In this document: positions 1 through 64,000 of the stretch, one piece after another
Numbering within the stretch: the stretch's first letter is position 1
How the letters are laid out: each line of letters begins with the position of its first letter
From: Phyllobates terribilis
Taxonomy: Eukaryota
Direction: 5' to 3'
Length of the DNA stretch: 64,000 nt
Assembly: GCF_046119375.1 (NCBI RefSeq)
Contig: NW_027362761.1
Location: forward strand, 63,178,001 to 63,242,000
Made by a program: the position numbers and the translations under genes
Notes under the pieces: generated by a model
Database searches by the model: none
The model's input: the letters and a program-made list of their open reading frames with translations, nothing else
What the model was told of the DNA's origin: nothing

Positions 1-469
1 GGGGTGATGAGCTGTGTTCGTTTGGCGCCAGACATAGCATTTGCCTTGGTGGACAAAAAGTTAAATTTTGGTCTCATCTGACCACAGCACCTTCCTCCAT
101 ACATTTGGGGGGGAGGGGGTCTTCCACATGTCTTTTGGCAAACTCCAAATGAGCCTTACAATTTGTGTGTGTAAGTTAAGGTTTTCTTCTGCCCACTCTT
201 CTATAAAGACCACCTCTATGAAGGTACGAGTCATTGTGGTCATATGGACAGATACTCCAGGCTCTGCTTGGGAACTCAAAAGCTCCTTCAGGGTTACCTT
301 TGGTCTTTGTGCTGCCTCTCTGATTAATGCCCTCCTTGCCCGGGCTGAGAGCTTTGGTGGGCGGCCCTCTCTTGGCAGGTTTGTTGTGGTACCATGTTCT
401 TTCCATTTGATAATGGATTTGATTGTGCTCTGGGGGATAATCAGAGATTGGGATTTTTTTCTTAACCCT
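1..469 (-). mobile_element. Tc1-like transposase fragment (decayed, cut by window edge)
   Basis: Minus-strand ORFs 61..279 (…KVLWSDETKI, first catalytic Asp motif) and 176..406 are frameshifted pieces of a Tc1 HTH/linker region. Confidence 0.8.
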
Positions 470-1023
470 TGATGTTACAGTGAGTTTTGGCCTTTATGCC
501 AAATCCCCCCGCTCCCCGTTTTTTATTGTTGCATTCCAGGAGCCATAACTTTATTTTATTTTTTTTATTCAGTGTTGACTAATTTCGATAATTTTTTTAC
601 AACAAATACAATAATTTGTTTGTGTCGCCATATTCTGACAAATTATATAATTTTCCTCCATTTTCGCTTCTTCTAAAAATGTCATTCCGAGACCTGATTA
701 AATTGCAGGTGTCTGTATATGCATGTCTCTCATAGTTGTAAGATTTGAACATTCATAAAAAAAGAGGAAAATCTATTAATGTCACTAGTAACGATTGTAT
801 CAAAACTATGAAGATAATCATAAATTGTAATACAACACAGTGTATTGGAGTATTCACAATGTAGCCTTCAATACAAAAGGGTGCACGAAGTGAAAATCAA
901 TGACCATCTTGCTCACATCCATAAAAGGGAATGAAAAAGCCTGTCCGAACTCTTGTAACATTTTATCAATGAAAGCCACGGGAGTAGTAGTTCCCTTAGG
1001 GTTAAAACTACTAAACAAGTTAA

Positions 1024-1685
1024 AGGGAATCTGTCACCACATTTGACCTATCTAACTATTAATATGGGCATATAGGTTAAAGACAGTTGAAATAAGTCCT
1101 CCCTGTATGTCTAATATCAGATGCCTTGTTGCAGAGAAATCATCTTTCATCACTTTATATAAATGACCTTCTAGGCTCTGAGGAGGACACTGCCTGGAAG
1201 ATAACTCTGCCTCCAGAGATTATTTTATATAAAGGAGGAGTTACCAGTGTGAGACAAGTAACTAACACAGAATAGGAGAAATGAAATTTGTCTTCTTGCA
1301 AACACATTTTTTGCAGCTCTCTATATTGCAATCCTGTCTGCCTATGAGCTGGAAGCTGAAGCTGAGAGGAACCTGCAGATGTGTCAGGTATAATCACACA
1401 CAGCTCTGCAATGAGATCAGGAGAGCAGAGAGCGGCCATTACATGTCTCACACTGATAACTCCTCCTACATATATAATAAGCTCTGAAGGCAGAGTCATC
1501 TTCCAGGCAGCATCCTCCCCATAGCCTCGAAGAAGTAATTTATATAAAGTGATAAACATGATTTATCCACAACACCGCATCTGATATGAGGTAGACAAGG
1601 AACAGGGATCACTCTCCTCAGCACTCTAAAACCTGTATGCCCATATTAATAGTTTGGATAGATCAAATGTGGTGACAGCTTCCCT
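1024..1685. mobile_element. T2/Kolobok-type MITE
   Basis: TTAA|AGGGAATCTGTCACCACATTTGA… and …TCAAATGTGGTGACAGCTTCCCT|TTAA. TTAA at 1020-1023 and 1686-1689; long imperfect TIRs. Confidence 0.8.
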
Positions 1686-1796
1686 TTAACAGACCAAAAA
1701 GGCATGGTGATTGGAGGAAAAGCCTTCTCTGACGTGAGGTGTGTTTGATTCCATCATTTGAGACATAATATCCATGAGATCTAAATTTGACATATA

Positions 1797-2687
1797 CCGT
1801 ACATAATTGTGTATAAGCCAACTTTTTCAGCACATTTTTTATGCTGAAAAAGTCCCCCTCAGCTTATACTTGAGTATATACTTATATTATAGTATATTCC
1901 GGCTGTGGAAGGGGGTGGGGGGTGTTGCGGCGGAGCAGTGCACAGGCAGTAGCCGGCTGATGGAGTTACCACGTGTGCCCGCTGCTTAAGAAAATGAATA
2001 TTAGCTCTTCTCCACACCCATGGTAGTTGAGAAGAGAGAATATTCATTTTCTTTAATAGCGCACACTCTCAGTCGAAACGCCAGCTTCCTGCTGCGGCTC
2101 AGCGATTCTCTGTGCCCGCTATAAGAGAGTATGAATATTCACTCCTCCCCACTCCCATGGGCGTGGAGAACAGTGAATATTAATTTTATTTACTAGTGGG
2201 CACACAGGATCGCTAAGCCGCAGCAGGAGCTGCAGCCGCTGCTGACACTGTGCGCTATTAGAGAAAATGAATATTCACTCCTCTCCACGCCCATAGTCCC
2301 GGCGTGGAGAGGAGTGAATATCCCCACAGCTCACCTCAGCGTCGGAGGGTGCATGGCAATGACGTCATGCACTGAGATCAGCTGCTGGCAGAACAGGATG
2401 CAGTGCTGGAGCAGAGAGAAGGAAGGTGAGTAGAAGTGCTTATTTTTTTCATGTGTGCAGTGATGGTGTGCCATGTATACCAGGATAGGTGGACCATGCA
2501 TACCAGGATGGGGGATGAGGGGTCCATGCATACCAGGAAGGGGGAGGAGGGGGAAATGTATACCAGAATGGGAAAATTTACAAGTAGCTGCTGCATTTCC
2601 CACCCTAGGCCTATACTCGAGTCAATAAGTTTTCCCAGTTTTTTGTGGTAAAATTAGGTGCCTCGGCTTATACTCTAGTATATACGG
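1797..2687. mobile_element. Tc1/mariner (Tc2-like, CCGTA termini) non-autonomous element with internal GAATATTCAC hairpin repeats
   Basis: TA|CCGTACATAATTGTGTATAAGCC… and …GGCTTATACTCTAGTATATACGG|TA; TA duplication. Internal GAATATTCAC…GTGAATATTC hairpins recur at ~26620-27120. Confidence 0.7.
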
Positions 2688-2776
2688 TAACTATAGTTAT
2701 TCTCTTTAACCACATGTTCAAATTGTACTCATCTTAACAGTGTGACAATTTTCTATTTATTCAAAAAAAAATTTTG

Positions 2777-3150
2777 AGGCCAGATTCATCAAGACCAGTG
2801 TTGTTGATGCCGGTCTTGATGAAGGGGCATGTTGGAATCAGACACTCCTAATTCATGAAGAAATGCACGCCTCTTCATGAATCTGAAGCATCTGACAAAC
2901 GGCGTGCACCTCTGTGCGCCACAGATTTCTGGAGTAGGGAATGCCACCACTTGTCATGAAATAGACAAGTTGTGGCATAACACCCTTGCCAAACCACATT
3001 CCGCCCATTTTGATTGACCTGGGAGAAAACGGTTGGGAAACCACAAAAAGTCAAAAATGTTGACCCTGACAAACCTGAGTGGCACATAAATTTTGTGACT
3101 TAAAACCTTTCACGCTAGAATTCTGGGGTGTAAGCTTTGATTAAATAGGG
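2777..3150. mobile_element. Degenerate MITE (GGCCAGATTCATCAAG…TTGATTAAATAGGGCC), probably Harbinger-type
   Basis: Imperfect terminal inverted repeats; a related degenerate copy is at ~47450-47810. Confidence 0.45.
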
Positions 3151-4629
3151 CCCATTGACTTTTATGGGTATTTCTACTGTATAATAACATTGAAAGTGAA
3201 TTGACACGATACATGAGTAATAATATCTTTTCTGCCCTCCTGAATTGTGCTTAAACATCACTTTGTATACCTATGATTTTTAGTATATTAATAGGCGCTT
3301 AATTGATGTTTTGCATGTTGGGATTATGCAATGAGTAAAAGCAATTTTGCTATTTTTTATATTTAGAAAAATGTTTTTATGAGGGTATTGAGTTTTGGAT
3401 CATGCTTGAATTTTACTATTCCTTACCAACCTGAATATGGTAGACTTGTTCAGAAAATGACCCTCAAAATTGTATTGAACTACCAGATTTCTAAAAGAAA
3501 AATGGTCTCTGTTGCCAACCAATCACAGCATATCTGCAAACTAAAATAATGCTATGACTTGGCCGTGTAATGGTTAAGTGTATGTTCAAAGGCACAGAGC
3601 TTTGTCGCCTGAACAACCATACAGACGCTTGTTCCAGGTCATTGCCTAGCGTAAAAATGCTTAGCAACTGAAGGTTCAGCGACCAGTCACTCCATTATTG
3701 CTGATAGCATGCTTTTTGCGGATCTCAAGATCATTGTTGGTTGGCAGTACAGCCACCTATGTAAATAGATGATGTGCTACTGACAATGTAAAGGATTTGC
3801 ATGAATAATGGTCCGTATGAATCCCCCATGCTTGTTGCTACAAATATATGTTAAACCAATGACAATCAACTTTCAAATATCATAGAGCAGTGCTTATTAC
3901 ATGGAATTTATTGGACTGGGTAAAAGGACATTTAATCTAGGATTTGAACCTTTTCTAAAATTACTGAGAAGAAGGAAGGGACCAATAACAGATTTACCAA
4001 GAAATTCCAACATGAGTAACCTAATTGGACCACGCACATATGGAAGGTTTAACACAATTGAGCCTCTGGAATAAATTTGTTTTATAAAGTTGGGAGAATT
4101 GAAATAATTGTTTAGCTAACAATCTAATTTTTTTATTTTCTAACCACACAAACTAGGACAGTTTTAAATCAAAAGTAAAATCATTCCATGAGGCGATGGG
4201 AGAAAATCTAGTTGTCAGTAAAAAGTGATGCATTGGCGACAATGCTCATGAAATTATCCAAACCTCTGAAATGGATCTAATAGAACAATACTGCTGTAAA
4301 CATTGAAATATAGTAATACATTAGTAACATAAAGCACACTTTAAAAGGAGTTTTCTGGGCTTACAGTAAATTTGTGCAATGACTATTACTCACCTGTCCA
4401 GCGCCAGAGCCAGGTCCTGCTCTCTTCTCCTATGAACACATCAGGTTTTCCAAGCAAATCAACAAACTCCTTTGATATCACCCAAGCCCTTTTAATCCCT
4501 TCACAACATATGATGTACATTTACATCATATGTTGTGTACTTGACTTTGATGCAGGCTCGCACATTGTGCCCGCATCTTTCCCAGCAGATGATAGCTGAT
4601 TTCACAAGCAATCAAACGATCACAGCTTT

Positions 4630-5411
4630 AAGTCCCCTAAGAAGACTATTAAATACAGTAAAAAAAATAATAAAAAAAATAATAATTTTTTCAAATTATG
4701 AAAAAAAAAACCCACAAAAGCTCATATCACCCCCTCCCGCCCCCCAAAAAAATAACATATTTGTTATCACGGCATTTGTAAAAAGTCTGATCAAAATATG
4801 AAATAGCTTAATCCGATCGATAAACGTTGTAACGAGAAAAAACATAAAAATGCCAGAACTACAGGGGTTTTTTTGCCGCCGCAACATAAAATGCGATCAG
4901 AACGTCATATCTATCCAAAATGGTATCAGTAAAAAGGTCAGCTCAGGGCGCAAAAAATAAGACCTCACACAGCCCCATAACAAATGACAATTGAAAGTGT
5001 TTTGGGTCTCGGAAAATGGCGACAAGCTATTTTTTTTAAAAAAAAATCCACTTTTTTTTTTCACCACTTAAGAAAAAAAACTATACATCTTTGATATCGG
5101 TGTAATCATACTGACCTGGAGAATCATATTGCCTGGTCAGTTTTGCCGTTTAGTTAACATGGTAAATGAACAGCCCCAAAACAAATTATGAAATTGCACT
5201 TTTTTTGCAATTCCAACGCACTTGGAATTTTTTTCCCGCTTTCCAATGCATCACATGATAAAATGAACGGTGTCATTCAAATGTACAACTTGCCCTGTAA
5301 GAAAAACCCTCATACAGTTATGTGGATGGAAAAATAAAAAAGTTATGGCTCTTGGAAAAAGGGGAGGAAAAACAAAACAAAAAATGGAAGCTTGCCCTTT
5401 CATAAAAGGGG
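4630..5411. mobile_element. piggyBac-like non-autonomous element, one end
   Basis: Ends in …AAAAGGGG|TTAA (5412-5415), the piggyBac-type terminus. Internal sequence resembles other AT-rich element fragments in the window. Confidence 0.55.
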
Positions 5412-5415
5412 TTAA

Positions 5416-5844
5416 CGGGAATCTGTCACCAGGTTCTTGCCATCTAATCTGAGAGCAGCATTATGTAGAGACAGAGATTCTGATTCCAGCGATGTGTCAC
5501 TTACTGTTCTGCTTGCTGCAGTTTTGATGCACTGTTTTATCAGCAGGAGATTATTAATAGAGGGCTAGAAAACCTGCTGCCAGGTAGTCAAGCATACTCT
5601 TGAGCTCTGTATAACCCCACCCCTGATTGGCAGCTTCCTGTGTACACAGTACATCAGTGGTGGGGTGGGGTTACACAGAGCTGAAGGGTCAGTGAACTGC
5701 TATGTCTGAAACAGATAAAACAGTGATTTTTTTCAAAATGACAGCATGCAGCCTAGTAAGTGATATATCGCTGGAATCAATGTCTCCACCCCTACATCAT
5801 GCTGCTCTCAGATGGGGTAGAAAAAACCTGATAACAGATTCCCC
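5416..5844. mobile_element. T2/Kolobok-type MITE (family also at 40579 and 51035)
   Basis: TTAA|CGGGAATCTGTCACCAGGTT… to …AACCTGATAACAGATTCCCC; internal sequence is shared with 40579-41018 and 51035-51482. Confidence 0.75.
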
Positions 5845-6860
5845 TTATGGCTGTCTCAGACAGCCATGTTTTGTCTCAGTATTAAATAAGATTTGCATTC
5901 AGTTGCATGTGTCCTAGCGTTTATCTCACCATCCATTACGCTCAGCTGGCTAATCATCTATTCAGCAAATTCTGGCTCGTTTACCAACCAACCAACTGCA
6001 TTTACTTCCTGGCTCAGAAGTGCAGTTAACCATTCTTCAGCTGTAAGCATAACAAACTATTCTCTGTTATACACTCTGTTGCAGCAGTGTTGTAGTGTGT
6101 CCTTTCTGCTAGAAAGTATCCAGTTTGCCTGTTCATCACTTCTGGCAGAGGTTAACCATTTGTTTGTCAAATGGCTATGTCTCTGACCATCTGTTTGCGG
6201 ACGGCACACAATGCTACCATTAACCATTTGTTTGATGCAAGTCCTGGACTGATTATACATGTGTAAATGTTACTGTGTAAATGCACACTCCTGGCCCTAA
6301 CTGTATTGGAGATTCCTTCTATGCCTGTCTGAATGCCATCCTACATACACTGCAGTCCTGATCATCACTGATCCACGTGCCATCCAGCAAGTCCTGCCAG
6401 TTGTGCCATAGTCTTCTCTCCATGTTGTTCACCCTGACCTATGGCTTAAGAGAATCTACCTCACCAGCTGAGCCCATAGCATACTCTATGTTGACTGCAG
6501 ATTGATGAAACCTGACAGTGTGCATTCCAAACACTGTCAGAATTCTGCTCAAATGCTAGATTGAGCGGGTAATCATGTTACTTATCTGCTTCACTCAATG
6601 TTCTATTGAGACAAGTAAATGAGATTCTAGTCGGCAAGACGTGACCATCAGTATGAAATTTGCACTCACGTGACCCCCCTGCTTAATCTTGAACTCTGAG
6701 GGGAATCCTGCAAGTGTACGTAATGCACAACGTCAGAGTATGCTAATCTGCAGTCAAATAGAGTGACTTCACAAATCTACCTCAAGCCCGGAAAACACCT
6801 TTAAATACTGTAATACACTATGTACATTTTTCCTATAGAAAATATAAAACCAAAAAGGGA

Positions 6861-7059
6861 CTAGAAGTAAATATGGCTCTTATACATACTTTTTACTTTA
6901 TATGCCTTGTCACAGAGATGGCATTTGTGAGGTCTGTCATCAGAGTGGTAGGCAATGTGGTCATGCAACTTCTTAAGAGTAGTCAGTTCCTTCCCACATT
7001 GGTCACATTGGTGAAACTTCTTGTCATGGTGGCTTGACTGGTGCAAAGACAGCTGACAA
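6861..7059 (-). CDS. ZBTB-type gene, last coding exon (C2H2 zinc fingers)
   Basis: Acceptor cttttaag| at 7060. Joining the phase-2 donor at 21331 gives CSFCDKQFNYS-CQLSLHQSSH, a complete C2H2 finger. Then CDQCGKELTTLKKLHDHIAYH, linker SDDRPHK, and CHLCDKAYKVKSMYKSHIYF-stop (TAG 6863-6861). Confidence 0.85.
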
Positions 7060-7458
7060 CTTAAAAGTGAGCAAGAAAAGAAACACTTTATAAAAGTTCA
7101 TAATGACAGAAATGTTGCTATACTAATTTCAGTATCATTATTTTATTCTACGGTTACCATCCAAACGTCATTCAGCAACCCAAGGTCAATTTTAATCAGT
7201 CTTGTTTTGAAGAAAAAGTCTAATCTCCAATAGAGCATTTATTTTAGTAGCTGTAGACTACTGTATATAGTACAATTAACTATTCAAAGCCAGATAATGC
7301 AACAAAGTCTGGCAGAGGGGAAGTAAACTCATGATAATTACAATGATGCACCCCATAATGCAGCAATCCAGGCATTTCTTGACTTCAGATTCCCTGAACT
7401 GACCCAACTTGACCTTAATTTTACTTTTCTCTCTGAACCACGCACCAGCTGTCTCTAA

Positions 7459-7872
7459 AGCCCCCGTCACACTAAGCGAGATCGCTGCTGAGTCACAAGT
7501 TTTGAGACGCAACAGCGACCCCAGTAGCGATCTCGCTACGTTTGACACTTAGCAGCAACCAGGCCCCTGCTGTGAGATCTCTGGTCGTTTTGGAATGGTC
7601 TGGACATTTCTTTGATCGTTGAGGCCCCGCTGGGTAGCATGTATCGGTGTGTTTGACACCTTACCAACGACCTTGTTGACGACCCAGACACAGAAACACA
7701 TAGGCGTGAATCGTTATACAGATGGTTACGGGTCGCCGCATCGTTGCTGCGTCGTTGGGAAGATCTGACTGTTTGACATCTCACCAGCGACCACATAGCG
7801 ACGCAGCAACGATTCCTGACAGGTCGTATCGTTGTCAGGATCGCTGTAGTGTCGCTTAGTGTGATGGGGCCT
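7459..7872. mobile_element. PIF/Harbinger-type palindromic MITE
   Basis: TAA|AGCCCCCGTCACACTAAGCGA…TCGCTTAGTGTGATGGGGCCT|TAA; 3-bp TAA duplication; same family as 30925-31550. Confidence 0.75.
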
Positions 7873-8557
7873 TAAGCCCCAGATGATATTTCTTAGTTAA
7901 TGAGTGGCATTGTGGGTGCCAGACACCACTGTCAGCTTTAGGCATATTGTTCTACCCCACAACTCCTGTTTCTACTCCTTGGAAGTCTGAATGTGTAGAT
8001 TAGGTCTTGCGAATCACAGGATACACATTGTCCTTAAAATCTTTGTTAGTTACTTTTAGAGGAATTTGACCAGATTCATACATGACACTATGGGAAATAC
8101 TACTGATCGACAGAATTAATAATTGGCTGATATTAAAGGAAAGCGGTTTGGTATTAAACTTACTTTAAACTTTTGTTTTGCATAGTTTAAAGAGATTGCG
8201 ATTACAGATCTAAGGTGCCCATACATTTAATTGAAACTGTTAGTCTTCCTGCCCTCCCCATAAATATGTCTAGAAGAACCAGGAGAGTAAAAAGGTGCAC
8301 TTCATATTTGCTGATCATTTAATAGCCTGTTTACACAGGCCGATTATGCTTTAGATGTGCACTGACCGATGTGTAATAGATCATTCAGTGAGCATGGATT
8401 GCCACTGTTCTTAGCAGCAGGATCCTATCTATACAGGAAGATATGCTGCCAAACACAATGATCTTTTGTGCAAACTAAAAGATCACTTAATGCAAATGGT
8501 TAGACTGCACGATTATCATGAACGAGTGCTCCTACAAGCTGTCATGACTCCCCTTAA

Positions 8558-9373
8558 AGGGAATCTTTCACCCCCTAGGACTTTTCAGACTGCTAATATG
8601 GGCATACAGGTGATAGAAATGTGAATCTATACTTACCTGTATGGCCCATATTAGCGGTCTGGTTTCTGTGTAGTCGCATTTTTATTAAATGATTTCTGCT
8701 AAGCGTGGCGTCCCCTGGACACCAAGAAATGCCCGCCTACTAGCCCTATTATCATACTTACCCCACCTCCCCTGCACATCACAGGGCCCTGTGACGTGCA
8801 GTTCCCGGCCAGATCCAGCAACTGCGCACAAGTTCCCTGCTCCACAAGGCTTTACGGACAGCAGGGAGAAGAGCGCTGTCCGTACAGAGGAAACAGCGCA
8901 GGATCCGGCCTGGGAATGCACTTCACAGGGCCCTGTGAAGCCCTTAGCAGAAAACATTTAACCCTCAACTGGTGAGGTGGAGTTTTTGTCACGCAACTGG
9001 TGATGTGGGGTTTACTATACCCCAGTGTTTAGAAATCTCTTATTTTTTACAGAAAATGCAAAGATCACGTTTGTTTTAACTGTTTTCTTATTGGCGATTG
9101 ATTACACATGAGTATAATTTTTGACACCCACAAATGGATGGAAGCTAGTGAGACACGTATCCTCATACCAGCATTTTTCAATGAATGGCAGCCGAACAAA
9201 AATTCTCTGGGGTGTGGCAAACCCCACCTCACCAGTTGAGGGTTAATAAAAATGCGATTACAGAGCAACCAGACCGCTAATATGGGTCATACAGGTAAGT
9301 ATAGATTCACATTTCTATCACCTGTATGCCCATATTAGAGGTCTGAAAAGTCCCAGGGGGTGACAGATTCCCT
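8558..9373. mobile_element. T2/Kolobok-type MITE with long TIRs
   Basis: TTAA|AGGGAATCTTTCACCCCC…GGGGGTGACAGATTCCCT|TTAA; arms are inverted-complementary over >100 bp. Confidence 0.85.
8962..9242. mobile_element. piggyBac-type MITE nested in the T2 MITE
   Basis: TTAA|CCCTCAACTGGTGAGGTGG…CCACCTCACCAGTTGAGGG|TTAA; perfect TIR and TTAA duplication (8958-8961, 9243-9246). Confidence 0.85.
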
Positions 9374-10090
9374 TTAAATGCCAGATCGAGTGCGATTTGC
9401 ACTGGCTATCACATGGAGACTAGATTCTCAACCGCTTCATTCAATGAATTGTGCTTTATAAATAAGACTTTAAATTGATATTCCCATCTCCAAGATCCTA
9501 TCCCAATAAAAAAAACAGGTGTAATATTTATATTAGCAAATACCTCCAATTAGAACTGTAGCATTAGTGAAAAAAAGAGTAATGTTCACCGGTACTGCAA
9601 GCTCTAGATAACAGCTACTTAGTAGGACACAGCGGGAAACACCCATCCACGGATCTTATAACACTCCCCAAGGCAGGTACAAAAGGAAAACACAGGTAGT
9701 GCGGCTCAGCTCATAGTGAGAACTATATTTGGTTTTGAGTGCCACTATTTTTTCTTAACTGGATTACAAAGTGCTGATCTTTTATTGAAGCATGAAATTG
9801 TTAAACCGGGCAGATGAAATCCCAGTCGGCCTACTATTTTTTTCTTACCTGCATTAGAAATGTAGTATAGTTCTCCTGATAACCTATGTTGCTTACACCA
9901 TGTGCAGGGCATTGCAGTAGCTTAGGTATCCATGGTTACGACCACTCATATAGTGACAGTTAGTTGCTAGTGGTCATACCCATGGATACCTACATTTCTA
10001 ATTGAAAGTATTTGCTAATATTATTATAATATTGGGATATGATTTTGGAGATGGGAATATGATTTTAAGCCCTTGCCAGATACCTCTGGC

Positions 10091-11122
10091 TGTAGCGTCG
10101 GCGTCCCTGCCTCCTGCTAGGCAGGGACGCTGTTCCCCTCACCTCTCCGCTCTGTGCCCGGCATCTTCCTCCCGCTCTGCTGGCAGCGCGCGCTGCTTCC
10201 CGGCCACGGTGCTTAGGGCGCGCGCGCTCCCCCTCTCTTAAAGGGGCCGCGCGCGCTGTCCTAAGGAGTCCCCGGCCAATGGCCGGAGGACTTCACCATA
10301 TATAAGGCACCTCCTCCAAAATGGAGGTGCTCGAGCAATGTTGTTGCAAAGCCTTCACTCTGCTTCAGCCCTCAGGTCCCGTTTCCAGTTACCTGCCAGT
10401 CACCTGCCAGATTCCTGCCTGTTACCTGCCTGTTACCTGCCTGTTACCTGCCTGTTACCTGCCAGTCACCTGCCAGTCACCTGCCAGTCACCTGCCAGAT
10501 ATCCGTTTACCTGCTTGCAAGCCTGCGGTCCGACGGTCTGCCTTCCGACACCTGTCAGTCTGTCTATGTAACAAGCCTGCCCGCTCACTTGGGAGCGCTA
10601 GTCTGCTACCTGCCTGCTAGTCTACCTGGAGGCTCCGCCGTCACTTGCCGTGACCACCTGCCTGTCCAGAGACTCTTGTCTGCTCACCTGGGAGCGCTCG
10701 TCTGCTACCTGCCTGCTAGTCTACCTGGAGGCTCCGCCGTCACTTGCCGTGACCACCTGCCTGTCCAGAGACTCTTGCCTGCTCACCTAGGAGCGCTCAC
10801 CTGCTACCTGCCTGCTAGCCTACCTGGAGGCTCTGCCGTCACTAGCCGTGACCACCTGCCTGTCCAGAGACTGTCCCTGTCACTTGCCGTGAGTACCCGT
10901 CCTTCTACCCAGAGACTGTCCCTGTCACTTGCCGTGACTACCTGCCCTTCTACCCAGAGACTGTCCCTGTCACTTGCCGTGACTACCTGCCCTTCTACCC
11001 AGAGACTGACCCTGTCACTTGCCGTGATTACCTGCCCGTCTTCCCTGGGAGCCACCCGCTTCCTTACAAGGACCGCCCCCTTGTATAGTTGCTCAGAGGT
11101 TCCGCCTCCCAGACCAGTTACA
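10091..11122 (+). mobile_element. Solo LTR with internal tandem repeats
   Basis: TGTAGCG…GTTACA termini; 5-bp TSD CTGGC (10086-10090, 11123-11127); TATA-like CCATATATAAGG ~10296; homologous to 53555-55053. Confidence 0.85.
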
Positions 11123-11245
11123 CTGGCTTTGGCCTAGGCCATGTTCACATCACATTATATCCTCATCAGTGCCTTTGTCAGGTCTGATGTCTTAAGCTCT
11201 GAAAAGTGGGATCTGCATGATTGCGCCGACAGGGCCACTGCCTTT

Positions 11246-14200
11246 AATTATTATTATTATTTATTTATATAGCACCATTGATTCCATGGTGCTGTACATG
11301 AGAAAAGGGTTTCATACAAAATACATATATCACTTACAGTAAACGAACTAACAATGACAGACTGGTACAGAGGGAAGAGGACCCTGCCCTTGCGGGCTTA
11401 CATTCTACTGGATGATGGGGAAGGGGACAGTAGGTTGGGGAGTTGCAGCAGCTCTGGTGGTGGTGATGCGGCAGCGTGGTTAGTTCAGGCTGTAAGCGTT
11501 TTTGAAGAGATGGGTTTTCAAGTTCCGTCTGAAGGATCGAAATGTGGCGGATAATTGGATGCATTGGGGCACAGAATTCCAGAGGATAGGGGATATTCAG
11601 GAGAAGTCTTAGAGGCGATTGGGTGAGGAACGAAAAAGTGTGGAGGAGAAAAGGAGGTCTTGGGAGCACCAGAGATTACTCGAGGGAAGACATCTTTTTA
11701 ACATATTTATTAATGACCTTGTAGGGGGCATACAGAGTAATATTTCAATATTCGCATGTGACACTAAACTCTGCAGGGTAATCAATACAGAGGAGGACAA
11801 TTTTATATTACAGGAGGATCTACGTAAACTAGAAGCTTGGGCTGATAAATGGCAAATGAGCTTTAATGGGGATAAATGTAAGGTAATGCACTTGGGCAGA
11901 GGAAATAAAATGTATAATTATATGCTTAATTGTAAAACACTGGGCAAAACTGTCACTGAAAAAGACCTGGGTGTATTGGTGGACGACAAGCTCACGTTTG
12001 GTGGCCAGTGTCAGGCAGCTGCTGCAAAGGCAAATAAAATAATGGGATGTATTAAAAGAGGCATAGATGCTCAAGAGGAGAACATAATTTTACCTCTATA
12101 CAAGTCACTAGTGCGACCACATTTAGAATACTGTGCACAGTTCTGGTCTCTGGTGTATAAGAAAGACATAGCTGAACTAGAGCGGGTGCAGAGAAGAGCG
12201 ACCAAGGTTATTAGAGGACTGTGGGGTCTGCAATATCAAGACAGGTTATTACACTTGGGGTTATTTAGTGTGGAAAAAAGAAGGCTTAGGGGTGATCTTA
12301 TTACTATGTACAAGTATATGAGGGGACAGTACAAAGACCTTTCTACTGATCTTTTTACTCTGAGGCCTGAGACGGGGACAAGGGGGCATCTTCTATGTCT
12401 GGAAGAAAGAAGGTTTAAATCATAATCACAGACGCGGATTCTTTACTGTAAGAGCAGTGAGACTATGGAACTCTCTACCGCATGATGTTGTAATGAGTGA
12501 TTCACTGTTAAAATTTAAGAAGGGCATGGATGCCTTTCTTGAAAAGTATAATATTACAGGTTATATATACACACTAGATTCCTTGATAGGGCGTTGATCC
12601 AGGGAACTAGTCTGATTGCTGTATGGAGTCAGGAAGGAATTTTTTTCCCCCAATGTGGAGCTTAGTGTTTGCCACAAGGTTTTTTTTTGCCTTCCTCTGG
12701 ATCAACATGTTAGGCTATGGGTTGAACTAGATGGATTTAGTCTTCCTTCAACCTTAAAAACTATGTTACTATATAGGGAGATTAGTTCGGAGATGTACGG
12801 AGGGGAAAAGCTTATGGATGGATTTGTAGGTCAGTGTTAGTAGTTTGAACTGGATATGCTGGGGAATTGGGAACCATTGAAGGGATTTGCAAAAGGGGTT
12901 AGAAGAGGAGTAGCGAGGCGAGAGATTAACTAGTCGGGCAGCAGAGTTAAGGACGGATTGGAGAGGGGCAAAACAGTTAGCAGGTAGGCCACAGAGGTGG
13001 ATGTTGCAGTAGTTGAAGCGGGAGATGATGTGGGCATGCACAAGCATTTTAGTATATTGAGGGTTTAGGAAAAGACAGATTCTGGGAATATTTTTGAGCC
13101 AGAGGCGACAGGACGTGGCAACAGCTTGGATGTGCGGTTTGAAGGACAGGGCAGAGTCAAGGGTTACTCCGAGGCAGCGGATTTCCAGTACAGGGGAAAG
13201 CGTGATGTCATTTATTGTGATATTGTGATCAGGTGGGGAAGATGTGTGAGATGGAGGAAAGATGAGGAGTTCAGATTTGTCCACATTGAGCTTGAGGAAG
13301 CGAGAGGAGAAGGAGGATATGGCTGAGAAGACATGCCGGGATTTTGGACAGCAGAGAGGTGACATCTGGGCCAGAGAGGTAGATTTGAGTGTCATCAGCG
13401 TACAGATGGTACTGGCAGCCATGGGACTTGTTGTCCCAGGCCAAGGGTATAGATGGAGAAGACTAGTGGTCCTATGATGGAGCCTTGAGGGACTCCCGGC
13501 AGAGAGAGGGCAGGATGAGGAGGTAGTGTGGGAGTGGGAGAGGCTAAATGTCTGGTTGGAAAGGTATGAGGAGATCCAGGATAGGGCATGGTCTTTAACA
13601 CCAAAGGAAGAGAGGATCTGTAGTATGAGGCAGTGGTCAACTGTATCAAAGGCAGAGGCCAGATCAAGAAGAAGGAGCAAAGAGAATTATCTGCTTTGGC
13701 TGTAAGCAAGTCATTAGTAATTTTGGTCAGGGCAGTTTCGGTGGAATGGTGGGGATGGAAGCCAGAGGTGAGAAGAAAGATCATGTGAACATGTTGCTCA
13801 AGGAGTTTGGAGGCAAATGGGAGCAGCTGTATGGGGCGGTAGCTGGACAATGCGGTTGGGTTGAGGGATGGCTTTTTGAGGATGGGCATGATTGTGGCAT
13901 GTTTGAAAGCAGAGGGGAAGTTACCAAAATTTAGTGACAGGCTGAAGAGATGAGTTAGGAATGGAAGGAGTGTGGGGGTGAGGTTGGGGAGGAGGTGGAA
14001 TGGGGGTCAAGTGCTCAAGTGGTGAGATTTGATTTGGAGAGGAGATGCGCTCCTTCAGTGATGTTGGAGGGGGAGGTTATGGGGGAAGGGCATTGGTCTT
14101 GTAAACAAAGGAGTAGTGGTGGTCAAACAATAAAGACTTGCCTTGTTTGGTCAATCTTGTTTTTGAAGTGTGTGGCAAAGTCCTCAGCAGAGAGGAGAGA

Positions 14201-14770
14201 GGTCGGAGGGGGCAGTGGTGGGTGGAGGGAGTTAAAAGTGTTAAATAACTGTTTGGGGTTGTAGGAGAAGGAAGATATGAGGGTTGTGAAGTAGGCCTGT
14301 TTAGCAGAGGTGAGGGCTGATTTGAATGCAAGTGTTGCTTGTTTGAATGAAGTGAAGTCATCTTGCAAATGTGTTTTCTTCCAATGCTGCTCTGCCACCC
14401 TGGATATTTGCTGAAGCTTTTTAGTGAGGTTATTGTGCCAGGATTGTCTATTGATTCGTCGCATTCTGTCATGCACGAGAGGGACAACCGAGTCAATAGC
14501 TGATGCAAGAGTGGCATTGTAGAAAGAAATGGTGCTGTCTGTGTCATGGAGTGAGGATATGGATGCCAGTGGTAGAATAGAGTCAGAGTGTGTAGGTGTC
14601 TAGATGTGCGAGGTTTCTGCGGGGGTGCGCTAGTTGCTGAACATGGGTGGCAGGTCAGGAGGACAGGGATGAGAACATGAGTAGATGGTTGTCAGAGCAG
14701 GGTCGGGTGAATATAAGGTTCAATGTATGTTAGTCTGTGTGGGTGGCTGAAGAAGACCTGAATGAAGTAG
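11246..14770 (-). mobile_element. L2-clade LINE (ORF2 remnant, frameshifted), interrupted by CR1
   Basis: Minus-strand ORF pieces 14123..14476, 13395..13889 (PILKKPSLNPTALSSYRPIQLLPFASKLLE) and 12769..13680 (LLDLASAFDTVDH, LGVTLDSALSF) are L2 RT. The 3' end with an (AAT)n tail is at ~11246-11300. Confidence 0.9.
11695..12772 (+). mobile_element. CR1-clade LINE, 5'-truncated
   Basis: ORF 11619..12425: FNIFINDL…FACDTKL (FADD variant), WQMSFNGDKCKVMHLG, YKSLVRPHLEY, LERVQRRATK, RRLRGDLIT. CR1-type 3' end …AACTATGTTACTAT. Confidence 0.9.
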
Positions 14771-15073
14771 ACAGTCACGCTATGCTTTAACATCATTTTC
14801 AGCAGAATCCACATATCTGAGGCAGGCTTCGACTTTGGTGCCTGCCCAAATAGGTGCATACTGTAGAAAAGGACTAGTAGATACAACATGATGTGTACAT
14901 AACCTTATCTGGCTAAGCAACAAAAGGATGGGATATGTTGAAATTTCAGATGCCTGAACCTTCGCCACCACCCCCATTTACAGCATCTCCTAGGGTAAAG
15001 TCAGGAGGCTCCCACACACATTAGATGGCCCGACATTAATTTATTGTCTATGGCCAGCTGTATTTAAAAAAAA

Positions 15074-15076
<3 letters not shown>

Positions 15077-15133
<57 letters not shown>
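15077..15133. repeat. (CA)n microsatellite
   Basis: Uninterrupted AC run. Confidence 0.95.
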
Positions 15134-15136
<3 letters not shown>

Positions 15137-15607
15137 AATTGCATATCTACAAGTTAAATCTTCCCACCAACCCAAAAATCGACAATACAGATTGAACAGG
15201 ATCTATTCAACAAATGATCTAAAAACAGAATAAATAGATATGAAAAGGATATGTAAAATGAGGTGTCCATATTTAACATGGTCAAAAACAGAAAGGCCAC
15301 AATATTGGAGACACTCATCTAGTAGTTTTTGGATCCTTTGGCTATCAGAACCTCAGCAATTGTCGTGACCCACGTGGACAGGAAAGCTTCTCACAGTTGC
15401 CACAAATTAAATGGAGGTTCTAAAATGCTCTGATCAGTTTCCTTTACCTCACCCCTCTATACAACTAAGATAAGGGGATTGTGAAGGCCAGCAAAGCCGT
15501 AAAAACTCGCTGTCATTTTCCTGGAAGAGTTCCATAACATACAACCCTTTTGGTGGGGTTGTATGTTATGCATGGTCCTGCAAAAGTGTCCTTTCGCAAT
15601 AAGGAAG

Positions 15608-18164
15608 CGTGACAGAGTGAGGGGAGGTATGCTTCACCACGGCTGCTAGCCTTAGCAAACTGAACCTACAACTATTCCCCAGCATGTTATATGTTGGGGG
15701 TTAAATCACCAAAAGGGAGTGTTTTTTTGTAAATGACCATTGTGAAGGGTGGGAGGTCATTCACCATACCTCTCCAATCAGGGGAGTGACTGGGCTTTAA
15801 ATAGCCAGCCTTGACACTCAGGTGTGGTCAGTACCTGGAGGCCAGCTCCAGAGAGAGTTCATGTTGGTTTGTGCTAAACTGAACCGTGAGGATCTCTGTT
15901 GCTGATCCCGAGTGGCCGGACCCTGGCCGGGTGCAAGGACTTTGCTGGACACTAAGTTTGTTTTGCCATTATGCCAGATGGGCTATATTTATGTTTCATG
16001 AACTTTGCGTTTGTTTATGCCACTAAATAAACCAACTAAAAAATTTAAAAAAAGAGACAGTGTCACTAGTTTAACACCGCCAAGTCGCTTTACCACAGTT
16101 GGTGCGAGAGTGCGTGCAAGATTCCAGGACCATGTGTACCTGCCACAGAGACCGGTGGATGTCCTGGGTAAAGGCCGCCAGCCAGCCAGAGAAGTCAGAC
16201 AGTATGGAGGACCTGCTTAAGCATCGGTTGCAGTCACAGCAGACGCAACAAATGCAGCAGCAGCAAGCGCAGCACCAGCAGCAGCTACAGCAACAGTAAG
16301 TGCAGTACCAGCAGGTGCAGTACCAGCAGCAGCAGCAATCGTGACCTGTTCTCAGAGCTGCCGGAGCGTACACAGGTGGTAGAGAATGATGTATTAACAG
16401 AACCGCAAGTAAGAGTGAACCTGAAGCTCGTCGGGAGGTGAGTGATCTCATCTGAGGTGAAAAGGATGTTAGACCTCGGAGTGATAGAGGAATCAAAGAG
16501 TGGGTGGTCGAGTCCTATCGTTCTCGTGCCAAAACCCAAAAGGGTAATGGAGGTTTTGCAAGGTCTACCGTCGGCCAAGTGTGACGCATACCCGATGCCC
16601 CGCGTCTATGAACTCATCGAGAGGCTTGGACCTGAGAGGTATATTACCACTCTTGACCTAACGAAGGGCTATTGGCAGATCCCCATGTCCCAGAGGGCCA
16701 AGGACAAGACGGCGTTCGACACCTGATGAGTCTTTCCAATACACCCGAATGCCTTTCGGACTGCAGGGGCCCCAGCCACCTTCCAGAGGGCCATGGATTG
16801 GATCCTAGCCCCACATAAATATGCCACAGCCTACCTTGACATTGTGATCTTTAGCCCAGACTGGGCTAGTCATCTGCCGTAGGTACAGGCGATTCTGGAT
16901 GCTCTGAGGAAGGCGCGGTTTACTATGATTCCAAAAAAATGTGCCGTTGAAAAGGAAGAGGTCAAGTACTTGGGCTATGTCGTCAGGAGAGGTGAAATTA
17001 AGCCACAAGTCAATAAAGTCGAGGAAATCCAGAACTGGCCGCAACCACTCTCCAAGAAGCAAGTGAGAGCGTTTCTGGGTATCGTGGGGTATTAACGGCG
17101 GTTTATCCCAAATTTTGCCATGATGGATGCGCCACTTACGGATCTCCTCAAAGCCACCAAGTCAACGATGGTGAAATGGACGGATGAAACGGAGACGGCG
17201 TTCCAACAGATGAAGCTGGCACTGAGTAAGCAGCCGGCCCTGGTCACACCAGACTTTGAGAAGGAATTCGTGGTCCAGACAGACGCTTCAGAAGTTGGCC
17301 AAGTAGCCATGCTCTCTCAAGAGATAAATGGGGAAGAACATCCCATTCTCTGAGCCGGAAGTGCTCTTCCTGCGAGAAGAACTACGCGATAGTGGAAAAA
17401 GCGTGCTTAGCCATAAAATGGGCCATAGATACACTTAGACATTACCTATTAGGCCGGAAGGTCATGCTCATGTCAGATCATGCCCCTTTGAGGTGGTTGA
17501 GGAAAAGAAGGGTAAGAATGCCCAGGTAACTAGGTGGTTCTTAGGTCTCCAGGACTTTAATTTCCACGTGGAACATAGGCCCAGGAAGTTACATGGCAAT
17601 GCAGATGTCCTCTCTAGAATTCCCTGTCTGGTGTCTGAAGGTGCCCAAACCCCCAGCTTTGGGTAGAGGGGGGGGTATTTGTGACAGAGTCACTGGTGTT
17701 ATATGTGAGGGGAGGTATGTTTCGCTACGGCAGCTAGCCTTAGCGAACTGAACCTACAACTATTCTCCAGCAAGTTATATTTTGGGGGTTAAATCACCAA
17801 AAGGGAGTGTTTTTTGTGAATAACCATTGTGAAGGGTGAGAGGTCAATGACCATACCGCTCCAATCAGGGGGAGTGACTGGGCTTTAAATGGCCAGCCTT
17901 AACACTCATGTGTGGTTAGTACCTAGAGGCCAGCTCCAGAGAGAGGAGCTCGTGTTGGTTTGTGCTAAACTGAACCGTGAGGATCTCTGTTGCGGACCTT
18001 GAGTGGCCGGACACTTTCTTAAGTTTGTTTTGCCATTATGCCAGATGGGCTACGTTTATGTTTCATGCGTTGGTTTATGCCGCTAAATAAACCAACTGAA
18101 AATTTAAAAAAGACAGTGTGACTTGTTTACCTAAGCATACAGCCAAGTAAGTCGCTTTGCCACA
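15608..18164 (+). mobile_element. Gypsy LTR retrotransposon, internally deleted, two LTRs
   Basis: 5' LTR ~15608-16097 and 3' LTR 17680-18164 (TGTGACAG…CCACA); 4-bp TSD GAAG; polypurine tract before 17680. Gln-rich gag start (MEDLLKH…), RT pieces (VIEESKSGWSSPIVLVPKP, TTLDLTKGYWQIP) and RNase H (FVVQTDASEVG). Confidence 0.9.
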
Positions 18165-18566
18165 GAAGGAATGGAAAAAAAAAAATAAAAAAAATGACAC
18201 CTACAGGTTCCCTTATTCCTAGATCTTAACCCCCCCCCTCAAACAAACCACATTCTTGGTATATTCATGACACCAAGTAAGAAAACCCCCACAGGGTTGA
18301 TCATTCTGATCATGCCTTGATTGAAGTCATTCCAATTGCACTATTTTTCTATTCTAATGTGTATTCAGGCCAAAACTGATACATAAAAACTCACTTGATT
18401 TTATGTTGCATTTCAACTATATTTATGCTGTGTTCTGCTCCTTGCTTAAAAGAGGCAGGTATATATTTAAGTTGTCGTTTGTATTACCTAGCCCATTTTG
18501 TACACAATCTGTCTTGCTACATTCCTTTCCACACTTTCGTTCCTGCACCATCGTGGACTTAGGGAG

Positions 18567-18567
<1 letters not shown>

Positions 18568-18654
<87 letters not shown>
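18568..18654. repeat. (GT)n microsatellite
   Basis: About 43 uninterrupted GT units. Confidence 0.95.
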
Positions 18655-18655
<1 letters not shown>

Positions 18656-19192
18656 AGCGTTTTAGTGCTATTTAGGCAGAACCTTACCAGGGATATTAGG
18701 GAGAGCCGTATAGATCAGGGACATATAGGTTTATCTTGACTGTGATCAGTCTCTTTTTAGTTTTGAGAATACACTAATATCACATGTATTTTTGTACACT
18801 TTTTTTTTTTTTTTTTTTTTTAGTATTGCTGAATTTTAACTAGATCAAATTTAGCAATTTTTAAAGTGAATATATGTACACTTGTTTTTGACTTCTTTTT
18901 CATGACACATTCTTGACGACAATTTCAGCTAGACAATCTCCCACTGCCCTTACACAATGAAGGGGTCTGACAGAGATTACTAGCTAATCCAAAAGTTGCT
19001 AACTCATCTACTAAACAAAAGCAGACCTTGAATTTATGATGTAGCGCCTTGAGACAAACGGCAGTCAGAACTGTTTTTGGATAGATGTCAAATGGTATAC
19101 AGTTACCATCCAAGATTTTGGAATAAGCTTGATAAAGCAATCATGATTCACAGGGCATGGTGGAAATTTCTTCTAAATTTGCTACTAATATA

Positions 19193-20679
19193 CAGGTGCA
19201 GCTCATTAAATGAGAATATCATCAAAAAGTTATTTTATTTCAGTTCTTCAATACAAAAAGAGAAACTCATTATATAGAGTCATTACAAACAGAGTGATCT
19301 ATTTCAAGTGTTTATTTCTGTTAATGTTGAGGATTATGGCTTACAGTCATTATTTCAGTAAATTAGAATACTTTATAACAGCTTGAAAATGATTTTAACA
19401 TCCGAAATGTTGGCCTACTGAAATGTATGTTCAGTGAATGCCCTCAATACTTGGTCAGGGCTCCTTTTGCATCAATGTGGCGTGGCATGGAGGCGATCAG
19501 CCTGTGGGACTGCTGAGGAGTTATGGAAGCCCAGGTTGCTTTGATAGCAACCTTCAGCTCGTCTGCATTGTTGGGTCTGGTGTCTCATCTTCCTCTTGGC
19601 AATACCCCATAGATTCTCTATGGGGTTAAGGTCAGGCGAGTCTGCTGGCCAAACAAGCACAGGGATACTGTTGCTTTTAAACCAGGTATTGGTACTTTTG
19701 GCAGTGTGGACAGGTGCCAAAAAGCTTGTCGGCAGAGGGAAGCATGAAGTGCTCTAAAATTTCCTGGTAGACGGCTGCGCTGACTTAGGTCTTGATAAAA
19801 CACAGTGGACCTACACAAACAGATGACATGGCTCCCCAAACCATCACGGATTGTGGAAACTTCACACTAGACCTCAAGCAGCTTGGATTGTGTGCCTCTC
19901 CACTCTTCCTCCAGACTCTGGGACCTCGAGTCCAAATGAAATGCAAAATTTACTTTCATCTGAAAACACCACCTTGGACCACTGAGCAACAGTCCAGGTC
20001 TTTTTCTCCTTGGCCCAGGTAAGATGCTTCTGGCGTTGTCTATTGGTCATGATTGGCTTGACACAAGGAATGCGACACTTGTAGCCCATGTCCTGGATAC
20101 GTCTGTGTGTGGTGGCTCTTGAAGCAATGACTCCAGCACCAGTCCACGCTTTGTGAATCTCTCCCAAATTTTTGAATGGCCTTTTCTTAATCCTTTCAAG
20201 GCTGTGGTTTTCCCGGTTGCTTGTGCACCTTTTTCTACCACACTTTTTCCTTCCACTCAACTTTCCATTAATATGCTTGGATACAGCACTCTGTGAACAG
20301 CCAGCTTCTTTAGCAATGACCTTGTGTGGCTTACCCTCATTGTGGAGTGTGTCAATGACTGCCTTCTGGACATCTGTCAATTCAGCAGTCTTCCCCATGA
20401 TTGTGGAGCCTACTGAAACAGACTAAGGGACCTTTTTAAAAGAAGCTTAGGAAGGCTTTTCAGGTGTTTTTTGTTAATTATTTTAAATTTACTGAGATAA
20501 TTTATTTTGAGTTTTCATTGGCTGTAAGCCATAATCCTCAACATTAACAGAAATACACACATGAAATAGATCACTCTGTTTGTAATGACTCTATATAATA
20601 TAGGAGTTTCACTTTTTGTATTGAAGAAACAAAATAAAGTAACTTTTTGATGATATTCTAATTTAGTGAGATGCACCTG
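19193..20679 (-). mobile_element. Tc1-like transposon, defective
   Basis: TA|CAGGTGCA…TGCACCTG|TA with long TIRs. Minus ORF 19874..20398 (MGKTAELTDVQKAVIDTLH…VVFSDESKF) and piece 19472..19720 ([12 protein letters not shown]). Frameshifts are present and the FQQD segment appears deleted. Confidence 0.9.
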
Positions 20680-21330
20680 TATCACTTAATGATCCAGGTT
20701 CTCCTTAGAGAGCATCAATCTTACAAAAAAAAAAATCAAAGCCGAAGTATCTAAATATATGTAGTTTATTAAAAAGTACCGTAATTGTTCAGCATCTTCC
20801 TAAACCAAATACATTTATTTTTTAGATTTCTAGTCAAAATTGAGACAGCCCTCTCCTGGAGGAGACTATTGTAAGATTGCTGTTGTCTTTACTCTCTCAT
20901 TTTAATGTCATACTCTACCCCCCCCCCCCAACCACTCCCTATAGACTACGACGCCACAATTACGAGGGGCATGTAACTTACCTCCTACTAAAGAAAATGG
21001 AAAAGGATGGTAACTTTAGATAGTACCTATATAACATGTTTGTAGGGGGATATAAGCTTTCTATGACTTTAGCTATAATCCTTGTAAGTTCATACAAATG
21101 CAAAAAATTGCTATGCAAATTTCTCCATTGCATGACCGTTCTCAAATGCTCAGCCTGTTTGTCACCCCATTTTTTTTTTTTTTTTTGAGAGCAGATTCGT
21201 AAAGATGCAAGGGATAGCCAATACTACTACTACTGACTCCATTTACCACGTAGGCAGCATAATAATCCAAAAGTACAAAATACATGTCCATGACAGGTCA
21301 ACGTAATAATCAATAACACACGGCTCTCAC

Positions 21331-22400
21331 CTGTAATTGAACTGTTTATCACAGAAGCTACACTGGAGAAGGTTCACTCCTGGATCATCCTGGTGATTTA
21401 GAAACTCTGAGTATGTCAATAGTAGTTCACATCTGTCACATTTGTGTACTATTCCAGCAAGGTTTTCGCTCCCATCTACGCTTTCCATTGCATTCGCATT
21501 CTCCAATCCAACTATGGTAGAATAGATAGTAGGCTTGAGTGGCTCTTCTTGTAACCTCAAGTCATTCAAAGCTCCTGAACCATCAGGAGTATCAGCATCA
21601 TCACATAAATTAATGCAAATATCCGCGGCTTCATCATCGGCTTCTTCTGAAGAACCATCATTGTGAATTGTAATAGGCACGTGTCTGTTATAGCCAGGGT
21701 TAATATAGGAGTTTTCTGGACTGTCACCCACAGGGCTCTCTCTCCCCAATCGTCCAGGCTTTGAAAGTTGTGTCCGCATATAGTATCCAGGCTTTCGAAC
21801 AACATATGTTTCTTTATAAAACGTTGGCCTTTTTTGTATCTTGGTTTTATCTTTTATTGGAGCCATGGTTTCCATCAGTCTTCTTTCCCCCTTATACAGA
21901 CTGTTGTTAATCTGAAGGTTATCCTGCCGGATTCTCTCTCGTCTCGGTTGGCTCTCAATTTCTCTCAACGCCAAATCCCGATTTGGCACACCATAATCAT
22001 CATCGTCTGGGACGCAGATTTCTTCCTTTGGACTAATGTTATGTGGACTACTGGATACATTGACCACTTGAACTGTGAGCGGGAGACTAACTTGCAACAG
22101 CTGGGCAGCCTGCATAAAGTCTTGCACATGACAAGTAGGGATTTTGTATGTATATATAAAATCTAGAAGATGACTGAAACCCTCCAAGCTCACATTGTCC
22201 AGAACCAAAAACTGCTGCTGCTCATTTCTGCTTAGTGCTGCATAGAAATACTCACTACACGCAGAAAGAACATTTTTATGAGCAAGAAAGATTTTACCCT
22301 CAACCATCAAGGAAACGTCACAAAAAAGGCCCATTGATTTTTGTTCATTCAATTTCTGGAGAATAGACCACCCATGTGCTTCTGGAGACATAGGATCCAT
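21331..22400 (-). CDS. ZBTB-type gene, first coding exon (BTB/POZ domain, acidic linker, start of zinc finger 1)
   Basis: First ATG at 22400 (in-frame stops upstream): MDPMSPEAHGWSILQKLNEQKSMGLFCDVSLMVEGKIFLAHKNVLSACSEYF…FSHLLDFIYT, a typical BTB. Acceptor ttttgtag| at 22465 (exon starts 22464); donor AG|gtgaga at 21331/21330. Confidence 0.9.
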
Positions 22401-22597
22401 GCTGTTTGTGCAATTTGAAGAGGACAAGTTAAACTACTGTCAGTTAAAAATTGAGGCACTAAACCTACAAAAAAAACAAAAAAAAACATTTTTTAGACAT
22501 TTTTCTTATAACATATATATTGAGGTTTGTTTTTCTACACATTTCTTTGCCATCATAGGTTTCTAGATACATTTTTGCTAAATATTTGCCAAGTATA

Positions 22598-24163
22598 CAC
22601 TGTGTGCAGAATTATTAGGCAAATGAGTATTTTAATCATTTTGATACTTTTTATACACGTTGTCCTACTCCAAGCTGCATAGGCTTGAGAGCCAACTACC
22701 AATTAAGTAAATCTGGTGATGTGCATCTCTGTAATGAGGAGGGGTGTTGACTAATGACATCAACACCCTATATAAGGTGTGCTTAATTATTAGGCAACTT
22801 CCTTTCCTTTGGCAAAATGGGTCAGAAGAGAGATTTGACGGGCTCTAAAAAGTCCAAAATTGTGAGATGTCTTGCAGAGGGATGCAGCAGTCTTGAAATT
22901 TCCAAACTTTTGAAGCGTGATGACCGAACAATCAAGCGTTTCATGGCAAATAGCCAACAGGGTCACAAGAAGCGTGTTGGCCAAAAAATGCGCAAAGTAA
23001 CTGCCCATGAATTGAGGAAAATCAAGCGTGAAGCTGCCAAGATGCCATTCGCCACCAGTTTTGCCATATTTCAGAGGTACAACGTTACTGGAGTATCAAA
23101 AAGCACAAGGTGTGCGATACTCAGGGACATGGCCAAGGTAAGGAAGGCTGAAAAACGACCACCTGTGAACAAGAAACATAAGATAAAACGTCAAGAATGG
23201 GCCAAGAAATATCTTAAGACTGATTTTTCAAAGGTTTTATGGACTGATGAAATGAGAGTGACTCTTGATGGGCCAGATGGATGGACCAGAGGCTGGATCA
23301 GTAAAGGGCAGAGAGCTCCACTCCGACTCAGACGCCAGCAAGGTGGAGGTGGGGTACTGGTATGGGCTGGTATCATCAAAGATGAACTTGTGGGACCTTT
23401 TCGGGTTGAGGATGGAGTGAAGCTCAACTCCCAGACCTACTGCCAGTTTCTGGAAGACAAGTTCTTCAAGCAGTGGTACAGAAAGAAGTCGGTATCGTTC
23501 AAGAAAAACATGATTTTCATGCAGGACAATGCTCCATCACATGCATCCAACTACTCCACAGCGTGGCTGGTCAGTAAAGGTCTAAAAGAAGAAAAAATAA
23601 TGACATGGCCCCCTTGTTCACCTGATCTGAACCCCATAGAGAACCTGTGGTCCATCATAAAATGTGAGATCTACAGGGAGGGAAAACAGTACACCTCTCG
23701 GAACAGTGTCTGGGAGGCTGTGGTGGCTGCTGCACGCAATGTTGATCGAAAACAGATCAAGCAACTGACAATCTATGGATGGAAGGCTGTTGAGTGGCAT
23801 CATAAAGAAAGGTGGCTATACTGATCACTAATTTTTTTTGGTTTTTGTTTTTGCGTGTCATAAATGTTTATTTCTAAATTTTGTGCACTGATATTGGTTT
23901 ACCTGGTGAAAATAAACAAGCGAGATGGGATTATATTTATTTTTTATTAAGTTGCCTAATAATTCGGGACAGTAATAGTTACCTGCACAAACAGATATCC
24001 TCCTAAGATAGCCAAATCTAAAAAAGAACAAAAAACTCCAACTTCCAAAAATATTAAGCTTGGATATTTATGAGTCTTTTGGGTTGATTGAGAACATAGT
24101 TGTTGATCAATAATAAAAATAATCCTCTAAAATACAACTTGCCTAATAATTCTGCACACAGTG
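22598..24163 (+). mobile_element. Tc1-like transposon with DD37E (TRT-type) transposase, near intact
   Basis: TA|CACTGTGTGCAGAATTATTAGGCAA…TTGCCTAATAATTCTGCACACAGTG|TA. 335-aa ORF 22817..23824 with WTDE…MQDN-x37-E(NLW); C-terminal frameshift only. Confidence 0.92.
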
Positions 24164-24424
24164 TATGTCTAGAATAGCGCAGGGTGCCATGTGTTACTTA
24201 CAGGAAGAAATGTATTATGCAGAATACAGTTGTAAAACACTGTCAATGAACAAACTAATTGACACATGCACTGAATGATCACTTTATTAAAGACACTCAG
24301 AGTAACGCATTAGATCTTCTTTGGCCTTCCGCAGCAATTTGTCATTACATAGATTTTGCTAGGTGTTGAAGTCATTCAGCAGGAATATTGACCCATTCTA
24401 CCTCATGCCAGAGATGGTCTAAAG

Positions 24425-24610
24425 CAGGGTTCCCCAACTCCAGTCCTCAAGGCCCACCAACAGGTCATGTTTTCAGGATTTCCTTAGTATTACACAGGTG
24501 ATAACTGCATCACCTGCACAGGCAATAATTCCATCACCTGTGCAATACTAAGGAAATCCTGAAAACATGACCTGTTGGTGGGCCTTGAGGACTGGAGTTG
24601 GGGAACCCTG
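24425..24610. mobile_element. hAT-type palindromic MITE
   Basis: CAGGGTTCCCCAACTCCAGTCC…GGACTGGAGTTGGGGAACCCTG; near-perfect 186-bp palindrome; 8-bp TSD GTCTAAAG/CTCTAAAG. Confidence 0.85.
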
Positions 24611-25689
24611 CTCTAAAGGATTAAGACCTGGGGACTGTGAAGGCTACCAGAGAGGGAAAGCTCACTGTCATGTTATTGGAACCAGTCCACAATTTTGTGC
24701 CAAGAAAACAATTCTACATGCCATTACTCTATCTACACAGTCTGAGTTGACACCCAACAGGAGGATTTTATAGATTCATGCAGCTTGTACAAAATTCTGA
24801 TGCTGCCATCAAGGACATGCATAAAAGTTTGAATTAGGCCCACTCCCAGTTGCCAATGAGTTCTCACTTTTGCAGAGGCTTAATGGTGGTAAAAGAGGGT
24901 TCTCACCCAGTTTAACCAGTTAAATGCCACAGTCGTTGTGGGCCACAGGTGTCTGGGAGGAAAATAGGTGGTACTCACCAGCTATGGAGTAGGTTCTCAC
25001 CACCTATGGAGTAGGTTCAGCACTTGAGCTCACATCATATACATCCTTCCAACTTATATGAAATGGACGGACGCCAGCCTGGTGGTGTTCAGCACTGAGC
25101 CCCACAGAGGTCACGTAGACTGCTGCCATTGGCAGAACTCCACTGACTCCCATCAGCATGGTTTAAATGAAATCTGGATTAATTTCACCAAGCAATGTTT
25201 TGCCACTGCTGATTAATCTAAATTTAGTTTGGCTTTGCCCACTGGAGTCTATCCTTTATATCTCCCTTGAACAGCTCTGCTACTAAAGATGATCTGCGCT
25301 AAGGATCAATGTAGTTGGAGCACCAGTGCTGTACTCCGGAGCAATTTTTTTTGACAATGCACGGCCTGTTTGTCAAAACGATTGTTGACATCCTCCTCTG
25401 ACCCCTTTCATGAGGGTTAATTATGTGCACATGGATGGATGCTGGATGTTAGTCTCTGATATCATAATTCTTGGTAAATGTTCAACATCATTGTACTACT
25501 AAATCTCACACAAGACTACCAGCTTATGAAATACAGGCCTCATGTAATTTAGCACCGATAATCATGCATCGTTCGAAGTCACTGAATTTTTAAGACTTTA
25601 AAACAGATAGTCATAATGAAAAAAAGTGTTAATAACCAACATGTACCACATGTATAGTTTATAACAGCATCTAAAGATGTTTTTTTGTT

Positions 25690-26460
25690 AGCATGCTAAA
25701 GTCTTAGAAGTATAGCAGCAAGTTTTCATTACTCTAAAGAAATTTACAAAACCTATAAATATAATTTTATTTTTTTTCCAAGGGACCTCTTTACATTTGA
25801 AATGACTGAGGAGCATACATGTCAGAAAACCTAAGAACACTGACCCCATTTTAAAAACTGCACCCTTCAAGGTATTCAAAGCCTCCTTCAGGAAGATTGT
25901 TCACCATTCAGGTGCATCACAGGAAATAATGCAAAAGTGGAAAGAAAAAAAAAAAGTGTTGCCTTAGCCCTGAATTTTTATTTTCACAAGAGTAACAGAA
26001 AAAAAATTAAGACAAAAATGAAAAAAAAAAAAACTAACTTCATTTTAGAAACTACACCCCTCGAGGAATTCATCTAGGGTTTGGGTAAGCATCTTGAACC
26101 AACAGGTGCTTCAGCTAATTTTGTATTAGTCGGCTGCAAAAATGAAAACATTTTTTTTTTCATCCCAAATTCTTTATTTTCACAAGGAGTAGCAAGACAA
26201 AGTGAATCTCAATATTTGTTACCAAACTTCGCCTGAACGTGAGAACACCCCGTATGTGGTCAGAATCTAGTGTTTGAGCACATGGCAGAGCTTGGAAGGA
26301 AATGAGCTCCATTTTACTTTTGGAACATCATTTTAGCTGGATTAGACTGCAAGCACCATGTTGTATTTGCAGAACCTCGGACATGGTAAAATAGCAGAAA
26401 CCTCCCACAAGTGACTTAATTTTGGGAACTGCAGCCCTCACAGAATTCACCTAGGTTTGA
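25690..26460. mobile_element. Internal fragment of an AT-rich DNA transposon (piggyBac-like family)
   Basis: Shares ACTGACCCCATTTT…/GGAGCTCCATTTTACTTT…-type blocks with 45600-46340; no termini identified. Confidence 0.45.
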
Positions 26461-26599
26461 TGGGCATCTTCAGTCCACAGGTGCTTTAGTTTTATAACAT
26501 TGCAATGTAGGTTGAATAAAGACCTAGGTCCATCCAATTCAACCTTTCTCTTCCAATTGTACTCTCTACACTAACTAACTTACTAGGACTAGGACTCAC

Positions 26600-27130
26600 A
26601 GCGGCAGCGGAGTGGGTCACAGCAGGCAGGAGCCGGCTACTGCGGTTAACACTGTGCCCACTGTTATAGAAAATAAATATTCACTGCTCCCCATGCCCAT
26701 GGGAGTGGAGAGCAGTGAATATTCATTTTCTTTAATAGCGGTCACACTGTTAGCTGCAGGCTTCCTGCAGTGGCTGGACGATTATGTTTCCCACTATTAA
26801 AGAGAATGAATATTCACTGCCCCCCACTCCCATTGGTGTGGGGAGCAGTGAATATTCATTTTGTTTAACAGTGGGCACACGTGATCGCCCAGCAGCTGCA
26901 GGAAGCCAGTGGCTACGGCTAACACCACGACGCTTTTAAAGGAAATGAATATTCACTGCCCTCCACTCCTATAGTCCTGGCGTGGAGAGCAGTGAATATT
27001 CCAGCAGCTGATCTCAGCGTGTGGGAGCGCATGGCAGTGACATCCTGTGCTGCTTACACAGTGAGATCAGCTGCTGGAGCAGAGGGAAGGAAGCTGAGTA
27101 GAATGGTTTATTTATTTATTTTTTTATGTT
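26600..27130. repeat. Array of GAATATTCACTGC…GCAGTGAATATTC hairpins (same module as inside 1797-2687)
   Basis: Three hairpin units followed by CAGCAGCTGATCTCAG…, inverted relative to and closely similar to 1990-2400. Confidence 0.65.
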
Positions 27131-28986
27131 TGCAGCATGATGAGGGCCATGCATAACAGGACGAGGATGAGGGGTGCATAAGCGAGTATACAGATGAAGC
27201 AGCAGGTGCTCACAGCGGCTGCTGCCTGAGGTAATACTGGAGTGAGTGTGACGAAGGAGCTCCAGTGGCCACTGAACTTATCACTGACTTCATCTATGGT
27301 GAGCTCACAGGACTGGTGAAGCTTCTGTATTACCTCAGGCAGGGAAATGAGTTACCTCAGAAAGTAGCAGTTGTCAGCCCCTGCTGTTTCGTCTGTATAT
27401 TCATTGTAAGGGACTTATGATTAAATTTCCCCCCTTACCAAGAGCCATGGTATGTTCAGACCATGAACTGGAGCAGCTCTACATGGTCTAACAAAGCAAT
27501 TACACTATACATAACAGTGGCACATTCATAAGAACACTTCAGCAGAGGAATATTTATTTTAGACACATTCAATATGGAAGTTATTTTTATTTCAAAGATT
27601 AAAATGTACTTAATTCATGTAACAACCCCTTTAAGGCTCAGTTTACATTTATCCTGTGCTTTTTGCCAAGCACTTCCAACAGGATTTCCATTTAAATCTC
27701 TGAAACACGTGATTCAGACAGAACAATTCACTATGCCAAGGGCCTATGAGGTTGAAAGGGAACCTTCTTCTCTCAACTTTTTAAAAACGGAGATTGCTAT
27801 TGATAGTGGCATTTAGAGAGTTAAACAGCCAGGGACAGTGATGCTGCATAAGTCTAGCTCCTGTGGTGATAGCACTCGGCTCCAGCGTCCACACGATCAC
27901 CAGGACATACCTGTATGTCTATTTGCAGGAAAACCTAAGAAAGTAGGACGTAACAGGAATCCAATGTCAGAAAGGTGCAATTTCCAAACAGCAAGGCTCC
28001 AGTCATGAAAGGTCAAGTGTCCCTAATAAAATGGCCAGTGTACAGCATTCATCTGCTTGTTGCAGTATGTTTCTTGGTTCGGTTCCCTACCAGTTGTTCA
28101 ATTGTATCCCAGCCTGAAGAAGGGGTCTCTGTGCTACTAAAGCTGGCAAACATATTTCGAATTAGCCAGTAAAATGTATCGCTCCTAGAATTCTTTTCTA
28201 GGTTTCTTTTAAAACAAAAAAAAAAAACAAGTATTTCTCATGGATTTTCCTGGCTGACATGGTATCAGACTATTTTGAGATTCCTTCTGAGAATACAAAA
28301 ATAATACCTTCATAATTGGAAATAAAAAACTGATGTTCTGTTTTTTTTAATGAGGACATGGACATCTGACATTTCAGTAGGTAACCATGGAGTTGCTATT
28401 TATTTGACGGACAGACAGGGATCTCTCACATTGCTAAGGCCTTATTCAGACCTCTATGATCTTACGCTATGTAAAAACACAGATCATTATTCATCAGTGT
28501 TTGGTCAATGTGTCAGCATTTACCATCAGTGTTTGCTCAGTGATTTACACTGATGGAAAAATAAAGAAATAAATACCAAGCTTCTCCTATCCATTACAAT
28601 GTTAATCACAGACAGCACACATACTGCACACTGATGCCTTCCATAGGCTGCCCGTCATTTTCACAGACCCATAGACTTGTATGCATGATTTTGATCCATG
28701 ACAACAATCAAACATGTCTCTGCGAATTTTTTGTGGATACAAACACAATTCTCAAGAAAACACAGACATTTGAACAGTTCCATAGGACTAACTCAGAGGG
28801 TGCATAATAGCCCTTTACGATTTCCAGTTGCCAACTTGACTCTTTATGGGCATCCTATAGACGTAAAAGGGGCAAGGTGACCAATACAGCTTAGTTAAAT
28901 TAGTAATAATCATTCCAAAACCCTGGACTTACTTGATGCAGTAGGGTCTTGTAAAACCCATCCTATTCAACATACACCCTCACATA

Positions 28987-30636
28987 CAACCCCTGGCAAA
29001 AATTATGGAATCACCGGGCTCGGAGGATGTTCATTCAGTTGTTTAATGTTGTTGAAAAAAAAGCAGATCACAGACATGGTACAAAACTAAAGTCATTTCA
29101 AATGGCAACTTTATGGCTTCAAGAAACACTAAAAGAAATCAAGATAAAAAAATGTGGTACTCGGTAAGGGTAATTTTGTTCAGACCAAGCTGAGGGAAAA
29201 AAAATTATGGAATCACTCAATTCTGAGGAAAAAATTATGGAATCATGAAAAACAAACATACAAAAGAACACTCCAATACATCACTAGTATTTTGTTGCAC
29301 CACCTCTGCCTTTAATAACAGCTTGCAGTCTGAGGCATGGACTTAATGAGTGACAAACAGTACAATCTGGCTCCAACTTTCTCTGATTGCTGTTGCCAGA
29401 TCAGCTTTGCAGGTTGGAGCCTTGTCATGGACCATTTTCTTCAACTTCCACCAAAGATTTTCAGTTGGATTGAGATCCGGACTATTTGCAGGCCATGACA
29501 TTGACCTTATGGGTCTTATTTCAAGGAATGTTTTCACAGTTTTTCCTCTATGGCAGAATGCATTATCATCTTGAAAAGTGTCAACATCCCCAAACATCCT
29601 TTCAATTGATGGGTTAAGAAAACTGTCCAAAATGTCAATGTAAACTTGGGCATTTATTGAAGATGTAATGACAGCCATCTCCCCAGTGCCTTTACCTGAC
29701 ATGCAGCCCCATATCATCAATGACTGTGGAAATTTGCATGTTCTCTTCATGCAGTCATCTTTATAAATCTCATTGGAATGGCACCAAACAAAAGTTCCAG
29801 CATCATCACCTTGCCCAATGCAGATTCGCGATTCATCACTGAATATGAATTTCATCCAGTCATCCACAGTCCACGATTGCTTTTCCTTAGCCCATTGTAA
29901 CCATGTTTTTTTCTGTTTAGGTGTTATGGCTTTTGTTTAGCTTTTCTGTATGTAAATCCCATTTCCTTTAGGCGGTTTCCTACAGTTCGGTCAAAGACAT
30001 TGACTCCAGTTTCCTCCCATTCGTTCCTCATTTATTTTGTTGTGCATTTCCTGTTTTGGAGACATATTGCTTTAAGTTTCCGGTCTTGAAGCTTTTATGT
30101 CTTCCTTGGTCTACCAGTATGTTTGCCTTCAACAACCTTCCCATGTTGTTTGTATTTGGTCCAGATTTTAGACACAGCTGACTGTGAACAACCAACATCT
30201 TTTGCAACATTGCGTGATGATTTACCTTCTTTTAAGAGTTTGATAATCTTCTCCTTTGTTTCAATTGACATCTCTCGTGTTGGAGCCATGATTCATGTCA
30301 GTCCACTTGGTGCAACAGCTCTCCAAGGTTTGATCACTCCTTTTTAGATGCAGATTAACGAGCAGATCTAATTTGATGCGGGTGTTAGTTTTGGAAATGA
30401 AAATTTACATGGTGATTCCATAGTTTTTTCCCTCTGCTTGGTCTGAAAAAAATTACCCTTACCGAGTACCACATTTTTAATCTTGATTTCTTTTAGTGTT
30501 TCTTAAAGCCCTAAAGTTGCCATTTGAAATGACTTTAGTTTTGTGCCATGTCTGTGATCTGCTTTTTTCAACAACATTAAACAACTGAATGAACATCCTC
30601 CGAGCCCGGTGATTCCATAATTTTTGCCAGTGGTTG
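28987..30636 (-). mobile_element. Tc1-like transposon (DD34E), defective
   Basis: TA|CAACCCCTGGCAAAAATTATGG…CCATAATTTTTGCCAGTGGTTG|TA; long TIRs. Minus ORF pieces 30095..30289 (HTH) and 29343..29867 (IFSDESR…QDDN-x34-E). Confidence 0.9.
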
Positions 30637-30924
30637 TATAGAGAAAATGGAACTACATACCACTTTTTTTTTTATTTTTTCTCCCATTCTTGCATTAAAC
30701 AGTTTCAGATTTATTAAGAATTAGGCAATATTTAATTATGCAAGTAGAAAAGCGTCGCATGTAGTTAAAGTCATTACGAGAGTCAAATTCTTTAACAAAG
30801 TACAGCAATGCTGCCATTTACCAGAATGGCGACTGGTTGAACTTGTGTGTGTGTGTGTGTTAGGCTTTGCTTTGAGCAGAACTTTCCATCTGGCGCCCGA
30901 GGATAATGGTCATGAACAAAGTTA

Positions 30925-31550
30925 AGGCCCCGTCACACTAAGCGATGCAGCAGCGATCCCGACAACGATACGACCTGTCAGGGATCGTTGCTGCATCGCT
31001 AATACATCGCTGGTGAGTTGTCAAACAGGCAGGCTCACCAGCGATGAGGGGAGCAGCGATATCGTGGAAAGAATCGTTCCACGATGTCGTGCTCCCGTTC
31101 CCAGCCTGCTGCTTAAGCAGGAGCAGGCTGGTAACTATGGTAAATATCGGGTTACTAAGTGCGCATGTGCCCCTAGTAACCCGCTGTTTACCATGGATAC
31201 CACTCTGCTACGGTGCACAGGAGCCTCCGCTCACCGTAGCAGAGTGGTATCTATGGTAAACAGTGGGTTACTAAGTGCACGCGTGCCCCTAGTAACCCGA
31301 TATTTACCATGGTTACCAGCCAGATCGTTGGTCCCGCTGGTCACACACAGCGATGTGTGCTGGCCAGCGGGAGGCCAACGACCAAAAAATGGTCCAGGAC
31401 ACTTTGCAACGATCAGCGACCTCACAGCAGGGGCCTGATCTTTGCAAAGTGTCACACATAGCGACATCGCTGGTGAGGTCGCTGGTGAGTCACCAAAACC
31501 GTGACACAGCAGCGATCTCGCTAGCGATATCGCTTAGTGTGACGGGGCCT
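30925..31550. mobile_element. PIF/Harbinger-type palindromic MITE
   Basis: TTA|AGGCCCCGTCACACTAAGCGA…TCGCTTAGTGTGACGGGGCCT|TTA; 3-bp TTA duplication. Confidence 0.8.
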
Positions 31551-32194
31551 TTACTGTTGGAAATTTGCTTTTCAGACCACTGATCTAAGAAATGATTGAG
31601 CAAGGGTGCCGACTCCACATATGGACATACAGTTATTCTGCCCTCTAGTGGCCTTATACAAAAGAGCAATATCGTTCTGGAAAATATAATGCAGAAATTG
31701 TCAGGCGTAGTGGTTTCCCTGCCATGTAACAGTTCATTAATACCAGGAACACGCACAAATCGCATATATGGAAGAAAGTGTAAATTGCAGGACTGCTATG
31801 GGGACTCAGGTGGACACCCTAGGGTCATAGCATTTCTTCTCTGTGCTTTTGAAAGACACAGTGAGCATGTTACTAGGCCATGCAACTATCCCCGATTTCC
31901 CAGGACTCCTGGGCCAAAAGAGGGTGAAGTTTGTAAACCCTGGGCGGGCCAGGGGCATTTCTGGGAGTGGGCAGAGATGTAGTTGGTGGATAGCACTTAA
32001 ACATTCCTTTCAATTTTGGCAACTATACTAATCTTTGCAGGTATTCTGCTGAAATGTTTCAAAAGTTTGTTAAAGAAATAACCCTTTATGGACCTGAGTT
32101 TTTTTCATCTTTTATGTTTTCGTTTTTTTTCCTCCCCTTGTTCCAAGAGTCATAACTTCTTTTTTTTAATGTTTTAGTCGACATATGCATATTG

Positions 32195-32430
32195 TCTCGT
32201 CAGAGAAAAAGAGGACTTGAACTCTATAGCGCCACCTATTGGAAGTAGCAATCCTACAAGTCACTTTTGACCCTTTAAAGAGTCTTGCAATATGATTTAG
32301 AATAAAAGCCAAATCAGAATCTCAATTTGCAGACACGGTGTTTCAGGGTTTTGACCCTCATCAGTGCAAAGTATGAGAACTGATTTGGCTAGGTGAGAGG
32401 CTCTGGACTGAGGTCTAAGGGGTGGCGAGT
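32195..32430 (-). mobile_element. Penelope-like terminal repeat fragment
   Basis: About 230-bp repeat shared with 48510-48740 that contains a minimal hammerhead. Assignment to Penelope rests on the known association of such ribozymes with these elements. Confidence 0.65.
32326..32370 (-). ncRNA. Minimal type I hammerhead ribozyme
   Basis: Minus strand: TTTGCA CTGATGA GGGTCAAAACCCT GAAA CACCGTG TC TGCAAA. Stem I TTTGCA/TGCAAA, core CUGAUGA and GAAA, stem II GGG/CCC, near-palindromic stem III ACAC-c-GTGT, GUC cleavage triplet. Confidence 0.8.
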
Positions 32431-33966
32431 GACATACCGGCTCTGGCATGCAAAGGTAAGGAGGCTTATTCGCCGTGCAATGCCCGTCATTTAAGGGTTT
32501 GTTTCTTGGAAGATGCGTTGTAGTTTTTTATGACACCATTTAATTTACAGTATAACGTACTGGAAAATGGGAAAAAAAATTACAAGTCTGGCAACATTGC
32601 AAACAAAACGCCATGCTTTCACAGCATTCACTGTACAGTAAAAATGACAATGACACGTGATATTTTTTATTATTATTTTAGAGGTGAAAAATTCTGAATT
32701 TTGTAAAGAAAAAAAAATTGTTTTGGTTGTCATATTCTGAGACAAATAACTTTTATTTTTCCGCCCTTGAAGCTTTGTAAAGGGGTCATTCCATTTCAAG
32801 TGATGCAAATCTGAATTTTTTTTTTACCTGATATCTTAGGATATTTATTTTCTTTGGTGTTTTTTTAAGTGCTACTTTACTGAATTAACAATAATACGTT
32901 TTGAATTTTTATCTTCATCAGTTAATTTTTTATAGATTTCTAAAGTTTAAAAAACAAACAGAATTTTGGGCTTATATGACTTTACATTTGTTTCGGGCTA
33001 GAATTAAGATAAAGAAATGGGAGAGGCATCATTTTGTTCAGAATTGCACATAGTCTTCATATCAAATTAAAGTATGTTTGTTGATATTTTGTTTTTGAGA
33101 AGTCAAATTCGAAATTTTGATGGGAGATTTCGGAAAAACTATAAGTTATCAATTTTTCAAAAAAAAATGCATGTATATGTTACTTGTGTTTTGGTTACAT
33201 TTGTTCAGGGATTCAAGTTGGGATCTCCGTAGGATCATATTTTGAAGTGTGATTTTCTAAATGCAGTCTCATCCTAATCATAGTGTATATCTGATTTTTC
33301 TTTGATTTTAAAATGACTGGTTTTCTTGAATACACAAAGGATGGTGATACGATGATGGACAAGAGAGCAAAAAAGTAATTTCTACAATATTGGTGGCATA
33401 CCGAGTGTGCACCACTACCACCATCCAGGACACAATTCTTAGGTCGTAGGTCAGCACATTCTGAAAATCCTATTTAGGCAGCAGTTGATATGAATTACTA
33501 AGTAAGATCAGGACAAGTCATGAAACTTGTTTTTTGTTTTTATTTGGAAAAACATAGACCCTGTCCTTTTAGACCACAGGCTGGGCAGATCTGAATTCAA
33601 GATTTTCAAATTGACACTGTTCATATATTTTGAAGTAAGATCCCTTTGAGATCCCAACGTGAATGTACAGGTGTGGCTAGGAGCATTGGAGGCACATGTG
33701 AATTTTTTGAAAATCTTATTTCATAATTTTTTTGGGGATATGCTTTTCAAAAACTTTTGCGATTGAGTCCGCATGGTTAAAATATTAACAAAGATATTCT
33801 TGTAACATATCAGGTGAAAGCCTGTACAGTTCTGAGTGTAATTATGTTTTTTTCCGTTTCTCCATCTTGGTTCTGGCCTGAGTTATGAGAAGAAACAAAG
33901 GCATGCAACACAGAAATTTGCATTTTTTTTTTTTTTTTTTTTAAAAACTTTGAAAAAAAAAATAAA

Positions 33967-34001
<35 letters not shown>

Positions 34002-34567
34002 TAGTACAGACCAAAAGTTTGGACACACCCTCTTATTTAAAGATTTTTCTGTATTTTCTTGACTATGAAAATTGTACATTCACACTAAAGGCATCAAAAC
34101 TATGAATTAACACGTGGAATTATATAGTTAAAAAAGTGCTTTTTTCTTGCCATAATACAAATTCTGACAGTCTATTCAGTAGGACTATCAGCTGTGTATC
34201 CACCTGACTTCTGCACAACACAACTGATGGTCCCAACCCCATTTATAAGGCAAGAAAACCCACTTATTAAACCTGACAGGGCACACCTGTGAAGTGAAAA
34301 CCATTTCCAGTGACTACTTCTTGAAGCTCATCAAGAGAATGCCAAGAGTGTGCAAAGCAGTCATCAAAGCAAAAGGTGGTTACTTTGAAGAACCTAGAAT
34401 ATAAGACATATTTTCAGTTGTTTCACACTTTTTTGTTAAGTATATAATTCCACATGTGTTAATTCATAGTTTTGATGCCTTCAGTGTGAATGTACAATTT
34501 TCATAGTCAGGAAAATACAGAAAAATCTTTAAATGAGAAGGTGTGTCCAAACTTTTGGTCTGTACTG
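34002..34567 (+). mobile_element. Internally deleted Tc1 element (MITE-like)
   Basis: …AGTACAGACCAAAAGTTTGGACACACC and GGTGTGTCCAAACTTTTGGTCTGTACTG|TA with long TIRs. Only the transposase C-terminus remains (KLIKRMPRVCKAVIKAKGGYFEEPRI*). Confidence 0.85.
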
Positions 34568-35729
34568 TATATACACACCTTCACATTTTGCATTCTCTAA
34601 CATACAAAATCTTAAAAGAATTGATAATATAGAGGAAAAATGCATTGGTTCACTTGATGGGGAATGACCCAAAGGCTTGTTTATTATGTCCTGAGCTGAA
34701 GGTACATTTTGATCGCTTTTTACTGTATTTTTGGAGGGAGGGGGCAGGACAAGAGAGAGGGGGTGGTTGGGTTTCCATTGAAATGCTGCAATTCTGCAGT
34801 TTGGATCTCTTTCTTTCTGGCATTTAAACTTATGGCTTAAATAATTTTACATTTTGCCAGATCAGACATTTTTTAGACACGATTACTAAATATTTTTTTT
34901 TTTTTTTTTTTTTAGCATTTTTCATTTCTTCATTTTTGAAGTGGGGAAAAAGGGGTCATTAATGTTTTGTGGCCCCTTTATGGGACTTGAACCTACGATC
35001 ATTAGACTGTAAGACCACTGTGGAGGACTAACAGGATAGTTATGGGGGTCTTCAGTAGACGACAGTAACCCATCGCTTTCCCGCAATCGTGTCGGAAGGG
35101 TCCAACATTTAAATGTTCTGTGGGACTAATGGAGGTACCCATTCATCAGTTTCTTAGGAGTGAACATAGCAGAGGCTGAGCATGTACACTACTGATCCAT
35201 TCACACAGGCGGCTTTGGGACTCTTTTTCATGACCTTTGTGGGGGCCCCAGTGGTTGGACCCTTGGCGTGGAAAGGTGATGCTGCATTTAGCATGTTGTA
35301 CGTGGCGTGTTTTGGTACACCATTTGTATGGGTGAAACTGTAAATAAAAGGTGAAATTATTGACATTTTTATAGAACTACTGAAAATGGAAAAAAATATA
35401 ACGACAGCACTGAAAGAGAGGAGATGCCTAAGACAACCAATCAGGCTGATGCTTTCACTTTCTAACCTGCCATCCACAAATGAAAGCTGTAATTTGATTG
35501 GCTGCAATGATTATCCTGGAAATATGCTGCATAATACAGCAACAGCATGCCTGGATTCAGACTGACAGAGGGGAAGACCGTGTGCACAGTAACATAGAGC
35601 CATTTATTCAGGTCTAAAACATGTGCATGTGACTACAACCTGCAAAACTGAAGTGTCCACAGAACAGCACGCACGCACCCTGCCCAGACCCACAGAACCC
35701 ACGACACACATTACATGCTGCAGACTCAC

Positions 35730-35790
35730 CTCTGTCCTCTGCCCATAGCAGCCTCGCTCCTACCCCAGACGTACTGACGCAACCAGGCGT
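35730..35790 (-). other. Probable first (non-coding) exon of the ZBTB-type gene
   Basis: Strong minus-strand donor AG|GTGAGT at 35730/35729 beside a CpG-rich promoter. The 5' boundary is unknown and the link to the 22464 acceptor is inferred. Confidence 0.55.
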
Positions 35791-36020
35791 ACATATTTGT
35801 TTATAAAGTTTGTTGAGGGAGAAAAAAAAAAAGTTGTGACGTCACACGTCGTTTGAGCGAATCTGATTAGCTGTCCTGCGCATGTGACGTGACCACGCCG
35901 GTGACGTCGGGTTTGGGGGGGGGGGGTTTTAGTTGATCTCGGGTGCCATTTTGGTACACCCTGACCCTGCTCCGAGGCTCCCCAAAATGTAACCCCTTGT
36001 GCTACTACAGGAGGAAAGCG
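35790..36020. promoter_or_regulatory. CpG-rich bidirectional promoter
   Basis: Local CpG enrichment; palindromic CRE TGTGACGTCACA at 35835-35846; CRE half-sites at 35885 and 35902; TGCGCATG (NRF1-like) ~35877; GCCATTTT (YY1-like) ~35945; GCGGAAAT (Ets-like) ~36024. Flanked by divergent GTGAGT donors. Confidence 0.7.
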
Positions 36021-36059
36021 AGTGCGGAAATCCGGGTGTAAGAGGCCGCTGTGGAGCAG
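36010..36059 (+). other. Probable first (non-coding) exon of the THAP gene
   Basis: Strong donor CAG|GTGAGT at 36059/36060; the start is approximate. Confidence 0.55.
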
Positions 36060-36412
36060 GTGAGTTAGCCGGGGTGCGGCCGCCATGGCTCCGGTGTGTG
36101 GCAGTGTCATGTGTGCCGGGATACAGGGGCATGTTAGCAGCAGTGCGGCTGGGGGCTTATGGAGCTGCCGTGTGTGCTGTGCAGCCTTCAGGGTGCATAC
36201 CCCAGAGGTCCAGACCCCACTAGTTGTAGTAATGTACATGTGATGGCAGTATTTCATCATTGTCACATTCATGTACTGTGCGCCAGTGCAGGCCAGCTCC
36301 TGCAGGGGGCGTCCCTAGCCTTGCTACACTATGGTCATCACTACAGGAGTGCGGGAGGCAGGGGACCTCTGTGAGCTTTCATCCCAATATGGGATTTCAT
36401 CCAGCGTTCCCT

Positions 36413-36498
36413 ATTATTATCCTACTTGTATAGCACCATTAATTCCACAGCGCTGTACACACAACAGCATCACTGTCCCCATTGGGGATCACAATCTA
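36413..36498 (-). mobile_element. V-SINE 3' fragment
   Basis: TATAGCACCATTAATTCCACAGCGCTGTAC…GTCCCCATTGGGG matches the tails of the other SINE copies. Confidence 0.65.
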
Positions 36499-37339
36499 TT
36501 CCACTAGTGCTGCAAGACTACAGTGCAAGCCACTGTGCTGCCCATCTGGAAACAGAATAAGAAACGCAAAGCCGTAAAAAGTGTCACATTTAAAGGAAGC
36601 GTGACAGAGAAAACCTACTTTGTAGACCAGCTGGGTACTATACTTATAGGATGATGGTCCGAGGGGTCCCTGGTGGCTTCTCCCACTGTGTTCCCCTAGA
36701 CCAGGGATGCCCAGCCTGTAGGTTAGGAGCCCATGTGGCTCTCGTGTCCATGATGTGTGGCTCGCAGCTGTCTTCCAGCTTGGTGCATTAGCATCGGGTC
36801 TAGCAAACGGCTACGAAGAGCAGACTTTGTGAGTAGTCTCACACAGAAGAGCAGCTCTAGAGCACATATACTTGTGGGAAATGGGGGTGATAGGATGATG
36901 CTGCCATTTAGAGGGGTGCTTGACTCTGGATGTGAAAGTGCGGAGGGATTGATTGACGTAAGAATATCATATATATAAAGTGATAACCCCATGGATGTAA
37001 GTATACTGCTGATAAGGGAGGCAGGGGCTCATGATCTAAGTGTGCTTTCTGTGGGGAAGCTTCAGTTGTCTTTATGCAGGTAGTGGGGGGCTATGGTTGT
37101 CACTGCGGTGTGTGTGGGGGGAGGGAGGAGGAAGACAACCAGATGTGGCTCACAAAATCTCTGAGAGCTAAACGGGGCTCACAAGATAAGAAGCTTTGGG
37201 GACCACTGCCTTACACTAACCGTTCTTTTACAAACATGCATAGGGAGAAACCTGTCAGTCAAGGGGAAGGGAGAAGCCTCCAGAGACTAGCCTCTTGGCT
37301 TGGTCCTCTTATACGCATGATCCCTGGGAAGCAATTTAA

Positions 37340-37821
37340 AGAGAACCTGTCAGCACAATTTTGCAAAGTAAAGCCTTGGCTGTAATGGCCCTGTAATACT
37401 GATTACATTGATGCCTTTGGTGAAGAAATCCGCTTTGTTGCTCTTCTTTAATCAGCATTTGCAGTTTTCTGCTAATTTTAGATTTTGGTGCACAGGGGCC
37501 GAACTGTACACGGGGTCTGCTCCTCCCTGTATGTGATTCCCCGGCCCCTCCGCTGCCTTTGGTCTGTGAATGACAGGTCACTGAGATTTCAAATAGAGGA
37601 GGCAGCAGAGGGGCCAGGGAATCACATACAGGAGGAGAAGACCCCCGTGTACAGTCCGGCCCCTGTGCACCGAAATCTAATTAGCAGAAAACTTCAAATC
37701 GTGATCAAAGAAGAACAACAAAGTGGATTTATTTACCAAAGAAATCTATGTAATCAGTTTACTGCGCCATTACAGCCATGATTTTACTTTTACATCACAA
37801 AATCATGCTGACGGGTTCTCT
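37340..37821. mobile_element. T2/Kolobok-type palindromic MITE
   Basis: TTAA|AGAGAACCTGTCAGCA…TGCTGACGGGTTCTCT|TTAA; the arms are inverted copies. Confidence 0.8.
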
Positions 37822-37973
37822 TTAAAGTAAATTTTAATTAAAACCACGCTACAATTCAGAGTGAAGCATACCTGGCCTCAATGACTGAGCCAGTGTGTGT
37901 TTTGTGCTGCCTTTTGTTAGAGGAATTAGCTGCCAGGTTCCCTGTAATAATCTTCACTCATGGTTGGTGACAG

Positions 37974-38240
37974 GATTTATATATTTATTTTACTCCCTTA
38001 TATAGCGCCATTAATTCCACAGCACTTCACAGACAATATCATCACTGTCCCCATTGGGGCTCACAATCTACATTCCCTATCACTATGTCTTTGGAGTGTG
38101 GGAGGAAACCGGAGAACCTGGAGGAGACCCCCACAAACACTGGGAGAAGATACAAACTCCTTGCAGATGTTGCCCTTGGTGGGTTTTGAACCCAAGACCC
38201 CAGAGCTGCAAGGCTGCAGTGCTAACCACTGAGCCACTGT
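37974..38240 (-). mobile_element. tRNA-derived V-SINE
   Basis: Reverse complement has a tRNA-like head (GTGGCTCAGTGGTTAGCACTGCAGCC…GGGTTCAAAACCC), the V-domain CTGCAAGGAGTTTGTAT…CTCCGG and a 3' tail …GGCGCTATATAA. Confidence 0.85.
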
Positions 38241-38256
38241 TTTACTCGCAGTATTA

Positions 38257-38644
38257 GGCTGTGTGCCCACGTAGCATTTTTCAAGCGTATATGCTGCGGA
38301 ATTTCCGCAGCGTAAACGCTTGAAAAACGCATGTATATCCGCACCCCATGGTCCCCAATGGGATTCCGCAAGTTCTATGCACATGCTGCAGATTTTTCCG
38401 CAGCGTTTATGCCGCGTTCAAAAATCCGCAGCATGTCATTTAATTTTGCGTTTCCGCAAGCGGAATTGCCTTTGTCCAATGCATAAAAAACGCAAGGCAA
38501 TTCCGCATGTGGAAAAAGCGTGATAAACGCGCGAAAAATGCGCGATAAACGCGTGCGGAATTCCGCATGCGTTTTTCCGGGAGAGGACTTGCATTTATGC
38601 AGCAGAAATTTTCTGCTTCATAAATGCAACGTGGGCACATAGCC
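38257..38644. mobile_element. PIF/Harbinger-type MITE
   Basis: TTA|GGCTGTGTGCCCACG…CGTGGGCACATAGCC|TTA; internal TGCGGA/TCCGCA subrepeats. Confidence 0.8.
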
Positions 38645-39519
38645 TTAGGAAAGCCAAATCTACAAAATCTACAGCCTTTAGTAGTTGATTATTCTCTTCT
38701 ATTGAGTGCCACTTGGAGTACTGCAGAGTGAACCCAAGTCCATCCATGCGGCAGTTGTCTGCCTATTTACGATTCTACAGGACCGAGCACCAAGAAAAGA
38801 GACTTGCTCAATCATTGGCTGATCATTGCGCCCCTATGAGTTATTAGGTTTCGGGCTGTAACTGTCAAAAAGCAAATCTGTAGTTCTGCATGGATGTGAA
38901 AAGGGAAGGTGCAATCTCTACTACGCTGTGGGATGCATGAGGGGTCTTAAGGTGGTAAGAAGTCATCAGTATTGTAAGTTACACTTGGTAGGTGGAGGCG
39001 CCTGTTACAGGTTTTCCATTGGAGCTTCACACAACGCCTCTCAACATAGCAGTGACTAGTTATCATTTGTCTAAAGCCTTTTTACAATTAGAAACAATAT
39101 GACTTTTCTTCTGTACCAGTTGTAATAAATCTCCATTTAATATGCTTTTCTTTCACTGTGGCAGGTGCTGGGAAGTGCCACCTTTCCCATGCAATGGCTG
39201 TTAAATAGATTTGCTTCTTCTACCAAGTTTTTGCTGCCGGGCTATCCACAGAAATAGAAAAAGGAATAGTAGATATGATTGATTTTGGGACAGAGCAGAC
39301 GGAATTCTAAATATTTATATTACAGGTTAGTATCTGAAATACAGAACATTTGTCCCAGACTGTCGTGCACATAGGAAACTTACCTTCATACATGGCGGAT
39401 ATGGAATCATTTCTGTGATTTTCATTTATATGAATGGGGTTTGAAAGTACCAATACACATGCTGTAGAAACTTACTTGTGGAGTGAATTTTCAGTAACAG
39501 AAATATCTGCAATTGCAAA

Positions 39520-39745
39520 TTATATATTTATTTATTTGACTCCCTTATATAGCGCCATTAATTCCACAGCGCTTTACATACATTACCGTCACTGTCCCCA
39601 TTGGGGCTCACAGTCTAGATCCCCTATCAGTATGTCTTTGGATTGTGGGAGGAAACCACAGAATCCGGAGGAAACCCACACAAACACCGGGAGAACATAC
39701 AAACTTTGCAGATGTTGTCCATGGTGGGATTTGAACACAGGATCA
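39520..39745 (-). mobile_element. V-SINE, 5'-truncated
   Basis: Same V-domain and tail as 37974-38240. Confidence 0.8.
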
Positions 39746-39779
39746 GCTGACCATCTAATGTGTATGCGGGCCTACTGAC

Positions 39780-40055
39780 CAGGGCTGTGGAGTCGGTAAG
39801 CCAAACCTCTGACTCCGATTCCTCAATTTCCACGACTCCCTCATAAATTGCTCATGTTTAAGTGATAAATTTACTGTAGCACAGATTCATCTCAGCTAAA
39901 AGTCTAGACCCTTAGATCAGGAATAGGACAGACATTTCATAACTTTCCCAAATACTTATTAAAAAATATTCCCCACAAACTGCATTGAACTGCTGTACCC
40001 AATTTATTATATATTTTAGGTGTTGGAGTCAGTCCATTTTATACCGACTCCACCA
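39780..40055. mobile_element. hAT-type MITE (CAGGGCTGTGGAGTCGG), partial
   Basis: Reverse-oriented homologue of 43478-43794; one end is truncated. Confidence 0.75.
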
Positions 40056-40435
40056 AAATGGGCTCTGACAGCAGATGACAATGGAGATCAGGATCATGCA
40101 GTTACAGATAAGACGACACTAGTTGAGTCTAAATGCCCATATAGGTGAGCGAATAATTGCAGAACGAGCGGTCATAGAAACGCCTGTTTTCTACTAAACA
40201 TGCCAGCAAACACAATGAGATAATCAATTGTCAAAGGCTGGAAAACTCCTTTAAGATATCAGACTTCCCTACTTTTTCTTTGCTGTTGTCAATGCATGTA
40301 CTGATTTGTATTTTTTTTTTTCAATGCAAAATATTAAATCTAAATTTTTACAGCTGTGATGAGACAAAAAATATTACTTGAGTGTTCACTGCATTTTTCA
40401 TTTGCATTGCAGGTTGCTTTATATGGCATCTAACA

Positions 40436-40503
40436 ATGCCCGCATGTGCTGCCATCAATTGCACAAGCCGACAGACTCGTGGATGTGGAAAGTCATTTCA
40501 CCG
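40436..40503 (+). CDS. THAP-domain gene, coding exon 1
   Basis: Acceptor ttgcattgcag| at 40412; ATG 40436 encodes MPACAAINCTSRQTRGCGKSFH(R); donor CG|gtatgt (phase 2). Confidence 0.88.
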
Positions 40504-40578
40504 GTATGTGTAACATGAAATATAAGATTATAACATTTCGTATCAAATTCCCATGTGTTGCAGTGTAGATCAGTGTAA

Positions 40579-41018
40579 AGGGAATCTGTCGCCAGGTTTT
40601 CGCCCCCTAATCTGAGAGCAGCATAATGAAGGGACAAAGACTCTGATTCCAGCCATGTGTCACTCACTTGGCTCCCTGCTGTCATTTTGATACAATCACT
40701 GTTTTAGTAACAGTAGATTATCCCTAGAGTAAACCTGCTGCCAGGTAGTCCTCCATATTCATGAGATCTGTATAACCCCACCCTTACCACTGATTCTGCC
40801 TATGCACAGTGAACACAAAGCTGTCACTCAGTGGTTTGGGCGGGGTTATATAAAGCTTAGCATTCAGAGAACTTCTAGATCTGCAGCAGAGACAACAGTG
40901 ATTTTATCAAAATTACAGCAAGCAGCCCAGTAAGTGATAAATCGCTGGAATCAGGGTCTCTACCGTTATATTATGCTGCTCTCACATTTCGTAGTAGAAA
41001 CCTGGTGACAGATTCCCT
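40579..41018. mobile_element. T2/Kolobok-type MITE
   Basis: AGGGAATCTGTCGCCAGGTTTT…AAACCTGGTGACAGATTCCCT; same family as 5416 and 51035. Confidence 0.8.
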
Positions 41019-42421
41019 TTAGCTGAAACTTTCTGGGATTCAGATTTTAGCCTGAAATAATTAAAATAATGCACATTTTGAGTGATTTCTAGCATTCTCT
41101 GTGGTCCCCCAGAGCTCCTATTTACGTATACCTAAAAGTATTCTAAGGTCGTTTCATCCAATTGTAGAATTTTAATATATGCAATAAAACATTATTTTCA
41201 CATCATATAGTAAATTTAAGACTGTCCCCAATTTGCATGTATTTGTCCTTCATTTTAGTCCTGGAGATTTCTATATAGCTAAGATGGAAGACAATTCGCT
41301 ATTGAAAGTATGGCCTTCACACTGCATGGAACAGACTCCTTGAGTTCTCTCCCAGATCGCTTATCATAGGACATTCTGCCTTAAATAAACTCTTCAAAGA
41401 CCCAGCTGCAGATTGTGTAAAACCAGAAAGTAAACTTGTGCTTAAAGGGAATGTGTCACGATTTTTATTTTTGCATTAATTAATAATTGATTATGTAATT
41501 AATTATTTTTAATACAAAATGAAATGTCGTGTTAACTTTTTTGCAGCCTCTAGTCTAGGGGACGCCATTTTTATTTGCTGGTGTGTGAGTGTCTGAGCAC
41601 GACATTTACACAACGCATATACTGCAGCCCATGTACATAGGAGACTGCAGTCCAACCGCATCTCCTACACTGTGGATGCCTCAGCTGTGACCTGGGCACG
41701 CCCTTTGGCTTTCCAGTTCACAGCTTTGGGGTTAGCCAGAGCTGCATCACACAGGATGGGATTAGATGCACTAACTATTACACACAGTCCAAACACTCCT
41801 TTGTTGCATATGAGAGAGATGATTCTGGCAGTGGCTCATCTTCCCTCTGAAAAAAAAAAAAAAAAGCATCAGGTGATTGGATTCCAACTGCCTGATCCTT
41901 ATGACCCCAAACATAACCTGTCAGTGATGAGACAGTAGGCCACTATGCACATTACATGGTTAGGTGACTTTTATCTGATGTGCATGCTGACCTTCAGCTG
42001 GTTTTACACCTTTATTCACCTCTTCGTAGAAGGTGGAATGATTGGAGTAAAACGTCCGCATCCTGTCAGTTCATTCCTAGTGTCTTGGTCACTCAATAAG
42101 GTGACGGACACAGGGATTATTGACATGTACTCACATTCCCCAGGTCCTCTGGTGAGCCTCTGCCGATGCTACCAGTGTCTGGCATTGGCTGATTGTACAG
42201 CACGGCAACCCATCAGTGAACTGAGCTCATTGATTAGACTGGTGAGCTGCCGACGTAAAGTCAGTGACACAATCAATGCCAGACACCAGGCGCAGTGGTG
42301 GAATCTCACTGGTGAACACTGGGAAGGTTAGTATAGTGAGTTTGGTATAAAAACCAAACTGCACTCGGGGATAAACTTTAACTGAAAGGGGACAACCCCT
42401 TTACATGAGTAGTATAGTAAA

Positions 42422-42688
42422 GGGCAGCATGGTGGCTCAGTGATTAGCACTGCAGCCTTTCAGCACTGGGATCCTGGGTTCTATTCCCACCAAGGACAAC
42501 ATCTGCAAGGAGTTTGTATGCTCTCCCCGTGTTTGTGTGGGTTTCTTCCGGGTTCTCCGGTTTCCTTCCACACTCCAAAGACCTACTGATAGGGAATCTA
42601 GATTGTGAGCCCCAATGGGGACAGCCATGATAATGTATGTAAAGTTCTGCAGAATATGTTGGCGCTATATAAAAATATTATTATTTTC
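42422..42688 (+). mobile_element. tRNA-derived V-SINE
   Basis: A-box-like GGTGGCTCAGTGATTAG, B-box-like GGGTTCTATTCCC, V-domain, tail GGCGCTATATAAAAATATTATTATT. Confidence 0.85.
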
Positions 42689-42942
42689 GGCTTAGGAAAA
42701 TATTGCCACTTTTCCTCTGAAAATCAACACTTGTCCACATTTTGTATGTGGTATTGTAGCTGAGCTGCAATAACAGAGGAATTCCACAGACAGGTATGGC
42801 ACTGATTGCAACCATTTTTCCTGACTCAATAGAATCCTCATCCCTTTTAATCTGTTCCCTACATTTTTACTTAAATCTGCAGAATTTCTGTGTAGTACAA
42901 TTGTAATACAACTTTTTTTTTTTTTTTTTTTTTTTTTTTAAG

Positions 42943-43138
42943 GTTTCCACATGGGCGACCAGAAATTCTGAAAAAGTGGGTAACAAACATGCGACGGGAC
43001 ACTTTTAAACCATCTTGCAAAGCAGTGCTGTGCTCTGACCATTTTGAAGAATTTTGCTTTGACCGGACTGGTCAGACTATTCGGCTGAGGGTTGATGCTG
43101 TGCCAACTGTGTTTGCTTTCCCTGGGAAAACAAGAAAA
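42943..43138 (+). CDS. THAP-domain gene, coding exon 2
   Basis: Poly-T acceptor …tttaag|G; FPHGRPEILKKWVTNMRRDTFKPSCKAVLCSDHFEEFCFDRTGQTIRLRVDAVPTVFAFPGKTRK; donor AAA|gtatgt (phase 0). Contains the THAP W, CxxHF and AVPTxF motifs. Confidence 0.9.
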
Positions 43139-43426
43139 GTATGTGCATTTTCATTTATTTTTTTTAAATTCATCGCATCAAACATTGTAAATCCAGCAGA
43201 GCCAAGAGTCTTAAAATTGTGTGTGGGGGTGGGGGGGACAAATGAACAAAGATTTAAAAAGGAAAAAAAAATCTCTGTGGAGCCTGCAATGTAAATAAAA
43301 TTGAATGAGTAACAAAAAAGAAGACTGCCTGAACTAATCATACAAATGGTAAGTGAGCCAACCCACGTACAAAGCACAGAGCGAAGTGACAAGATGTATA
43401 ACATTGCACTGTAGCCAGTCTGTTAA

Positions 43427-44810
43427 AGGGAATCTGTCAGGATCAACCCTCCCAAGCCATCTATATGGTTAGGAAGCCAGGGCTGTGGGGTCTGAGTCGG
43501 TGTCCATTTTGGTGGAGTCTGTATAAAATGGACCGACTCCAACTCCTAAAATATATAATAAATTGGGCACAGTAATTCAATGCAGTTTGTGGGGAATATT
43601 TTTTTCATAAGAATTTGGAAAAGTTATAAAATGTCCTATTCCTGATCTAAGGGTCTAGACCTTTAGCTGAGATTAATCTGTGCTACAGTAAATGTATCAC
43701 TTAAACATGAGCCATGTATGAGGGAGTCGGAGTTGGAGTCTGTGTCATGGAAATTGAGGAGTCGGAGGTTTGGCTTACCGACTCCACCGCCCCGTAGGAA
43801 GCTGAATAAAATAATACCTTGATATCTGCGATCTGATGTCTTGTTCCAGAGAAGTCCATGTTTTTCTTATATGTAAATGAGCTGGTAAGATCTATGGGCC
43901 TGACATAGATCTCCCTGGGAATCTGCCTCCAAGGCTTATTTTAAATGAATAGTCTGTTCTCAGAAGTGTACACAGCTCTGGAGTGAGATCATAGCTAACA
44001 CAGTACAACAGAAGTTAACTGTCTCATTACAAACTCATTTGCAGTTGTCCTCCCATACTGCTGTCAGACCTGTTGCAGAGCTGTGCCTGATCATAACTAG
44101 TTCAGCAGAGCAGAGCTAACACAGTACAACAGAATTTGTTTCTCCATTGCGAACTTTTGCAGCAGCACTTGTTCTCTCATAGTGCTGTCAGATCTGCTGC
44201 AGAGCTGTGTCTGATTATAACTAACACAGTACAGCTGAGTTGAATTACAAACATTACAAACTCACTACATCTCATTACAAACACAAGCTTATTTGCAGTT
44301 GTTCTCTCATATCAGTTCTGCAAGAATACTTCAGCTTCCATTTCACAGATTGGCTGTCAAATGGAAGCGGACAGGACAACTGCAAATTTGCTTTTACGGT
44401 TTGTAATGAGACAAAGCTCAACTCTGCTGTACTGTGTTGGTTATAATCAGGCACCGCTTTGCAGTAGATCTGACAGCACTATGAGAGGACAATGTAAATG
44501 TGGTTGTAATGATACAAAGTTCACTTCTGCTGTATTGTGTTCGCTCTGATTTCACTGCAGCGCTGTGTGTTCTTATGAGAGCAATAGTCATTACATGTTT
44601 CACACTGGTAATGCCCCCTTTCATGTACAATAAGCTCTGGAGGCAGATTCTCAGGAAGATCTATATCCTGCCCATAGCACTTAACAGATTATTTACATGT
44701 AAGAAAGTGTGAATTTTTCTGGAATAAGACATAAAATCGCAGATATCAAGGTATATATTGTTTTCAACTTTCTATGACCTGCATGCCCATATAGCTTAGG
44801 AGGTTTTTTT
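43427..44810. mobile_element. T2/Kolobok-type element with ~200-bp inverted arms and an internal tandem repeat
   Basis: TTAA|AGGGAATCTGTCAG start. Left arm (…ATACCTTGATATCTGCGAT…AATCTGCCTCCAAGGCTTATT) is the reverse complement of 44630-44790; the right terminus is degenerate. Confidence 0.7.
43478..43794. mobile_element. hAT-type MITE nested in the T2 element
   Basis: CAGGGCTGTGG…CCACCGCCCCG with a perfect 8-bp TSD TAGGAAGC (43470-43477, 43795-43802). Confidence 0.85.
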
Positions 44811-45072
44811 GTGACAAATTGTACTTTATGATAGTGGTAAATTTAGGTCATTAGGTTTGTTTTATTTCTAAACTACCTGAAATTTCTCAAATTTAGAAAA
44901 TTTAGCATTTTAAGTTTTCATGCCATTAAGACAGATATTTATTAACTATTTTATGTGGCACAACTTGCAGGTACCACATATCTACTTTGCATCCGCATCA
45001 TTGTTATTTAACAACCCTTTAAAGAAAAAACAAAAATCTATTTTCTATTTTTAAAGATCACTTCACCTTTAA

Positions 45073-46340
45073 CCCCTTCACTACATCCGCCGTACATGTA
45101 CGGCGTCAGTCGGAAGCTGGTGTATGGAGCAGGATCATGGGGTGAGCTCACCCCATACTCTGCAGATTATGGCTGTTATGGCCACCTGTAATTGTTAACC
45201 TGTCAAACTCTGACAGCGGCATTTAACACATGCCGGCATGGGGGCGCGTCATTCCATGCGCCCATCGGCGTGCTCATGACTTGATTGTGGGTAGCCAATG
45301 GGTTGATATGGCAGCAGGGTGTTGGTTGAAAACCTCTGTTCTTGTGGAGCTCCCTTGAAACCCTGCCTGTGTTTGCCCTTCAAAGGAGACCGTGATTTTA
45401 GCTTTTTGCAGCAATGCTGTGGCATTTTTGCGTATAGCACAAGCAGTCAGACAATCGCAGCTTCAAGTCCCCTAAGGGGACTAACAAGAACAGTAAAAGT
45501 GTAAAAAAATAAATATGAAAAAAAGTTCAAATCGCCACCATTAAAAAGATCTAACAAAATATAAAAATGTCTAACCCGATAAACACCGTAAATAAGATAA
45601 AAAAAAATTGAAGAATGACAGGAGACCCTTATACAAGACATGAATCGATCAACTGCACACCTCAAAGTATTCTAAATCACTTTCAGGACGTTTAACCTTT
45701 CAGGTGCGCCAAAGGAGATAACGCACAAAAACATTACATTAGACCCAATTTAATTTTCACAAGGTTAGCAGGAGAAATTGGACCCCACAATTTATTATGC
45801 AATGTCACTGAACATGCCTATACTGCACATGTGGTCAGAAACTACTGTTTGGGCACATGTTGGGACTTGGAAAGGAAGGAGCTCTGTTCTGGCAATTTTG
45901 GCTGGAATAGATAGCAGGTTGCATTTGCAGAGCCCCTAGAGTGCTAAAAGTGCAGAATTTTTTTACCAGTGTAGTTTCCATTTTGGACCAACAGGTGCTT
46001 CACAAAAGCTTATTAAATTGGGACATAAAAATGAAAATTTTGCTCATGAGGCAGTGCTGATAAGGGAACTTTCACTATTTAAATTTTGGTATGCAATTTG
46101 AGCAGCCCCTGAGGTGCCCCAAGAGCCGAAAATACCCACAACTGACCCTATTGTGGAGATTATACACCTTTTAAGGAATTCATATAAATGTGTAGTATTC
46201 GTCTTGAACCCACAGAATTTTATAAAAGTTGGCAGTGAAAATGAAAAATTAAATTTTCAGGGTTTTTTTTTCAATTACGATGTTGTTTTAGTCCCAAATT
46301 TCTCAATGTCACGAGTAACAGGAGAAAATGGACCCCTTAA
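45073..46340. mobile_element. piggyBac-like non-autonomous element, one end
   Basis: TTAA|CCCCTTCACTACATCCGCCGTACATGTACGGCG terminus; the other end was not found. Confidence 0.6.
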
Positions 46341-46572
46341 TTTGTTGCAGAAAACGACCGCCGGCATTCTCCTGGAGCGTTTTCACCTTGGAAAATATGG
46401 CGGTTCTGCCAGTGTCTTAAGGACAACATGTGCACATACCCATATAAAGTAACATAGTAATAGCTCTGCACATGCTGATATTCTGCCTAATATGCAGTTA
46501 TTGTTTTACATACCTGCAGCTTTGTAATTCCAGTACTCCGATTCTGATTTTTTGTTTACTGCCTTTTTATAG

Positions 46573-46863
46573 GATCGAAAATCCCAAATTTCTGTTCCAG
46601 TGTTTGAAGATGTTGAGGAAAAGTTTTCCATTCCACCTACTTCACTTCCAGAGAAGGCCCCGACTCTAGAGTCAACTGACAAACGTGTTATAGTGGAACA
46701 TGACTATTGCATTACAGACAGTCCAAAGGCTCTAAAAAAGAGGCTCGATGAAGCTTTAAGCAGCCTCCACAATGTGAAAAGAAGGCTGAAGATCACCCAG
46801 CAGAAATTCAGGAGGCTGAAATTTAAGGTTCAGTCACTTGACTTAACTGAAGAATCAGTGTAA
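46573..46863 (+). CDS. THAP-domain gene, last coding exon (HCF-binding motif, coiled coil)
   Basis: Acceptor ctttttatag|GAT in phase 0 and in frame with ORF 46600..46863: DRKSQISVPVFEDVEEK…VIVEHDYCITDSPKALKKRLDEALSSLHNVKRRLKITQQKFRRLKFKVQSLDLTEESV*. Confidence 0.85.
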   Translation, partial: DRKSQISVPVFEDVEEKFSIPPTSLPEKAPTLESTDKRVIVEHDYCITDSPKALKKRLDEALSSLHNVKRRLKITQQKFRRLKFKVQSLDLTEESV

Positions 46864-48509
46864 AGACGATCGATCCCCTTTATCTTTGTCCTTACAAAGT
46901 GTACAAGTGCTTTGATACGCTGCTTCAACTGTATCTATATGCATCTGTTGAAGTGCTCCTCATAAGGCTATGTATATACAGAGTTTTATACTTTTTATTC
47001 ATTTAATTTTGTGTTAAGAATCAAACGGTCAAAAGTTCTTGAAGGAAAATTGGGAAGATTGGTATATAAATATTAACCTCATGGCCCATGCTTAATAATT
47101 CCGCCTTTGCCGTTAGGATGGAATTGTCAACCACAACTTGCATCTTTGTATAAAGAATGCTGTCGTATCATCGGCTCATACTGGACAAAACGTATCTGAC
47201 AAAGGCTTTTTGGCCCCCTTTTTTTTCCTTTTTTGGGAGGTATGGGGGGTTACGACTATTACAGATTTTTGCAAAAAATTGTCCATATCATGGCTTCTTA
47301 TATTCGTACCCGCCCCTAACAGAGCCCAAAACGTGAATAGTGGCAGAAGAATGGAATACTTGTACTTTCTTGAGGGTTGCCCAGGTAAACAGAATGCAAT
47401 AAAAAGTCTGAATTCCACTGTGGTGGTTTGAGGGCTTATAGTTTTTGCTGTTGAAGGTTTCATTCATCACAGCAATCACGCCAGACTTCTGATGTAAATT
47501 ACTTTGAAAAGTATCAACATTTTTGTACAACGTTGTGCAAAAAGTTTGCGACTTTTGGCTTTTACACTCCAGTTTCGCCAAAATAGGCAGAACGGGGGCA
47601 TGACTCTATAGCTTGTCTAATTAATGGCGAGCTGTGGTGTCCCTTACACCAGAAATCTTACTCCAGTCACTGGAGTAAGATTTGTAGCGAGGCACATGCC
47701 ACTTTTCAGATATGATTCATTAATAGGTGTGCACTTCTTAATGAATCAGGTGTCTCTGATTTCAGCAGGTCCCCCTCAAGACTGGTGGGGACAACACTAG
47801 TCTTTATGGATCGCTGCCTGTTTGCAAAGTTTTGAACAGTTACATAAAAAGGGTACAAACAGCCTTGATAGAAAACTGCCCTATTGTTTTGTGTTTAATT
47901 CAGTACTGCATCTCCATGGTAACAGACTACTTGAAATAAACCTTGTGAAAACTGTAGAGGACAAATAGATGGTCATATGACTTCCAGATCAGACTACTCA
48001 ATGTTTGTAGTCTGTTGCCATGGAGCTTAAGACAAAAAATTGAACATTTTCAGTTTTCATTTTATAAAGCTAACCCAGATGAGGGAGCCAAATGCTGCCG
48101 CTACCAGATATTTGTGGTTTACCGGTGTTGCTGTGATGACATATTGCCTACACTGAGCCCACCAGCTGCTCACCTGTTTCAAAGAGTACAGCCTGAGTAG
48201 CTGTTGCTCTTGTGGGGGAGGCAGTGCTATGGCCTTTGGAGTCCAGCAGCGCGACCTCCTTATTGAGCATCTATAAACCTATGCCATTCCAGTAAGGGTG
48301 TATCCCGGCACTGTTGCATATTGTCCACCACACATACCTGATTACTTGATTCCTCTAGCATATTTCCCCAGAGGAGTCTCATTAATCAAGGAGACAAGGG
48401 CCATCAGGAATAGCAGCAGAATTCGTTCTGCTACTTCTATCCACTATCACCAGTGAACACCGTTCAATTAGCAGTGATACTTGCGTATGTCATATGCCAA
48501 TTGCATCTT

Positions 48510-48740
48510 CAGAGAGAAAAGAGGACTAGAACTCTAGTGTCACCTATTGGAAGTAGCAATCCTAAAACTCAATATTGACCCTCTAGCGAGCCTTGCCACA
48601 TGAGTTGGGATAGAAGCCAAACCAGAATCTCCGTTTGCAGATAGTGTTTCGGGGTGTTGCACCTCCTCAGTGCAAAGTATGAGATCTGGTTTGGCTGTAT
48701 GAGGGGCCACTTACTGGAATCTAAGGGGGGGGTAACATTT
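48510..48740 (-). mobile_element. Penelope-like terminal repeat fragment with decayed hammerhead (48634-48676)
   Basis: Homologous to 32195-32430. Minus strand TTTGCA CTGAGGA GGTGCAACACCCC GAAA CACTATC TGCAAA has a shortened stem III. Confidence 0.65.
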
Positions 48741-49686
48741 CTACTTATTTTGCCCATGTCGTAACACTGCATCCATCACGTTTGACAATTCGTGATATGG
48801 TTCAGATAATAGAGTTCTTACTTTGCTTTTTAGTACTGTTGTCAGCCTGGTTTCTTAAGTCCATGGAGCCTTTTTCCAGAACTGGGTGGCTTTTTTATAT
48901 GCCATCTAGCAAAGTCTAATTTTTCCTTTCGGTTCTTGAAAGTTACCAGTGGTTTACATCTTGAGAGAAAACCTGTACATTAGTTAAGGTGTCTCTAGAT
49001 TTTGGCAAGGATAATACCCCCTTTTTAGACTCTTCTTGACTAGATGTTGTTTTTCTGAACGAAGTACCTCATTCACTGTAGTTCTGTTCCATATTCTTCC
49101 AGGCTTTTTGCTGTTTAGTTTGCCAGTGCATTCCTTCTTTTTAGGAATTGTTTGCATTGACAACCTCTTTGTACAGCATATTGAGAGTTCCCACGAGCTA
49201 CCATGTAAATTCATCACTTGCAGCCAACTCCAGACTCTCTATCTCAATATGTTGTAGTTAACATTAGGTAACATGTTACATTAGACCTTTAAAGCGGCTC
49301 ATCAGTCAATTGTCCAATTACTTTTCAGCCTGATACTATAGAGGGACTATGTAAAAAATGTAATTTCAGGACAGTTAATGCAATATCTTTGTAAAACCCC
49401 TTGAATTAAAGCAGAAAGTGTACACTTCAGTCACACCTCAATGGCTTTGTTACATATCTGTTGTGCTGGTGTACATAGGCTAAATTATAAAAGATACTCT
49501 CCTGCACTCAACTGTATATATTTTATAGCGATGTTTTAATTGTTTGTCTTCCCTGCTGCTGCAATTGTGACAATGTACTATTAGATGCAGTCGAACAATT
49601 TAAAGAATGATTGATTGCAGAGGTGGACATAGACTTTAAAGCTGATTTGCCATTAGTGAATTAATCTGTTGGCTTTTTGTTTCTAA

Positions 49687-50156
49687 ATGGAATCTGTCAG
49701 CAGGCTTTTACCCTTCCAACCATTTGTATGCACATTTAACTCTTTTTCAAACACAAATCCAGCAATACCTTTACATGACCAGTCCATTTCTCTGTTACTG
49801 AGAACAGGGCGTTTAAACTGATATGCTAATAAAGACTGTAGATCTGAAGCCTCTGTCACTCCAGCTCTATTCCCCGCCCAGTGCCACCTCCTCTTGATTG
49901 AATGACAGTCTCAGTGCTGTGTGACTTCAGGGAAAGGAGTTGTCAGTGAAGGAAAAGCTGGGCTAGGAATAGAGCTGGAGTGACACAGGCTTCAGATCTA
50001 CAATAGCTCTTTAGACTCGTTTGCATATCAATTCAAACCCTGATTTCTCAGTAACAGGAACGGGCTGGCCATGTAAACGTATTGCTGGACTTTATAAAAA
50101 AAAAAAGCTACAAGCACATATAGTTTGCGGCGTGAAATCCTGCTGACAGATTCCCT
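49687..50156. mobile_element. T2/Kolobok-type palindromic MITE
   Basis: ATGGAATCTGTCAGCAGG…CCTGCTGACAGATTCCCT|TTAA; the arms are inverted copies. Confidence 0.75.
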
Positions 50157-51034
50157 TTAATTAGCATAATTGAAGTACAGTGCATTTCTTGCTAAATTAA
50201 TTTGCATAAATCAGCTGTTATAACATCTGTATGTGCATACCGCCAGTGTTTTGAAATAAATCTACATTCACAATGCATAATAATGTTTAAATATTTAATA
50301 CACCCTTGACCGTATATATTTTGGTGCGCCATGATTTAATTTAGCAATAGTAGAAAGGAATATACGGATAATTCTGCTGCACTGCTGGTCAATAAGAGAT
50401 CCAATGCTGATAATGGTATGAACACAGCAGATTTATAAATATACGCATTTCAGAGATGAAAAAAACGCTGATAAATTGTGTTTTTTTTTTTTTTGTTTTT
50501 TGTTTTTTTTTTAGAAATGCAACAGCCAGAAATGCCTATTAGATCTTCTATGGGCAGGTGTTATCACTACAGTTTTACATGTGCAACAAGTCAGCTTTAA
50601 AGGGGTTGCTCCATGAACAACATTTATCACCTAACTGCTGTTCAGTTAATTTCCATTTATTTATAGAAGTGGTAGTGCGCATGTTTGACCACCTCTTTCA
50701 TGGGGGAGTGGTGGTCAAAATGCGCACCACCACTCCACATCCCCCATGTTCCCGCTTTGGGAACCCTCTTCTCTGGAAAACTTTGGTTTCCAGTAGTCAG
50801 ATCCCCAGCCTATATATATTTATTAATTATCATGTGGATATTGGTTAGCGCCTACTTTCAAAACTGGTTTCCATAAATGAATAGAACTAAAGGAAGGATG
50901 AATATAAATGTTAGCTTCTTATTAAAATTATTTATTTTGTCCTCATTTTTTAGATAGTCAATAGGTTATTAAAAATAGTTTTGGGATAAAAATGAAAGCA
51001 AGATATGTAATGGGTTATAACTTTAAATGCTTAA

Positions 51035-51482
51035 AGGGAATCGGTCACCAGGTTTTTTGCTACTCCATCTGAGAACAGTATAATACATTGGCAGAGACCC
51101 TGATTCCAGCAATGTATCACTTTACTGGGCTGCTTGCTGTAGATTTTGTTAAAATCACTGTTTCATCGTCTGCAGATCTACCAGTTCTCTGAATGCTGAG
51201 CTTTGTATAACTCCACCCACACCACTGATTGGCAGCTTTCTGCCTATGCACAGTGTATATAGAAAGATTTCAATTCGGGTTATACAGAGCTCATGAATAT
51301 GGAGGACTACATGGCAGCTGGTTTACTAGTCCTCTAGTTATAATTTCCTGCTGATAAAACAGTGATTTTATCAAAACTACACTAAGCAGCCCAGTAAGTG
51401 ACACATCGCTGGAATCACTGTCTTTATCACTACAGTATGCTGCTCTCAGATTAGATGGCAAAAATCTGGTGACAGATTCCCT
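51035..51482. mobile_element. T2/Kolobok-type MITE
   Basis: TTAA|AGGGAATCGGTCACCAGG…CTGGTGACAGATTCCCT|TTAA. Confidence 0.85.
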
Positions 51483-53554
51483 TTAAAATGTCAACATAAT
51501 AATGAAAGCCAGTATTCACTTAGAAAAAAATGTATATATTATTTTGATATCCCTAATGTCTGAATCTGTCATTTTAGATTAAAGTGGTTGTGCACTCATA
51601 GTAAACTTAATTAAAAATACAAAAGATGATGATTGGTCTCCAAATACATTGTCCTCTTTTTTTTTTTTTTTTATATACTACATGTCTTTTGAGTACAACG
51701 TTTGGCTTTCTTCTCCGAAGACTAAAAATTCCTAAATGGTAAAGAATCAAATGAACATTATTGGGAGTCACATACATTGCAGACTGCTTAGTCCTGTTCA
51801 GTGTGAAATCTATCAGACAAGCTCTCTATCTGCAATCCTTTCTGATTTCAAAATGTCAGCTTAGATCAGTGTTCTAAATAACCAGATAACATAAATGAAA
51901 ATCAAAAGTTGTCAGCTTTATGAGCACTCAGAAAAGCAGAAAGGTTTTACTCTTTTACTCATTTTAATACCATAAAAAAAAGTAATCCAAAGGGTCTGCT
52001 GTAATCCATAATATGGATGTCCCACGACGAACCCCGACTCTGCTACATCCGGAGGCTGTGATGAGTGGTGACTTAAGTAACGTTATCGCTCACCACGGCA
52101 GCCGGAGCACACTGAGGAGCGCGTGAATCCGGCTACTGTGATGAGCGTTGACGTCAGTAAGGTTATCGCCGTTCACAGCTGATGAACTGCGGTAACCTTA
52201 TTGACATCTCCACTCGCAGTGTGTGAACTTACTGCGGGTTCTCACGCTGCAAGCAGTGACGTAAGGTTACTGCAGTACATCGGCTGTGAACTACAATAAC
52301 CTTACTGACGTCACAGCAGCCGGATTCACACTCTGTGTTCCAGTTGCCGTAGTGAGCGGTAACGTTGCTGATGTCACTGCTCATCACAGCCACCATGCTT
52401 AGAGTGACAGAACGAAGCAAGTGCAAGAGGTAACTCTCCTTTTTTTTTCTATTCAAAGCAGCAGTCTGGGGGCATTTAAAGGGACTCTTGTGAACACAGA
52501 ACGACTGTTCAAACTAAGATTCGCCGCTCCATGGCAGGGCCAGTAATTTATATACGCCTTCCCACCTGCTTGTTTTCTCTCTTCTTTGACCGCTCTGGCT
52601 TCATAGATCCGAGGCAGAGATAGATGGAAACCAAGGAAGTGGAAAGATGTATATAAATGATTGGCCATCCGTGAAGCACCGATCGCCTGTACTTGGTTTG
52701 AACAGTCATTCTGTGACAGAGGCCCTTTAAAGAGGCTGTCTACCATCAGGACAACCCTGCCTTAATTACTGTATTCCCCAATGTAAAATAAAGACACCAT
52801 CACTAAGAACAGCTGTACAGATGAGCAGCGTCTAGCACCTAAAATTCACAGCTCTTCTGTACTGGATCGTTTGTTCCTCCAAAGCTTTGCTTTGTTGTAT
52901 CTTCTATAGTAAGGATAGCTGTGCAGATAAGAAGTAGCATCATGACCCTGCAATTCACAGATCTTCTGTCTGAAGAATTGAGAATTACCCTGGAGGTGAT
53001 CGTATACCTCCTGGGCTTTGCACCCGTTCCCTTTACAGTGCCATTCTGGTAATTTATCCTAATGTTTTTCATGCAGTCTGTCTGAAGAAGGTCTAATTTT
53101 TTTGACCGAAATGTAATTTTTGATTACATAGATTGTAAATCCAATAAAATCTTATCTTCTGCATCATAAGGCGTGCCGGATTCCCTTATATATTGGTTTG
53201 TGGATTGGTACACTATCCAGGTACCTGATCCTTTCAGAGAGTGACGAATACTCAACTTTGTTAATGGCATAAACTATAGTATATAGACAAACAAATATGT
53301 GCTACGTTTATTAGGAGGGGTGCATATTTTAATTAAAAAAAATAAATAAATACACATCCTACTCCAGCACAACTGAGTGTCAGAGTTGTGTATGAAACAC
53401 CACTCTTAGTAAATTTCTCTGTTTTGGGCCCTTTTTGCTGAAAGGTGGGAATTTCGTCTACGGCTTTGTTTTTAATTGGAAATTCCATTAAATAATTGAT
53501 GCCAAGTGCTATTATAAATCAGCAAATCAATGATGCCCATTATTAGTTACAGAC

Positions 53555-55053
53555 TGTAGCGCCGGCGTCCCTGCCCTCTGCTAGGCAGGGACGCTGTTCC
53601 CCTCACCTCTCTGCTCCGTGCCCGGCGTCCTCCTCCCGCTCTGCTGGCAGCGCGCGCTCCGTCCCGGCCACTGTGCTTAGGGCGCGCGCGCTCTTCCTCC
53701 CTCTTAAAGGGGCCGCGCGCGCCGTCCTAAGGAGTCCCCGGCCAATGGCCGGAGGACTTCACCATATATAAGGCACCTCCTCCAAAATGGAGGTGCCCGA
53801 GCAATGTTGTTGCACTGTTCACTACTCTGCTTCAGCCCTCAGGTCCCGTTGCCAGTTACCTGCCAGATACCTGCCAGCTTGCTGTCTTATTCCTGCCTGA
53901 TATTCTGCTACCTGCCTGCTAGCCTGAGGTCCGACGGTCTGCCTTACAACTCCTGTCAGTCTGTCTAAGGACCAGCTTGCCCGCTCACCTGGGAGCGCAC
54001 ATCAGCTACCTGCCTGCTTGCCTGAGGTCCGACGGTCTGCCTTCCAACTCCTGTCAGTCTGTCTATGGACCAGCTTGCCCGCTCACCTGGGAGCGCACAT
54101 CTGCTACCTGCCTGCTAGCCTACCTGGATGCTCCGCCGTCACGTGCAGTGACCACCTGCCTGTCCAGTGACTCCTGCCCGCTCACCTGGGAGCGCTCATC
54201 TGCTGCCTGTCTGCTAGCCTACCTGGAGGCTCTGCCGTCACGTGCTGTGACCACCCGCCTGTCCAGTGACTTCTGCCCGCTCACCTGGGAGCGCTCATCT
54301 GCCGCCTGTCTGTTGGTCTTCCTGGAGGCTCCGCCGTCACATGCTGTGACCACCCGTTTATCCAGAGACTCTCGCCTGCTCACCTGGGAGCTCACGTCTA
54401 CCATCAGCCGCCACAGGTCGTACCAACCCTTTACCCAGAGACTGCCCCGGTCACTTGCCGTGACCTCCTGCCCGTTCATCCAGAGACTGCCCCGGTCACT
54501 TGCCGAGACCTCCTGCCCGTTCATCCAGAGACTGCCCCGGTCACTTGCCGTGACCTCCTGCCCGTTCATCCAGAGACTGCCCCGGTCACTTGCCGTGACC
54601 TCCTGCCCGTTCATCCAGAGACTGCCCCGGTCACTTGCCGTGACCTCCTGCCCGTTCATCCAGAGACTGCCCCGGTCACTTGCCGTGACCTCCTGCCCGT
54701 TCATCCAGAGACTGCCCCGGTCACTTGCCGTGACCTCCTGCCCGTTCATCCAGAGACTGCCCCGGTCACTTGCCGTGACCTCCTGCCCGTTCATCCAGAG
54801 ACTGCCCCGGTCACTTGCCGTGACCTCCTGCCCGTTCATCCAGAGACTGCCCCGGTCACTTGCCGTGACCTCCTGCCCGTTCATCCAGAGACTGCCCCGG
54901 TCACTTGCCGTGACGTCCTGCCCGTTCATCCAGAGACTGCCCCGGTCACCTGCCGTGACTGCCTGCCCGTCTTCCCTGGTCGCCACCCGCTCCCTTACAA
55001 GGACCGCCCCCTTGTATAGTAGCTCAGAGGTTCCGCCTCCCAGACCCGTTACA
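53555..55053 (+). mobile_element. Solo LTR with expanded 45-bp VNTR
   Basis: TGTAGCG…GTTACA; 5-bp TSD CAGAC (53550-53554, 55054-55058); same family as 10091-11122. Confidence 0.88.
54436..54970. repeat. 45-bp minisatellite (~12 copies) inside the LTR
   Basis: Unit CCAGAGACTGCCCCGGTCACTTGCCGTGACCTCCTGCCCGTTCAT, nearly identical between copies. Confidence 0.95.
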
Positions 55054-56960
55054 CAGACATCATATATGGAAGGAAACTTTCATTTAAGAACACTTTTTTT
55101 TATTTGTGTCAGATAACTGAAATATATAAGACAATGATTTGGCTCATTTTGTTCATTTGTTATTATGGGACTCAGTGGAGAAGATGAATAAATCTCTTCA
55201 ATATTATTTTTGTATCATGGAACGTGAAAAACTGTGATTAACAATGAGGTACTCCATAGTTCTGTGCAGATCGCAAGGGAACATGCAGTAGATTTGTGTC
55301 TTACAAGTGTAAAATTGTTCTTGTTTTGGGAAGTAAGAAAAGCCAATTGCAGCATTCACCTCCATTGTGATTACTTTGTTACTTCATGGATGTTTGCCAT
55401 GGTATTCATCACAAAAACTGCATTGTACAGAATGTAATCTTTGGAAGCATATGGCTGTCCTCTAATTACTGAGGAGGCTGTCACTGAAATACTAATATCG
55501 AGAATGTTTATGATGCCTCTTGCAATTAAAACTATGGACACAACAATGAGATATAATACTGTTACTATTTTTCCGGTATTATGAAGTGTTTCTATCAATC
55601 ATGGTTCATAGTAACATGCCGTTATTATTTGAGTCAATCCTATTTCGTAAATTTAAATTCCCCATGGATTGGCTGCAATTTGTCACCAGGCTACACGCGG
55701 CAGTGTACAGGTTAGAGTATCGTAGTGGACTGTGTTCTATAATGTTCTGCAAGGCATTTTAGAATGATCACTATTCTTATAATTCATACTTTTAAGCCTC
55801 ATACAGATGACTGTAATATGGGCACAATTTATCATTTGTACCATGGCAGAAAACCTCGGCTCAACTACAGGTTTTATGACTCCAGTTAAAGGTTTCATAG
55901 GGATCTATGATACTGTTAGTTTCGGTCGGAAAGGCTCACAATCAGGCCATTGTTTTATCATATGGTGAAGTGATTCTTGAAGCCCTTGGTCCCAAAGTTT
56001 TATTACATCTCGGACAGATAACGGTGCAGCGAGGAGTACAGGTTGGAGCTTTATATGATCTAAACGCTGGATTGCAACTTGAGGACATTAATAGACAACA
56101 AAGAAGCTGGAGACCACAGGAATATGGTCGAAGAAGAGTTGAGTGAAGAAGATTCGTTGATGTTGCAGGGCTGAGAAGATCAGGAGGCTCACTTTTGAAA
56201 TGTGGCATAGCCCTCCAATGTAGCATAGTTGAGTAGGTCAGGAAACTCATTGTAGTAGGGTAGCAGCACCCAGTGATGTAGCAGAGTTGAGTAGGCCTGG
56301 AGACTCACTGTAGTGATGTAGCAGAGCCCTGCAATGTAGCTGAGTAGAGTGTTGTAACAGAGCCAGTAGCATAGCAGAGCTGGGTATGGCAGGAGACTCA
56401 CAGTATCGAAAATTAGCAATTACAAAATAATGGCTTGGATGGCAACTATCTGAGTACACCTGTTGACATCTGAGGTGGCCAATAAGGCTTGGAGGTAGGT
56501 GCTAGGTTACTATGCACAAAGGAACAGATGGATGTAACAGGCACAGGAGGTTCGCAGAGGAACCAGTTGTAATATGAACACTGAAATGCACCCACATTTC
56601 AGACATCTGAATGAAGCCTAACATGTTATACTGACAATCAGAAGTGCCTGGTATGGTACGCTGAAAACTGTCTCAATTAAATATTTTTTCTATGACATGT
56701 CTAATAGATGTGTCTTTGGCAGGTGCTAAAAATGCAATTTAGTGTTGAGATGAAGGGAAACTCTAAGCAAAGGAGTTTTTACTGCTAGCTCCCTGTATGT
56801 GTTACTAGCTCACTGAATGTCAGTGTCGGTGTTCCTATTTCTTTTTATATGTGCCTTCTCCAGCTTGCTAAGCCAATCAATCTAAGAAATAAAAGCTAGA
56901 CAGAAAGGAGAGGGAGGATGAGAAAGCGGTTTATAGCCTGGTGACCAAAATACATCCTAA

Positions 56961-57838
56961 GGCTATGTGCCCACGATGCAGAAATGCTCCGGATTTTTCC
57001 TGAGTGTTTCTGCATCTCCCTGGCAGAAAAAACACATGCGGATTGTACATGCGGATTGTACATGCGTTTTTCCTGCCAGGGACATGCGGATGTGAAGCGT
57101 TCTTCACATGCATTTCCGCAGGCAGGTTGTCAAGCGCTTTCCAAGCGATTTAGCATCACTAGGAAAAGTGCCTGACAACTTGGTCACACTATATAAATCC
57201 ATGCAACCGGCATGGATTTATATACTGTCTGTGACCTTAAAGAATGTTTAAAAATAAAAAAATAAATCTATACCTTCCGATGGCCCCCGGAGTCTTGCTT
57301 CGCTCTGTTCTCCCTTGTCAGCAGATCGCGGTACACTACTGCACTGAAGGACCTGCCGTCGCATGACTGTGACGTCAGCACAGGTCCTTCAGTCCATCGC
57401 GATCTGCCGGCATGGGAGGACGAGCGCAGCGCGGGCCATCAGAAGGTAAATATAATATTTATTTTTTATTTTATTCTTTTTTTTTACAGGTTCTATGGTA
57501 CCTGGGTCTGGATGAGAGTCTCCTGTCCTCCACACACGGGTACCATCCGCACATTGGAACTCATGGAATGCGCATCTACATATACAGTGATGCGGAATAC
57601 ATGCGGTCCAATGCAAGTCAATGGCTGCGAAAACGCCGTGCTTCCACAAAATAATTTGTAGTGCTGCGTATTTTTCCGAAATGGTAATCCGCAATGGAAA
57701 TTTCCGCAGCATGTGCACAGCACATGCGGATTATCATTGGGGAACATGGCAGGCCTTCTACCATGCGTTTTTTAAGAGTTACTGCAGCATGTTTGCCGCT
57801 GCGGAAACGCTTAAAAAACGCATCGTGGGCACACCGCC
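56961..57838. mobile_element. PIF/Harbinger-type MITE (longer relative of 38257-38644)
   Basis: TAA|GGCTATGTGCCCACGATG…CATCGTGGGCACACCGCC; TGCGGA subrepeats. Confidence 0.7.
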
Positions 57839-58399
57839 TACATGAAAGTTGACTGCTGATTTAGGCGGAACTGGCAGACCATGTCATGTGTTGGAGCGCC
57901 TATTGTCTCTTTACTGACAGATTGTCAGGAAAATAGGTGTTATGCTCACCAGTTGCGCATGTGGATTAGTGGACCCACTGTGTCACAGGGCCTGGTCTGC
58001 CTAGGTAGGGGCATTGCTTAGCGGCTACCTGATGTTTACTGCAGCTCCTGATGGTGGAGACAGGCTGGGCTGCAGGTGGCCACCAAGTACCACTCCTGCA
58101 GATGCCGGTACTGCAGCAGCTGACCCCAGGGGTCAGGTTAGCTGACACAGACTGGGGCAGAACAGCTACTGACATGGAGATTCTGATGGGGAAACGTTAT
58201 GATACTGGCCGCACCAGGACCAGGGGACTCCGGGAACACGACAGGCCACACCAGGACTATTGGACAATGTTCAGGCACTGGCTGCACAGGGACCAGGGGA
58301 CTTTGGGAACAGGACTGGCTGCACCAGGACCAGGGGACAATGTTCAGGCTCTTAAAGTGCCTAGGGCAGCATGAATGCAAAATACAGCCCTGAATGTAC

Positions 58400-58625
58400 C
58401 TCATAGTCATCCATTAATTATAATGCACCCCCATATTCATACATAAAATATAATGCACCCCATAGTCATCCATAAAGTATAATGCACAGCCCACAGTCAT
58501 GCATAAAGTATAATGCGCTCCCCATAGTCATCCATGAAGTATAATGCACAGCCCATAGTCATCCATGAAGTATAATGCACTCCTATTGCCACTCATAAAG
58601 TATAATGCAGCCCATAGTCATCCAT
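58400..58625. repeat. ~31-bp degenerate tandem repeat
   Basis: CATAGTCATCCATGAAGTATAATGCACAGCC-like units, about 7 copies. Confidence 0.8.
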
Positions 58626-58721
58626 GTACTAGTATGGCCACTGATTTAAAAAATAAAAATAAATACTCACCTTCCCTTCATTCCCTCCACGTGGCATCCT
58701 CTTGTGAAGCCAGCAGCTTGC

Positions 58722-59156
58722 TGTTAGAACCCTCCTGTTTGTTTTTTCTATCTTGTGTTTTGTGGTCACGTGACCATCTGCCTTTATATTCCAGCTCCGC
58801 CCTTTTGGCTGTGCTGGACTTCAGTGTTTGACTGTTTCTCTAGCCAGGTGCTTCTGTGCCTTTCTTTGTCAAGTTCGCTTGGTCCTCTGGGACCTCTAGT
58901 ACCTTTTTGTCAGTTTGTCTTTTTGTGTTCTGCAACAACTTCTCTGTTTAGGAGGTGTCCCATTTTTGTCCCAGTCCTTAGTTCTTTTAGGGACCCCTCC
59001 CTTAATTCTATAGGTCTTCGTTCAAACTAGCCAAGGACTAAGGCGGGTCTGTTCACTAGGAACAGGCAGCCCGCTACATCGTAGGGATTCAGCTTAGTCT
59101 TACTGTAGGGACAGCTTTCCCCTATCTTTCCTTAGTACTTGTTGCAGATCATAACA
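58722..59156. mobile_element. Solo LTR (second family)
   Basis: TGTTAG…ATAACA termini; flanks CTTGC/CTTAC (5-bp TSD, one mismatch). Confidence 0.65.
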
Positions 59157-60130
59157 CTTACTTCAACGTGCGACGAGAGCGCTTGACGTCACTGCCATGC
59201 GCCACATGATGCGTACGCCGATGTCAACTGCTTGCCTCTGATTGGCCGGCAACGTGTATTGTCATGCACGGGCCCGATATGTCTGTGCGCAACCATACAC
59301 TTCAACTGGTTGTGCGTTCGAGGACGCACATCCAGCTGAAGTATCCTCTGGCGTCTGTGCTCCCCTGCTTACCTGTGTGTAGCAAACAGCTGCTTTACTA
59401 CCTATGCCATATGTCAAACTACACATTTTATATTAAACGGAAAAAATAGGACTGTAACAGACTTATGCAGAATACCTGATTAATCATCTACCAGTACAGA
59501 AAAAAAGGTCAGGAGTGTAAAAGGCACATGTGAAATATTCATTGGCTACAAAATTTTCTTCCCACTTTCACTGTTTACTCAAGTCCCCAAACCTGGTCAT
59601 CTGGCACAAGTGAGATCCAAAGTCCTCCAGAAATTGTGTTAATATCATCCTACTTGTTATGTGGATTTCCAGTCATTTGAAAGTTCTGCTCAGGACATCA
59701 GCTGCAGATCTCCACACCTGCTGCAGGTCACAAGCAATGAAAGCATCAGGAAAACAATTACCAAAGGTTTATGTAACCAGAAGGATTCCTCCAGATGGTA
59801 TAAAGATTCTACGACAATCAGGATGGTGAGCAAAAATAGAACATGTATTGTATCATATTCAGGAAAGTGCTCAGAACATACTTATTTTGTCTTTCATTAT
59901 ACAGGTTTAATTTGAAATAGGAATTTCACTAAATACAAGTTGGTGATTTTGAGCATCATATCAATCCTATGACCTGGCTCACTCACAACACCTTCTTCTT
60001 GTGTTAATAGTTAATAGAAGTAGTTGATGTATAATTTTCTCCCCAATCTCCTAAGGGCAATAATAACAACTGCCAGTTATATCTGCTTCTATAGTTTTTA
60101 TACAGCATATCACTAAATTGCATGTAATAA

Positions 60131-60165
<35 letters not shown>

Positions 60166-61379
60166 CATACCTAAACCGTGATTGAAAAATGTACTTCCAG
60201 GCCTAAATAAAAGCATATATAGTCCTTCAAACACAATTTTACCAGTATAAGTATGTAATCCAGATAAACAGCTGTGTACCTTTATAATAGCATTGTTGTT
60301 GTACTAACTCAGAGCTCCATTCATAATTCTGCCACTTGTGGGCTGAGCTCCTATAATACTCTAAAACTTGCTGAACTATGAATAGAGCTATGGATTATTA
60401 TACAGGATGTAGAAGGCAGACACCGAAACGCGCGTCGGGGTGGACGCCCTCCAGTGACAGCATACTTACATCCTTCAGGTATAGTCCATATTGATAATAT
60501 AATATTTATTATATATAAAACATCTTTGGTCCGGTTTTTGACACACCATATAGCCATCCATGCTTTGTATATGTCAAATTAACATGGCCACTATATGGAC
60601 TCCTGATATTGATGCACCTGCTCCTGATTAATCAGTTTCCAGGATTTTGACCTTTATATATCCATACTGATTTTGATGATTGTATATAATCTCTACTCCC
60701 GGGTGAATATTACTGATCCTGATATTTATTCGTTACTATATATTTGTGCATGGTTGCACTTTTTTCCTCTTTTTTTGAATATCCGTTGCACTTACTTGGA
60801 GTAATCACTGAATATACTTATATTCTTCTTTTTAGATTTACGATTATTCATCAGTTTTATAATGTTAATAAATTTTGCAAATTATTTGTATTAATTACTA
60901 TGCTGTCAATTGGAATTGTGTCCACTTTTGTACTTGGTTATTTATTCCCACCCTGTTACTAATTTTTAATAATCTTGACTAATAAAAATTAATTTTAATT
61001 ACTTACTATGGACTCTCTCCGTCGGTTCTTTTTCATCTTTTTTCTTCAGAATGTAATTTAGGTTCAGTACAAGTTAAGTAATATATGTGGGGACATTTGT
61101 GAAGGTCCCAGTTTTCTAGCTTTTAAAACGCCAAATATTTTTGCATAAGCTTTACTTGTGTTAAAAAAATTGTGATTTTTTTACTTTTATAAAGCCTTCC
61201 TCAGTTTTGCTTAACAAGAAGGGCCATTCCCAGCCTAGCAAATGTACTGCTCCAAATCTATTAAGAACATGATTAGCAGTGGCAGGGGCGGACACAGACT
61301 GTAGTGGGCCCCTGTGCAAGAAATTTTGGGGGGCCCCCCCCTGCCCTTCATAAGGCAACAAAGTTATGTAAACATAACC

Positions 61380-62165
61380 CCCCCCATGTGCATCTCTCAC
61401 CCCCCCATGTGCAGCTCTCATCCCCCATGTGCAGCTCATCCCCCACGTGCATCTCTCATCCCCCCCATGTGCATCTCTCATCCCCCCCATGTGCATCTCT
61501 CATCCCCCCCATGTGCATCTCTCATCCCCCCCATGTGCATCTCTCATCCCCCCCCATGTGCATCTCTCATCCTCCCCCCCATGTGCATCTCTCATCCCCC
61601 CCATGTGCATCTCTCATCCCCCCATGTGCATCTCTCATCCCCCCCATGTGCATCTCTCATCCCCCCCATGTGCATCTCTCATCCCCCCCATGTGCATCTC
61701 TCATCCCCCCCATGTGCATCTCTCATCCCCCCATGTGCATCTCTCATCCCCCCCCATGTGCATCTCTCATCCTCCCCCCATGTGCATCTCTCATCCTCCC
61801 CCCATGTGCATCTCTCATCCCCCCCATGTGCATCTCTCATCCCCCCCCATGTGCATCTCTCATCCCCCTGTGCATCTCTCATCCCCTCCCATGTGCATCT
61901 CTCAGCCCTCCCATGTGCATCTCTCATCCCCCCATGTGCATCCCTCATCCCCCCCATGTGCATCTCTCATCCCCCTCCCATGTGCATCTCTCATCCTCCT
62001 CCCATGTGCATCTCTCATCCCCCGCCATGTGCATCTCTCATCCCCCCATGTGCATCTCTCATCCCCCCCATGTGCATCTCTCAGCCCTCCCATGTGCATC
62101 TCTCACCCCCCCCCCATGTGCATCCCTCATCCCCCTGTGCATTTCTCATCCCCCCCGTGCATCTC
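61380..62165. repeat. C-rich ~21-bp minisatellite, probably within a hAT-type MITE starting ~61283
   Basis: Tandem C(5-7)ATGTGCATCTCTCAT units, more than 30 copies; upstream CAGGGGCGGAC terminus-like motif. Confidence 0.9.
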
Positions 62166-62649
62166 TGATTCCCCCCACTCCTAGTTTATTAATTGTATTT
62201 AAAAAAAATAACACTTGTTATACTTACCCCCATGCGATCCCAGAATCCTGGCGCTCGTCCACGTCGCTGCCACCAGGTTCTCCTGACGTTCGGCCATGTG
62301 ACGGCGCCACATACATAGCCATCAGCTTTTGTTTTGGCCAAAAGATTTTTAAAGCCGCCACCACGATAAGGTACACTCTTCTGGCCGGGCCCTACTCTAA
62401 CCTATTAAAATTTTCTTAAAATATCCAATACTCTTTTTAGATATATTTTTATTTAGTTTTCTTTAAGGGAATGTGTCATATACATTTTTTTTTAAATGAC
62501 CAATAATACCACATACAGGGAATACCGCCACACCGTGACCAGACCACATATTACCACAACATAGTGGCCGAATAATACCACACAGAAGGGAGAAAAACTG
62601 CCACACCATGACCAGACCACATATTACCACCACATTACTAATATTACCA

Positions 62650-62900
62650 TAAGTGTCATTATACACGGGAGCTCTATACATGGTATGTATAATGTAAGTG
62701 TCCAGGTAATCTAGTGATCACCAGTGACATTATACACAGGAGCTCTGTATATAGTGTCAGTGTACAGGTAATACAGTGATCACCAGTGACATTATACACA
62801 GGAGCTCTGTATATAGTGTACAGGTAATACAGTGATCACCAGTGACATTATACACAGGAGCCCGGTACATAGTATATAGTGTAAGTGTACATGTAATACA
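62650..62900. repeat. ~55-60-bp tandem repeat
   Basis: GTACAGGTAATACAGTGATCACCAGTGACATTATACACAGGAGCTCTGTATATAGT-like units, 3-4 copies. Confidence 0.8.
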
Positions 62901-63379
62901 CTGACTCACTGGTGACGTCTCTAGGTCAAGTCCTTCAGCTACGCTTTTCTCCTTCATCCAGCCAGGACTCGTCTCTGCATAAAATAACACAGTTATCTAG
63001 AGCACATTCCCCAACTTCTACATTACGCAGCTGAATACAGACGTGCATCCACCATCAATATATGGTTAGTTATTATGCAACCTACCATTCCAAATATAAA
63101 TTGTAATCCACCACGGTGCCCCCATTAACTGTAAATAGGCACTTAATATATAATTTAATTAGAACCTCTACTCTTTCCGCCAATTTGTTACCAGTTACAC
63201 TCCTGCATCCGCAAAGCCCCCTACTCTATACTTCCTGCTCCCCGCATTCATTATTTACATGCACCCCCTGCCCCAATTCATTATATCATGTCCGTGCTCT
63301 CCCCACCCATCATCATTTATCATTTACTCTCCCCCACCCCACATTCATTATGTGCAGCTCATTATCACCCTACTCCCAA

Positions 63380-64000
63380 TTCCCCCATGTGCAGCTCATT
63401 TTCTCCCAATTCCCCCATGTGCAGCTCTCATCCCCCCCATGTGCAGCTCTCAAACCCCCCCATGTGCAGCTCTCACCCCCCCATGTGCACATCTCTCACC
63501 CCCTCCCCCACATGTGCACCTCTCTCACCCCCTCCCCCACATGTGCACCTCTCTCACCCCCCTTCCCCACATGTGCACCTCTCTCATCCCCCTCCCCCAC
63601 ATGTGCACCTCTCTCATCCCCCTCCACCACATGTGCACCTCTCTCACCCGCCTCTCCCACATGTGCACCTCTCTAATCCCCCTCCCCCACATGTGCACCT
63701 CTCTCATCCCCCTCCCCCACATGTGCACCTCTCTCATCCCCCCCACATGTGCATCTCTCATCCCCCCACATGTGCAGCTCTCACCACCCCCCATGTGCAC
63801 ATCTCTCATCCCCCTCCCCCACATGTGCCCCTCTCTCATCCCCCTCCCTCACATGTGCACCTCTCTCATCCCCCTCCCCCACATGTGCACCTCTCTCATC
63901 CCCCTCCACCACATGTGCACCTCTCTCATCCCCCTCCCCCACATGTGCACCTCTCTCATCCCCCTCCCCCACATGTTTACCTCTCTCATCCCCCCCACAT
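63380..64000. repeat. C-rich ~30-bp minisatellite running off the window end
   Basis: Tandem CCCCCACATGTGCACCTCTCTCATCCCCCT units. Confidence 0.9.

Follow-up and report, generated by a model that had tools for sequence, protein, structure and literature searches.

Within a stretch of 64,000 nucleotides from the frog Phyllobates terribilis (contig NW_027362761.1; hereafter the window, in whose positions all coordinates are given), a gene for a BTB-zinc finger protein (here ZBTBx) and a gene for a THAP protein point away from each other across a short interval, and the question raised by the locus is what kind of control this interval exerts. The original prediction took it for a CRE-rich, possibly cAMP/ATF-responsive promoter shared by two otherwise unrecognised DNA-binding regulators. 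In this study, we characterise the interval together with both genes and conclude that 35730-36060 is probably a conserved, ordinary CpG-island bidirectional promoter, serving ZBTBx leftward and THAP rightward, with THAP a likely frog-lineage arrival.

The two divergent consensus donors on which the prediction was built were both read in the sequence. The minus-strand donor, CAGAG/GTGAGT, has its last exon base at 35730 and the plus-strand donor, CAG/GTGAGT, at 36059, 330 bp away. Over 35651-36150 the CpG observed/expected ratio is 0.74-0.95 and the GC content 0.52-0.60 (measured 300 bp at a time), compared with 0.41 and 0.43 for the whole window. The interval therefore does lie in a CpG island; its description as the clearest non-repeat island of the window was overstated, since a second non-repeat island, which also carries a full CRE, lies at 58951-59400, directly upstream of a GRHPR-like gene. 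All motifs that had been named were located by a motif scan. These are a 12-bp CRE palindrome, TGTGACGTCACA (35835-35846, without strand), containing the full CRE TGACGTCA at 35837; a half NRF1 site, GCGCATG, at 35878 with TGACGT at 35885 and 35902 (35878-35908, plus strand); a YY1-like GCCATTTT (35945-35952, plus strand); and an ETS-like CGGAA at 36025. Additionally, a TATA-like TTTATAAA followed by an A-run occupies 35800-35834 (no strand assigned; a partly conserved block of the form ATAAAG ... GTGA ... A-run), and a CRE-like site, TGACGCAA, with TGACG at 35775, was found by scan and alignment within ZBTBx exon 1 (35775-35782, plus strand). The five CRE half-sites per 330 bp are the maximum for the window, equalled only by a repeat-like element at about 52.0-52.4 kb, and six full CREs are present in the window where 0.41 would be expected. 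Full or half CREs lie within about 150 bp of a start (35837, 35885 and 35902).

Nineteen public runs contain ZBTBx exon 2, and four of these, from three studies, were examined over 34750-40700; their spliced contigs cover exons only, as RNA. THAP contigs of 2404, 3825 and 2572 nt (runs X1, X15 and X16, from three studies) begin at 35927 or 35931 and run to 36059, giving a non-coding THAP exon 1 (35927-36059, plus strand) with its true start at or upstream of 35927. A GT..AG junction from 36059 to 39165 was found in three runs from three studies, and a junction from 39325 to 40413 in all four. The direct splice from 36059 to 40413 that had been predicted is absent from all four runs; its donor and acceptor are both real in RNA, but they are joined via a 161-nt exon. 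This non-coding exon 2 (39165-39325, plus strand) is supported by the RNA junctions, contains three upstream ATGs, and matches positions 1392-1549 of L004, a Logan transcript contig from another frog. THAP exons are present in all four runs, which had been chosen for ZBTBx exon 2, and the contigs carry no expression level or strand.

The coding part of THAP follows in three exons on the plus strand: exon 3 (40413-40503), with the ATG at 40436 and the first 22 codons of the THAP domain; exon 4 (42943-43138), with the rest of the domain as recognised by Pfam; and the last coding exon (46573-46863), with a linker, the motif EHDY, a coiled-coil-like tail and a stop at 46861-46863. Together they encode a protein of 184 aa. 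Exon 3 is 100% identical to the X. tropicalis exon over 22 aa and exon 4 is 89% identical, and in length and exons the protein agrees with the annotated "THAP domain-containing protein 2-like" XP_073518652.1/XP_073518659.1 of P. terribilis (184 aa). There are several upstream ATGs in the 5' leader, and the one at 40423 opens an out-of-frame ORF that overlaps the start codon. The THAP domain spans residues 4-80 (Pfam, E=2e-16); its C2CH residues C4, C9, C53 and H56 are invariant in the THAP alignment and the AVPTVF box is present. EHDY occupies residues 130-133, its H131 and Y133 not varying among relatives, and the tail behind it shows, by eye, a heptad-like K/R/L pattern that may form a coiled coil. 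From its [D/E]HxY motif, the protein is a candidate of the HCF-1-binding type.

On the opposite side, the BTB domain was recognised in a minus-strand ORF at 21327-22427 (Pfam, E=5e-22). It belongs to ZBTBx exon 2 (21331-22464, minus strand), which has its ATG at 22400, encodes the BTB domain and linker as well as the first half of a zinc finger that is split, and is 100% identical to XP_073518638.1 (P0001), a 606-aa P. terribilis RefSeq entry named "uncharacterized protein". Zinc fingers continue in exon 3 (6890-7059, minus strand), further exons lie past the window start, and the CDS range is 77 kb. Since the window exons were searched singly, full-length comparisons refer to database proteins or to the unspliced ORF of L004. 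The Pfam domains of XP_073518638.1 are BTB (E=1e-21), zf-C2H2, zf-H2C2_2 and zf-C2H2_4, so that ZBTBx has the ZBTB-type layout of an N-terminal BTB/POZ domain and C-terminal C2H2 fingers. Its automatic database names conflict (myoneurin-like, ZBTB49-like, ZBTB17-like), and no settled name exists. ZBTB5, the human neighbour of GRHPR, was considered as an orthologue and rejected; its BTB match is weak (E=9e-10, against 4e-15 for ZBTB17 alone), and finger number and gene orientation also differ. The annotated ZBTB gene range in P. terribilis and in Ranitomeya begins at the CDS.

A non-coding ZBTBx exon 1 was placed at 35730-35800 (minus strand), with its 3' end at the donor 35730/GTGAGT and its 5' end, the putative transcription start, at about 35780-35800. 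Nucleotides 1-30 of L005, a Logan transcript contig from another frog, match 35765-35736 and are followed by the exon-2 homologue (22467 onward), and positions 1535-1598 of L004 match 35794-35735 and likewise continue into the exon-2 homologue. Relatives thus make use of this non-coding exon 1 and of its donor region. In Phyllobates itself, exon 1 is backed indirectly, by the other-frog transcripts, by conservation of the donor and by bin depths: those of X15 and X16 would fit a contig whose end is at 35730, and run X4, which has no THAP exon-1 contig, has low bin depth at 35745-35943. The predicted junction from 35730 to 22464 accordingly stands on L004 and L005, from two other frogs, and on bin depths rather than on a direct Phyllobates junction read.

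The contig L004 also bears on how close the two starts are. It is a single 3.5-kb contig in which the ZBTBx mRNA reads forward and the THAP mRNA in reverse, the called start codons lying 290 nt apart. The THAP exon-2 homologue in it passes directly into sequence antisense to ZBTBx exon 1; therefore, in that species, transcription of at least one THAP isoform begins within or beyond this ZBTBx exon, and the 5' ends overlap. In Phyllobates the starts are separated by about 130-200 bp, hence by less than 1 kb, because the THAP contigs begin at 35927 or 35931 and the ZBTBx exon-1 homology reaches 35794; the figure is approximate, coming from contig ends and exon-1 homology. The TATA-like/A-run block is likely to be a core element for the ZBTBx start, judging from its position 20-30 bp upstream of the putative start. 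A divergent BTB-zinc finger and THAP pair is thus borne out by Pfam (BTB E=1e-21, THAP E=2e-16), their first exons lying about 200 bp or less apart in a single CpG island.

The pair is not confined to Phyllobates. Annotated head-to-head pairs are found in X. tropicalis (THAP 182 aa, ZBTB 605 aa), Spea bombifrons and Pyxicephalus adspersus, and in the last two THAP is followed downstream by a 2-Hacid_dh (GRHPR-like) gene. The window keeps the order ZBTBx-THAP-GRHPR-like, the first exon of the last gene lying at about 59653-59865. In Hymenochirus and X. tropicalis ZBTBx and THAP carry consecutive locus tags, and in about 15 frog species both proteins are encoded on equal-sized contigs, which we read as the same chromosome. 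Both genes have RefSeq models in P. terribilis as well as in over 20 frogs. The two genes are therefore not the otherwise unrecognised regulators they had been taken for, both being RefSeq models (XP_073518638.1 and XP_073518652.1), and the claim of an undescribed system is in part undone, since an annotated pair already exists in X. tropicalis, Spea and Pyxicephalus. In the literature, a search for an earlier description of such a bidirectional ZBTB-THAP pair in Xenopus gave no relevant result.

Conservation of the promoter was assessed in an alignment of 400 bp from Phyllobates, Pyxicephalus, X. tropicalis, Spea and Bombina. A co-regulated module responsive to cAMP/ATF, with the CRE cluster as the key shared control of two novel regulators, would draw on the density of the sites in Phyllobates, where 130 bp contain one full palindrome with three or four half-sites, the densest cluster outside a repeat. 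It would also draw on the CRE-like site at 35775, which aligns with TGACGTCA in Bombina, with TGACGTAG on the reverse strand in X. tropicalis and with a decayed TGATGTCA in Pyxicephalus. That site is, however, the only one of CRE type to hold its position (three of the four other frogs, Spea being without a CRE at this place). Neither the 12-bp palindrome nor either of the two half-sites downstream of it occurs at the aligned positions in any of the four, X. tropicalis, Spea, Pyxicephalus and Bombina, and TGACG is wholly absent from the 400 bp around the core in Spea and Pyxicephalus. Moreover, the genes are not novel, CpG-island promoters generically contain CRE, YY1, NRF1 and ETS motifs, and many promoter CRE sites are constitutive ATF/CREB sites. 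Because conservation in the four other frogs does not extend to the CRE cluster, a single site (35775) being positionally kept, the predicted cAMP/ATF responsiveness is a conjecture, and we regard such a module as very unlikely. If the interval is an ordinary bidirectional promoter, as we prefer, the CRE sites of Phyllobates would mostly be a lineage-specific addition to a generic housekeeping-type promoter and not part of a conserved logic.

What is conserved in the alignment lies elsewhere. Eighteen contiguous columns, invariant in the five frogs, make up the block GCCATTTTGGTACACCCT (35945-35962, plus strand), with a YY1-type core that reads AAAATGGC on the other strand. The block lies 15-35 nt inside THAP exon 1, downstream of the contig 5' ends at 35927 and 35931. 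Phyllobates, Pyxicephalus, X. tropicalis, Spea and Bombina share the corresponding 16-mer exactly; it was not found in the 10 kb preceding the THAP start codon of Ascaphus and Hymenochirus, where longer introns or divergence could be the reason, nor in the upstream flanks of gar and shark ZBTBx. The ATAAAG/A-run block (35800-35834) is partly kept in Phyllobates, Pyxicephalus, X. tropicalis and Bombina, the ZBTBx exon-1 core AGCCTCG is conserved in the five-frog alignment, and the ZBTBx donor lies at an equal relative place in Pyxicephalus, X. tropicalis and Bombina, that is, in four genomes with Phyllobates. The spacing from the ZBTBx donor to the 18-mer, about 215 bp, is kept in all five frogs. 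A gathering-threshold Rfam scan of 31000-41000 detected no structured RNA, and the conserved block is therefore unexplained by any non-coding RNA.

Two promoters that lie close together, THAP having arrived by chance with its own core in the form of the 18-mer and sharing no regulation with its neighbour, would fit part of this picture. The 18-mer lies wholly inside THAP exon 1 and the TATA-like/A-run block beside the ZBTBx start, which suggests separable cores, and the 16-mer is lacking upstream of ZBTBx in gar and shark. Yet the starts are at most 200 bp apart within one CpG island, and according to a passage of PMC3082894 such close starts generally give shared nucleosome-free regions and correlated expression in the genomes studied. 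The tight spacing between donor and 18-mer in five frogs, and the antisense overlap of the 5' exons in the species of L004, likewise speak against independence, and we consider it unlikely that the two promoters are separate.

An oriented YY1 motif, AAnATGGC(G/C), shortly downstream of the start has been described (PMC3491394), and the same source, summarising earlier work, states that YY1 sites commonly occupy such downstream places (PMC3491394). The invariant block contains the YY1 core AANATGGN(C/G), and GCCATTTT stands 15-25 nt after the THAP contig 5' ends as a putative site; the flanking (C/G) of the motif fits X. tropicalis, Spea and Pyxicephalus and does not fit Phyllobates and Bombina. 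The 18 invariant bases exceed what a YY1 footprint needs, however, and leave the GGTACACCCT half over. It might be bound, outside the YY1 core, by THAP or by ZBTBx, so that the pair would autoregulate. There are parallels of a kind, in that the THAP sites of P-element transposases have a TACAC-type core and truncated proteins of the KP type repress the promoter of their own element. Against such a feedback loop, no match to the THAP1 site, TxxGGGCA, is seen in the block, and the invariance may reflect an RNA-level function of the 5'UTR or two overlapping generic factors; we consider it very unlikely.

The two partners of the promoter appear to differ in age. The distribution of ZBTBx was established by a full-library HMMER search, by name look-ups and by a word search seeded with the shark protein; the HMMER search with XP_073518638.1 was dominated by giant poly-zinc-finger proteins, and its informative part was five BTB-bearing matches. 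Orthologue-grade relatives were found in lampreys, many sharks and rays, gar, bowfin, axolotl, a newt and all frogs, and the gene's exon breaks are shared by its orthologues in sharks, lampreys, gar, bowfin and salamanders; in shark and gar, tblastn places them at residues 356/357, 414, 455/456 and 493. No members surfaced in amniotes or teleosts in the HMMER, name and word searches, a result that is suggestive rather than proof. On sequence grounds, ZBTBx is an old vertebrate gene. In gar, it lies head to head with a GRHPR-like gene, adjoining a ZCCHC-type (ZCCHC7-like) gene, and no THAP-like sequence was found between ZBTBx and the GRHPR-like gene.

The THAP gene, which is syntenic in X. tropicalis, Spea and Pyxicephalus, is thus absent from the gar locus. 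All frog lineages, Ascaphus and Bombina among them, have orthologues of it (181-186 aa), and a word-seeded search that reached hagfish proteins of 49% identity found none in salamanders or caecilians; the 184-aa protein accordingly looks frog-specific, as far as these searches can tell. The lineage specificity claimed for the whole module would then apply to THAP and does not apply to ZBTBx, which is present in lampreys, sharks, gar, bowfin and salamanders. The nearest non-frog relatives of THAP are hagfish multi-copy clusters of up to 20 members, proteins of a starfish, ticks and sea urchins, and a pipefish protein, a patchy taxon distribution. The N-terminus of the pipefish protein (P0058) aligns with the whole frog THAP and then enters a Tnp_P_element (PF12017) HTH domain, exactly at the point where the frog protein ends. 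From this similarity and the patchy distribution, the frog THAP looks like the domesticated N-terminus of a P-element-type transposase.

These observations suggest the following course of events. Ancestrally, ZBTBx would have faced the GRHPR-like gene, as it does in gar today. On the frog stem, most economically, a THAP gene derived from a P-type transposase would have become fixed between ZBTBx and GRHPR, so that it came to abut the ZBTBx promoter and to use its divergent side. ZBTBx transcription would now start at about 35780-35800, just downstream of the TATA-like/A-run block, and THAP transcription at or just upstream of 35927, placing the invariant YY1-core block at about +15 to +35. A bolder version, in which a KP-repressor-like frog THAP was captured at the ancient ZBTB promoter and the pair has been kept for some 200 million years because the proteins cooperate or regulate the shared promoter via 35945-35962, is in our estimate a long shot.

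If the promoter is as ordinary as it appears, the understanding of bidirectional promoters is unchanged by it. The interest of the locus lies in its parts: ZBTBx is an unnamed, old BTB-zinc finger gene kept in lampreys, cartilaginous fishes, holosteans and amphibians; THAP, if domesticated, would be a tidy case of an old promoter giving rise to a new gene on its antisense side; and the invariant 18-bp block is a concrete element that can be tested in Xenopus.

Comparison with known systems places each component near, and apart from, a familiar class. ZBTBx shares with ZBTB17 (MIZ1), MYNN and ZBTB49 an N-terminal BTB domain, a long linker and five to six C2H2 fingers, and the best solved match of its BTB domain is ZBTB17 (E=4e-28 in fusion chains; E=4e-15 for ZBTB17 alone), but it forms an orthologue group separate from all three. 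The 184-aa frog THAP has the layout of the small THAP1/THAP2-type proteins, a THAP domain followed by [D/E]HxY and, putatively in the frog protein, a coiled coil, and its closest solved domains are those of THAP2 (E=8e-15) and THAP1 (E=3e-10). It is nevertheless not an orthologue of either; the true frog THAP2 proteins (P0073 and P0074) are 37-39% identical to it, and outside frogs its best relatives are proteins that are multi-copy or linked to transposases. With the N-terminus of P-element-type (THAP9-like) transposases and with the Drosophila KP repressor it shares a THAP DNA-binding domain followed by a putative leucine-zipper-like coiled coil. It differs in lacking the transposase catalytic part, in having a host-gene structure of three coding exons and in its retention across all frog lineages, and a repressor role for it would be hypothetical.

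The interval itself resembles the CpG-island bidirectional promoters of vertebrates, in which starts lie less than 1 kb apart, in its divergent orientation, non-coding first exons, single island and conserved spacing. About 10% of human genes have a head-to-head arrangement, according to a passage of PMC3082894. The usual CRE/ATF, YY1, NRF1-like and ETS-like motifs of the class are present, with a CCAAT box in Pyxicephalus, and CRE, YY1, NRF1 and ETS motifs form the standard set of CpG-island proximal and bidirectional promoters (cf. PMC3820735). The locus departs from the typical case in two respects: the THAP partner is apparently a lineage-restricted addition to an older promoter, and the most conserved piece is a single 18-bp block, not the CRE, NRF1 or ETS sites.

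In the Logan transcript contig of another frog (L004), the THAP mRNA, in reverse orientation, and the mRNA of the BTB-zinc-finger gene ZBTBx, in forward orientation, were joined in the single contig, the relevant region being 1386-1676. The homologue of THAP exon 2 was spliced in this contig onto sequence antisense to ZBTBx exon 1, and the 5' exons of the two genes therefore overlap in antisense in that species. In Phyllobates, the corresponding THAP exon is a constitutive non-coding exon of 161 nt on the plus strand (39165-39325), and it contains three upstream ATGs. A further upstream ATG at 40423 is out of frame, and its ORF runs across the THAP start codon at 40436. This arrangement suggests that THAP translation is controlled through leaky scanning.

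Within the THAP intron sequence, the stretches 37934-38729 and 39526-40122 showed an RNA depth of 10^4-10^5 with many short mismatched contigs, and look like dispersed repeats that are highly expressed. The ZBTBx intron sequence carries three Tc1/mariner-type transposase ORFs, at 19874-20398 (minus strand), 22817-23824 (plus strand; 335 aa, nearly full length) and 29343-29867 (minus strand). Long GC-rich tandem repeats occupy 53400-55150 and 61300-64000, and produce long repetitive ORFs in several frames. Scanning 31000-41000 against Rfam at the gathering threshold gave no matching family, although a minimal motif could score below that threshold.

Full CREs were also located outside the ZBTBx/THAP promoter. 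A CpG-rich element at 52000-52400 holds two of them (52149 and 52306); its internal segments are repeated or inverted (GTGATGAG...GTTATCGC), and its appearance is that of a repeat or transposon, not of a promoter. Another (59184) lies in a CpG island, and after that island a plus-strand gene for a GRHPR-like 2-hydroxyacid dehydrogenase has its first coding exon, at about 59653-59865; island and exon together span 58951-59865. The GRHPR-like gene is a conserved neighbour downstream of THAP in Spea and Pyxicephalus, and in gar it is the head-to-head partner of ZBTBx.

The 12-mer TTTTGGTACACC occurs a second time, without mismatch, in intron 1 of ZBTBx at 35310-35321, approximately 640 bp away from the 18-bp invariant block inside THAP exon 1. 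About 0.01 copies per window would be expected by chance, and no copy corresponding to 35310-35321 was seen in the other frogs. In the X. tropicalis locus with the annotated pair, GGACTACAAATCCCAGCATTCCC was observed on the reverse strand at about 7200-7245, approximately 190 bp inside ZBTBx intron 1. No Phyllobates counterpart of this site was noticed, and the X. tropicalis sequence is similar to the ZNF143/THAP11-type promoter motif, ACTACA...TTCCCAG.
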